Both the position numbers and the translations under genes were made by a program. A DNA stretch of 64,000 nucleotides from Ruditapes philippinarum (lineage: Eukaryota): NCBI RefSeq assembly GCF_026571515.1, contig NW_026851848.1, positions 62,001-126,000 of the forward strand, given 5' to 3'. The notes under the pieces are model-generated. The model was not told where the DNA came from. It worked only from the letters and a program-made list of their open reading frames with translations, and ran no database searches. Below are positions 1 to 64,000 of the stretch, in pieces (positions within the stretch are counted from its first letter, which is position 1; each line of letters starts with the position of its first letter).

Positions 1-553
1 TCATAAAACACTGAGCCACCATTTGTTCCCTAGTTATCTCCCCTACTCCTTTCAACTCAACATGTAATTCAATGTACAATACTCAATATTGGTTACTCAA
101 TTGCATGATTCAGTCATCTAAATGGTGGCTTTATCTTATATCAATGTTAAACAGTTTTGTAAAATTAGAATAATAGAAACACAGTCATCATGGTACATGA
201 CTCAGAAAAAAAACAACACTTTTACACTGCAAGTTGTTTTTTCTTCTTCATTTTTTATTCTGAATTGATCCATGAGTTTATTGAATCACAGTGAGTAGAC
301 ACATGTGAGAAATTCTATCAGTCATTATGGTCCAACCACTCCTCAATTACACGTCGATGATTGAACTAATGCGTGTTCAAATACATTGTACTATAATAAG
401 CTTTAATGAATTTGAATTTTCTTAAAATTTCACAGACATGGTATGAATGCTGGACCATACAACCAGTGTTGTGTCAGGCCAGCCGGCACATTCCTGCAGC
501 TTGTGGCTCGATCTATTAACTATTGGCTGCCATAAATGCATGTATGGAAAATA

Positions 554-774
554 CAGTAAACTCCACTAAAAACAATATTCAGGGGACCGCCAAAACTTAT
601 AATGTTATATTCAGATATTGTTATATCCGAAAGACAACCAATTTGAAAACTAGAGCTGGGACCGCGGCAACAACATAGTTATAAGAAGTATATTGTTATA
701 TTAGCAATAGTGTTTTTTATTGTTTTTATTTGTTTATTAGCAATATACATGTAAGTTGTAAGTGGTATTTACTG
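554..774. mobile_element. Tc1/mariner-pogo-like MITE
   Basis: TA|CAGTAAA...TTTACTG|TA termini with TA flanks; no ORF. Confidence 0.55.
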
Positions 775-980
775 TAACTTATTCTCTAAGATCTTTTCAC
801 ACTTTCAAATTTTGAGGGCATATTACCTTATAACCGGATGGAAGCAGCTTGCCTATTCTTCTTTCTTCATACTGGAAAAAAATAAATAAAAATTATATTA
901 TTATTTTATATATATATTTAAGTTATTTTTAACTTTATTGTGACTGAAATACGGTCAATTAGCACAAAGAAAAGGCAAAT

Positions 981-1075
981 GTCACTGTGGTGTAGTGGTT
1001 AGCATACTTGATCGGCAATCACGAGACCTGTGGTTTGAGCCCCGGCTACAGCGTGCCAATTTTTCGTGTGATTTT
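981..1075 (+). mobile_element. Degenerate tRNA-derived SINE head
   Basis: A-box TGGTGTAGTGG and degenerate B-box GGTTTGAGCCC; related copy on the minus strand near 40120-40222. Confidence 0.5.
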
Positions 1076-1978
1076 TCTCTGTACAATTTCTCACTCATAT
1101 TTATATAATTGAATTGTCAATATAGGTATTCTAAGTAAGACAAAATGAAAAAGTCATATTCCATGACATTGCACCTGACATGGTATATTTTGTTACAAGA
1201 TAAAGTCTGCCCAGCATGGTGCAGCATATTTACAAAGATAATAAAGCATGACATGGGGTACAAAATGTTATATAACTTTTTGAGCAGAGACTATGTCCAT
1301 CGATCCATAAATAAAATCATTAAATCATTCAAAAAACATAAAAAAATATTATATATATGTTATATGGGAAGTGTGGGTGCCAACTAGAACATGGCGCACT
1401 TGTGATTGAGGTCAGGAGATTCTGACTAAGTAAGAGTCTTTTCAAGGACACTAAAATTTTAAATTTCCATGAGCAATTTACTAGAGACATTAATGATTAT
1501 TTCTTTTCATGCAACTCGGGGGTACTAGGTGTAAATTCCTAAGATGGTGGCATAGTAATGTCTGCTGTCAAAACTAACTTGAAATTATTACAATGCCTTA
1601 ATGTAATCAATAGATAATAGAGTTTAAAAGACCATATTATGATCACAGGAGTAAAGCTGGAAAGTCAATGAACATACATACATGTACATTGTATGCTGCA
1701 CTGCATGCAGAAAACTAAATTAAATAAGACTATAAAAATGGTTTAAATCTAAATTTTCTTTTTCTCACATATAAAATGGATAAATGAGATAGAATATTTA
1801 ACCTCATTTGAATATCCATTGAAATCATTTTTTTATAACTGCTAAAATTATATAATTATTTAAAGGCCCATTAATATTGGGCATTTGTTTTTTAGCAAAG
1901 TTTTCACATCCAGGACTACTTTCTTCAGGAATCAGGTGATATCTTATACATTCTGAAAATCCATTACTAACATAGTAT

Positions 1979-2805
1979 ACAAGAGCTGTCCGTAAGACAG
2001 CGCGCTCGACTTTTTTATTGCTTGCCAATAAAAAAAGTTTTTGCAGTAAAAGGCAATACAAGAATCTCAGTTAAGGGCCATAATTCAAATAAAATCTTTG
2101 ACAGAATTACCTTCTCCTGGACATGTTTGGGAATCATGATTGTAAACAAGTATTCCAACTTTCAAATTAATATCTCAAACAGTTCAGTCAAAAAGTGGAC
2201 TGGTACTAAAAACTTAACCAAGATTCTAAGTCGATAAAAGGCCTTAATTTTTAAAACAAATCCTTGACAGAGTTACCTTCTCTTGCGTACAGATGGGGGT
2301 AATGATGTGAAATAGCATTAAAAGTTTCAAAGCAATATCTCAAAGGGTTAAGGGCAATAAGTGGATTTTACCCATATTCAATGTATTTTCTAAGTCAAAA
2401 AGGGGCATAATTCTGTCAAAAACCTTGACAGAGTTATGTCCTCTTGTCTGTTGATGAAGGTCGTGATGGTAAACAAGTATGGTCAGTTTCAAAGCAATAC
2501 CTCCAATGGTTTTGAAATAAAGTGAGGTGGTACAAAAAACTTAACCAAGCTCAATACACTTTCTAAGTCAAAAAGGGCCATAATTCTGTCAAAAACCTTG
2601 ACAGAGTTATGTACTCTTGTCTGTAGATGGAAGTTATGATGGTGAACAAGTATGGTAAGTTTCAAAGCCATACTTGTAATACTTCTGAAATAAAGTGGGG
2701 TGGTACGAAAAACTTAACCAAGGTGTGACGCCAACGCCGACGCCGACGCCGACGCCGGGGCGAGTAGGATAGCTCCCCTTTTCATAGAAAAGTCGAGCTA
2801 AAAAT
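1979..2805 (-). mobile_element. Non-autonomous Helentron-type (HINE/pearl-like) element with diverged ~165-bp core repeats
   Basis: Terminal hairpin GCTGTCcgtaaGACAGC, subTIRs GCTCGACTTTT/AAAAGTCGAGC, (GACGCC)n microsatellite; same architecture as 18201-18954 in the opposite orientation. Confidence 0.75.
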
Positions 2806-3380
2806 CCATGTTTGCCCTTTCTTAAGAAGGAAAATGTTCTCAGTTCGGAGGGTTAAAAATGTGCCTTTATAGTAACTATTAAATCTTTTAACACTGTGGG
2901 AAGTCTTAAATTTCATATTAATATTGTACAGGTCCATCAATCTTGGATCTTCATGTGTATAAACAACAGCATGTGCCTCATGCATTTTTAATTACAAAAA
3001 AAATTACATGACATAAAAATTATAGCCGCTGCATCAAACATTTACTAAAACAGCAAACAGCCAGTTTTTAGTTAATTTTTATGAAAATTAACTTTAAAAT
3101 TGATGCAACCAGCAAAAATGTTGTCAATACGGTAAACAAAATTAAATGATTTAACCAAATCAAGTTCAGACACTTTAAGTACTATCTAAAAAAATTTCAA
3201 TATATGAAATTATGCTACACTTTTAAATGACTTGTTAAAAGAATGGGTCTATTATACATGAACCTCCATAACAATTTCAAAAAGAACTTACATACTTATA
3301 TTTGTCTTACATTTAAAAATACAACCAAACCTGTTCCTATTTTTCAAAATTTTATTTCTTGACCAATTCTGTATGACTAT

Positions 3381-4498
3381 CAGACCTGGGGTAATCATTA
3401 ATTGTAATCATTGATTTTTTAAATGATTACATGATTACAGTGTAATCATCATGTAATTGATTACCTTGCCCAAAATTGATTACATTAATTTGTAATTAAT
3501 CAATTACAGCTTAAATTCAGTCAGTAATTATGATTACAATTTGATTGACATTGATTACTTTAAAATTTAACAGGAAACTATTTTAATTCAAAGGATGCCT
3601 TTACATGTATTTTACATGATACAGTTTAACTTTTGTTTTACATTTATACAGTAAAAGCCCAGTTTCATTTTTTTTACATTTATACAGTAAAAGCACTTAA
3701 TTAAGACCATCATATTCTTATCATCTCTTACGTACTTTATGACCATGGTCTGTTTTAGTCATTTTGTATGAGAAAAAAAGAATGGTATGTATCTTAAACT
3801 ACAAATACAATATAAAAGACACTATAAAAGTATGCTTTTATATCTGAAGAGAGGAAAACATATACCTGAAGAAATTTAAAATAATTCTATTCGGTCAGAT
3901 TTCAATATCAATTATTATATGATGTACATAAATCTGAAAATCACCTATCAAATAAAACTTAATTCTCCACAAAATAAAATTGCTGAAAGCAACATTAAAC
4001 CACTCTAAAATTTACCTTCTCACTTTATTTCATACAATAACCCAATAATAAGTTTTTCACACCTTGTGAAATTAAGTGTCATGCAAAGCATTCAAGCAGA
4101 TCATAACAACAAATTTAAAATCTAGATAGATGTTGACTTTAACATCAGTGGTCTCATTAGTTGGGTCAAATTAAGAATTCAAGATTTGGGACTTATTCAG
4201 GTGGTCTTAAAACTGGATAAGCGGTTGTTCTTAATTCTGGATCATGTAACCATTGACATATAGAACCTTGTAAAAAAGTCTTATTAAGTGTGCCGTCTTA
4301 ATTCAGAGGTGGTCTAAAGAAGGGATTCTACTTTACATTGAATGTAATCAATTATTAATCAATTACTTTCTTAAAGTAATTGTAATTTAATTGATTACAG
4401 AGGCAAGTCTGAGTAATCAAGATTAATCAATTACAATAAAATCTGAAAGTAATTGTAATTAAATCAATTACTGATCAATGTAATCATCCCCAGGTCTG
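3381..4498. mobile_element. hAT-like MITE with a nested Tc1/pogo-like MITE (~3682-4335)
   Basis: TIRs CAGACCTGGGG/CCCCAGGTCTG; 8-bp TSD ATGACTAT at 3373-3380 and 4499-4506; many subterminal GATTAC/GTAATC repeats. Confidence 0.85.
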
Positions 4499-5545
4499 AT
4501 GACTATCATACATACAATGTACACAAAAACTGTTATTGCTTAATATTTACTCTTGACTATTTTTTTTTTGTATTCTTTTGTGTTTGTGAAAAATTTACAT
4601 AAATAAATTATATTTAAAATCCTATTTTGCTTTCCATCTGAAATCAGCATCTTAAGAAATTTTACTTCAAATACAGTATTATATGAATAATAATTTTATG
4701 TACGTTTTTTTTTCTCTCTCTCCAGATATGATTATTCAAGTCAAGCTGTGAAATCACACCAGTCAATAATATACTGAATTGTTTCAACATGTATCCATAT
4801 CGTATTTGATCAGGGTTTATCTTATGATCTTTTAGCTTGAAGGTATGTTAACGATATCATAACAAATGTCAGATCTCCATTTTACATCCATGTAACAACA
4901 TCATTAGATATAAATACACGATCGTTTACATACACAACATGATCGCAAAGTCCATGATGCAATTCAGGTCGGCAATGTGACAGTTGTGAGGTAGAATCAA
5001 CCAAAGATGGACAATTGGGATGAGTTTTCCCAGCAGATGAAATTATGTCAGCCAATAAATAGACTGTGTCATTAGCCAAAGGGTCTTTTTACATCAGACT
5101 AACATTATGACAAAAATGAGTTTCCTGAATATTTAAAACTAGTCTGCATACAGTGACGTCTTTTTGCATAAACATAAAATTAAGGCTAAAATAAAATATA
5201 GGCCTTCTTCCTGTAGATAAAACTAATGAAATTTCTTAATTTTACTATAAAAATTCACCCAACAGGGAAGATTTTTTAACAACCTTTTTTTTAACATTTC
5301 AGGCATATTATTGCTTTTATAAAGAATATATTTCCTTTTTATGTGAATGACAATAAATAGTCTCAAATAAGTGAAATTGTTTTCATAAATTTGTTATATT
5401 TATTACAATGTTTTATTTTATATGGATAAAACACTAAAATTTTCCAATTTAAAAGGCATGGGTAAAGAAACAGAGATAAAGTATTTATAATAAATATAAT
5501 TTTTTTTTATATCTGTATAAAAAAACACTCATATAATTATGTATA

Positions 5546-5659
5546 GGTTAGAGTGCATATTGGGTGTTCTTCGTAAATAAGAAAGCTAAAAAGGAGCGGA
5601 GCTTGCGAAGCGACTGGAGCTTTCTTATTTACGAAGAACATCCAATATGCACTCTAACC
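5546..5659. repeat. Long hairpin (~45-bp arms) with a GCGAAGC-containing loop; part of a non-autonomous element
   Basis: GGTTAGAGTGCATATTGGGTGTTCTTCGTAAATAAGAAAGCT is inverted at AGCTTTCTTATTTACGAAGAACATCCAATATGCACTCTAACC. Confidence 0.8.
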
Positions 5660-6747
5660 GGCTTAGTGCTCCACCCACTTGCGTTTTATAATATAAAACG
5701 TCCAGTTTATATAAAATATGTGCTATTAAGATTTGTAACCTGAAAATTTGAAAAATCCTCGTCGGTGATTGGCTTAAAAAAATTGGCGAGCACTAAGTAA
5801 ATAAACAGTATTATGTCTCTTATGTAACACCATGCATGCAGTTATGTATGACAGAATAACTAAGTCATTAATTATTCAGAATAATTATGTCATAGAATTA
5901 TCATTTCCTACTATTGTTGTTCTTGTTGCTATTTTTTTCTGTATTTCTTTTTGTATCAAGTTACAATTACAACAAAGTTGAAAGAAGAAAATGGTACCAG
6001 TAATTCAATAACAGGCACTGTTTTAGACTAATCTGGATAGCTATTATGTCTGAATTTTCTCATTATCTTTCAATTTGGTATTGGTCTTAAGTTGAGCTTT
6101 ATAATAATTTGTGCCAAGATACAACTGTATGTCTACTCTTGCTGAAAATTTGTAGGACACATCAAAACAAATCTTACATTGTAGACCTTTATATACAGGT
6201 ACATTGGTACTGTGAAGATAGATAGATTAAATGTTAAAAAGATACCATGGCTTTAGTAATGCCTCCTTTTTATAAGATTACTTTATTGGATGGGAAGGCA
6301 TCCCGCATAGTTTCAGGTCATTTGGCTGTTAAAACACTTATATATACACATGTACATTATAATAATAATTTACACGCATACACATAATCTAGTCTATAAT
6401 TTTCATCACCTTAGTGCAATAACTGGTTAAATTCAATTAAATTCAGCAAGGACTTTATTTGCTACTGCACTAATGTGATGATAAAATTATGTCATTAAAA
6501 CTTAACAATTAGAACTTTTAATCCATGTAATAGTTACATGTAGATGCTTATAAGGAAAAAAGATTTACATAGCTCCCTTTTGAGCGGCATATTCATTATT
6601 AACTAAGTTGTTGAGCAAATATAGTATTTATCCTGCACATAAACAAGTTTAAATAAACACAACTGTGGACAGTTTACACCAAAAATACTGTCAGAAATTT
6701 TCAAATTTAAACAATCCCATATTGGCAATATTAGACTATTTAGTTAA

Positions 6748-7103
6748 AGATCCTGTATGTTGTAATTAAAGTGGTAACAATGGTTACGTGAAATTTTATA
6801 TATTATATGTATATAATTATGCTTCTAAAACAATTTCCAAACATCCAAGAATATGTAAAATATGTACTGCAAATTTTTAAAAGCATAACTTGTAATCATT
6901 AAAGTATATACATTCATTTCTTATAGAAAAATTTGGCTTAGACTTTATAGAAAATAAATTTTTTAATTACCTCCCTTTATTTACATGAAATATAAATTTG
7001 CTAATATCCTTACATGCTTTTTGGAACTTACAATATTGATAAATCTTCATTTGAGCATTATATTTATGATATAAAACCATAAAAAAATTGCGTTACAGGA
7101 TCT
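6748..7103. mobile_element. TTAA-flanked (Kolobok-like) MITE
   Basis: TTAA|AGATCCTGTA...TACAGGATCT|TTAA; second copy at 11773-12725. Confidence 0.8.
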
Positions 7104-9249
7104 TTAAGTAACACTTATTACAGATTGTAAAATTGGGACTGCCTAACATAAAACATAATTGTACGTGACTTATCACTATTCTTTTGTCATAAAAAAAAAA
7201 TCAAATAAAATGTTGATTTAAAATTACATAAATAAATATGTTTATATGTTAGTGCAGTCATGCAGAAAATTGTGCAGAAAAAAAGAGTTTACTTTGAAAT
7301 CATATAAACACTGCATTTCTCACGAGACTTTTTGATAGTATCATTTAAACATGTGATGAACTGCCTGATCAAATGTACGCTAGTTTAAACTGTAATTTTT
7401 AACTTGTGTAAATATCTCGACTTAACTTTTTAACTTTAAATGTATGTTAACTAAACAGTAAAAATAGATATATCTGAAAACCTTTACTTATTATAATTTT
7501 TCTTACTTACTAGACCATAAGCTTGCGTTAAATACATACCAGTAAATAGGTCATGTGGAACCTTCATGTTTTACCTTCAAATACTGGTTAACCTAACCAT
7601 CCCAATAATACATGTAACACACCATTAAAGTATCAAATTCTTCGTTGTATGGCAAATGTAGTATGAAAGACTAAATATGGTGATTTTTTTACAAATTATC
7701 ATTCAATATATTTCAAATAAAATACAAATTATTAACATTTTTTTGTTGTTAACTTTAACTCATTCTTACAATACAATATTGATTACGATTTTTGGTCCCA
7801 TTTCCCTACTCAAAAAGTATAATTATATTTCACAAACTTCCTCTTACATTTGTATTTTTTTTTCTTATTTTTTTTAGGTTCACTTTTTTAGAGGAGTGGA
7901 AAAGAGAGAAATATTGTAGTTTGAAAACATAACAGTATTGTTCCACAGTTTTACATGGCTATATACTATATAGACATATAAACACAAAAAAATGTTTAGT
8001 TAAGTGTTTCTAAATTTAATCAATTTTCCATTCTCTATTGTCCCTCTATTGCCACCGTTTGCCTAAAGTGAAAAAAGCACTGAATTTTCTTTTGTAAGTT
8101 AGATAACTGTCCCAATCTTAGTGATGAAATTTGCCTTTAATACGGTATCTAAGTATTGAACGCATTGTAAAGCGGCATAAAAGCAATTGCTATACTTTAG
8201 TATCAATTACTACATGTATTGCATATATAAACATTGCTTTTTGCCATCACAGGGACAGAAATTGGGCCCGTTCTTACTTATTATCAAAACATATATTTTC
8301 CTTTCAGAAATTGTTTAATTTTTCCATTGAAAAAAAAAATGAATGAATGGATACTTAATTATCTTTAGTGATTGAAGCTTTATTAGTTTCACAATTGTAA
8401 GTGGCACATCATGAGTTAAATTTTCAATAATGCAACTTAAGTAAAATCTGTTTCGTTTAAGAAATGTCAATTATATAAATTCACAACTAAGGTAAAACTT
8501 TGAGTACTTAAACATAATTCACAATTTCTACGACACCACAAATTCTACTGTGTTACTAACAGAGTGAGAAAAAATTATGTCATAGATGTTATTTCTCAAT
8601 AACACAGCTTTAGAATGTCACTGTAAGTGTACTTGTTTATGGTAGACATGTATATAATGTAGATTTAAGTATAAATCAAATGAGGGTAATGATTTTTTTT
8701 CAGTACTCATGGCAACCTTTTTATTAAAAGTAGATATACACGTTTTTTGTTGTTGTTCTTTCTGTTGGTGGGGGGGGGGGGTTCTTATTGTTTTTTTAAA
8801 ACTGGTACATAGATTCTAGTTAAAAAGAAGAAAAAAAATTCTGATGGACATTTTGCAAGCTGACATATTTATCATTTTGCAGTTTTAACTTTATATATGA
8901 ACTTTTATGTCATGAATGGGTTATTGCCATTAATAGGTTCTTGAGAGTCTAATAACATCGAGCAGGACATTTTTCGCAAGGTTCAATTGGAAGAAGTGAC
9001 CATTTCTTAAAAATGAGGGAAATAACACAATATTTTTGCAAATGAGGCAGAAAAAAATTGATGTAAATCTAATGTAAGGACAAAACTACAGGCTCAATTC
9101 TTACAGTTGTTTTGTTCTGTTGACAAATTTAACTAGTCCAAAGAATGAACCAAAAGTGACCAAATTCTTTTCTGTCTTCTGACTATTATTATAAAGCAAG
9201 TCTGCTGGAAAATTGATAGCGAAAATTAAAACCAGTAAAAAAGACAGAC

Positions 9250-9435
9250 CTGCATGTATCTAGATGGCACATATCCAACAGTGTTTGTTTTTAAAGATCT
9301 AGCACCCCACCAGTCTGCATCAGTTTTGTGACAGTCAAATATTTCGAAAGTGTCACCTTTCTGAAATTCGAGGATGTTTTGAGATCCGTCCGCGATAGGT
9401 GGCGTAAAATCGGAAATAGCTACGTAAATTTCCAT
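9250..9435 (-). CDS. First coding exon of a protein with an N-terminal SH3 domain (downstream exons not identified)
   Basis: MEIYVAISDF...LEFQKGDTFEI...DWWGARSLKTNTVGYVPSRYMQ fits the SH3 signature (L-F-KGD, WW, GYVPS-Y); phase-0 GT donor at 9249. Confidence 0.85.
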
Positions 9436-11772
9436 TCTTAAGAATTGAATCAGGAAAGCATGTTCAAAGCATTACGGAAACACTTAAATGTTGTCAATCT
9501 TTTACATCCGCACACAATTTCTTGTTTACGTTCCCCATTTCAATCACAGTTACTTCCCTTGACATTTAGACTGGTTACGTTTTTCCAGATATATGTAAAT
9601 AACCGAATTAATTCAAATTCAAATTAACTTCTGCTGTATGAGGTTAAATTATATGAAATTATTCTCGTACCGGATATAGCTTGAATGTGCGTTTATGTAT
9701 GGTTTCTGTATCTTAAGTTAAATATGGAGTGATACCTAAAATATTTTCTTTCAACGGTGCACGTGTATTTCGTGGGTTAGTGGGGGTATATATTTACATA
9801 GTGTTTTCGCGGTTTTTCTTCACTCGACGCTTTTCAAGAACTTGTTTATATACGCCCACCCGACCCCATCCCTTCTTACAACAAACGTTTTTTGTAATAA
9901 AATATTTAAATACACATTCTTGGTGAACATTTAGGCTTTTTACCTTATTCATCACATGACACACAAAAATCGTTTCTTGAAACTTATCTTATGTCCCAGT
10001 TGAAATATAACTTTTTTAAAGTTTCATAATTTAATGAATTTTCTTTTTTTTAATGAGCATAACTTGTTATTAAATATTTTGTAGATTTTACACAATATTA
10101 TTCTGTTTGTAATATTTTGTAACCACGTATTCAGATCTGTTTTAGTTTCGTTTAAGAGTTTCTGATACAGCAACAATGCTATAGATCTGATGAATCCCTT
10201 ATACAAGAACATATAACAGATACAGATAAATACCGATTGATTTTATTGATTTGTAATATGTACTACCAAATATTTGGCGTTATTCCTTTGTATTTGTTGT
10301 TGTTTTTTGCTATAGTAGATTAGTGAATAATTGATTTACTCTCGACATAAGAGAGTAAATCAACAAAGTTATGTGAATTTTTGATATCATACCCCACTTA
10401 ACCCCAAATGAATTATTCTAAAACATATTAAATCTATTACCTTATTTGATGTATTAGTTATCAGACGAACAATAGATCTAGATTAAAATTTGCCCGCATC
10501 ATAATATAATGATTTCACAATGTATTATCATTTTCAAATAATTCATATTTTCGATTTTAGGATGGCTGGGGATGCTTTGGCTGAAAATGACCAATCTCGA
10601 TCATCTCTTATAACTGGGTTCTATAGGGGTCCTCATAATGAATGTTATTTTAAATTCATGGGGCCATTAATTAATATTGCCAACAACTCACGCAAGGCGT
10701 TCTTTGTAAACGAATATTGTTAAATAGTAAGTGCATACATGCATGTCATAAAATACGCATTCATATATTGCAATGAATTGTAACATATTAAATGTGAAAC
10801 CGAACCTTACAAAATAATCATAACATATTTTGCAAGATTTCTTCTATTAATTTTATATTAAATATCAAATGATAAATAGTGCACAAAGGAGTGTCAGGTG
10901 GCGTAAAAATACTAAGACGTAACTCCAGCTCCACAATTTTGTCAAATACTCGTATACTATTTAATTATTTTTCAAATGTTAAAAAGTCAAAGTGTTCATG
11001 TATCCAATCGTTTTTACCAAGTGTTTATAAAGGATCATCACACTTCCAAATGTAGTCCTGAGCAGGCTGTCAAACAGTTTACCAGTACTTGTTGCCTTCA
11101 CTTTGGCAAGGAACTATTAAAGTTACATCTGTACATGCCCGAGCAGAGGTACAGTGCGAATGAGCGTTGAAAATATTTCATGATCAATCACAACGAACGT
11201 GTCCTGCACCGTCCGGGTATCAAACCAGGTACGCCCGATTTCAAATTCAAGGCAAACCGGACATGCAGATTCACTACCAAATGTCCAGACTACAATGATT
11301 ATCACACCTTACATTGCCGTGCCAGATTTTGACGCTTGTTTATTAACAGCTCTTTAATTTCCTGTCAACGCATATATGAATTAAATTAGTGCAAGATGAA
11401 GATGTGTTTAAAAGGACAGGGCAGAAGCTGAAATTATTAACAGTCTCAAATAAGACGATAGATAATAAACTGAGGTGGCCCTTTAAGTTGAATATGTGAT
11501 TGTAGAACGTTTAAATTTTCTAGAATATAATTAACAAGATGTTTTCATAAATACCCCTCATATATATGTAATGCTTTTGAAAATATATAATTAAACAATA
11601 TATGATAAGATTTCCAGATTTTTTAAACGATGAGGTATACTTAAATGCCAATGTCTCATTTTGTATTCTAGTTGCGTTCAAGAATACATTTATTAAAATA
11701 GTAAAATGAGGGTATCTTGAAGGTCATCCAACATAAACGGACAAATTAATGGACATTTCAGACTTTGTTTAA

Positions 11773-12725
11773 AGATCCTGTATGTTTTGTGATTGATATT
11801 ATTACTGTGTGTATACGTATGTGTATGTAGTTAAAGCTTAATGAGGGTCCATCCGCCCTTTCGGGCACAAAATGCAGCTTGCGCTGTCGAGTACGGACCC
11901 CGGACATATGTCACCAGTCATGTCCTTAAAGAGTTAATTTTGAAGCACAAAATGGTGATAATTTACCTCCATGCAATTTCCACGGAGTATTAGCCAAAGA
12001 TATGAATTTTGAGCCGAAAAGTAGGTCACTGTTCGGCGGTCAATGAGAACCTAAATGTACAGTAACCTGTGACAATAAGAAAGGTGTTTAGCCCTAAAAA
12101 GGGCTGTTGGTGCCAGCTATAGGCCTGCCTTACAAGCCGTCTATCTGTACTAGAGGCTCACGCACCCTAGTACACCATCCTCGTCGTCTCAGCCTACTTT
12201 GTAGGGCCACTCCCCTCGGCATTAGTCAGGACATCGGCAGCTGGTCCGCAGAAGTGACGAAGTAGGATTCCGTAGTTAATGCCCACGGTTGAAGGCGCCG
12301 TTAAAGTTGTCTACCAGCCAAGTTGAAAATCTTCTGCCGATGCCCTGTGCCTTCTCAGCGACGTGCACGCTCCGAGGGGAAGTGAGAAGACTGTGTGTAT
12401 ACCACACTTGCAAAAAATTATATATGTATATAATTATGCAAATAAAACAATTTTCAAACATCCAAGAATATGTAAAATGTGTACTGCAAATATTTGTGCA
12501 CATTATATTTAATCAATAAATTACATGCATTCATTTCTTATTGGAAAATTTGACTTAGAATTTATAGAAAATAAATTTCTAATTGCCTCCCTTTATTTAC
12601 GCGAAATGTTAAATTGGGTAATATCTTTATAGATAATGCTTATTTGAACTTACAAGATTGACAAATCTTAATTTGAGCATCATATTTATGAAATAAAACC
12701 ATGAAAAAAATGTGTTACAGGATCT
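11773..12725. mobile_element. TTAA-flanked (Kolobok-like) MITE, copy 2, interrupted by an insertion
   Basis: Same TIRs as 6748-7103 and homologous 3' body (12415-12725). Confidence 0.8.
11817..12389 (-). mobile_element. 5'-truncated retroposed insertion (LINE-like 3' end)
   Basis: GC-richer than flanks; 13-bp TSD ACTGTGTGTATAC at 11804-11816 and 12390-12402; short TACA-like tail on the minus strand. Confidence 0.7.
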
Positions 12726-13915
12726 TTAAGCGAATCTTTTCAATAAAGTTAGATTGGTTATTGTATAATACGATACAGGAAGGTCTTTCTAATGGGATAT
12801 TAATTTCTATTATCCATGTGTGATCTAATATAACTACTTTATGTCCAAGATGTCACTTAGGGTGGACAGCACGAATTACCAAAATTTCGTGCCGCCTTTT
12901 AGGGTCGAAGTTGTACGTGCACTATTAAATCCCAAAGTGGGAGTGATTGAAGACGTTTTATTCCCTATTTTTATCTCTAACTGCAAATCTTGTGATAGCG
13001 TGTTTAATGCCTTGATTGTTACTTTATACATCTAAACTTACAAAATGGTAAATGATTTCACATAGAATCTATATTGTACTGGCTGTTAGTGCGTTATATA
13101 ATGTATCACTTCAGTAACCAAAAATATCAAATCACATAAGGTCTACAGTACATGTGGTTGAAGTCAGCCGAACAAGTTTAAGGTAGCTAAAAATAAAAGT
13201 TTATAATCTTTACAATTAAGTATGTTGTGCAAGAGATTTATATAATCAAGATAGAAGGATTTTAACGGTTGTGTAAATTATTTAATTCTATAAAAAGATT
13301 TATATACATGTAAGTGTACATTCGACCATGGCCATATGTAGCTTGTATCTAATGACACTGTGAAAGCTATCAGCAGGAAGATAGAAAAACCAGATCATAG
13401 ACATATCGGATAAGATTTACTGTAAATTTAGGTGTTTTGTGGAGATAAAGATGTTGTTGATGATAAGGCAAAATATGTGCACATGGACCCGTCAGTGTCG
13501 TCATAAAAACTACGTTTGGTTCTTTAATACATATTTCATTAACAACCAGTCTAAATTTTTTTTTACTTCTTCACCGGTAAAATGTGCACTTCCTGGTTTG
13601 CTGTCACTATCGTGTATTCTCATTTTTGATGCTGAAAAAAGTTTCGATCTTAAAATCTCACTGCCAAAAGTGATGATAGCAATCAAACTTTTAAAGACTC
13701 ACACTGATATTTTTTAAAGCAGACCTGACTCGTAACAATTCTCCACCATATGATAATTTGTTAATTAAAAACGGAATGGCCCTGGGAAAATTATCTGATT
13801 ATAATGCATGTAAATAGTCTATGTCAAAAGCAGAATGTTTGAATGAATAATAAAGTTGCATAAATATATTTTCTTAAATATTGAAAAGCACAAAACCATT
13901 TAAATTGGTCACAGA

Positions 13916-16900
13916 ATGGCTTCTGACGTAATGAAGACCATCACACCTAGCTCATCTCTAAACAAAAGCATGAATAGTGGTAACCATCAAACTGATAATG
14001 CGTTTCACTGTGATAGTGGCTACTTGATGAATACACTTGGTCTTTTCCTACAGTTTCTACTGGCAGTGTTAGCTTTTACTTCATTGATATGTAAGTTGAT
14101 TTGGTAAAGTTTGTAATAGATGCTATATTATAATATAACATTATATAAATGTATGCATATCTCAAATAGTATAGTACAATAATACAGGCCTCGACAATTC
14201 CACTTGCCCGCTCGCGATTGCTAGCTCTGAATACTGCCAACCCCTCACACGAGTGTTACAGACGTCACGTTTGAGACGTCTGAGACGTGTGTGTAAAAGT
14301 TTGGGCTGCGCGAGTAAAAAGTTGATTCTCCAAATGATGTTTCTCTAGATATTTAATATTATTAATATGAAAAAGGCAAAGCCTTAAAGCAAGCTCGATT
14401 TTCTTTTACCGTAAGATAGTTAAAATAATTGTTCATTTTTATTTTACATTTTCCGTTTTAAAATTGTCATTCGGTATTTTATACATTGCTTCCGTTTATT
14501 CTGGTTCCCCCTTTCTATTAATAGTATTATGGTTCCTATATAAGTGCGCAGGACACCAGTCTAAGCTTCCGTTTTCAATCAGAGTACATTGGCTTTTATC
14601 GTTATCTTGTGATTCGAAAAGTTGCGATGTGTTCAATTCGGTACTTCGGACGAAAGTTTTCAAAACCATCACTTAGCAGGTACTCGCGTTACCGTAAAGC
14701 TCGCTTTGCGAGCAGGCCCTTCGGGCCAGCTCTTCGAGCTCACTATAAAGTTATTCGGTAAAAAAATCAAACAGCAGACACCATTTCAATGGAAATACTG
14801 TCAACAAAAAACCAGAAACTGACCTTATGACTAAGAATAAAACTTTTAGTTTACTGAATGTGTATGAGGAATTGATTCCGTAACGACAGCAGCATTCGAC
14901 AGTGTTTAATACATACGCATTAATACTTAGCCATGAGGTTGATATTTTAGAGAGTGTGTTAGAATTTGAATGGAATAAGTATTCTGGCTATATTGAAGAT
15001 TATATAATAAAAGAATAAAAGTATTATAAACATTATAATTTATTGAACAATGAGTAATTGAATAAAGCGAATTATACCAATATAGACTGGTAATTAGTAA
15101 ATTTGAGTTTTGTGTTTGATTTTTAAAAATTTTGTCCGTCAAAATGCAGGGCAGTTGCATTTGATGAAGGGTGAATGACCCTTTTGCGCTAAAATCAGTA
15201 ATATGCACTATAATTTGATTACAAACAATTGTGACCTGTCAGAACCATTTATCACCCTACATTTATATAACTAGGAACATGTACATGTAATTTTAAATGC
15301 TGTTTCTAAGAATTTATGCAAAAAATGTGTTTATTCTGTTCTAGTCAGTCTGACGCAAGTTCAGTATATGACAAAAACCAATTGTTGCTTAAAATATTGA
15401 TTTTGAAATGAATGTGTTGGTCTGACAGATTTTTTGTTGGTCAGACGAAATTCCATGGCTTGCTGGTCTGACAGTTTGGCGCAGCAAAATTTCTTGGCTT
15501 GTCAGACAGAATGTCTGGCAAATTTTTCAAACTTTTAAGAAGTCTGTATAATTTTATGTACTTCAATATTAATTAAACTGATCAAAACACAGGAAATTTT
15601 TGACACTTTGCTCTGCTTTTTCAAATGAAATATCAACCCTCCCTCTATCTGCCTTCAAATAATGTCAAAGGGCTCATTGGGTCAAAGATGAAATCCGGAG
15701 TCAATAACATTCACCAAATGCTTTGAAAGCATGTATCATAATATTTAAGAAATTAAAACAAACTTAACACTTTGTAACTAAGTTCCATTCCTTTTGTATT
15801 ACTTACTATATTTCTGGGGTTGCAAGCCAAAAAAAACCAATCAAAACCCTTTTTATTTACCAAAATATGCCAGTTGAAAAAAAAAAATAAAGTTTTTTGC
15901 AAAGAATTTTTTTATTTTGCAATGTAGTTTTTAAATTTCTTATTTATTTTTCATTTGCAGTTATAAAGGGAAATGATTGAATATTCTGTCTGAAAGCTGG
16001 TAAAACTTTACAATAATATTATATTATTTATCTTTTTTATTTACAGTGAAAAGATACTGTGAGCCAAGATATGAGAGGAGACCTTGGAAAATATGGTACT
16101 GTTTGTTAATTGATAGTTGTAGTTCTTCACCATTTTTTAAAAGTAAAATTTTTAAATCACTTAAAGCTTCTAGTGGTTCAAAACATCACATTGTTCAAAC
16201 ACTGAAAGCTCATTGGTTATATTTAATTCAAATATTTAATAAAGTTTGAAGTAATATTGACTCTTGCCACCTGAAGTGACAATATTTATGACCAGCAAGC
16301 CTTTTCCTAGCTCTTTTGGGAAAAAGTACCTAGCCCAGTTTGGGAAATTTTTGCATCATAAAACTTGCTTAATTGGGAAAAAAATTTGGTACCAAACACA
16401 ATCAAGGTATAACATAATTAGTAATTTTTGAAGATAAAATTTGAGGAAACAACTTTTTTGTTAGATGCCAGAATGAAAGTCGGCAAATTTGTTAGTTTGG
16501 ATATTGGGAATTTCAGTTTGATTGGGAATTTTTTGTAAAGAATAAAGATGGGGAAAAAAACATATTTTGTCATTGGAAATGGGTCTGAAAAGGCCTGACC
16601 AGACAGATAGAGTAATAAATAAATATTATGTAATAAATAAATATTGTGTCATTTTATGTCAAATTGCAGGTTTTATGATACCTCGAAACAAGCATTTGGT
16701 GCTGCAGTCATACATTTTGCCAATGTCTTTCTTGCTGATGCTTTCCAAGGAGATCCATGTACATGGTAGGTTTGTCAAGAGATTTGAACTGATAATGACC
16801 AATAAAATGCAGCTTAAAATTCCTAATTCTTACAAGATTACAGTAATACTACTGAAAGTCTTGTTACAGGATTATGTAGATACATATGAGCCTCGCCATG

Positions 16901-19900
16901 ACAAAATCAACATAATGCGTCTGCGACCAGCATGGATCCAGACAAGCCTGCGCATTCACACAGTCTGATCAGGATCCATGTTGTTCCCTTACAAACCCTA
17001 TAACAAGTAGAGAAACTGATAGTGAACAGCATGGATCCTGATCAGACTGCACGAATGCGCAGGCTTGTCTGGATCCATGCGGGCTGTAAATGCATTATGT
17101 TGGTTTTGTGATGGCGTGGCTCATTATCAATAATTTATCATGACTTTAATTGATATGTAGATTCACCTTTCATCCTTTCAACAGTTTTTATTAACAAGGG
17201 ACAAACCGGCAGCCATTTACAATTTATTTCTCATAAATGTTGAGGTTTTTATTGCTAACAAAGACTTTTTGTTAATATGAATATAATAGTTATATTCAAA
17301 TTCATATATAATTATATCAAAGAATATTTTCTTAAATGAGATATGCTCCCATTCACTATAAACGGCTTAGCCTGTATCTGGATAAAATCACCCGTCTACT
17401 TTTGGTAATGCCCTGTTTTATTTATTTCTTGCCGTTACTTGATTGCCTGCCAATTTATAAAAAAAATACTGAACTTCTTTCAAATCTAATGAAACCACTA
17501 CCAACCTTTTTATCTTTAGAGAGGTACAAATGTATGTAGAACCATTTAGCCGCACACAAAAAATAATCATAGTCTTATATTGTACATGTATTCTTCTTTT
17601 CTTTCAGGTATGTCGTTAGCTTTATTTTAGATTCAACAGTTGGTCTGTTTGTCATATATATAGGCTTAAAGATGACACAAGTTTTTGTAAGAAGGAACAA
17701 GATGGAGACATTATATTTTGGCGAATATGGTAAATATTTTTATAATAACTGACTTGTCCCTTATGTGATAAAGTCCTTATACCTGAGATATAGATGTTAT
17801 GACTATTATAAAAAACAATTTCACTCTTTGTGACATGTGACCAAGTGAAAGAAACTGGTAATGTGACATTAATGTCATAAAAGGGGAGAGAACTGGTTTG
17901 AACTTTTAGCCATATTGACTTTTGATTACCTCCCTTTATATAGTGATGCACTTCATTTTAATATGTTCACACACGTATTTCATTTGACTGTTGAATATAA
18001 TTAATTTGTTCAGTATGACATTTTGACTCCATGATGACAATATGACATGATGACTGCCATGATATGATATTTATGAGCTATAATTTGTAATAAGAAAAAA
18101 CTGGAGGTCATTTGAAAGTGAAAAATGAATATTGGTTGAAATAGTTCTAGCCGTGACATAGTTGATTCTTGCAAAAAGTCTGGTTATTAAATGCACATTT
18201 TTAGCTCGACTATTCGATAAGAATAAGTAGAGCTATTGCAGTCACCCGAGCGTCGGCGTCGGCGTAACCACTTATGTTAAAGTTTTTGTAATAGTTCAAA
18301 TATTTTCAAAGTCCATTGACATATGGCTTTGAAACTTTGCACACTTGTTCACCATCATGACCCCAACCTGTAGACAGGAGGAGGTAACTCTATCAAGCAT
18401 TTTGACAGAATTATGCCCCTTTTTCGACTTAGAATTTACGTTAAAGTTTTTTGTAATAGTTCAAATATTTTCAAAGTCCATTGACATATGGCTTTGAAAC
18501 TTTGCACACTTGTTCACCATCATGACCCCAACCTGTAGACAGGAGGAGGTAACTCTATCAAGCATTTTGACAGAATTATGCCCCTTTTTCGACTGAGAAT
18601 TTATGTTAAAGTTTTTGTAATAGTTCAAATATTTTCAAAGTCCATTGACATATGGCTTTGAAACTTTGCACACTTGTTCACCATCATGACCCCAACCTGT
18701 AGACAGGAGGAGGTAACTCTATCAAGCATTTTGACAGAATTATGCCCCTTTTTCGACTTAGAATTTACGTTAAAGTCTTTGTAATAGTTCAAATATTTTC
18801 AAAGTCCATTGACATATGGCTTTGAAACTTTGCACACTTGTTCAACATCATGACCCCAACCTGTAAACAGGAGGAGGTAACTGTATCAGGCATTTTTTTT
18901 ACTATCAAGCACTAAGAATAGTCGAGCGTTGCTGTCCTACCGACAGCTCTTGTTAAAATGACTGTTTCAAAGAAAAAAGTCAAACAATTATGATGGCTGC
19001 AGCTGCGTCGTTGTTTGCTGCATCATGCGTAGACTATTACATAAACTTTTTAAAAGGTACCAACATGAAACTTGGTATGATTGCTTATCATGACAAGGTG
19101 CAGTTGTTAGACAAGGGGCATAAATCTGAGAGCTATATTTTTGGAGTTATATGTATGCCCCTTTTAACATACAATTTTTGTCAAAATTGCGTATTAAGTT
19201 AAATGGTTTTAAAACTATGAAAGGTTTGAACATGAAACTTGGGATACTTGTTCATCATAACAAGTTACGATTGTTAGACAAGGGTTATAATTCGAAAAAC
19301 TTTAATTTTGTCGTCATACCCCCTTTTAACTAAATTGCTTATTTTGTTGAATTATTTCATAGCTATTAAAGATTACAACACAAAACTTGGAATGCTTAAT
19401 TGTTATGACAATGCACAGTTTTAAGACTAGGGGCATTATTATTAAAGCAATATTTATAGGAGTTATGTCCCTTCTTAACTGGAATATTGATAAAAAATTG
19501 TTATAGATAGTTCTTGCTCTTAACAAGTGAAAACATCACATGAAGTGCTATTGTTCTAATTTGATTTCATCGTCTGAACTAAATGTAATTATACTTGAAT
19601 ATAATCTCTTACAAAACCTATGTAAGAAATTTTAGGTTTCAGCAACTAGAGAACATGGGTGAAAATTTTTGTGTATGATGCAGAGTTTTTGTGCTGTTTT
19701 ATTACAGGTAGTCCACCAAAATGTAGTTCCTGGGTGGGGCAGTGTGGGTTGTACATCTTGGTGATGATTATAGAGAAAATACTCATGACCGCCCTCATAC
19801 AGTTTGATTTCTGGGCTGATGTAAGTTCTTTATACTCTCATATACATTTGCATCTGTACAAGCGGCACACCTCCAGATTTTTTGGTCTAGTTTTCAGAGA

Positions 19901-22900
19901 TCCAAAATTCCACTTGTCTGCTCGTTATTACAAGTAGAATTTAAGAGAATTTGATGCAGGACAAGTAGAAAAATGTTGCCTGCACTTTCGATTTAGAAGC
20001 TACTCGGTCCTACAGGAAGGGTGTCTCTGTAAATATTTGTCATTGCCTGGGTTTTTTTGCCAGTATCAACAAGTCAATCATATTTTGACTGGTATTCTAC
20101 AGGACTGACTTAACCAACAAGAAATTGCCAATTGCTATAGTAATAAGCTCAAAGACCACTATTGATGTATTCAATGTCTGGGACAGTATGAGTAGATGAT
20201 AGTGCTGGCATTGATAAAAGATTTTACCAGTTTAGAGTCAGGCTACCCTATGTATCCATGAAGTCTGGCCAAACTCTGAACTTATGCCAAGGAAGCTAGG
20301 AAGCTGAAACCTAAAATCCAGTGTGTCTGAGTGTCATAAACATTGCCTGAATGAATGGGCATATTCAGTACTTTTAGAATAATATACAAACCCACTTACC
20401 TGGACAAAATACGGCCGAATGTTAAAGATTTTCATGACATTTTGTCATTTTTTCAAGTTCGCAACCATTTTGCTCGCTTGAACCAAGTGTGCCATAGCTT
20501 TACGTCCTGCCCCTTGTCTTCCTGCTAGACAATAGCATTTTAAACCTTAAAGGGACAACACTGAGGTATTTCGACATGAAGGGACTGGAAATATTTTCGG
20601 GAAATTTGGGTACAATTTGATGTAGGTCTGGATAAATAACTTACATGCAAAATTTCAGGTCATTCCATCAACCTGTTTTTCCAAGATGATCGGTTTTATG
20701 CGCAAAATTACCCATAAATGAAATGCGTTGCAGCACTTTTCATTTAAATTCAGTTCAGCTAGGGATCACACAAGCATCCATTTCTGAATGAATTTTTAGT
20801 TAAATTTTCATTTTTTTTTTTGCAGATTTTTTTATTTGAAGCGCTCCACTTGGTCTTTTTAAGATTTTCAAATTTTACATTTTTAGGTCTTTGGACCTCT
20901 GTGAAGTTCCTTTAACCTTTAGAATTCATTAAATGGCCTTGTTTAGATTAAAGATATCAAAATGAAACTTAAAGTCAGTCAGCCAACACTATAAAGTGTT
21001 GTCAGACAGCACAAAAGTGGTGTTGGTGGTGTTGGTAGTTTTCACTCCGGATCACGGCAGAAAGCCACATTGAATTCACCAGGGCACAGTTCAGTCACCT
21101 CACAAAATTGCTGGCTTGCCTGTTACATACCAATGGCCAAGGCTATTCAATTAAGGTTCCTGTAGGATATACGCATGGATATGTAGGCTGGCCTGGCTCT
21201 AGTGGTGGCAAGGTCATATCATATTTGGTTCCCTGCAAGGTTAGAGTTAATTGTCCTCACATTAATTCAGAGTAAGATGAGCCCATCATACAAGTTTAGC
21301 CTTGCAAAGGTTTTATACAGTATATAAATGATTTTTTATGGCATATTTTGTAACAGGTCCGGCATATAATAATGTCCCCAGTGAAAGATCCTAAAGTGGA
21401 GCTAGTGATTGTGATGTTTATTGTCCCTTTGGTTGTGAACGTAAGTAATTCATTAAATTTTATCATTGTAGATAAGATATTGACTCGTATTAATGTGTTA
21501 AAAATTTTAATTTGCGGAATGTGGTTGGTTGTATTCATATGTTGTCACATGTCTGGAATAATGTAAAGATTGGTACTTGAGGTGTTTCACCACGGGTAAA
21601 TCTGGAATGACACCATGTTGTAACCTTTACAATGTTTACTTGACTTAAACTGGACCAAAAATAGAAATATATATATATGTTATACCCTTACCACACTAAA
21701 AATCTTAAATGGACTTGTCTATCTTTCAGTCTGGACAAACCATTCATCATAATAAGGGAAAGTTTCAAAATATGAGCCAAGACATGACATTTCCAACATA
21801 GTGGTCAGATGACGTAATCGTAGAAATGTTACATCAAAGTTGACGCCATTTTTTTCAATTGTATGAAGCGTGTTTCTCCAACCAGGACTGTGCAGTTTTT
21901 AATCAATGCGCACATTAGTTGTATGTAAGCAAAAATCAAATTGTTACTGCAATAATATAATTTTTTTCACCACAATGATGACGGTTTTCCGCAGTTTAAT
22001 GATATGGGTAGAGATGACTCAATTTTACAGCGTAAAGATTAAGTACATACTGCGCTGATAAACTTGTTCTGGTTCTAACCTTGAACTCCTGACAAAACAG
22101 TCTCTGAATCATGATCTTAAGTACCAAGGAAGGAAAATATGAGTTGACAAATTTAATTTCATCCATTTAAACTACACTTGACATATTATCCTTGCAACAG
22201 AAAACACTTTCAGGGCTTACTTACTTAAAATAATAAGTATTCTTTCGATTGTTAATTTATTTCCAGTGTCAAGATGTTTTCCAAGTATTTCTCTCCATTG
22301 TAACATGTTGTGGCTGATATGTACATGTAAATAAACTGGAATAAACACTTTAATGTAAAAAGAACAAGGAACATTAAACATCACATGGATATCATTGTTT
22401 TATATAACGGACACTCAATACAATAGTATATAATTGAGAAGCTATTGTTTAGTGTAGTGGATGTGTAAGTAAGACACTTGAAGTGTTTGAAATCGCTTTA
22501 TATAAAATTAAGGGGAAAACAAAATTTTCTTGAAATTATTTCATTAAATATAATGTAAGCAGCATGCCTCAAGATCCTTACTTATTTTCATCTAAATAAG
22601 GAAAATGTATTGTTAAGTAAAATATTGTGAAGTGTACAAAAGAAGTAATTTACACATTGCATACAATCCATGTTAATTATCAAACAGATAACATAGCCCC
22701 TACTGCATTAGTCATGCAGTAGACATGTGGTGATATATTATTTTGTCAATATTTTGCATTGTTTTTTGAGATGTACTCTGTCAAGTCATTGTAATAGTTT
22801 ATGCTAATAAGTGAAAGTCTGAGTTTTAATTATTTTGTGAGATAAAAGTAATATTACTTAAAGTATATCACTCATGGCGTTGTGAAGGAAGCTTTGTCAA

Positions 22901-24222
22901 ACTGTTTTGGGGCTTATGTAATATTTTATGATTTCGTAAATGTCCTAAAAATGTATTGTGTATCTTGTTCTTTAAAGCATATTTCTTGATTCAAAGACAA
23001 TAACTGAGCTAAAATAATTAAAAATTTCACCGTAATGATAACTCTAAGCTGTAACTTTGTTTGTTTAGCGTAGTGTATGTGTAGCCATTGAATGTCTGAT
23101 ATCATTTACTTTACGTGAGTCTGTTTTCAATGCCTTAATAAAAATTTTTATCATGCGTTGTTAATGTTTTACATGTATATGATCACACTACTTTAGATGG
23201 CTTACAATTGATAATGTACTCTTGAACAAAGTTTGTCATTATAAAGCATTTTTGAATGAGGCCAAATAAAATGATGTGAGGCCAAATAAAATTATGTTAA
23301 CAATAATGTTCAATAGTGTTATAAATCAATTTTTCATTGTCCAAAAATGATAAAATGTGTCTTGAATGATTCACAAAAAAATGCATTTTGAGAATCTTTG
23401 AAAAAAGTAAAATGTCAAATTTGACCACAATGTTGGTAATGTCATGTCACGGCTCATATATATTGACTGTATAGTAAACTTTGCAAACAGCACTGACAAG
23501 GCAGGACAAGATATTATATTTAAGAAATAATATATCCCAAACTGTGATTTTATTGCTCAATAAAATCACTGTTTGGAGTTCAGATGCGGGGAATTCTATT
23601 ACGAGTGCGTAGCCCGAGTGATATAATGATGCTTATCTGAACGACAAACAGTGATTTTATCAAGCAAAAATATTATGGATTTGGATATATTATTTCGATT
23701 CTAACATGATATCAACAAATAAATGCTGCCGTACCTGGTATTAAGCTAAATTGCGCCTGATTTGTTTCTGTACTTATTGTCAGTGCGTCACATTTTAGTG
23801 GTTACGTCACATGTGTAATGATTACATCACATGTCTAAACATAGAACGTCAAACAGTGATTTGATAGCATAATAACACATAATTTCGGTTCTTCTATGTT
23901 CAATGGGGAAAAAAGGCGGATTGTGTTATAATAACTCATAGAGCAAGGTTTTTTTCTATGAATTGTTTTTATACTTCAGGCATTTATATTTTGGGTAGTT
24001 GACAATTTCTTGAAGAGGAGAACGAAGGACACTAAAACTATATACGTGAGTGACAGTGACCACACTGTACGATACAGCCGTGGTGAAGACACAGCAAGAC
24101 TGTATAATCGTATAGACCGGACAGATGACGGTGATTCTGACATCATACTCACAGACGAGGACGGGGAGCTACGTCAGAGGCACAACAATGATAATGACGT
24201 TGCGGAACTTCTAATAACGTGA
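13916..24222 (+). CDS. STIMATE: Store-operated calcium entry regulator STIMATE (TMEM110), 7 coding exons
   Basis: Exons 13916-14090, 16047-16095, 16670-16765, 17608-17729, 19708-19820, 21357-21440, 23980-24222; all GT-AG with consistent phases. Motifs [66 protein letters not shown], plus an acidic C-tail. Confidence 0.95.
16888..17122. mobile_element. Palindromic ~235-bp MITE (GAG...CTC termini, Sola2-like)
   Basis: Near-complete foldback with nested CATGGATCC/GGATCCATG repeats; four copies in the window. Confidence 0.85.
18201..18954 (+). mobile_element. Non-autonomous Helentron-type (HINE) element with ~3.8 near-identical 164-165-bp core repeats, in STIMATE intron 4
   Basis: subTIRs GCTCGACTATTC/GAATAGTCGAGC, (GCGTCG)n, 3' hairpin GCTGTCctaccGACAGC, T-rich flanks. 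Confidence 0.85.
20551..20911. mobile_element. TTAA-flanked (Kolobok-like) MITE
   Basis: TTAA|AGGGACAACACTGAG...CTCTGTGAAGTTCCT|TTAA; related to 50031-50784. Confidence 0.6.
21774..23455. mobile_element. 1.7-kb non-autonomous DNA transposon (Sola2-like), in STIMATE intron 6
   Basis: ~34-bp TIRs GAGCCAAGACATGACATTTCCAACATAGTGGTCA / TGACCACAATGTTGGTAATGTCATGTCACGGCTC; 4-bp TSD ATAT; no long ORF. Confidence 0.8.
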
Positions 24223-25089
24223 TGGAATGTTTGTCAGCATAATTGTTATGTATGCCAAGAGTAATTGTATTAGAATATAAAAGTGAAAGTGATGCCCAGA
24301 AGAATGAATATTTAATTTAGGAGATTCTAGGCTGGGTAATAATTAATTTGTTTTGTGAGATTTTATGCTACAGTTATGTTTAAAGTGCTGTATGTTGACC
24401 TTCAAGCAAAACAGATTTATCTCATTCCGTAATTTATATGAGTTGAGACTGTTTGGCATGAACTGAAATGAGAAGTATTGATTTTGTCTGGTTTTTTTTA
24501 TAAATATATGCCTGAAAGGTTTCCTTTTAAACTTTATATCTTCAGATTCTAGAAGGTGCTAAAACATCAAGTGTAGCTGCTAGCAACAAGTTTATTTTTC
24601 ATTGTTATTTTTTTTTCTTTTTAATTTTCAAACTAAAATATCATTTTGGTCAAGTTCTGTATTGTTTCAAGTGTGTGCTGCCCTTATGCACTTATGAACA
24701 CAAAGAGCACTTATGTTATTTTTAGACATAAGCATATGACATAAGGTCTTTATATACAGGGCATAAGAGAAATTATTTTCATATTATCTTTTTTATTTCT
24801 GAATTAGTAAAAAGTTTTTTTGATATACCACAAAAATCACTAAGTAGGTCAAGTGTTGGGTCTGTAATCCCAACAATTGCATACATGATAGTCAAGTCCT
24901 AGTCTAGGATGCTTCTTTGTTGTACTTTTTTTTGTCAGTATATTTGATGATAAAATGGCCAATACTATTTTCACCTGTTCCTATCTTAAGTACATGTATG
25001 CATTTGATTGCAAGGAAACAAGTTAACTGGACTTGAGCAGTTGCCAGAAGAACATGATTTATTTGAAGGGGAGGTGGATAGGGGAGCAT

Positions 25090-25350
25090 CTATGGGCGAG
25101 TGATTTAAATTATTACCTGTATACCACATGCCCCTCACTACTGTCACCTCACTACTGTGGGTTTGAATCCTAACATGGACTTTGAAGTCTATTATGTGAG
25201 AAAGCTATCAAGTCAGAGCTTCTACTCAGGTGCTCATTTGTGCCTGAAATAATGCACAGAAGGGCACATAAGGACTTCCTCCAAAAATAAAGCTGAAAAG
25301 TCACCTTATGACCTATATAATATTTTTGTGTGATGTAAAACCCAACCCAA
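25090..25350 (+). mobile_element. Degenerate tRNA-derived SINE (same family as 50268-50536)
   Basis: Shares GTGAGAAAGCTATC...CTACTCAGGTGC...GAAATAATGCAC...ATGACCTATA...GTAAAACCC. Confidence 0.7.
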
Positions 25351-26074
25351 TCAGCATGCTGCCTGATCTATATCAGAAATATGTGTAGAATAGATGATTT
25401 TGAAGGTTTCTTGACCAATTGAGATTAAGTTAGTTTTGTTGTCAAAATTGTATTTTTGAAATTATGACTGCTATGATTTCAGTGCAAAAGGTTGAGGTCC
25501 CATTCATGTCTGTATACAATACACATTTAAATTTAAAATTATACTTTTTTTCTCAAATATAAGTATTCACTGCCATTTTGAATTGTTTATTAATCTGTTA
25601 CTGGCTCTAAAATCCAGCGCAAGGTATATGGTGTAAATAGAGAATACCTGGTTGATGTTTGGGTAGGAGAAGGTTTATCAGGTGAGCGAGAAAGTGTATC
25701 TTGGCGAGCTTTAGCGATTTGATTTATCCTGCTTTTGTCTACTTTAATCATGTTTTTAGATTATTTAAATTGTTTCATTCTTACTTTTCCCCGATAAAAC
25801 AGCGTAGTTTTGTTTGGCTGCTAACCATGTGACGCCATCATATGACGTAATGAGTGGAGATAGATATGTTTATCCAGCAAGGCTTTATTGGGCTGATAAT
25901 ATAGACAGTAGCTGGATTAATGTGAAAATTTTCTTGTTAATTTCATACATGATTATACAAAGCTCATTTCTATTTTTGTATTTCTGCATGATTTCAATAT
26001 ATTAGGTTTTTAAAGCTTTACAATTAAATTTTGATAGAGAAAAAAGCAAATATATTTTTCAGAAATACACTTAT

Positions 26075-26245
26075 ATCGGAGCATCCATGAAGGTCATTGA
26101 TGGTTCTACTCAAGTGCTCATTCATGCTTGAAATAATGTAAGAAGGAGTCCTGAGCCCCTCCCACGAGTAAAGCTGAAAAATTGCCGTATGAACTATACA
26201 GTGTCTATGTGACCAAAATTTAAGCAAAACAAACAAGCAAACATA
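26075..26245 (+). mobile_element. SINE 3' fragment (same family as 50268-50536)
   Basis: GGTTCTACTCAAGTGC...GAAATAATG...GTAAAGCTG and an (AAAC)n tail. Confidence 0.6.
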
Positions 26246-27140
26246 CATGTACTTAGAAATATTTTTAAAATATTTGTCAAGGCCAGAAATGGTTTTTCAT
26301 TTGTCGTTGTTCTTGTGATGGACATCACCTCAATCAGATAAAAAAAAAAATACATGTAATACTTGCACTGTAAGTGATTGAGTGGTGTGGTTTTTTGAAA
26401 TCTGAGAGTTGAAATTCAGTTTAGTGCTTTAGATCTTGGCTTTCAATTTGAAATTACAACACAAAAGTGTGTTCAAACAGGCAGGTACCATAGTTACGTG
26501 GCTGTTGCCAGATTTACTCGAAACTATTTTTGTCATACTTTAGTCAAATTGTGATATTTTATTTGTTATAACAGAACTTTTTATTATATCGGATCATGTT
26601 AACAATAGCCTAAAACAAAACACTGTAACATTCATCATCCCTATAATGTAATGGGACTACTTTTTTATGTCTATCCAGTGGTTGAAAAAAGGCCCTTTAT
26701 TACATGCCAAAGAAAATAGTGCAGTATTACTACACTTTGTTTGAATGTGGTTAGTTTAACTTTTACTGAGGTCTGTTTTAACCTCCAATACAGTGATTTC
26801 TTTCACATAAGCCTGTGACTATGAAAACTTTGTAATTAGAATCTTGAGTTAAAAGTTTTAAAGTTTTAGATATATATGTACTGATTTCAAACTTAGGTTG
26901 GTTAATGCTTATAAAGTGTATAAGTTGTACAATTTAAGCATCTTATTTCTTTTTGACAAACTTGCACACCTTTTTAACTTAAATTCTGTGAGGTGTTTCT
27001 AGGCAAGAGTATGTAAACTACAATTTTTTGTACTTATACATTATGACATGATTTTGCTCCCTTTTTGACTTAAAGGTTTTCAAAGACTTTTTACTTGTTC
27101 CTCTGTCGAAAGCCAAAAAAAAGCTGAACACACTACTCTT

Positions 27141-29020
27141 TTTTATACCCCCGCACAACAAAGTTGTAAGGGGGGTATACTGGAATCAGCTTGTCCGTCC
27201 GGCCGTCCGTCGGTTTTTTCTTGTCCGCCCAATAACTTAAGATTCCTTTGACCCTTAGTCTTCATATTTGGCATGGAGGTTAGTCATGATTAGTAGATGA
27301 CCCCTATTGATTTTGAGGTCACCAGGTCAAAGGTCAAGGTCACAGGGGCCTTGACTTCAAAAAGCTTGTCCGCCCAATAACTTAAGATTCCTTTGACCTA
27401 CAGTCTTCATATTTGGCATGGAGGTTAGTCATGATTAGTAGATGACCCCTATTGATTTTGAGGTCACCAGGTCAAAGGTCAAGGTCACAGGGGCCTTGAC
27501 TTCAAAAAGCTTGTCCGCCCAATAACTTAAGATTCCTTTGACTCACAGTCTTCATATTAGGCATGGAGGTTAGTCATGATTATTAGATGACCCCTATTGA
27601 TTTTGAGGTCACCAGGTCAAAGGTCAAGGTCACAGGGGCCTTGACTTCAAAAAGCTTGTCAGCCCAATAACTTAAGATTGCTTTGACCTACAGTCTTCAT
27701 ATTTGGCATGGAGGTTAGTCATGATTATTAGATGACCCCTATTGACTTTGAGGTCACCAGGTCAAAGGTCAAGGTCACAGGGGCCTTGACTTCAAAAAGC
27801 TTGTCCGCCCAATAACTTAAGATTGCTTTGACCCATAGTCTTCATATTTGGCATTGAGGTTAGTCATGATTAGTAGATGACCCCTTTTGATTTTGAGGTC
27901 ACCAGGTCAAAGGTCAAGGTCACAGGGGCATTGACTTCAAAAAGCTTGTCCGCCAAATAACTTAATATTCCTTTGACCCACAGTCTTCATATTTGGCATA
28001 GAGGTTAGTCATGATAAGTAAATGACCCCTATTGACTTTGAGGTCACCAGGTCAAAGGTCAAGGTCACAGGGGCCTTGAATTCAAAAAGCTTGTCCGCCC
28101 AATAACTTAAGATTCCTTTGACCCACAGTCTTCATATTTGGCATGGAGATTAGTCATGATTAGTAGATGACCCCTATTGATTTTGAGGTCACCAGGTCAA
28201 AGGTCAAGGTCACAGGGGCCTTGACTTCAAAAAGCTTGTCCACCCAATAACTTTAGATTCCTTTGACCCACAGTCTTCATATTTGGCATGGAGGTTAGTC
28301 ATGATTAGTAGATGACCCCTATTGACTTTGAGGTCACCAGGTCAAAGGTCAAGGTCACAGGGGCCTTGACTATAAAAAGTTTGTCTGCCCAATAACTTTA
28401 GATTCCTTTGACCCATAGTCTTCATATTTGGAGTGGAGGTTAGTCATGATTTGTAGATGACCCCTTTTGATTTTGAGGTCACTGGATCAAAAGTCAAGGT
28501 CACAGGGACTTTGACTTCAAAAAGTTTGTCTGCCCAATAACTTAAGATTCCTTTGACTAACAGTCTTCATATTTGGCATGGAGGTTAGTCATGATTAATA
28601 GGTGACCCCTATTGATTTTTAGGACACTGGGTCAAAGGTCAAGGTCACAGGGGCCTTGACTAAGAAAGTTTGTCCACCCATTAACTTAAGATGCCTTTGA
28701 CCCACAGTCTTCATATTTGGCATGGATGTTGATCATGACCATAAGGTGACCCCTATTGATTTTGAGGTCACTGGGTCAAAGGTCACAGGGACCTTGACAA
28801 AAAAAGCTTTTCTTCTTAATTGCTAAAGAATGCCTGTCCGCAGTGTATTGATTTTGCCATTTTCACATTTGAAGCATGTAGAATACATAACTTAGCAATG
28901 CACTGGCTTAGTAACCTCAGATTTGGCAGGGCGGTTGTCCTTGAGCTCTAAATGGCCACTGTTGATTCTGACAAAGTGGTATGCGGGGGTATTCACGCCA
29001 TGATAGTGGCAGTTCTAGTT
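27141..29020 (+). mobile_element. Helentron-type (pearl/HINE-like) element carrying ~11 tandem 145-bp satellite monomers (27220-28810)
   Basis: subTIRs ATACCCCCGCA/TGCGGGGGTAT, (GTCC)n microsatellite, 145-bp period (27220, 27365, 27510...), ends CTAGTT. Confidence 0.9.
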
Positions 29021-29974
29021 ACTGACAGTTTTTGTTTTATATGTGTTGATAAGTCAGTAAAATTAAAATGGTGCTGTTGCTTAAGTTTTGTGTCCATTCT
29101 TCTAAATATGAAAGCTATACTGTGACAGTAAAGTTTTATCATGTACATTATATACATTTCAATAACAAAGCTTATTGTATAAGTATACATATTTTTTTAC
29201 ACATTTCTACATTAAATGCATGTATCAGGTGCACAAAAACAACCAAACAGGGAAAATTCTGTATCACACTCGAGTTCGATATGGAATGACATTCAGCTGG
29301 CTTTGCACCGATTACATTTTTCTTGAATTCCGTAATGTGATTTCAATTTGACAAGCTATATTTTAAGTAGGTAACTATAAGAGTGTCTTGATCTTTTACA
29401 TGTATGTAGCTCTTTTGGATTTTACAAGAAAGGATCGCACTCCGCACTTCTACGCCTCGTGAGATCTCAAACCTCGTAAAATTCACTCGGGAGTCAATAG
29501 AAGTTCAAGGTTAAGACATTCTTATGATAAACCTATTAAACTTTAACAGCAGTCAAAATTGCATGCATTGAGGAAAGGAAATCTGCATTGAGGAATGGAA
29601 ATCAAATTTTGAAATTATTTTGGAACATGTCTAAAATCTGAGAACGTGACTGTAATAAATCGTGAAAATTTCTTAAACATAGCAATCCTGTTTGAAATGT
29701 TCTTGTTTGGTAGAATGTCTTTACATGTATTTCCTACTAGTAAAATGTGTTATATACATGTTTAGGAAAGGATTTACTAGAAGTTTTAATTGTTCAAGTC
29801 TTTTGAGTGTGTTCATTTGATCTGTGCCATGTTGTTTATTTATTATATACATGATATCTACACAAATCTACTATCCATGACAGTTATTTACAATGAAGTT
29901 GTTATCCCTGATAACCTCTTGATTTTGTCATAAGTTTTTTTTTAACATTGAACCAGGTTCCATACTCTTGGCTG

Positions 29975-30116
29975 CCTAATTTTAGCCATTTTGATAAAAA
30001 AATAGCCATTTTTGTTTAAAAATTTAGCCATTTGATTAAAATTTAGCCATTTTGATAAAAAAATTAGCCATTTTGATTTAAAATTTAGCCATTTGATCGA
30101 AAATTTAGCCATTTTG
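29975..30116. repeat. Minisatellite, ~22-24-bp unit AAAATTTAGCCATTTTGAT
   Basis: About 7 visible tandem units. Confidence 0.85.
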
Positions 30117-30471
30117 AGTATAAATTCCCCACACATTTACAATGGATGGGTCCAATTTAACGGACAGGTCTGTTTTTAGAAAATTAGCATCGTTAGTATT
30201 GTTTGAGAAGCTGTAACTTTGTTTCAATAAGTCAGGTGTATATAGAAAATTGCAGCAAGTAAAGTGGAGAGAAATCTATTTTTAGAAATCCGTTACACAT
30301 CTACCTTGTATATACATTCACAAACCGTGTATTTTTTACACAGTTATTTATTTTAATCAGTCATTGATCATCAAAAGCGTGAGGGCACATTTTAATTGTT
30401 TTGTGATTTACCCTTGACATCACTCTATCACCTTTCATTTCAAACATACATAGAATCTCTTCTAGTTGTTA

Positions 30472-30750
30472 TTAGCTTGACTTTTCAAAGAATATGGAGA
30501 GCTGTTGTACTCACTCAGGCGTCAGCAACAACTTTGGTTTAATTTTACATGCAAGTTGGTATCTCTAAAACTTAAGAAAGGGAATGAGTTTAAACTTCAC
30601 GCACTTATATGAGAGCATGGTAGGAGGCCATGGCCCGTAACTCTGACATTTATTTTGACAGAATTATAGCCCTTTTTGAACTAAGAAAATTCTGCAATAT
30701 CCAGGCTCTTGTTTTACATACTGAGAGTAGTACTAGCAACAGCTCTTGAT
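30472..30750 (+). mobile_element. Degenerate single-core HINE copy
   Basis: TTAGCTTGACTTTTC 5' end, one core (TTTTGACAGAATTATAGCCC), ACAGCTCTTG 3' end. Confidence 0.55.
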
Positions 30751-31499
30751 TTGTTACGTTTTGACAAGGTTACTTTCTGCATATATATATAAATTATGTT
30801 GTGAAATTATTTTTTCTATACACATACATGTACCCTCTAATTTTGAGGTCAGACACTTAAAATACAGAACTTCGTTTTTTTTTTGGACGGAGACAAACTT
30901 GGTAAACAGTAGATACACATTTTAATAGTCTGTGTGCTACATACAAGTCACTTATGTTTAAAGTAGGTCTTAAGAAAGTATTAAATAATTTATATTTTGT
31001 ATTTCTGACCAGCGAGATTTCATGATAAAATGTTAACAGCATGTTTAACAAAGGGCATTATAAATTTGGTCTAAATGTAAGTGTAAGCAAACATCTAGGA
31101 AGTGTAAGGGAATGCATCTCAAGAAAAATAGTTTTGCTCTTGATTTTTTGAGGTTTTGTTTGGGGTATGCATATATTTAGTACAATAAAAATGTTCAGGG
31201 GATTAGAGTTTTCACTTTGCTGAAAAGAAGTGGTGCCTACACAGCTTATACAGACTTATAGCTTATACAAAACTACACCACTGTATAAATGTCATGAGAA
31301 AATGCTAACTATTATTACCTGAGATGTGAATGGTGTTTTTTTGGTCCGTCCATCAGTGGTTTATTTTTGTGTGTTATACCCTGTAAAGAAATTATATTGT
31401 TTTCACTTTAAAACATGTTTGTACTATCTAAGATTGTAAGCAATTATTTTATTAATAGTTGTTAAACTGTAGTCATATGACGCCATTACATAGCCATTT

Positions 31500-31738
31500 G
31501 AGCCGCGTCACAACAAAACCAACATAATGCGTTTGCGACCAGCATGGATCCAGACCAGCCTGCGCATCTGTGCAGTCTGATCAGGATCCATGCTGTTCTC
31601 TATCAGTTTCTCTACTTGTAAATAGGGTTTGTAAGCGAACAACAGCATGGATCCTGATCAGACTGCGCGGATGCACAGTCTGGTTGGGATCCATGCTGGT
31701 CACAAATGCAATATGTTGGTTTTGTCATGGCACGGCTC
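31500..31738. mobile_element. Palindromic MITE (Sola2-like), copy 2
   Basis: GAGCCGCGTCACAACAAAACC...GGTTTTGTCATGGCACGGCTC. Confidence 0.85.
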
Positions 31739-32889
31739 ATGTAATCTAGCTATAACTGTGTTCAATCATTTAATCTTCATGTCAGTGCTATTGGTTGGTC
31801 AGAGTAGAGACAGCGATAACAGAGATAGTTTTAATTGCTACAAAATGCCTAATTTTTCACTTTTTGGTTGACATGAGAAGTAAAATAGGAGCTGCTTATC
31901 TCTGTTATCTACATCTCTGGTCAGAGTGACAAGAAAGATAACCTTGAGAGAGTCTTGACAGGCTATTATGCCTCCCACCCCCAGAGTATACTACCTTCTG
32001 TGATTGGAAAGTAGAAAAAATGTTGTACTTTTTTTTTAATTTGATGTTTTTCACTTACTTACTATATTATAAGCACTGACACTTATTGAATTCTGTGACC
32101 TGTACAAAAGGTCAAGAAGGTTCATAGTGAATTTGATTGGTTGTTATTATGCTCCTGGAGTATTCTCCCTTTTTCTAGTTGGAATTTAGAAAATAATTTA
32201 TTTTTTTATTATTGGGGGGGGGGGGGGTTCATACTTTTTTTTTACCTTCAACAAATAGCTTCAACACTTTATGAATATAATAACCTCAAGAAAACGGCTC
32301 ATGGAGAATGTGATTGGTTGTAAATATGCTATTGGAGTACATGTATTTTTATTGGAATTTAGGAAGAAAATAGTCTTTTTTCACCTTCTGCACATGCCAC
32401 TGACATTTCCTGAATTAAATCAGTACAAAAAGCTCATATGACACCAATCACCCAATAAACAGTTTCTGGATCACCATGATCTTGTCTCATTTTAACCTTT
32501 GTTGCCAATGGGGAACATATTTGTTTGCCAAATGCATTTTAGCTTTTGTTGTCTGCCTAAATGGAAGAGCTGTCTGTGAATCCTGTAGTCTTTGTTAGTT
32601 GTCTTTAACCAGAATCTTGTATATACAAGTATAAACAGCTTACAACTTTATCTTTCATGCTTTTTATGCTTAGAAGGATTTTTTTAAATATATAAACGAA
32701 ACTTACACAGGGTATATAAATTTAGGAATGAAGCTAATGATATTTAGTTGATAATTTTTTTCTTAATTTGTTTTAATGTGATACTTAAAAAATCCAATTT
32801 CTGCTAAATATTGTAGAAATTAAAACTGGTAACAAATATGGAACTATTAATGGAATTGGTAACAAATTTAGCTACATGTAGTAATATAT

Positions 32890-33122
32890 TTGAGCCTTTT
32901 TTGGCTAGACTATTGAGCTGGGACAAAGTTTCAGCCAATTTTAGTTTGACTTTTTAGCTAACCATTTTTGGCCTCACTTTTTAGCTAGTACAATGTTTCA
33001 GCCTTTTTTTGGCTTGACTTTTGAGCTAGTGTAACTTTTCACACATTTTTTGGCAAAACTTTTTAGCTAGTACAACATTTCTGCCATTTTTGGCTTGACT
33101 TTTTAGCTAACACAATGTTTCA
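32890..33122. repeat. Degenerate ~38-41-bp tandem repeat (TTTTTGGCTTGACTTTTTAGCTAG...)
   Basis: About 6 diverged units. Confidence 0.7.
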
Positions 33123-33161
33123 CTATATGAGCTATTGGTTAATGAATCTTTAAAAACGGAA

Positions 33162-33716
33162 TGGTGGCCTAGTGGTGAAGGTATTTGCTGTTACCTTTAA
33201 ACCAAGGAGACAGGAGTTTGAGCCCTACTAAGGTCATGATCATGCTTCCTCATATGATTCCAGTACTGGTTAGTTCCTCATGTAACACCAGTACTGGTTA
33301 GTTCCTCATATAACACCAGTACTGGTTAGTTCCTCATATGATACCAGTACATGTTAGTTCCTCATATAATATGAGTACTGGTTAGTTTCTCATTGGATAC
33401 CAGTACTGGTTAGTTCCTCATATAATATGAGTACTGGTTAGTTCCTCATTGGATACCAGTACTGGTTAGTTCCTCATTGGATACCAGTACTGGTTAGTTC
33501 CTCATTGGATACCAGTACATGTTAGTACCTGATATGATACAAGTACTGGTTAGTTCCTCATATAATACAAGTACTGGTTAGTTCCTCATATAATACAAGT
33601 TCTGGTTAGTTCCTCATATATTACGAGTACTGGTTATTTCCTCATTGGATACCAGTACTGGTTATTTCCTCATTGGATACCAGTACTGGTTATTTCCTCA
33701 TATGATACCAGTACTC
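33162..33716 (+). repeat. tRNA-SINE head followed by a 28-bp minisatellite (~16 copies of CCAGTACTGGTTAGTTCCTCATATGATA)
   Basis: A-box TGGCCTAGTGG and B-box-like GTTTGAGCCC, then a 28-bp period from 33260; the unit matches the body of the SINE at 51878. Confidence 0.85.
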
Positions 33717-34048
33717 ATTAGTTTCTTATTTAACATTAGTTTTTTCTTTAAATAACAGGATGTATTTTCAGCGAGTGGTGTGAAAATAAATATTTCATGA
33801 GTGGCGGCCAAGAGTGATTTGAATAATATTGATGTTCTTGCTCAGGTTTTCTTTCTTTTTAAAAACAAATAAAATAAAAAAAATTGTTTCATCACTTTGT
33901 GAATGTCCTGGACTTTTTTGCTTTTTTTTATTACTGATTTTTATTGAATATCTGATTTGACATTTATATACTGATGCTCACTTGTAAACAGCTTCTTTTT
34001 AATTATATGTAATATATCAATTCTTATTAAACCAGAACATGTCAAAAT

Positions 34049-34372
34049 CACAGACACTTGGGGTGTGGAGCTCAAAACGCCTTTAAAATCCTAATAAAAT
34101 GCAGATTTGTCAATCCCAGCACATGTACTGATCATATATATCAAAAAAACTTAATATAAGCCGTTTTGAAAAAATTTCATATTTCAACGTCTATAATAAT
34201 ACTTATAGATGTTGAAATATGAAATTTTTTCAAAACGGCTTATATTAAGTTTTTTTATTATATATGATCAAGTTTTTTTATATATAAGATCAGTACATGT
34301 GCTGGGATTGACAAATATGCATTTTATTTGGATTTTAAAGGCGTTTTGAGCTCCACACCCCAAGTGTCTGTG
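34049..34372. mobile_element. Foldback MITE with 8-bp TSD (P-element/Galileo-like termini)
   Basis: ~150-bp inverted arms starting CACAGACACTTGGGG; TSD GTCAAAAT at 34041-34048 and 34373-34380. Confidence 0.85.
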
Positions 34373-34749
34373 GTCAAAATGAATGATTTTATTGTACAGT
34401 GCATTTACTTGATAACAAAGATCAGTGTATAATTTTCATACATTTATTTAGACTATTTGATATAACAATATTCTCAACAACAACAACAATCATTCTGACA
34501 GGTGTGTGTAAGCGTTTTTAAGTAAAAAACTGAAAAATACAATAAATATGACAATTACAGCATAAAATTATCCAAATATGGTTGTTTAAAAGTTTGTATT
34601 TTACAGTAACCACAAAGTATACATTTTTGATTGCTTGACTTTTCTGTGTATTCTTGTAAAATGTTCTATGACCAATTTCTTTTGTGACATTTTATCTACA
34701 GTTTTTGCTATTTGGAATTAATATTAATCTTTGTGGGTAATCTTTATAT

Positions 34750-34983
34750 GAACCGCGTCACGACAAAACCAACATAATGGGTTTGCGACCAGTATGGATC
34801 CAGATCAGCCTGCGCATCCGCGCAGTCTGATCAGGATCCATGCTGTTGCTATCAGTTTCTCTACTTGTTATAGGGTTTGTAAGCGAACAGCATGGATCCT
34901 GATCAGATTACGAGGATGCGCAGGCTGGTCTGGATCCATGCTGGTCGCAAACGCACTATGTTGGTTTTGTTGTGACGTGGCTC
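34750..34983. mobile_element. Palindromic MITE (Sola2-like), copy 3
   Basis: Same sequence family as 16888 and 31500. Confidence 0.85.
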
Positions 34984-36429
34984 AATTATTTTCTAGCCAT
35001 ATATTTGAAGCTCAAGATATGATATAAGGTCTCTTAGGCTGCAAGGTTATTTATTTGAATGAAAGACTGGTAATAAATTGTTATTTACATATGCACCAGC
35101 CATTTTGCAACACAAGTCAACCCCCCCATCCCCCCCACCCCCCAACCAATTCCTTTGAAGAACGGGTTTTCAGAACGGGGACCTTTTTGGAAATCTCCGC
35201 TAAAGCATAGGCCCTTAAAGTTTGACATATCTCTGGCTATTTTCGCGCCAAAACATAATGTAAGCATTTACCTTGGCAGTACTTTGACAGACGAAAGGTA
35301 AAAACCGCTACATGGTTGTTGGGGGGCTTGTGTAACCATTGACTGGTGCATTGTTATAACTGATATACTGGTGTTTGGTCAATTTATATATTGTAGAATT
35401 CATAAGCCAAAAACTTGTAACATGAAAACTGCAGTATTATCTCCATGCTGATAAAAGTTGTTACATCTTTAATTTTTAAATGTTGATATTTTTATTCAAA
35501 CATGTAAAATTAGTTTTTTTCCTGAATAATTTGAATAAAAAAAATTAAAAAATACAACAAATCTTTTTGTTCTTTTCAAACTGACTTACAATATCATTTC
35601 AGTCTTTGCTAAGATGTATTAATGATTTCAATTAATTTAACTCTATGATTTTTACTGTACATTGTTCCTTAAGGCCTACTTCAAAACGAGATTTATGGAG
35701 CAAACCCTATACTGTAGTTCAGTGGGAACGCTGACTGCAAATTTCTGTGGGGGGAAAGTTTGATCGCTCGTTTCTCCAAAATCTTTTGATGAACTTTTTG
35801 GACCAAGGTCCCTGACATTAGTGATTAGTGATTAGTGAATCACCGGAAAGTGTCTATCAGCGTCTGATTTCGTTCATCTTGCGCATGTGCAGGAGTTTGC
35901 ATGCATACACAAATACTCATTATTCCAGAATTCAAACCTTCCCTCTCCTTCAAAGAAACTCGCAATATACGGGTTCTAGTATTCCCCTTGATAGAATCTG
36001 AGTTATCGCGGCTGTTATCTTGCATAATTGGTGTCACGCTATAGTTTTCACTTCTTGAATTATGTCTTTGTGAGGTGAAGTTTCCACACATTTCCTCACT
36101 GTTGCTATGACATGTCCCTTATACAGTCTCTCTAGACACGGTCCTCTCTATGACACGGTCCTCTCTATGACATGGTCCTCTCTATGGCACCATAGTTTCG
36201 GGTTTCTTAGAAATATAAAAAATGGCATTTTATGCAATTACTGCATTGACAAAATTATTTTTTTTGAAAACCATGAATGTTTTGTCAGGAGAAAACTAGA
36301 AAATGGCTGTTGTATATATACTGATACAAGTTCATTAAAACAACATCAGCAACATGAAATAACACATTTTGAAACTCAACAAACTAAATATCAACAATGC
36401 AATACATGTAACTTTAAAAACAAAGTCTA

Positions 36430-36800
36430 CACTAGCCCACTTACAGAATAGCAGCTCACTAATACACCAGATCACTATCACTACATCTCACTTACACAAC
36501 AGGTCACTAATACACCAGCTCACTTACACACCAGCTCACTAACGCACCAGCTCACTTACACACTAGCTCACTGACACATAAGCTTACCAACGCAATACCA
36601 GGTCACTAACACACCAGCTCACTTACACAACAGATCACTAACGCACCAGCTCACTTACACACCAGCTCACTGACACATAAGCTTACCAACGCAATACCAG
36701 GTCACTAACACAATACCAGCTTACTAGCACATCATCTCACTAGTTAACACAACATCAACTCACTAACACAACACTAGCTCATTTACACAACACCAACTCA
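36430..36800. repeat. Degenerate ~16-19-bp CA-rich minisatellite (ACACCAGCTCACT)
   Basis: Repeated CACCAGCTCACT(T/A)AC units. Confidence 0.75.
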
Positions 36801-36899
36801 ATATAGTGCACTGATACAAGATGTCAGTCATTCATTCAAAACAAAACTATTCATTAGTAGCAACATGGACCATCAGCAGCAGCAATCTGACAGAATTAT

Positions 36900-37770
36900 T
36901 ATTCGGATTACATTTAGTGTTCTGAAACAAACACGACCAGGTGTACATGTACCACCAATAATATTAATTGCATTCCCGGATAACTCTCGACTGTGCATTG
37001 TTGAAACTTTGAAATAATATCTAAATAGGACAATATACATGCGAAAAGATAAACAGTTACTTATATATCAACAGTGAAGCCACATGGTTCAGTTTCAAAA
37101 CAAACTGTCGGCAGATGGATCAAAATTACAATGTTAAAGCCGGAATTCAGGAATACTTTAAACCACATAGTACAAGACATGCCAGTACTTCTTATGCATT
37201 ATACAAAGGTGTTCCTTTAACTGAAATTATCAAAGCGGCAGGCTGGAACAATTCAAGTACTTTTGAAAAATTTTACAACAAAACATTTGAATTACAAATG
37301 AGTATTATTAAATGATGAAATATATATAATAAATATAATAATAATAATATGTTGTTGGAATGTTTATTGGGGTTTTGTTTGTCATAGTACATATAAGTAT
37401 AATAATTATTGTATAATTATTTTGAGTGGAATTGGAATATTTCGTAGTAATTTGCTCTAAACAATCTGTGGGGCCCTTAAGGGAGTTTATGTGTTGGATG
37501 AAATTTAATGATTAAGCTAGAACTAAGGCGAAGGTTGATCATAATTTCATCCGACACAAAACTCCCTAAGGGCTCACACGCCCGCCCACTTCCACCCGAT
37601 AAAAATTGCTCCAAAATATATACATGTTACTTTCTCTAAAAAATGAATACCTTGGCTGCTGGTAGCTGCGTTCCTAATCTGTGTGAGCCCTTAGGGAGTT
37701 TTGTGTCGGATGAAATTATGATAAACCTTCGCCTTACTTCTACGAAGGTAAGTCTAGCCTAATCATTAAA
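36900..37770 (+). mobile_element. DIRS1-type retrotransposon 3' fragment: disrupted tyrosine recombinase, internal complementary region and right ITR
   Basis: LKQTRPG...RLCIVETLK*YL...KPHGSVSKQTVGRWIK...FKPHSTRHASTS...IIKAAGWNNSSTFEKFY (HxxR, W, catalytic Y) with a stop and frameshifts; 37504-37579 is inverted at 37681-37769. Confidence 0.88.
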
Positions 37771-37782
37771 ACAATATTAACA

Positions 37783-38412
37783 ATTAGTAGCAACATGAAC
37801 TATTAGTAGCAACATGATCTGTTAGTAGCAACATGAACTATAAGCAGCATAAACTATAAGCAGCATCATGAACTATCAGTAACAACATGTACTATTAGCA
37901 GCAACACGAACTGAAAGCAGCAGCATGAACTATTACCAGCAACATAAACTATAAGTAGCAACTTGAACTATTAGTAGCAACATGAACTATTAGTTGAACT
38001 ATTAGTAGCAACATGAACTATTAGTAGCAGCATGAACTATTAGTTGAACTATTAGTAGCAACATGAACTATTAGTAGCAGCATGAACTATTATCAACAAC
38101 ATAAACTATTAGTAGCAACATGAACTATTAGTAGCAACATGAACTATTAGCAACAACATGAACTATTAACAGCAGCATGAACTACTTGTAGCAACATGAA
38201 CTATTAGTAGCAGCATGCATTATAAACAACAGCATGAACTATTAGCAGCAACATGAACTGTAAGTAGCAGCATGAACTATAAATAGCAACATGAATTATC
38301 AGCAGCAACATGAACTATTAGCAGCAACATGAAATTTTAAGTAGCAACATGAACTATTAGCAGTATCATGAACTATGTGCAGCAGCATGAACAATGTGCA
38401 GCAGCATAAACT
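37783..38412. repeat. 19-bp minisatellite AGTAGCAACATGAACTATT (~30 units)
   Basis: Direct tandem array; similar units also lie just left of the DIRS fragment (36845-36885). Confidence 0.9.
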
Positions 38413-38635
38413 AATTAAAAACAACAAGAGCTTAAAGAAGAGAAACCATACGTTGTAAACTAGCAATAGTGTTATACACCGGTAATGTCCCCCAATCTAA
38501 AATCGTCGGCTCTTTTGATAATCAGTTTACGTGAAGACTTGCGGGGCAATTCGAAAACAGCGGCGTTGATTGCCCCACCACGGAGTCATGTTAAATGTAT
38601 TGACAAAACACAAAAAGATTACTACATGTGCATAC

Positions 38636-40412
38636 CTTCAACCATATTGGAATACCCTTGTCGTCTGCATCTTCTATAGTAGATATGTATGACGACAACA
38701 AGAACAGCAAGAAAAATTATACCGCCAACGCTGCCAATTATGATTCCAGGCAGATATCTGAAATGATAACTAGATCTTTCAACTTTGATCTGTGTAAATC
38801 AAACGGTAAATCATTTGGTTTTCTCCCCGACTATCATGAAGAAATATCCAGAAAGTAAAGAACCTGGTCAGACAGCATTGGAACAAAGTCTTTGTTGTGT
38901 CGGTCCAATCATGTAAGGGTTGAAATTTTAGCGTATTTAATATGATTTAATTTTCTTTTACCACCGTGATTTTTTTATTTGTTATCACGCTTTTCGGATT
39001 CTTTCATGTGAGAAAGCTTATCAGCTAGCTTACGGAACGTCGGTGGTTCTACTCAGGTGCCCGTTCGTGCCTGAAATAATGTACGGAAGGGCTCCCGAGG
39101 TCTTCCTCAACCAGTAAAGATGGAACATCGCCATATGACCTATACTGTGTCGGTGTGACGTAAAATCCAATGAAACAAACAAACAAACTTATCAAGCTTT
39201 TAGTAATGTAACAGTCTGGAGATACATATAATAGGAAATACAGTGTCTGCAAATAAAAAAAAAGAATAGATAAGTAAGCTGCTAATTTAGGCCTACAGAC
39301 AAGTTTACAGGCAATATAATAAAAAAAAATACACTTTTTAAAAAGTGTTGGCTATAAGATTTACACATTTAATGCACTAATTTTGTATTTATAGATTTAA
39401 CCGGTAGATTTTAAGGTACCGAAAAAGATACGTATCCGCTTATTCCCCACTCCCTTTGACCGGTATGTCTAAGTAGCAATGAAGAAGAAAATAATGCAGT
39501 CTCAACCATATAATATTTTTTCCCATTTATTTCAATAGGATAAAGTTTACTCATGGCAACAATAAGCCAAGTGTATGCCAATAGACATTTCGTTATAAAA
39601 ATAAGTAATTCCATTGCAATAAGCAATAAGTTTTTATTATTACCTATGGCAACAGTAAGCCAAATGTATGTCACCACAGCAACCCGTTTCGCAGACGATA
39701 CTTCGTGTTTTTTCGAACTGGTCCAAGTATTTACATTGGTATTCGCCAAGTGCATGACCTGTTTATAACAAAAATGAAAATCTTGTGAAATTTACAGGGT
39801 TATATTTTGATCTTGTCCGTAAAAGAAAGGCATTTTATGAAATAACAGAGGAACTCCGTGTGAATTGTTGATTTAGGTTTTTAAAATACTACTATTCTGT
39901 GACAATTTGTTTTACAGTTTTGATATGGATTTCGATTAGGAAAAATAACAAACTTGCTTACCTATCCGAATGTCTGCAGGGACATGAACTTTCCGACGAA
40001 GGTTCGTTACAATTTGTATAAAAGTGTAAACATAAAAAGGAAAAGCGAAAGGAAAATGGTTTACAATTTTGTATTTAATTTAATGGTTTAGACGCCCTGG
40101 TGTCTACAAATGTGCCTTACTATACGCCCACACAAAATTATCACATGAAAGATCGGCGCGTCGCAGCCGGGACTCGAACCACGGTTCGCTGGATTGCCGG
40201 TCAATTTGCTTAACACTGAGTCCCATATATTGCTGATGCTATCCATGTATGATTCAGGCAAATCTTTTATAATAATGACATTCATAAGCAAGTTCTTTTG
40301 GTAAAAGGGAAAATAACCTCCCTTATTTTTTAAACCGTAAAAGGATAAAGGCTTATGCTATATACCACTTACCTAATGACAGTATAAAAATAATTGCTGT
40401 ATTAAAATACAT
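38636..40412 (-). CDS. Shisa/VOPP1/CYYR1-like single-pass membrane protein, paralog B (last exon unresolved)
   Basis: Exons 40412-40373 (MYFNTAIIFILSLG, signal peptide), 39758-39644 (EYQCKY...VCETGCCGDIHLAYCCHR), 38757-38636 (YLPGIIIGSVGGIIFLAVLVVVIHIYYRRCRR, TM); GT-AG with phases 1,2,1. Confidence 0.8.
38996..39188 (+). mobile_element. 5'-truncated SINE (family of 50268-50536)
   Basis: High identity to the SINE body; (AAAC)n tail. Confidence 0.85.
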
Positions 40413-41699
40413 CGCCCAGGAAACTTTATTTAAATTCCAAAAATAATATACTAAACGCAATTAATTTTTCTTCCAGTTACAAATTTATATTATTCAACTA
40501 AGTCTTTAAGATGTTGTACCAGAAATAATACTTTCGGTTGAAGAATGATTAAATAAGGGATACAAAACGGTTTTTACTTGGTGGATTTTCATAATCATCG
40601 TGAAAACCCTAGCTTATTCAAAGATTACTAAGAAGAAGTGAAATTTGTTACTATTTAAACTTTTTACTTATTTATTTATAGAAAACGGATTTTTTTGAAC
40701 ATCGAGAATTGTTTTATTATACATCATGATATCTTGTGATGGACTTTGAATACGAAACACTAGAGCTGTTAGTTGTTTCCAAAATTAGTTAAAACGAAAT
40801 GCACTTGAATGCCCCTCTAAATAAATGAAGGATGCTTATGTAATAGCTATAGTATACGAGGATATAATACTGACTTGGGCGACATTCTGCTAAAAAATGT
40901 CGAGGCCGTTAGGACGAGACAATTATTTTGCCGAAACATCCCGAGATGTCGCCCCAGCCAGTGTTATATCCTCGTAACTAACGAGTTTCATATACTATAA
41001 CTATTTTATCGCATTTTATTTTTTTTTTACTAGAAATCAGAAAAAATTACAAAAAAAAACCAAACAAACAAAAAACCAAAAAATAACAAAAAAACGTGCA
41101 TTTCTCTCTACGTGCCCTTTCACTTTTTCACCTTCTCACTCCCAGATAATATGAACCAATATCAGCTAATGATGTCGTAAGCTACCTTACAGCTATATAT
41201 AATATTGAGTCCGATGATAGAGACGGGTTATTCGGGCTTTGGCTTTATACATGCAGCGGATGTACCTTTTGATTTCAGCAGTTGCATAATTATATAAGAA
41301 TAAATTCATAATTTCATTTCATTAATTTTCTTTCTTACTTATGTTGTTGTTTTCTTGGGAATGTCCCATTGGAACCGCAGTGAAGGTGCGAAAATAACTC
41401 AACTGCTATATAGCAGTTGAATTTTTTCCTATATAAATCAATGAAAAAACTGTACTGCTATATATCAATATATATTATTGGGTTAGTAAGAACAAAGAAA
41501 AAGTTCCAAACCATGCGATAATTATTGTAACAATAGAAATGAATGAGTTTAAAGCAGATGGCAGAGATATATGAGTTGCGGCTGAATCGGCTAGCCAGAG
41601 AAGATACAAAAGACCATAGGTTTATTTCATAATGTAATTTCAAATTACTTATCTCCTCGAACTCTGGCCATTCACAATTAAATTTTTGAACTCGGCAAA

Positions 41700-42211
41700 A
41701 TGCCAGTGTTTTTCCGACAGACAACCTACACCAGCGGACACACGGTCAAACCTTCACACCTTCAAACCATACGAGGTTTTTCGCAATTGAGGCTTGACCT
41801 CACAGAAGCTGCGTGATTGGTTCTGGGTATCACAGGGGACAGGCGGAAATGGCAAAATGAGGGCTAAAACGATCAGTTTCATTTCGATTTAAGGGTCCAG
41901 CCGGAATTGGCGAGATATGAGCTGAAATGACCTTTTATAGAACGATTTTCGGCTCAACATCCGCAAAATACCTGAGTATTCCCGACGGACACACTTATAC
42001 CAGCGGACACACGGTTAGACCCCCTAACCATCCCACCATATTGGGTTCTGCGTATTTGAGGCTTGGGCTCACATGGGCCAGCCGGAAATGGCGAGATATG
42101 ATCTGAAATGACTATTTGATTTTCGCCTCCATGTCGTCCAAATACCAGAGTATTACCGATGGAAACACCTATGTTAGCGGAAACACGGTCAGACCTCTAA
42201 CCATCCCACCA
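41700..42211. repeat. Diverged tandem repeat (~170-270-bp units) interrupted by the Polinton; resumes at 49415-49460
   Basis: Unit landmark AGCGGA(C/A)ACACGGT recurs near 41733, 42002 and 42176; the uninterrupted unit near 42027-42075 reads CCATCCCACCATATTGGGTTCTGCG. Confidence 0.75.
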
Positions 42212-44139
42212 AGTAGTATAGGGGCCTCTTTGGCATCACGACTGCGCATGTGCAGCGCCATATTGGATTTTATAGTTAGAATGACATTATCGTTCTATAT
42301 TTAGAAATTCATTTTATATCTCCCGGAAGTATACGGAGCTGACTCGTATACACGATCTAGGGCTTGAATCGAAGACATTGTAGGTCAGGTCCTCGGCCCT
42401 AGACGGAGAGGTAAATATCATCATTTATAAAAGAAATGTGTGTAAATAAATACCTGCTTAACATTTTAATTAATAAAAGAGTAGAATCAAAAGGCAAAAA
42501 ATACAAATAGCTTATGTTTTTTAATATGGTCATAATAAATAATAAACATTGAATAAAAATAGTACTTGTTTTCTTGTAGGCGGTCCGAAACCAAATGACA
42601 CAAATCATTAGTGTATTATTTCTAAATGCTCTGATCACGAGTGTATCAAAAGTGATGATAGTCACATAGTCGAGCGTTTATTTATTTAAGAGCGGATGCA
42701 TTAACAATAGCCTATTTAACTGTCAAAGTTAATCCCCTTAAAGTCGCCACAATGTCTGGCGTGTGTTTATTTAGGGACGGAAACACTAACAATGGCCTAT
42801 TGAAATGTTAAAGTTAATCCCTTTAAAGTAGCCACTCGGTCTGGCGTATGTTTATTTAGGGACGGATATGAGGACAATGCTCCATTCAACTGTCAAAGTT
42901 TACCCGTCTAAAGTAAAAGCGGTAAAGCAATAAGCTATTGAAGTGTCAGTTTACCACTAGGGCATAAATTTAAACTCATTTTGGAAAAAAACGTTTTGAA
43001 AACTGATCATCACGAATGTGCAAAATTATATAAAAAAACTATAATTAATGTTAACTAAAACCGAACAAAAATACAACAGAAAAAGCGTTTTTCGTCTTCT
43101 GTGCAACATTTTACGATATACATTTTGATTTTTTTCGCATCAAATGATAGACCTGACAGAATGCTTCAAAATAAACCCTAGGTTCTCGATTCGATTTTTA
43201 GCTGTTTTCGAGTTATGGCCCATTAGCGGTTTTTAAACCATTTTTTTAAAAGTTCATAAAACCCTTAGATGTATATGCCGTTTGAAAGATCTCTGCCAGT
43301 AGATACAGAAAATGTATTATTATATAGATCTATATTTTACTGTTTCTGAGATAGGAGAGTTTCAATATGGCAGACAAAATCACTCATGCGGAAAAACGCG
43401 CATAACTTTTTCGTTTATGAACGAAACATAGTCATGTTTGGTATCAAATTGAAGGTCTTGACGAGTACATTCTGACGCTGGCGATAGTAAAGTTCATACT
43501 GGAAGTCAAAATCACTCATGCGTAAAAAATATATATTTTGGTTACTAGAGCAACCGAATCCGATATGATTTTTAATTGTTGACTACCAATTGAAAGAACA
43601 GTTCATTACCTTTAATTTACACCCCCCATTGTCGATTCGATTTCCAGCCGTTTTTGGGTTATGACGCAAGAGCGATTTTTAAACCCTAAATTGCGAAACG
43701 TCAATAAAAACGTTACAACTGTTTACCAATCGATTCGTCTCGTCGCGCTGATTAAGAAAATATATAGTTTTATGGGGTTATCTTTTATCGTTTTTGAGTA
43801 ATTCGAGTTTAAAGTCACCGGAAGTGACGTCACAGAAATTTCAAAATCGATTTCTTCGTTATTACTTGACAGAATATATACGTGTTGGTATCGTTGGAAA
43901 ACATTTTACCACACCTGTTACCTGACGCTATTCAAAAAGCCATTGGACCGGAACTGAAATCACTGAAGCGTAAAAACGTGTTTTCTGTACCACGCCTTGA
44001 CCGATCTTAGGCGTGTTTGGTATCAAATGAAATGTCTCAAGCCGCTCTTTATGAATACGGACTAAAATCGAAATTAAAATCACTCATGCGTAAAAATCAT
44101 TAAAATAACTAAAATAAGCTTACCCCAGTCTTTACTCCT
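42212..44139 (+). repeat. Left terminal inverted repeat (~1.93 kb)
   Basis: Reverse complement of 47600-49414; inner boundary ...CCCCAGTCTTTACTCCT. Confidence 0.9.
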
Positions 44140-44428
44140 CGCAATCTAAATCGGAAATGAATGAATCGCTACGGTTAATCGTAATAAATGGAGTAAAAGA
44201 AGCGTTTTCATTGGTCACTGATAAGACAGTACTTGCACATTTTCATTAGTCTAACTGCAACATGATTGGACTAAACAGAGAGAGGCGGGGACTAGTTGTC
44301 TTGTATTACGGGGCAATAGCAGTAGCATAAGGCTATTCCTATGGGAATAAATAAAACAAAACACATGGTAATTTATATTTTTATTTCATACAGAACATTG
44401 TTTTAAAGCTAGTGATATACTTGTTTTG

Positions 44429-44863
44429 TCACTTCTTTTTTCTAATTAGTTTCTTCATTTTAGACACTACTGAACGATCATTGTGCTTCTTCTGATACAG
44501 ATCAAATTCTTTGACGATGTTTTTTAAAGTCTTTCCCTGATATCGTTTTATGACATAGTATGCGCAGTAGAGGCCGCACACATTAGACGAAAGTTGTTGT
44601 AGTTGGCCGTAATTTCTGAGATATTTCTTGTTAAGTATCTTATCATATCCCACGCCATAGCTTTCTGGACTATTTCCAACCGAGTCGAAATATTCGTAAG
44701 GTCCGTGTCTAGGAAAATAGAAGGCTACCCAATGCTTTCCCGGTCCGTTACTCGTATCTGTGTTTGAAATCACAAATCTTCCGTTTTGTTTACGAATTTC
44801 ATCAGCCGCACACACTGTCACTGGGTATCTTTTCAATATATTTTCTAGCTGGTAATTATCCAT
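44429..44863 (-). CDS. Adenain-like (adenoviral-type) cysteine maturation protease, intact, ~144 aa
   Basis: NTDTSNGPGKHWVAF...EYFDSVG...LQQLSSNVCGLYC gives the His/Asp/Gln/Cys catalytic set; ATG at 44863 lies one base after the upstream ORF's stop. Confidence 0.92.
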   Translation of the reverse strand: MDNYQLENILKRYPVTVCAADEIRKQNGRFVISNTDTSNGPGKHWVAFYFPRHGPYEYFDSVGNSPESYGVGYDKILNKKYLRNYGQLQQLSSNVCGLYCAYYVIKRYQGKTLKNIVKEFDLYQKKHNDRSVVSKMKKLIRKKK

Positions 44864-44864
44864 T

Positions 44865-45251
44865 TTAGAAAGTGAACCAAGTCCAGTCAATATCCGTTTT
44901 ACGCTTCTTAGGCGCCGACGTTTCTATATTGGAATTACGTAATCGTTTTACTTCCGACTTTGCCATTTCAACCGCTTGAGGCACGGAGCTAACCATATCA
45001 ACCACAGGGCGTTGTGCATTTTGAAGCTTCTCTTCCGTTTCTTTAAGCTTTTTCTCCGTTTCTTTGAGCTTCGTTTCTAGTGTCACGAACCTTCTACGCG
45101 AATTACCGCTACCTATAATGTACCGGCCTCTATGATCGGGTGTCACGTAACCGTCTCTCAAATCTTTAAAATGCTGATACCATTTATCTGGTTCATTTAT
45201 ATACGGCACCCATTTTTGTTGTTTATGATTGTACACCTCTATGGAACCCAT
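44865..45251 (-). CDS. Uncharacterised Polinton-associated protein (~128 aa; coiled coil, VSSVPQAVEMAKSEVK, NLS-like PKKRK)
   Basis: Open frame with likely ATG at 45251 just downstream of the ATPase stop; coiled-coil LKETEKKLKETEEKL. Confidence 0.7.
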   Translation of the reverse strand: MGSIEVYNHKQQKWVPYINEPDKWYQHFKDLRDGYVTPDHRGRYIIGSGNSRRRFVTLETKLKETEKKLKETEEKLQNAQRPVVDMVSSVPQAVEMAKSEVKRLRNSNIETSAPKKRKTDIDWTWFTF

Positions 45252-45297
45252 GTTGGGTTTTGAAAGTAAAGGAGCAAAGATCATTCTTACGGTATTT

Positions 45298-46710
45298 TTA
45301 TTCTCCATCTGATATGTGATTTTCATTGTCATCATCTTTATTATTCTCACCATTAAAATCCTTGATGTCGTGATTGGGCCATAACGCCTCAAACCGGTCT
45401 TTTCTAAGTTTAACGGCTTGTCGGATAGATTCTTCAATGGTCATGTCGTGCTGATGTCTAAGTTTCTTCGCTGACTGGAGAATTTGTTGCTGAGTGGGGT
45501 CCTCTTGTAATGCGTAAAAGTCAATCAGAAACTGGGCATAATTTTGTCTCATCTTCTTTCTCAAATGTGGCAACGCATCATTAGCAGTGCGAGCATAAGC
45601 CTCATCAAAAGAGAACTCTTGATCTATGTAACTGTTTAGCCCGTCTTTAAATTGTTCTTTACAAGACTGTCGTAAAGGCTTTTGAAATCTTCTATCCCAT
45701 ATGTCATGACGTTTGCGTTCTTCTTTGAGCTCTTCTTTTATACGCTTACCAGGAGGTCCCATAAAAAAAGCTTGTCTCTTTACACCTCTATCACCACCCT
45801 CTGTATGCTCTTTATCAGTATCATCATCTGCATCTTCATCATCATTTGCATCTTCATCATCATCATCATCATCGTCATTTATCGTCGTGTCAGACGAATT
45901 ACCTTCACCGTGTAACTGGTTCTCCGGAGGTATATCCATCCGTTTTCTAAGTTCTGGATTGTTGGCCTCAAAAATGTCATTACGTAAACGATTATGTTCA
46001 GGTGTACTGGATTTAAGATCTATAACCAAATAACCGTAACGTTTCGACGTAGCTTGTTCGAACCGTTTCATAAAAATGGCACTGGATGTGGGATATATTC
46101 TTTTGGCCAATGTCGCCACTTGCTGTCTGTCGATAGGATTATTGAACAATATCAGGTACTGGGTATTTACAGCGATGTCCCTGCAAGCTTTTCCTTGAGG
46201 AAATAAATTCTGGGTAAGATAGATAATAGATATGTTTCTGTGGTGACTGCCCTTGGTAAAAAGATCAGCAATTCTTTGATCGCATTTGGCTTCTGTCATT
46301 TAATCGTCAAAAACAATCAAGTTCCTTTTACGGGTATTAATATACTCTTGACTATTCAAGTAGTCGGGGATACCTCGTACAAATTCTATCCAGGGTATTC
46401 TACGTTGAAGTTCATCGTACAGAGGCTGCCATTGCCCGTAACACCATATGATGCGCTCTGGTGGCGGATTTACTAGATCGGATAAAAGCAGTGTTTTAGT
46501 CCAGTCAGTTTTTCCACTACCACTAGGCCCGGAGACGACCATGGAAAATGGGCGTTGAAAATTCATCTTTTCTGAAGTGTCCCTATGAGTGATTTGTTGG
46601 GATAAAGAATCACTTTTAACAGTGTCATCACTCCCATGTACATAACGTTGATGTCTCAGCATGACGTCACGTCTTGAGAAAGACAGCTGGCAAACAGAAC
46701 TCTGATTCAT
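45298..46710 (-). pseudogene. C2H2 zinc finger + A32/FtsK-HerA packaging ATPase + acidic linker + helical domain fusion, split by one in-frame TAA
   Basis: ORFs 46300-46767 and 45298-46299 are one frame: Walker A GPSGSGKT, Walker B LIVFDD*M, then LFTKGSHHRNISIIYLTQNLF. N-terminal SSVCQLSFSRRDVMLRHQRYVH is a C2H2 finger with Ser at the first Cys position. Confidence 0.88.
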
Positions 46711-46894
46711 TATTAAAGTGGTCACAGAAGTACACTGCGGTATTCTTCCATCTATTGATATGATCATCTTTCTTACGCTGTAGACAGTTTTCTTTGTGAT
46801 GGCGGCGGTTGAGGTGGCGGCGGCGGCGGCGGTGGAGGTGACGGCGGCGGCGGTGACTTAAAGAATTACACTCTTAATTCATGTAATCTCTCCG

Positions 46895-47353
46895 CTACAA
46901 TATAAACGGAAATATGTATTTACTTATTATACTTAACTCTTTCCGCAGTGTCATGACCTTGTCTATACTTGAAGTAAACCTCTTTAGGCTTATCCACTGA
47001 AGTAGGTTCAAGTCTATGCCTCGAATTGTAGCCGTTCCATTAATGAACTCTCTAATATCTAGGAATACATAATTAGCCTGATTGCACTCTGTAGCATATA
47101 AATTGTCATGAAGATGAAACTGCTCAACGAAAGTGCACACAGTTTGGTTCAACTTTGGTCGTATGTCTCCATCGTTGGCTGGTACACCACAATCCGATTA
47201 CACGTAAATCAAGAAAACAGGTATAGTACATATCAAGGCAATCACAATAATCCCTATCCATTTGATAAAGTTTAAATGATAATGCAGGGATGTGTTTCGA
47301 AATGAAACACTTTCCTCAACGTCAACATTTTCCAAGATTTGACGCATTGTCAT
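46895..47353 (-). pseudogene. Transmembrane helix + PC4-like ssDNA-binding domain gene, one in-frame TAA (47198-47200)
   Basis: MTMRQILENV...KWIGIIVIALICTIPVFLIYV*SDCG...VFLDIREFINGTATIRGIDLNLLQWISLK; the DIRE...GI-L...QW..LK pattern resembles PC4. Confidence 0.7.
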
Positions 47354-47436
47354 AGCCAATCATTAAGTGTTTCTGGTTGCCAATCACCGCCCCTAGAGTT
47401 CTGAAGTCAGGATGACAAAGGGGGCTAAAGCGCTCT

Positions 47437-47507
47437 CTTATATACTCTCCACTGGGCAAGTCATATCTATTTTTGGTAAGAACGTCATCGTTCTCCATTT
47501 TGATTGG
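47437..47507 (-). promoter_or_regulatory. Putative Pol II promoter for the Polinton core (CCAAT, ACGTCA, TATATAAG)
   Basis: TATATAAG at 47444-47437 and CCAAT at 47507-47503 on the minus strand; the TATA is ~85 bp upstream of the first ATG. Confidence 0.5.
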
Positions 47508-47599
47508 TTGATAAAAAATAGCAATACCGGTTTAAACCTGTCGTAACTGGACCGAAAACGATAGGCTATAGTAACTTGTCATAAATAGTTTGATAGGCA

Positions 47600-49414
47600 A
47601 GGAGTAAAGACTGGGGGTAAGCTTATTTTAGTAATTTTAATGATTTTTACGCATGAGTGATTTTAATTTCGATTTTAGTCCGTATTCATAAAGAGCGGCT
47701 TGAGACATTTCATTTGATACCAAACACGCCTAAGATCGGTCCAGGCGTGGTACAGAAAACACGTTCTTACGCTTCGGTGATTTCAGCTCCGGTCCAATGG
47801 CTTTTTGAATAGCGTCAGGTAACAGGGGTGGTAAAATGTTTACCAACGATACCAAACACGTATATATTCGGTCAAGAAATAACGAAGAAATCGATTTTGA
47901 AATTTCTGTGACATCACTTCCGGTGACTTTAAACTCGAATTACTCAAAAACGATAAAAGATAAACCCATAAAACTATATATTTTCTTAATCAGCGCGACG
48001 AGACGAATCGATTGGTAAACAGTTGTAACGTTTTTATTGACTCTCGCAATTTAGGGTTTAAAATCGCTCTTGCGTCATAACCCAAAAACGGCTGAAAATC
48101 GAATCGACAATGGGGGGGGGGGTGTAAATTAAAGGTAATGAACTGTTCTTTCAATTGGTAGTCAACAATTAAAAATCATATCGGATTCGTTTGCTCTAGT
48201 AACCAAAATATATTTTTTTTTTTACGCATGAGTGATTTTGACTTCCAGTATGAACTTTACTATCGCCAGCGTCAGAATGTACTCGTCAAGACCTTCAATT
48301 TGATACCAAACATGACTATGTTTCGTTCATAAACGAAAAAGTTATGCGCGTTTTTCCGCATGAGTGATTTTGTCTGCCATATTGAAACTCTCCTATCTCA
48401 GAAACAGTAAAAGATAGATCTATATAATAATACATTTTCTGTATCTACTGGCAGAGATCTTTCACACGGCATCTAAATCTAAGGGTTTTATGAACTTTAA
48501 AAAAATGGTTAAAAAAAACCGCTAATGGGCCATAACTCGAAAACAGCTAAAAATCGAATCGAGAACCTAGGGTTTATTTTGAAGCATTCTGTCAGGTCTA
48601 TCATTTGATGCGAAAAAAATCAAAATGTATATCGTAAAATGTTGCACAAAAGACGAAACATATCCGTCCCTAAATAAACATACGTCAGACCGAGTGGCTA
48701 CTTTAAAGGGATTAACTTTAACATTTCAATAGGCCATTGTTAGTGTTTCCGTCCCTAAATAAACACACGCCAGACATTGTGGCGACTTTACACTCGTGAT
48801 CAGAGCATTTAGAAATAATTCACTGATGATTTGTGTCATTTGGATTCGGGTCGCCGAGGAGTCAACAAGTAATATTTTTTATTGAATGTATAAATAAGAA
48901 TTTATTATAAACATATTAAAAATATAATCAAGCCGTTTGCATTTTTTTAAGAGATTCTACTTTATTCGAACAATGATTTTATTAATTAATATGTGTAGTT
49001 AAGCACGTATTTATACAAAGGTTATCTGTAGTTATAATAATGGTGATTATCTCCCCGTCTAGGGCCGAGGACCTGACCTTAAATGTCCGCGATTCAAGCC
49101 CTTAGATCGTGCATACGAGTCAGCTCCGTATACTTCCGGGAGATATTTTTTATTTCTATTTATAACGTAATGATGTCATTCTTAAAAAATAATCCAAAAT
49201 GGCCGCCGCGCGTCTGTTATTCAACACGGCCGCCGCGCATGTGTAGTAAGGTCATTTCTTCTATGCAAATGAGTTACTAATTATAGAAAACATAATGGCC
49301 GCCACGCATGTGTAGTGAGGTCATTTCTTCTATGCAAATGAGTTATTATTTATAGAAAACAAAATGGCCGCCGCGCATGCGCAGTCGTGACGCTTAAGAG
49401 GCCCCTATACTACT
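47600..49414 (-). repeat. Right terminal inverted repeat (~1.82 kb)
   Basis: Reverse complement of 42212-44139 with two deletions and an added 69-bp repeat. Confidence 0.9.
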
Positions 49415-49865
49415 CCACCATATGGGGTTCTGCGCAATTGAGGATGGGCCTCACAGGGGCAAGTTTATATACCAGCCATTTCTCCAACGCATCTAATATC
49501 CATCCCACATTGAGTTCTGAGGGGTGAATACGTTTATTAAGTAAATATATAAATAGTTTCTAAATTTTATTTTTATTTCAGAAAGGGGTTCGGGAATACA
49601 TATCTTTTGCTTTATAATTCTACAAAAACCGTCTTCAGCAAAAAAATTTAAACTCGATTTTAGGAATCAAATATCGAATATAGTTCACATTTAATTATAA
49701 TTATCATAATTTATATAATAAAGACATATCCTCGCCGCATTAATAACTGGCATCTAACACACAGAGTCACGTGACATAATAAATAATAGATATATAAATA
49801 TATTGATAACATTATAAAAACAGTTTCGAAGAAATAGCACTGCATTTTACACATGGTGGTTTTTA

Positions 49866-52800
49866 TTAAACTTGATATGGTGGTGGAGCCGTGTATGGGC
49901 CAACGTTTTCCGGATATGGTGCAGTGCTAGGCGGATATGGGTTTGTGTCCGGAATTGTCTGATAGTTAGGTCCTGAAAGAAAAAATAAATTGATTATCAC
50001 ACGTTTCCACGATTGTTAATTATTTCTTAAAGGGACACCACTGATGTTTTTTGACATTAATTTTTCAAGATAAGTGTTTCATTTCATGTAGGTCCAGACC
50101 AGTAACTTATATATACAAAATTCCAAACAATTCACTCACTCCGTTTTTCCAGATAATTATTCTTATTGTGAAAAATAACCGAAAATTCATTTTGGGGCTA
50201 TTTTTAACATGAAAAATGATTATTCGTGAAAAACATGATGATGGAATAAGTTAAAAATTGCATACTTTTTTTGTTTGTTTTGTTTTGGGTTTTACGTCAC
50301 ATCGACAAAGTATAGGTCATATCGCGACGTTCCAGCTTTACTGGTGGAGGAAGACTTTAGGTGCCCTTCCGTGCATTATTTCAGGCACCTGAGTAGAACC
50401 ACCGACGTTCCGTAAGCTAGCTGGATAGCTTCCTCACATGAAAGAATCCAAAGTCCCTGTCGGGATTCGAACCCACAGCGGTGAGGGGCAAGTGGTTTGA
50501 AGTCAACGACCTTAACCACTCGGCCACGGACGCCCCCAAAAATTGCATACAAGTTATTGGATAAGACATATATCAATTGTTATACAAATTAGTACACAAA
50601 TCTCGGAAAATATACAAGTTATTGGATAAGACATATATCAATTGTTATACAAATTAGTACACAAATCTCGGAAAATATACAAGTTATTGGATAAGACATA
50701 TATCAATTGTTATACAAATTAGTACACAAATCTCGGAAAATATATTTCGGCTGCGTCATGTCTAAAAAAGTCAGTGGAGACCCTTTAAAGCAAGGAGGAA
50801 ACTAAAAGCTACTTTATAAGTTCATGTCTGTCCGTAAATCATGTATTAATTGCTCCTTTTAATTGTTTTGCTGTTTTAAGTTATTTACAGCAGTAAGAAT
50901 TAAAAGAAGCAGTCGCTAATTTCCATTCTAGCAAATAACTTAATAAAAAATAGATTTCGATTTTTTTGATGAACAACAGAGAGTCAGAAGAACAATGCCG
51001 AACAGTTCGGTAAAATAAACTGCACGCTAGAGTTCGGAAACAGCCGACTTATTATTATACTAAAGACCTCTGATTCATATACAGACCTGGGTGATGGGTT
51101 GTTATCACTGTACCCTGTGTCCTATATTGATGCACGGGACAGCACGCACAACAGCAGCACGTGATAATTGATCCAACGATGATAACAAATGCAAGGCAAC
51201 CTATGACGGCGCCAACAATAGTTTCGGTTTTGCTGCAAAATAAATATAAATAAAACAGCCTATGGCAATGATGATATATATTTTTGTCATTTTCAGGGTT
51301 TTTTTAAGTAAGAAAAAAAATTGTATACTTTCTTTGAAAAGAACCTCGTTTGGTACTTCTTTAGACAAAACCAACACAATGGGTTTGTGACCAGCATGAA
51401 TCCAGACCAGCCTGCGCATCCGCGCAGTCTGATCAGGATCCATGGTGTTCGCTATTTGTTTCTCTACTTGTTATACGCTTTGTAAGCGAACAACATGGAT
51501 CCTGATCAGACTGCGCGGATGCGCAGGATGGTCTGGATCCATGCTGGTCGCAAACTCACTATGTTGGTTTTGTCGTTGCGCGGCTCAAATGTATTATACA
51601 TATTCGAGACGACAGACGATTCATTAGACATAAATTCGATAAATTTAGTTATGTCCGATCCCCTTACCAGTAATGCTTTTGTAAATAATTTGTTCTTAGT
51701 TCACAAGGTATAACAAATGGAAATCATCTTCGAGTGCATTACACTCTGTACATTTTCTTTCGTTCGTTTTTTTTTTTTAAATTTGCTTGGTTCATGTCAT
51801 CTCTCTTAACCTGTGCAGAAATTTTAACCTCGTTAATGCTATTCTAAAGTATATAATTCTAGTCAGACAATTGGGGGAGTGGGGGCCTAGTGGTTAAGGT
51901 GTTTGCCTCTTAAATCGGTGATCATGCGTTCGAGCCTTACTCGTTGTAACGATCACGTTTCCTCACCTCACTTGTCACCACTACTGGTTGATTCCTGGAA
52001 GCGGATTCGTATAAGTGATTAATATAAGTTGTAAGAAATCGTTTCGCTAAGTAAATATCTTTAATAAAGAAGTTGTAATAACTGATACTGAAAATGCCCT
52101 TACGTGCAGCAATATTGGTTATTATAAGAACCACAGCAGGCACTGTTTTGACAGTAGAAGTAATGTATTCCATCATAGTCATTCCTGTGACACATGCTGC
52201 ATTCTGTCAGTGCTACCAAACAAGCTGAAAAATAAAGAAACTCATTTACCATAATAGACAAATCTGAATGCTGCACAAGTACAGTGTAGTTCAGATTAAC
52301 GGAACTTTTAAAGCATATTTGTGTCAGCTTTTTCTGCTGTATGTCAACCATCGTAAGGTATATTTTCTACTAAACCAGAGAATGGATTTTGACCAATTTC
52401 TATCTAATTATTGTCCTCACTAGCTTCTATCTATTGCATAATTAGGCAATTAGGTAGATTCCGGTTATATTTAGGAAATAGATATCAATTCTGGGTGTAT
52501 TGTTGTAGAACGCATTTGAACGAAAAACGTGCATTATTATACAATAATGCACGAAGAATTAATATCTATTTCCATTCTAACACGTCAAGAAAAAGTATAA
52601 ACGGCGAGTGCATTGTTGTAGAATAATGCACGCTCCCGGCCTTCTTTGTCTATATAGGAAAATTTCCGATAGTGTTAGAAGTGTTGTTATAATCACACTT
52701 TAACTGGTTCATTTTTCATAGAAAGAATTCATGTTTACAATCATGCAGGTCAGTTTTGTTGGTTACCTTGCTTTTTATTTTTCGAAAGTCTCCTATTTCC

Positions 52801-53308
52801 GAATTTTCCTTTTATAAAGGTATGTGGTTTACTCTTTTAAAACTAGATAACCACAAAAAAGTAAGCATATTGTTTGTTTTGATCCACACATGAAGTAGGA
52901 TACTAGTATTTTATACAAATTACATGTATACATAAATATCAAGAAACTTCATAAATCTATTTACAGCTGGGTGCGACCAGATGAGCCAAAACTATTTTCA
53001 GAAAATCAAACTTGAGAACTTAAATATTCAATGATTTTAAGAAAAATAAAAATATTCAAGAAATAATTTACATTTTATGTGCGATATATGACTGATTCTG
53101 CAACATTCATGCATTTCTAATGCGTGACTTAAGAATATTCACTTCACAATATTCTACTTTTAAATACATTTTCAAAGTTTGCATGAAAATTAGTATAAAT
53201 CTGGAGGCGTGCTGCTTTAAGGAATAATGTAAAGAACAACATATAGAACATTATAAATCGTTTACCCAAAGTATAAAAGATCAAAATCCACCATAACGAA
53301 ATAGACAT
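49866..53308 (-). CDS. Shisa-like (Shisa/VOPP1/CYYR1 type) single-pass protein, paralog A, 138 aa, 4 exons
   Basis: Exons 53308-53266, 52224-52104, 51232-51087, 49972-49866. Signal peptide; MCHRND...YCQNSACCGSYNNQYCC ectodomain; TM followed by CCCCACCP; Pro/Tyr tail ending PPPY; phases consistent. Confidence 0.9.
50031..50784. mobile_element. TTAA-flanked (Kolobok-like) MITE with a nested SINE and a 3x65-bp tandem duplication
   Basis: TTAA|AGGGACACCACTGA...TCAGTGGAGACCCT|TTAA; perfect 65-bp triplet at 50547-50741. Confidence 0.75.
50268..50536 (-). mobile_element. Full-length tRNA-derived SINE (resembles bivalve Meta-domain SINEs)
   Basis: A-box TGGCCGAGTGG, B-box GGTTCGAATCC, conserved body, (AAAC)n tail; three other copies in the window. 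Confidence 0.88.
51364..51586. mobile_element. Palindromic MITE (Sola2-like), copy 4, left end truncated
   Basis: Same family; source of the spurious [11 protein letters not shown] ORFs. Confidence 0.85.
51878..52030 (+). mobile_element. tRNA-derived SINE (family of 33162)
   Basis: GGCCTAGTGGTTAAGG A-box and GTTCGAGCC B-box. Confidence 0.65.
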
Positions 53309-53759
53309 TTTGTAATTATTAGTTTTCAAATAATGTATACATGTAAAACACAATACAAATTTATCTGTTTATCCAAGTCAACAGGATATCAAAATATAAC
53401 GAGAACCGGAAATGAGCAATTTTCACGTGAAATCAGTTAACGCGTCACAAGACCAGTCAAAATTTTGTTTATTGTTGTTCATAGAAAATAAACACATAAA
53501 CACTCCAGGAAAATGTAAAATATACTGACTGAAGCTGCAATTTTGATACTCAACGGTTTGAAGGTTTTTTAAAAACTTGATTGTAAGTTGTAAGTCATGA
53601 AGTATAAGAGGAAGTTGGATATTTAAGCGGAAATCTAAACGGAAAATACAAATTAGAATGAAGATAAACAAATAATTGATTATACGCAAATTCATTTATT
53701 ATCTAGCATAAAATTTACAAAATTAACTGTTGCTATTTTAATTCACGAGCTTTGGTGGG

Positions 53760-56700
53760 ATGTTAGTTTTTAGTGTTATTCTATTTCTTGTACAATTTGG
53801 TAAGGGTTTTGTGTGTTATTTCTTTATTTCAAGATCAAGGCAAAAAAATAACCTTATATAAATATTATGTTATCTTACCACATGGTTATATAAAAATATA
53901 GGGTTTTCTTACCACAGCTTATAAAAGGATATGTTTTCTTACCACAGGATTATATAAAATATAGGGTTGTCTTACCACAGGTTGTATTAAAGATTATGTT
54001 ATCTTACCACACGGTTATATAAAAGGATATGTTATATTACCACAGGGTTATAAACAAGGATATGTTATCTTACCACACGGTTATATAAAAGGATATGTTA
54101 TCTTACCACAGGTTACATAAAAGGAGAATACAGTTGTCCGTACCGAGACAAATTTGGAAAACTAAAAACTCGGCTTTGTGACACCGGATGCTGTGGGACA
54201 ATTCACAATACTTTCTGCTGTCACAATAAGTATGATTGTTTTCAATCTTACTTCTTTTAAAATATACATACTTAGTCTTTTAGATAAAACACAATCAGTG
54301 TTGATATTTTCAAGGTCTGATTTGTTTCTCCTTTAATTTAAAAATATCAAACAAATGTATAGATATTAAAGTTTTAAGCCTAAGATGCTATTAATTATTA
54401 TTGTTTCAAAAAAGTTCATGGTCTGCCATAAAACTGCACAATCTTTTGCGTCTGTAGCATATTAGCAATTAGCAATGATTTTTTACTGGATTTAAATCAA
54501 ACTTTTTCTTTTGGCTTTCAGAAATATTATTTATATCTAACTCATTATACTATATATTATCTAACTAAAGATTTTATTTCAGATATCTTGCTGAGATTAT
54601 ATTTGGGAGTATTGTCGGTTTTTTGCTCCTCGTTGTGGTTGTTGTTGTCATTATACACTGCTGTTATAGAAGAAAATATTTACATAAAACAGAATTCCTC
54701 CGTGGTACGTATTATCTGTATTTATAATCCGGATATAATTTTCATTTCTAAATCAGAAATGTTAAACAATTTATCATATCTTCAAAATGGAGTCTTTAGA
54801 ATTTAAAGGGGAGATAAGCGACGACGCATTCCATTGACTTGCTATTAAAGGAACTCCACAGAAGCATAAAACACCAATAAATATGACACTAACTAAATCA
54901 GGCAATTTTCTTAATATCTCAATATTATTAGTTATACAAGGGTAGGGTCTTCTACGTCCTTTCAGTGCTTTGATTCTACCCAAGTTTATATTTAATGTCA
55001 TAACTTAGCCAACTCTTTATATATTTCTAAAATCTTATATATATAGTCTCGATCAATGCAGTATATAGATATATGTATGCAATGAAATCTTCCATATTAA
55101 GCAGTGTTCGATAATTTGTTTTATACGAACAACAAAAAAAGCCGGTAACTTGAAAATTGACACTATATTTTATTCACGTAAACATTGATATGTCTACAAC
55201 TGAATTGCTAAAAGGAGACATAAAGGAGCCATACTCGTAGGTGCGTAAAAAGCCATTGCATCTGTAAAACTAAACAACCGATGTCACTCACCTCCAAATC
55301 TATTTTATACCGCAGATATCAATGTAAAAATTTACGCTTCGGAGAAGGATCCATATTTGAAATTTTTGCTCTAATCTTAATTTTGCTATTTAAATTTGAA
55401 TTATTCATTTGTTTTGTTTATTCATGTAAGTCAATTCAACACGTAGAACTAAATTGGGTTTCAGGTTGTTTACTTTTCTTTACTTTACTTTACTTATATC
55501 TGTAAGCTTTCCATAAAGAGGATATTGAATGAGTGTTAGTTCAATACTGTATTCATTGAACGAGTTGAATAAATTTATATTATGTGAGCCTCTGGTGAGC
55601 ATGCTATTATTTTATTCAACGAGTTTAATAAATTCAGTAATGAACTTACACGAATTTAATATTCTATTTATCACAAACCATAACTACAGACCGTTTAAAG
55701 TGAAAAAAGCGTCATTTTTCATTGACGCGCCTATAGTATAACGCTGACATTTAGCGCGTCGTTACGCTATATTTGTATTAGGCAAATGACGTCACGACAA
55801 AATATATGCACGGCCGTGCAATACCATATTTACGGAGTCGCAAAATCGTCACGGGTGTGTGATAAATATAATTATAGTATAGTACGTACATTTGCCATAG
55901 TGAATTTAATCATTACGTCGTTGCAGCAACAAGAAACTATGGAACTATAAACGTTACAACAGAAAACGTAGAAGGTGACAATAATACTATAGACACCGCT
56001 GAAGTTCATTTACCAGACAATAAGGACGTGGTACCTGAGGTAGAAATTACTGTGACACCGGCATCACCACAAAAGGGCGTGCAAACTTTTACTGGCTAAA
56101 CCTCTTAACTATCATCTAAAGAGAAAAACATCGAAGAGGTTTTATATGAAAAGGTCAAAATTTTATCATTAAAAGCATGTTGTTGTTGTTTTTTTTTCAA
56201 CGATAAAATAAATGGAAGGGAAATGTCAAAAATGATTTACCACCATAGATATTTTTATCTAAATTCGGAAAAAAATCAAATAATTTTATCAAAATTATCA
56301 TAAATTCAGTTTTTTAATACATGCATATGAAGTTGGATAATATAAAAAAAAACAATTTTATTTTATAAAACAGATGGGGAACGAGAACAAGCCAGCAGGT
56401 CGCATTTACGACGATGTTCAACCTTATCAACCAGACTATCCTGCCGGTCGAGTAACGCCTTATGACCCGGACATTCGTCCTGACAACCAACCGTATTATC
56501 CTGACAACCAACCGTATTATCCTGACAACCAACCGTATCCTGATAATCGACCATTTGATCCAGATTTGAAGCCATTCGATCCAAACGTGGGACCGTATAA
56601 TCCAGATAATCAACCGTATAATCCGGATATTCAGCCATACAACCCAGACACTCCGTACATTCCGGATGATCAACCGTATCGACCAGATAATCAACCTTAT

Positions 56701-56880
56701 ATCCCGGACAATGAGCCGTATCGACCGGATATTCAACCGTACTATCCTGACGTTCAGCCATACCCAGATCCTAACCCTGCAGGTATGGTTGACGACGATC
56801 TATCGCCGTACGATCCGGACATCGAGCCATATTCAGACGACCAACCTTATTCTGGAAGCTCCGATACTCAGCCGTACTAA
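53760..56880 (+). CDS. Shisa/VOPP1/CYYR1-like single-pass protein, paralog C, probably ending in a QPYxPD-repeat tail exon
   Basis: Exons 53760-53799 (MLVFSVILFLVQFG), 54112-54229 (EYSCPY...LCDTGCCGTIHNTFCCH), 54583-54704 (TM, same 122-nt length as in paralog B); probable 55927-~56039 and 56374-56880; the last two junctions are less certain. Confidence 0.72.
53866..54125 (+). repeat. ~29-33-bp minisatellite built from the intron/exon-2 acceptor junction (TATGTTATCTTACCACAGGTTATATAAAAGGA), ~8 units
   Basis: The last unit contains the inferred CAG|G acceptor at 54111/54112. Confidence 0.85.
56374..56880 (+). CDS. Pro/Tyr/Asp-rich heptad-repeat exon (QPYxPD[N/I/D])
   Basis: 168-aa open frame with synonymous codon variation between repeats; preceded by an ...ACAG acceptor. 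Confidence 0.8.
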   Translation: MGNENKPAGRIYDDVQPYQPDYPAGRVTPYDPDIRPDNQPYYPDNQPYYPDNQPYPDNRPFDPDLKPFDPNVGPYNPDNQPYNPDIQPYNPDTPYIPDDQPYRPDNQPYIPDNEPYRPDIQPYYPDVQPYPDPNPAGMVDDDLSPYDPDIEPYSDDQPYSGSSDTQPY

Positions 56881-59169
56881 CCATAACGTTCTTTATTAAT
56901 AGATTATGTATAAAATGAGTGTTTTAATTTTACTCATGAAATAATATCTTTCCATCTCTTTAAATCATATTATAATTATCTGTATTTGCATTTACTTGAA
57001 GTAACGAACTGGGACACGTAAGTCAATGATGCAACCTGCACATGTTTTTGTTCATAAATCGAGTAGAAAAATTATTCGGCAATCATATATTTTCTCCTCA
57101 GTGGTGACTTAAAAAACAGATAAAAGTTCCTTGAATCAATATAGCCGAAGTCATTGATTATTGAAACTTTATGTTTGGCATCTTTTCTAACTTTAGCATA
57201 GTAAAAGTACACAATGTATGGCATCTTTTGATACTTTAACATAATCAAACGTTCAAATTGAGTAATTGCTACACAATCAGCAAAAGCGTCCTCTGTTTCT
57301 TTCTGTACTGGTATCCTGTGTTAGATTCCTTTTTTTTTACATATTGGCATATTTTGGTATGTATATCTCTAAGAAATCATGCACGTGGTGAATAATGGAC
57401 AATATTTTAAAGAATTTTGTTCTGGTTTGGAAGAGGAACTTTTATCTTTCATGAATGGATTTTTATATGACATTTGACATTTGAACATGTGCCGTTTTAT
57501 TGTAGACGTATGACGAACAATTTGGTTTGCTACACCAACAACACATGCAAATTGTATTAGAAAAACAACTAAGTCTTATGAAGGCCTTCGTACTATAAAT
57601 CATAAAATATACAAAGAAATGAATTGTTACTCGTATTTTTGTGTTTTTCTTCGCCAATTTGAATGAAAAGCGTTGAAACGCTTTTCAAATTTAGGTCATT
57701 TTTTCACAATTAGAATGAGTATCACTAGAAAAAGGGGGTGTGCGAATGATCTGAAATTATGCTCACAACTTATTGGTGTACAGCAGACCTACAGCAAATG
57801 GAACATTAATCTCAAAAACTTGTCCATTCCCGTCATGTCAAACCTCAGTGTCCCTTTCAAGGAGTTTCGGCTACTATAGACTATACGTCACTATAGTATT
57901 TTAAACAGAGAAAGCACAGGCAGTCGGTGCTTGACTTGGATAGTGCACATGTACATGACCACACCCACTTAATTTTATAAATAAAATATTTTTTTTCACT
58001 AATAAATTTTTTTTTACTCTCAAAATGTTTTTAAATCATTTTTTTCAATAAAACAACAAAGGAAAGTTGTTTTTAAAAATTTCATCCATATATATATACT
58101 ATAAATATAGTAAAGGTAGAAAGGTTCGCCAGCGGACCTACCACCAGGCCTTATTTTACCTCTCAGATCTTTGTTAATTGTCAACCAATTTTCACCAAAT
58201 AGGAAGGCACCATCACTAACTTCTTAAATTTCCCGACATTGCATGTATACAAATCCTGATCCTGATCCGGATATTCAAAGTACGCATGCCCGGTTTCCCG
58301 CTGTTACCAAGCTTCGCTCAATCTTTAAGGTAGCACTCCACACTAAATTTCAAGTTTCTGCCGTCAATGTCCTACAAGCAATATGTCTGATAAATCTGAT
58401 CCCAAACTACACAACCTGGAAAAAGAAAACACATTTTGTTAAGAACATATATGTCATAATATTGCAAATCTGTAATGAAATCATCCCATGTGCAACAGTC
58501 AGGCAGTTAAAAAAATTCCAATTCATTCCGTAAAAGCCAAAAATCTATAGTGATCCGAGACCCGAAACAACATTTTTCGTCCCTCCGGTAAAAAATACCT
58601 GCAAATATACGGACTACAGAAACTCTGTCACTAGTTGCTTTAGCAACTCCCTATGCATGCAAACTATCACAAAGAAATAGGTGCTTGGCCTTGTAGATTT
58701 TTTGCTATTGCTGAAAGTTTGTACCCCCCTGTAAAATTACTTGTTTTCACCGGGCATGCTGTTTAAAAGCAATGTTTACAAACAATGGCGGCCTTGACAT
58801 CTATAATAAACAGCATGTTATTTCTAAACATGTTTTCGAATTTGCCAATGATCATATTACATGTTACAAAAACAAATTTCATGCTGAAAATGCATTTTAA
58901 AGACAACCAGTCATTTAAATCCACAATAGTCACTATATCCATGAAATCCTCCCCTGGCCATTCGAAGCTGTGGCTTCATTTAGTGTGGTGTGCTGCCTTA
59001 CTATGCGTAAAGGGGTACACATCAGGTATATCCGACCCATAAGTGAGGTAAATTTCACAGCGCAATTGGGGTCAAACGCACTTTAGGGTCAAAATCGAGA
59101 AAATTGACCCCAAAGCAGTTAATATGCTACATATTAACGCACTTAGGGTTCCAGCGTTCCGAAGGTGTG

Positions 59170-59481
59170 TGTGTGTGTGTATTTGCGTTTATTTATACTC
59201 GCCACCGGTTGCCCATATGGGCGAGTCCTCCAGAAGAGTATTAGTCATTTTAGATTTTTGGAGGATAGTGCAATTACAGATACAGAAAGATGCCCCAATT
59301 CCAGAAGCTTCTCCTGGTTCTTTAGCGTGCCAAGTGTTTAAGCACCCATACACGGGACCTCGATTTAAAGTCTCATCCGAAAGACTGATTAGTAATTTTA
59401 GTTGGCCAGCCCGGGAATCGAACCCACAATGTCGAGATTACAAGTCTCGCGCTCTAACCGATTGAGCTATGCGGGCTGGCT
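59170..59481 (-). mobile_element. Full-length V-domain-like SINE with tRNA-Thr(TGT)-like head and (CA)n tail
   Basis: 14-bp TSD GTTCCGAAGGTGTG (59156-59169, 59482-59495); TAGCTCAATCGG, GGTTCGATTCC, GTCTTTCGGATGAGAC. Confidence 0.88.
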
Positions 59482-61760
59482 GTTCCGAAGGTGTGAACTG
59501 AGTTCTGCTTATATACCGAGTACTGACTCATCTTCAAGTTGCGACATGAACATATTTGAGGTGAAGTCAATTGTTTCACTTGAACTTTTTAAAAAACTGA
59601 CCATAATATAGTTAACTTACTAAAATATGTGATGGCCGGTTGCGGCCATTTCAAACCCACGAGAACCCATAAAATGTCCGCCATTGGCTACCTAAAGTAG
59701 GTATATCTTTATATGGCTTAGTCTACCTTAGTCTACTATGTAGACAAGAAAGGGCGCAGAGGGGCCAGATAAAAAAGTAAAAAAAAAATGCTTTCACTGA
59801 TGCCTACCTGGTAAGGAAAGTAATTCCAAGACTTACAAGACTTGTAAATGTAATATGACATGACAGTAATGCAACAGTGTTCTGTTTGTGTCGCTACTGT
59901 AGTAAGTTATATTAGATGATAAAAATATCAGAGCATGTACATTTTCTTTTTCACCTATAATATACTAATTTTCTACAAATTTAAAAATTCATATGTCAAT
60001 AAGCAAAAAACAAAGACTTTCATCGACTTAAATTTTCAAAATGTCCTTAGCATGTTTCGCGGCAAATGGTATAGCATGATATAACAAGTAAAGCATTGAT
60101 GCAAAGCACCAAAGGGCGTCCAAGCAAGCAATGCAGCAAATGACGATGAACTAGTAGTCACGTGATGACCAGATATTCTTAGAAAATTTAAAATGGTTAA
60201 TAAATTTTACCAGCATTGTATATCATAGATAAATGGAGGACAAAAGACATTGTTCATCATGAACTTTGGTGGGCTTGCAAGAGATAAGAATATTAAATGC
60301 ATTTTCTTTGGAAAATCTGTTTTATTATTATTATAATTGTAACAAATATACAAATACATGTAGCAACAAAAGGGACTAATATAGTTATATTACATGCATT
60401 TTTCATGTCAAATTAAAACAACAATTTCTATTTATTTCTGGGATTTAAGATACAGTAGTTATATTTCAAGTCCCAGATAAATACTGAAAGTAAAGCACAC
60501 ACTGGAATGAAAAATTTGGGATGAATTTCAAAAAGACCAAATGAATTTTTGTTTGTTATACACGTTATATGATGAAACATTATTTATCAATTTGATCAAT
60601 AGTATGAGGAAATTCACTAACATTATGTTCGTGCGAGTCAAAGATATAAAAGCTACTTGACATTGGTGATAAATAAAGAGTTATTGTTAATTGATTTATT
60701 GGGAGATAATTTTGTTGAATTGTTTCAAAATCCTCGTCTAGCACATCAGTGTGTTTACATTCCTATCAATAAACCCATAACACCTCATGTTCAAATTGCA
60801 GACGAAAGTTTCTGTTGTTAAAATGTCACAGTATTCGGCATTTCAATATTCTACTCAAACCACCATATAATCGATTGCCTTCAAACAATATAGAATCAAC
60901 TTCTTACAGCAAAAATTCGGGAAATCAGGGTCGATTTAAATATTACTTTAAAAATGTCAAGGAGCTATTTATTTACCGGAAAGAACCTACGGAAAAGACA
61001 ATTATAAAATAACAATACTATGGCATAATTCGTAAAAATTGTCTACTTAATTTTTTTCTATAAATTAATAAAGAGTGCAATTTATAGTTGAATATGTTTG
61101 CATTTCATTTCATTCAAAATTCTCCATTTCGTTATTTATTACAATATCGCGATACGAATGACCGTTTCGTTTAGACTAAACAACTTCTCTAAATAGATTT
61201 TCAGACTTTCTCAATGTTAGATTTCGAATTCATGTACTGCAATAAAATATATACATTACACACTGTGTACTACAAAATAATAAGTAATTTCCTGTAGAAG
61301 ATACAAATGTAAGAAATAAATTACCGAATTTTTAAGAGTATTTTTTGTTTCGTCTCTTATACTGCCTTCCCCGTTCTCTTTCATTAATACGACATGCTGC
61401 AAATCACCGAATGGGAAACCAATATATGACTTAACATAATAGAAATCGGAAGGAATTCTTGATTCCGAATTTATTTTTAGCTGTAAATCGAAGGGATCAA
61501 TTGATAAAAATCGGGTCCATGGACCAAAAGGTAGTAAGCACAAATAGCTCCGCGACATACATGCACATATTTTAGTAATGAACAACACGTTGATTTTTTA
61601 ACGCTTTTTACAAACTTTGAAAGACATACATTTTATTTGTAGTATTTATAAAGTTGCATGAATTAAAAAAAGAATGCTCAACTTTTGATATTGTTATTTA
61701 CACTGATGACTTATCGTGATTTATTTATTGTTAAAGATGATAATGTCAAAATGCATGTCT

Positions 61761-63500
61761 TCAATGTGATATCTTAAACTTTTGTAGTTTCATCTCACCT
61801 TCACCAGCGTTTGTTATTGCAAGAAATGATCTATCACGTGAGACACAAATTTTTTTTGGAAATATCATATCTATCTTGTACGATGACAAGATCTGACCAG
61901 TTTGTGATATCTGTACAATGCAGTCTGTTTCATTACTACAAACTAGGATAGTATCATAGGGACCAACTGCTACACCACACGGATCCTTTATCTGATCATC
62001 CTTCACCACGACTCTCGTGTTTGTCTTGACGTCATATATACAGACAGTATGCTCGGATCTATCTGTAAGCACCACTTTGTCACTGTTCCTTATGTAAGTA
62101 TAAGCATTTGTCGTCACAGAATATGACTTACTCGGAAAGTTGATATTGAAATCTTTCTCTTTTCCTGTAGATGATATTATACGTACAGGTGATGAATGAT
62201 TATTTGTCTCGCCGACGAAATATTTATCATCTTTATGACATATCGAGTAATATTTTGTTGTCACTTTGATTGTTCTATCTAAAGTTATATCATTAGATTT
62301 GTTAACACGTAGAATGTCTAACTTTAATGCACCACCACTTGTTATCGCTACTTCATCCTCAGATACAGCAACTACAGATTGTGGCGGGTAAGATAACTGA
62401 TATGATCCTACTTTCTTAAGCCTCTCATTGTAAACTAAACATTTCTCGTTTTTATTATCCACAGCAACAAGTCTACCATCAGGTAAGAAATCAATCCCTG
62501 CATACAATGGCTCTTTTTCTTTACTTCTTTTCTGCTTTAAATCAATTGAATTTACTAGTGTGGTTCTCATTGCCTTGTTAACAGGAGCAATAACTTTTGC
62601 TGTTTCTGATAGACAAAACTTTACAGACAATTGTCCTGGAACATAATCAGTGATTGGTAGAGGGGGAAGTTTTAATGTTTCATCAAAATCAAAGGTTACA
62701 GTCACGGTCTCTAAATCATGACATTCTGCACCGACGTTTGTGTGAAGAACATTGACGTCATTCTTCATCTTCTGCTCTACTATAAACTGTTGTACCAGGG
62801 ATCCGTTCTGATACACGTTGTCAATCGTTTCAAGACACGTTGCTATATCAGCTAGATATTTCTTGGTCTGTGACTGCTTCATTGTCAGCTTTTTTAATGT
62901 CTCATTTTGAAACATTTCAACGTGTTTAACAACGGAAATTTCCAACTCGTCAAACATTTTGATTACTTCATCCCGCATTCGCTTGATTTTAATTGGCATT
63001 TCTGTAATATCCTCATCAAGTTTCGCTTTTGATGAGACAATGCTGTCTACGATTATGTTAGCCTTCTGTCTCATTTCCTGCAATTTATTCTTTAAAGTTG
63101 AACCTCTGTAGGTTTTCCTTTCAACGACCTTCTGAATTTCCACAACGCTCTGACATTTACGATGATCAACAATAGCACAGGTACTGCAGCAGAGCAGATT
63201 CTCATCCTCGCAGAAGAATTTTAGAACTTCCTGATGTTGATAACATTGATCTAATCCTTTCATGTCAAACGAGCTTTGTTTTGTTTTCGCCTCATTCGCG
63301 TTCACTAACACGTGACTTCTTAAAAATGCGTGTGTGTTGTGAACGTTGGAACATTCCAAGCACTGAAATTCATCACACGTCGAACAAAACTTTTCCGCTA
63401 TCGTTTGTTTATCCTTACTTAAACATGGTTGACAAATTATTTGTTTTCCCTTCCCGGGAACTTCATATTTTTCTTTATAGATACACCCCTTCTCCGCCAT
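61761..63500 (-). CDS. RING-less TRIM-like protein: two B-boxes, coiled coil, NHL-like beta-propeller; single coding exon, 579 aa
   Basis: CQPC...FCSTCDEFQCLECSNVH...H; CYQH...FFCEDENLLCCSTCAIVDHRKC; helical middle; GIDFLPDGRLVAVD and PCGVAVGP repeats. Confidence 0.92.
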   Translation of the reverse strand: MAEKGCIYKEKYEVPGKGKQIICQPCLSKDKQTIAEKFCSTCDEFQCLECSNVHNTHAFLRSHVLVNANEAKTKQSSFDMKGLDQCYQHQEVLKFFCEDENLLCCSTCAIVDHRKCQSVVEIQKVVERKTYRGSTLKNKLQEMRQKANIIVDSIVSSKAKLDEDITEMPIKIKRMRDEVIKMFDELEISVVKHVEMFQNETLKKLTMKQSQTKKYLADIATCLETIDNVYQNGSLVQQFIVEQKMKNDVNVLHTNVGAECHDLETVTVTFDFDETLKLPPLPITDYVPGQLSVKFCLSETAKVIAPVNKAMRTTLVNSIDLKQKRSKEKEPLYAGIDFLPDGRLVAVDNKNEKCLVYNERLKKVGSYQLSYPPQSVVAVSEDEVAITSGGALKLDILRVNKSNDITLDRTIKVTTKYYSICHKDDKYFVGETNNHSSPVRIISSTGKEKDFNINFPSKSYSVTTNAYTYIRNSDKVVLTDRSEHTVCIYDVKTNTRVVVKDDQIKDPCGVAVGPYDTILVCSNETDCIVQISQTGQILSSYKIDMIFPKKICVSRDRSFLAITNAGEGEMKLQKFKISH

Positions 63501-63789
63501 TTTGAAAATAGAGTAAACTTATAGAGTGACTTGTTCAAATGGATAAAATATTAGTGTTCTACTTTGATAATGAGTGTACATGTATACGATATGAGGGTAA
63601 ACTTTAAACTGATAATCAAAATGTTAGCTACGATGTGAACAATTTCAATATTATATATTTTGAATGCGTTTTACGTACTAACTTACATGTATTGGGGTAT
63701 ATTTCAAGCAAAATGGTGATTCAGTTTTATCAATGTGATGCAGCATTTTTAAATGAAGTCGTAACGATCGTCAAATAAACTGGCGTCAC

Positions 63790-63935
63790 CAATAATGTTC
63801 AAAAGCGTTATAAATTAAGTTTCCAAAAATAATAAAATTTGTCTTGAATAATTCAGAAATGATTACATTTTGAGAATATTGAAAAGGGTTAAATGTCAAA
63901 ATTGACCGTTATGTTGGAACTGTCAAGTCACGGCT
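63790..63935. mobile_element. Right-end fragment of the 21774-23455 transposon family
   Basis: Homologous to 23303-23455 including a degenerate TIR. Confidence 0.65.
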
Positions 63936-64000
63936 ATTTGATATATCGACAAATGACTTTTCCTTATCAAAATTATTCATTTAAAATATGACCATCCTAA

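What the first reader, a model, noticed from the sequence alone, without database searches (positions are those of the whole stretch)
42212..49414. Mini-Polinton with giant TIRs carrying only packaging and maturation genes
Seen: exact AGTAGT/ACTACT ends, a 6-bp TSD, TIRs making up about half the element, and a 3.5-kb co-oriented core (TM-PC4, ZnF-ATPase, unknown ORF, protease). Known: full Polintons/Mavericks are usually about 15-20 kb, with shorter TIRs, and encode pPolB, RVE integrase and jelly-roll capsids, all absent here. Inference: either a deletion derivative mobilised in trans, a satellite, or one segment of a multipartite Polinton-like virus whose other segments share these TIRs. Keeping ATPase and protease without capsids or polymerase is an odd subset to retain.
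Basis: partly seen in the sequence, partly recalled or inferred. Interest (0 to 1): 0.85.

Follow-up and report, generated by a model that had tools for sequence, protein, structure and literature searches.

The report
Capsid-less helper-dependent mini-Polinton insertion
A 7-kb stripped-down relative of virus-like Polinton transposons has jumped into an animal genome without its own polymerase, integrase or capsid genes, and relatives seem to have lost their capsid gene the same way more than once, which hints at overlooked parasites that borrow these functions from full-length elements.

Summary
The element is real: 42212-49414 (7,203 bp), AGTAGT/ACTACT ends, and a 6-bp duplication CCACCA that an uninterrupted neighbouring copy of the host repeat shows to be a true target-site duplication. 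The arms fill 52% but are mosaic: inner parts 98% alike, outer ~400 bp only 86%. The 3.45-kb core carries four co-oriented genes: TM+PC4-like, zinc-finger/ATPase/helical-domain, small ORF X and an adenain-type protease. No integrase, polymerase or capsid gene was found. Two genes hold in-frame stops, so this copy is decaying. Read-through products in protein databases show that X normally sits between penton-like and hexon-like genes, and that a hexon-less X-protease junction also exists in a close relative and in a separate family with at least three diverged copies; a tree test rejects one origin (p=0.008). Best reading: a non-autonomous, deletion-derived Polinton moved by a helper, arising repeatedly. 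A true satellite that keeps its own packaging motor is possible (0.3). A bipartite virus has no positive support. Copy number in the host genome and the helper could not be tested.

The parts
42206..42211 (.). Left copy of the 6-bp target-site duplication (CCACCA)
   Evidence: single copy in the uninterrupted host repeat at 41911-42081
42212..49414 (.). Whole element, 7,203 bp, AGTAGT...ACTACT
42212..42615 (.). Left arm, outer zone; first 18 bp match the right end exactly, the rest about 86% with indels; one copy of the terminal repeat unit with a GCGCATG-type motif
42616..44145 (.). Left arm, inner zone; 98% identical to the right arm; holds an 85-bp tandem repeat (42674-42915) and three AAAATCACTCATGCG motifs; 42644-42738 and 42871-43089 are missing from the right arm
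44429..44863 (-). Adenain/Ulp1-type cysteine protease, 144 aa, open frame, His/Asp/Gln-Cys motifs present; AATAAA 44 bp downstream (44385)
   Evidence: Pfam Peptidase_C5 E 0.0026; ASFV S273R protease E 1.9e-6
44865..45251 (-). ORF X, 128 aa, open frame; small conserved protein (hairpin, helices, coiled coil) with an (M/I/L)xGxG motif; in relatives it lies between penton-like and hexon-like genes; stop is 1 nt from the protease start
   Evidence: 109 relatives
45298..46710 (-). C2H2 finger + A32/IVa2-type packaging ATPase + acidic linker + all-helical C-terminal domain (470 codons); in-frame stop at 46300-46302 beside the Walker B aspartates; the finger has only one of its two cysteines
   Evidence: 342 relatives, the best covering 90-100% of it; model
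46801..46853 (.). G/C-rich triplet microsatellite in the 184-bp gap between the PC4-like gene and the ATPase
46895..47353 (-). Transmembrane segment + PC4-like domain (152 codons), in-frame stop at 47198-47200; two N-glycosylation sequons and three cysteines after the TM segment
47440..47510 (-). TATA-like (47444) and CCAAT-like (47509) motifs facing the gene block; putative promoter (consensus match only)
47597..48822 (.). Right arm, inner zone
48823..49414 (.). Right arm, outer zone, with an expanded 69-bp tandem unit (49228-49379) bearing AAAATGGCCG and GCGCATGCGC motifs (YY1-like and NRF1-like; names recalled)
49415..49420 (.). Right copy of the target-site duplication (CCACCA)
41692..42211 (.). 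Host tandem repeat (three degenerate units); the third unit was split by the insertion and continues at 49415

Best explanation
A non-autonomous, reduced Polinton (adintovirus-type element). Shown: it inserted with a 6-bp duplication, carries no integrase, polymerase or capsid gene, and has since gained two stops. Shown in relatives: ORF X is flanked by penton-like and hexon-like genes, hexon-like genes precede the protease, and the hexon-less X-protease junction exists outside this locus. Inferred: the parent had the order ATPase ... Adintoc-like, penton, X, hexon, protease, and gene-sized deletions removed the block between ATPase and X, the hexon, and the polymerase/integrase part, perhaps by slips between similar stop-start junctions of tightly packed genes. 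Inferred mechanism: the long arms supply origin and integrase-binding ends; a full-length helper of the same family supplies integrase and protein-primed polymerase (and capsids, if it is packaged); one promoter inside the right arm drives the four genes. The diverged outer ends are best explained by a crossover inside the arm with a related element shortly before insertion, which implies several related elements in one nucleus. Whether the kept genes were selected or were passengers is open.
For: TSD and empty-site paralogue. No INT/pPolB/capsid hit in the window. Penton-like gene directly upstream of X: P0265 cluster, P0218, P0214. X read through into a hexon-like protein: P0318 (E 1e-15 to the L001 protein), P0367, P0297. 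Hexon-like gene directly upstream of the protease in all 25 of 36 distant loci with a protease hit, from only 2 assemblies. X read into the protease: P0210 (81% identical in X, 20 of 21 in the protease start) and 4 of 6 members of cluster P0317, three distinct sequences 93-95% alike, on contigs of different length. P0317-type X is 76-80% identical to hexon-linked P0318 but 48% to the window's X; AU test rejects one origin, p 0.008 against the 2 hexon-linked rows and 0.023 against 9 capsid-linked rows. Two stops fit decay after insertion at the inner-arm age (1.2 expected) and not the outer-arm age (9.4 expected, P(2 or fewer) 0.004). Junctions are tight: 1 nt and 46 nt. PolB-less polintons that stay mobile are reported in insects (10.1101/2025.02.07.637071).
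Against: No second whole copy and no helper was seen; the element has no match elsewhere in the window and none of its six tested protein forms is in the collection. Adjacency in relatives rests on read-through or frameshift products, which show one neighbour only, so X-protease relatives may keep a hexon elsewhere. The X tree has 124-125 columns; in the 34-row tree starred branches alone do not force two origins, and the AU tests used LG+G4. 'Penton' and 'hexon' are named from position, size and recalled motifs: Pfam, PHROGs and PDB gave no confirmation, and the penton link is weak (E 7e-4 and 8e-4 in small reciprocal profile searches). No penton remnant could be shown in the 46-bp spacer (440 of 5,000 random 46-mers score as well).
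Confidence: 0.55

Rival explanations
1. One-off remnant of a rearranged full-length element: the parent already had ATPase-X-protease side by side, with capsid, polymerase and integrase genes in another block that one deletion removed at or after insertion.
For: Needs one deletion instead of three. No other whole copy seen. P0210 and the P0317 family show only the X-protease junction, not the absence of a hexon. Gene order differs between the two distant lineages fetched. The right arm has two deletions of its own.
Against: The hexon would have had to move out from between X and the protease twice independently. Both arms and both arm-to-core junctions are kept with no remnant of the missing genes. 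Hexon-protease adjacency is constant in the 25 loci examined.
Confidence: 0.2
2. One segment of a bipartite Polinton-like virus; a partner segment with the same arms carries pPolB, INT, penton and hexon.
For: The missing set (pPolB, INT, two capsids) is exactly complementary. Arms are long, and the outer ends look exchanged with a related molecule. Segments with similar terminal repeats are known in pPolB-bearing Vesanto virus (PMC8363768).
Against: No partner seen. The nearest capsid-bearing relatives keep X inside the capsid operon, so they are not complementary. Repeated origin of the X-protease junction from such relatives fits deletion better than an old split. Vesanto virus is described as a bidna-like ssDNA virus.
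Confidence: 0.1
3. The long inner inverted repeat is not native: an internal copy-back or repair event copied the left subterminal 1.5 kb onto the right end and replaced the missing genes, leaving short, imperfect original ends.
For: Explains in one step why inner arms are 98% alike while outer ends are 86% alike, and why arms are longer than the 100-1,500 bp cited for Polintons (10.1101/2023.08.22.554363).
Against: Does not explain loss of the penton-like and hexon-like genes inside the core. It needs a parent with 14% diverged termini. About 2-kb TIRs occur in mobile insect polintons. It is compatible with the best explanation and not exclusive.
Confidence: 0.1
4. Assembly artefact or chance structure.
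For: Long inverted repeats can be mis-assembled; 3 of 7 arm indels lie in homopolymers of 8 or more.
Against: True TSD with an empty-site paralogue; arms differ by scattered substitutions and deletions; the X-protease junction recurs in P0210.
Confidence: 0.03

Closest known systems
Polintons/Mavericks (Polintoviricetes; adintoviruses)
   Same: [quoted passage not shown]
   Different: 7.2 kb against 13-25 kb; no pPolB, RVE integrase, MCP or penton; arms 1.8-1.9 kb and mosaic; ATPase fused to a zinc finger and a helical domain. In PMC4028283, 9 of the elements without an MCP had also lost protease and ATPase together; this element shows the opposite retention.
PolB-lacking mobile polintons of Lepidoptera (10.1101/2025.02.07.637071)
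   Same: TIR-flanked polintons that lack polB yet appear mobile; ~2-kb TIRs reported in a related set.
   Different: There polB loss coincides with inserted LINE/LTR cargo, the elements are 12 kb or more, and the long TIRs contain hexon and adenain genes. Here the arms are non-coding and capsids and integrase are gone too.
Phage-inducible chromosomal islands (PICI)
   Same: Works-like analogy only: a capsid-less element that keeps a packaging function (terS redirects packaging; PMC10085698).
   Different: Bacterial; PICIs keep integrase and primase-replicase and are rarely homologous deletion products of the helper. No homology tested or claimed.
Segmented bidna-like viruses (Drosophila Vesanto virus)
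   Same: Few genes per molecule between related terminal inverted repeats (PMC8363768).
   Different: Described as ssDNA and bidna-like; this element is integrated with a TSD and its genes are of the Polinton morphogenesis set.
Non-autonomous internally deleted DNA transposons
   Same: TIRs and TSD kept, mobilising enzyme lost, moved in trans.
   Different: Usually short and non-coding; this one keeps four tightly packed genes whose frames have no frameshift.

Membership tests
Polinton/Maverick (autonomous) | Terminal inverted repeats | tested here: met
   Arms of 1,934 and 1,818 bp, mosaic identity
Polinton/Maverick (autonomous) | 5-8-bp (usually 6-bp) TSD | tested here: met
   CCACCA with empty-site paralogue; range
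Polinton/Maverick (autonomous) | Protein-primed family B polymerase | tested here: not met
   No ORF space; 3 distant polB baits gave no hit
Polinton/Maverick (autonomous) | RVE integrase | tested here: not met
   L001 integrase bait gave no hit; no long unexplained ORF
Polinton/Maverick (autonomous) | [quoted passage not shown] | tested here: not met
   X-linked and distant penton-like and hexon-like baits gave no hit below E 0.09; bait names rest on position and recalled motifs
Polinton/Maverick (autonomous) | Packaging ATPase | tested here: met
   Pox_A32 E 2.9e-6, Adeno_IVa2 E 3.3e-5; broken by one stop in this copy
Polinton/Maverick (autonomous) | Adenovirus-like cysteine protease | tested here: met
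Polinton/Maverick (autonomous) | Length 13-25 kb | tested here: not met
   7,203 bp; range
Non-autonomous Polinton derivative family | Polinton-type ends and TSD without integrase | tested here: met
Non-autonomous Polinton derivative family | Several copies of the same reduced structure at different sites | tested here: inconclusive
   Only junction-level evidence: P0210 and the P0317 cluster; host genome not available
Non-autonomous Polinton derivative family | Full-length helper with matching ends | not testable with these tools
   No eukaryotic genome collection; the one GTDB scan gave only 32-41% relatives with no DNA match to the element
Satellite in the PICI sense | Kept genes under purifying selection after reduction and used to redirect helper packaging | tested here: inconclusive
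   No frameshift in 2,676 coding nt against 7 indel events in 2,082 arm nt, but two stops in this copy; no dN/dS possible
Satellite in the PICI sense | Own integrase and replication module | tested here: not met
Multipartite virus segment | Complementary segments sharing terminal repeats | not testable with these tools
PC4 domain family | Significant sequence match to PF02229 | tested here: inconclusive
   Pfam E 0.088, below the cut-off; PDB E 1.2-1.8; Atlas 0.85

The most novel reading that the evidence does not exclude
These are true satellites of animal Polintons/adintoviruses: a class that has arisen repeatedly, drops polymerase, integrase and both capsid genes, but keeps under selection its own packaging ATPase (with zinc finger and helical domain as a possible DNA-recognition part), a protease-processed core protein and the maturation protease, so that its short genome is preferentially packaged into helper capsids. 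This would be a PICI-like strategy in animal germlines, missed because surveys drop elements under 10 kb or demand the full gene set.
Probability: 0.3. Interest if true: 0.85.

Novelty: new variant of a known kind. Interest (0 to 1): 0.55.

Why it matters
Polintons are thought to lose their morphogenesis genes together when they turn into plain transposons (PMC4028283). An element that keeps ATPase and protease but drops both capsids, and a junction that recurs in separate lineages, would show that Polintons act in trans and have their own dependants. Selection on a packaging motor in a capsid-less element would be indirect genetic evidence that animal Polintons really form particles, an open question that could then be tested from genome data alone. 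Bivalve genomes can be rich in Polinton-type regions (10.1101/2025.04.19.649669), and part of that load may be such reduced elements, which current filters discard. If the genes are only passengers, it is an unusual but ordinary defective derivative.

Tried and rejected
GTDB scan with the ATPase alignment: 36 loci from 2 assemblies, all distant (32-41% identity), no DNA match to the element, no inverted repeat of 60 bp or more found, no X relative; useful only for gene order. Exact look-up of six window protein forms: none in the collection. Longer-length searches gave 1 protein for the protease and 2 for the X profile; weak by the tool's own warning. ORF X: no Atlas hit, no fold match in BFVD. 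ATPase C-terminal domain: confident helical model but best Z 7.3 at rmsd 6.4 and no Foldseek match; no function assigned. Penton and hexon names not confirmed by Pfam, PHROGs or PDB; direct BLAST of the penton-like P0352 to distant penton-slot proteins gave E 1.8 and 0.013. Penton remnant in the ATPase-X spacer rejected. Rfam: nothing in the element. P0256 (X start fused to protease end) was labelled in the first tree and left out of the later trees as a broken deletion product. Matching contig lengths between ATPase cluster P0006/P0003 and X-protease proteins (2 matches by eye) show at most shared contigs and were not counted as adjacency. No complex prediction was sent. Nine literature searches listed no paper describing a capsid-less Polinton that keeps ATPase and protease, or a segmented Polinton; one search was too broad to be useful. 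Repbase and the 2006-2007 founding papers were not available; I recall that non-autonomous Polintons are listed there.
Full report
Observation. The element spans 42212-49414 (7,203 bp), starts AGTAGT, ends ACTACT and is flanked by CCACCA on both sides. It split the third unit of a degenerate host tandem repeat; the unit at 41911-42081 crosses the same position with one CCACCA, so this is a true target-site duplication made at integration. The element has no similarity elsewhere in the window. The host is not given; 33% GC and a B-box gene at 61761-63518 point to an animal, and the only named relatives are a Mytilus coruscus protein and a contig in a Thiodiazotropha MAG. A bivalve is my inference.

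Arms. Left 42212-44145 and right 47597-49414 make 52% of the element. The first 18 bp match exactly. The outer zone differs at 56 of 393 aligned columns and by repeat-unit number; the two long inner blocks differ at 22 of 1,194 (Fisher p 3e-19). The right arm lacks 95 and 219 bp. Linear replicons that pair their ends should keep the termini alike (own knowledge), so ends that are less alike than the inner parts suggest a crossover with a related element, or a copy-back event. The arms are CpG-rich (observed/expected 1.4-1.5 against 0.54 in the left flank).

Core. Four minus-strand genes lie in 3,451 bp. (1) TM + PC4-like, 47353-46895, with an in-frame stop at 47198-47200. The PC4 match is weak but consistent across three tools. 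Two sequons and three cysteines after the TM segment suggest a membrane glycoprotein rather than a nuclear DNA-binding protein (inference). (2) Zinc finger-ATPase-acidic linker-helical domain, 46710-45298, with an in-frame stop at 46300-46302. The fusion is natural: 342 of 3,853 candidates matched, the best over 90-100% of the length, and one cluster has 1,802 members. (3) ORF X, 45251-44865, 128 aa, 109 relatives; 47 of 105 relatives examined carry an (M/I/L)xGxG or xGG motif against 7.5 in shuffles, which matches the adenain cleavage consensus as I recall it, so X is probably a protease-processed virion protein (inference). (4) Protease, 44863-44429. Gaps are 184, 46 and 1 nt; TATA- and CCAAT-like motifs precede the block and AATAAA follows it. 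No INT, pPolB, penton-like, hexon-like or Adintoc-like hit was found in the window with 11 valid baits.

Age. Half the inner-arm divergence (0.9%) predicts 1.2 nonsense changes in 2,676 coding nt and two are seen; the outer-arm figure predicts 9.4. So the genes were probably intact at insertion and the outer ends were already different. No frameshift is seen in the genes, while the arm pair has 7 indel events in 2,082 nt, 3 of them in long homopolymers that the genes mostly lack. This leans slightly towards selection on the frames.

Parental order. No eukaryotic genome collection was open, so I used database proteins in which a lost stop or a frameshift joins neighbours. Among 159 proteins compared: a penton-like gene lies directly upstream of X in the P0265 cluster, P0218 and P0214 (profile support; further cases were labelled by eye), with an Adintoc-like stretch before it in P0349 (label by eye); X runs into a hexon-like protein in P0318 and P0297, and in P0367; X runs into the protease in P0210 and in 4 of 6 members of cluster P0317. 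In 36 distant Polinton loci from 2 assemblies, all 25 with a protease hit have the hexon-like gene directly upstream (one as a merged range). [quoted passage not shown] The likely parent is therefore penton, X, hexon, protease, and the window's element lacks both capsid genes cleanly. Caveat: the capsid names rest on position, size and recalled motifs; four library searches did not confirm them.

Recurrence. P0210 is the window's nearest relative (99/88 in a tree of 73 of 115 rows chosen for coverage or label). The P0317 family lies elsewhere, beside hexon-linked P0318 (76-80% identity against 48% to the window). In a 34-row tree that I chose, the AU test rejects one origin of the X-protease junction (p 0.008 and 0.023; 7e-7 and 0.026 with unlabelled rows forced out), although starred branches alone do not force it there and the alignment is short. 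P0317, P0320 and P0321 are 93-95% alike and lie on contigs of different length, so that junction was copied after it arose. These data show junctions only; those relatives may keep a hexon elsewhere.

Mechanism. Most likely (0.55) a non-autonomous reduced Polinton: arms serve as origin and integration ends, a helper supplies integrase and polymerase, and this copy decayed after insertion. Repeated clean deletions could come from slips between similar stop-start junctions or from selection to keep X and the protease. The satellite reading (0.3 overall) adds that the ATPase, X and protease were kept to package the short genome into helper capsids, as terS does for PICIs (PMC10085698); it is an analogy and was not tested. 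Rivals: one deletion from a rearranged full-length parent (0.2), bipartite segment (0.1), copy-back origin of the inner arms (0.1, not exclusive), artefact (0.03).

Known or new. It fails membership of autonomous Polintons (no pPolB, INT, capsids) but plainly derives from them. Papers seen as passages only: PMC4028283 (removed elements under 10 kb, reported concerted loss), 10.1101/2023.08.22.554363 (required five proteins), 10.1101/2025.02.07.637071 (mobile polB-less polintons), 10.1101/2025.04.19.649669, PMC11071296 (some adintoviruses lack a penton or have a truncated hexon), PMC8363768, PMC10085698, PMC6431247, PMC11161782, PMC3014272, 10.1101/2024.01.15.575659; PMC8502044 as part 2 of 6 of the text. 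Nine searches listed no description of this gene set. No supplements were read; the gene tables of PMC4028283 and the genome maps of PMC8502044 and PMC11071296 may hold such elements, and Repbase was not available. Viral and metagenome contig collections and the host genome stayed unchecked. Verdict: new variant of a known kind, interest 0.55.

Noticed in passing
L001-L036 (contigs CBDHDM01..., CBDDTI01...): Two bacterial MAG records in GTDB hold 36 loci of eukaryotic Polinton type (integrase, capsid-slot genes, protease, ATPase), several as neighbouring copies on one contig (L006/L011, L021/L027, L026/L030, L013/L036); likely host contamination.
   Followed up: partly
P0012 cluster: One 90%-identity cluster of this ATPase fusion has 1,802 members, many truncated, on large ENA contigs; far above usual Polinton copy numbers and a good place to look for reduced elements.
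   Followed up: no
window 46801-46853 and P0165, P0172, P0175, P0147, P0109: A G/C-rich triplet repeat lies just upstream of the ATPase; it is C-rich on the coding strand here but reads as G/W/V-rich (opposite polarity) in relatives.
   Followed up: no
window 46895-47353: The PC4-like domain follows a transmembrane segment and has two N-glycosylation sequons and three cysteines, odd for a nuclear DNA-binding fold; no homologue search was left for it.
   Followed up: partly
window 44146-44428: The 284-bp gap inside the left arm has CCAAT- and GC-box-like motifs although no gene faces it; perhaps a leftover promoter of lost genes.
   Followed up: no
window 61761-63518 (-): Single-frame 585-aa B-box/coiled-coil/propeller (TRIM-like) host gene.
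   Followed up: no
window 56341-56880 (+): 179-aa open frame of Pro/Asp/Tyr-rich 21-bp repeats, no Pfam match; possibly an exon of a secreted matrix protein.
   Followed up: no
window 16880-17134, 31495-31750, 34744-34995, 51365-51598: Four copies of a ~250-bp dispersed repeat with ~100-bp inverted ends, MITE-like.
   Followed up: no
window 18272-18944, 27075-28829, 33162-33814, 36423-36811, 37758-38387: Tandem arrays with periods 164-165, 145, 28, 16 and 19 bp.
   Followed up: no
window 59404-59476 (-): Weak tRNA match (43.5 bits), possibly the head of a SINE.
   Followed up: no
P0241: A 778-aa database protein starts with an X homologue joined to a long host-like protein; a gene-model artefact or an exonised element.
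   Followed up: no
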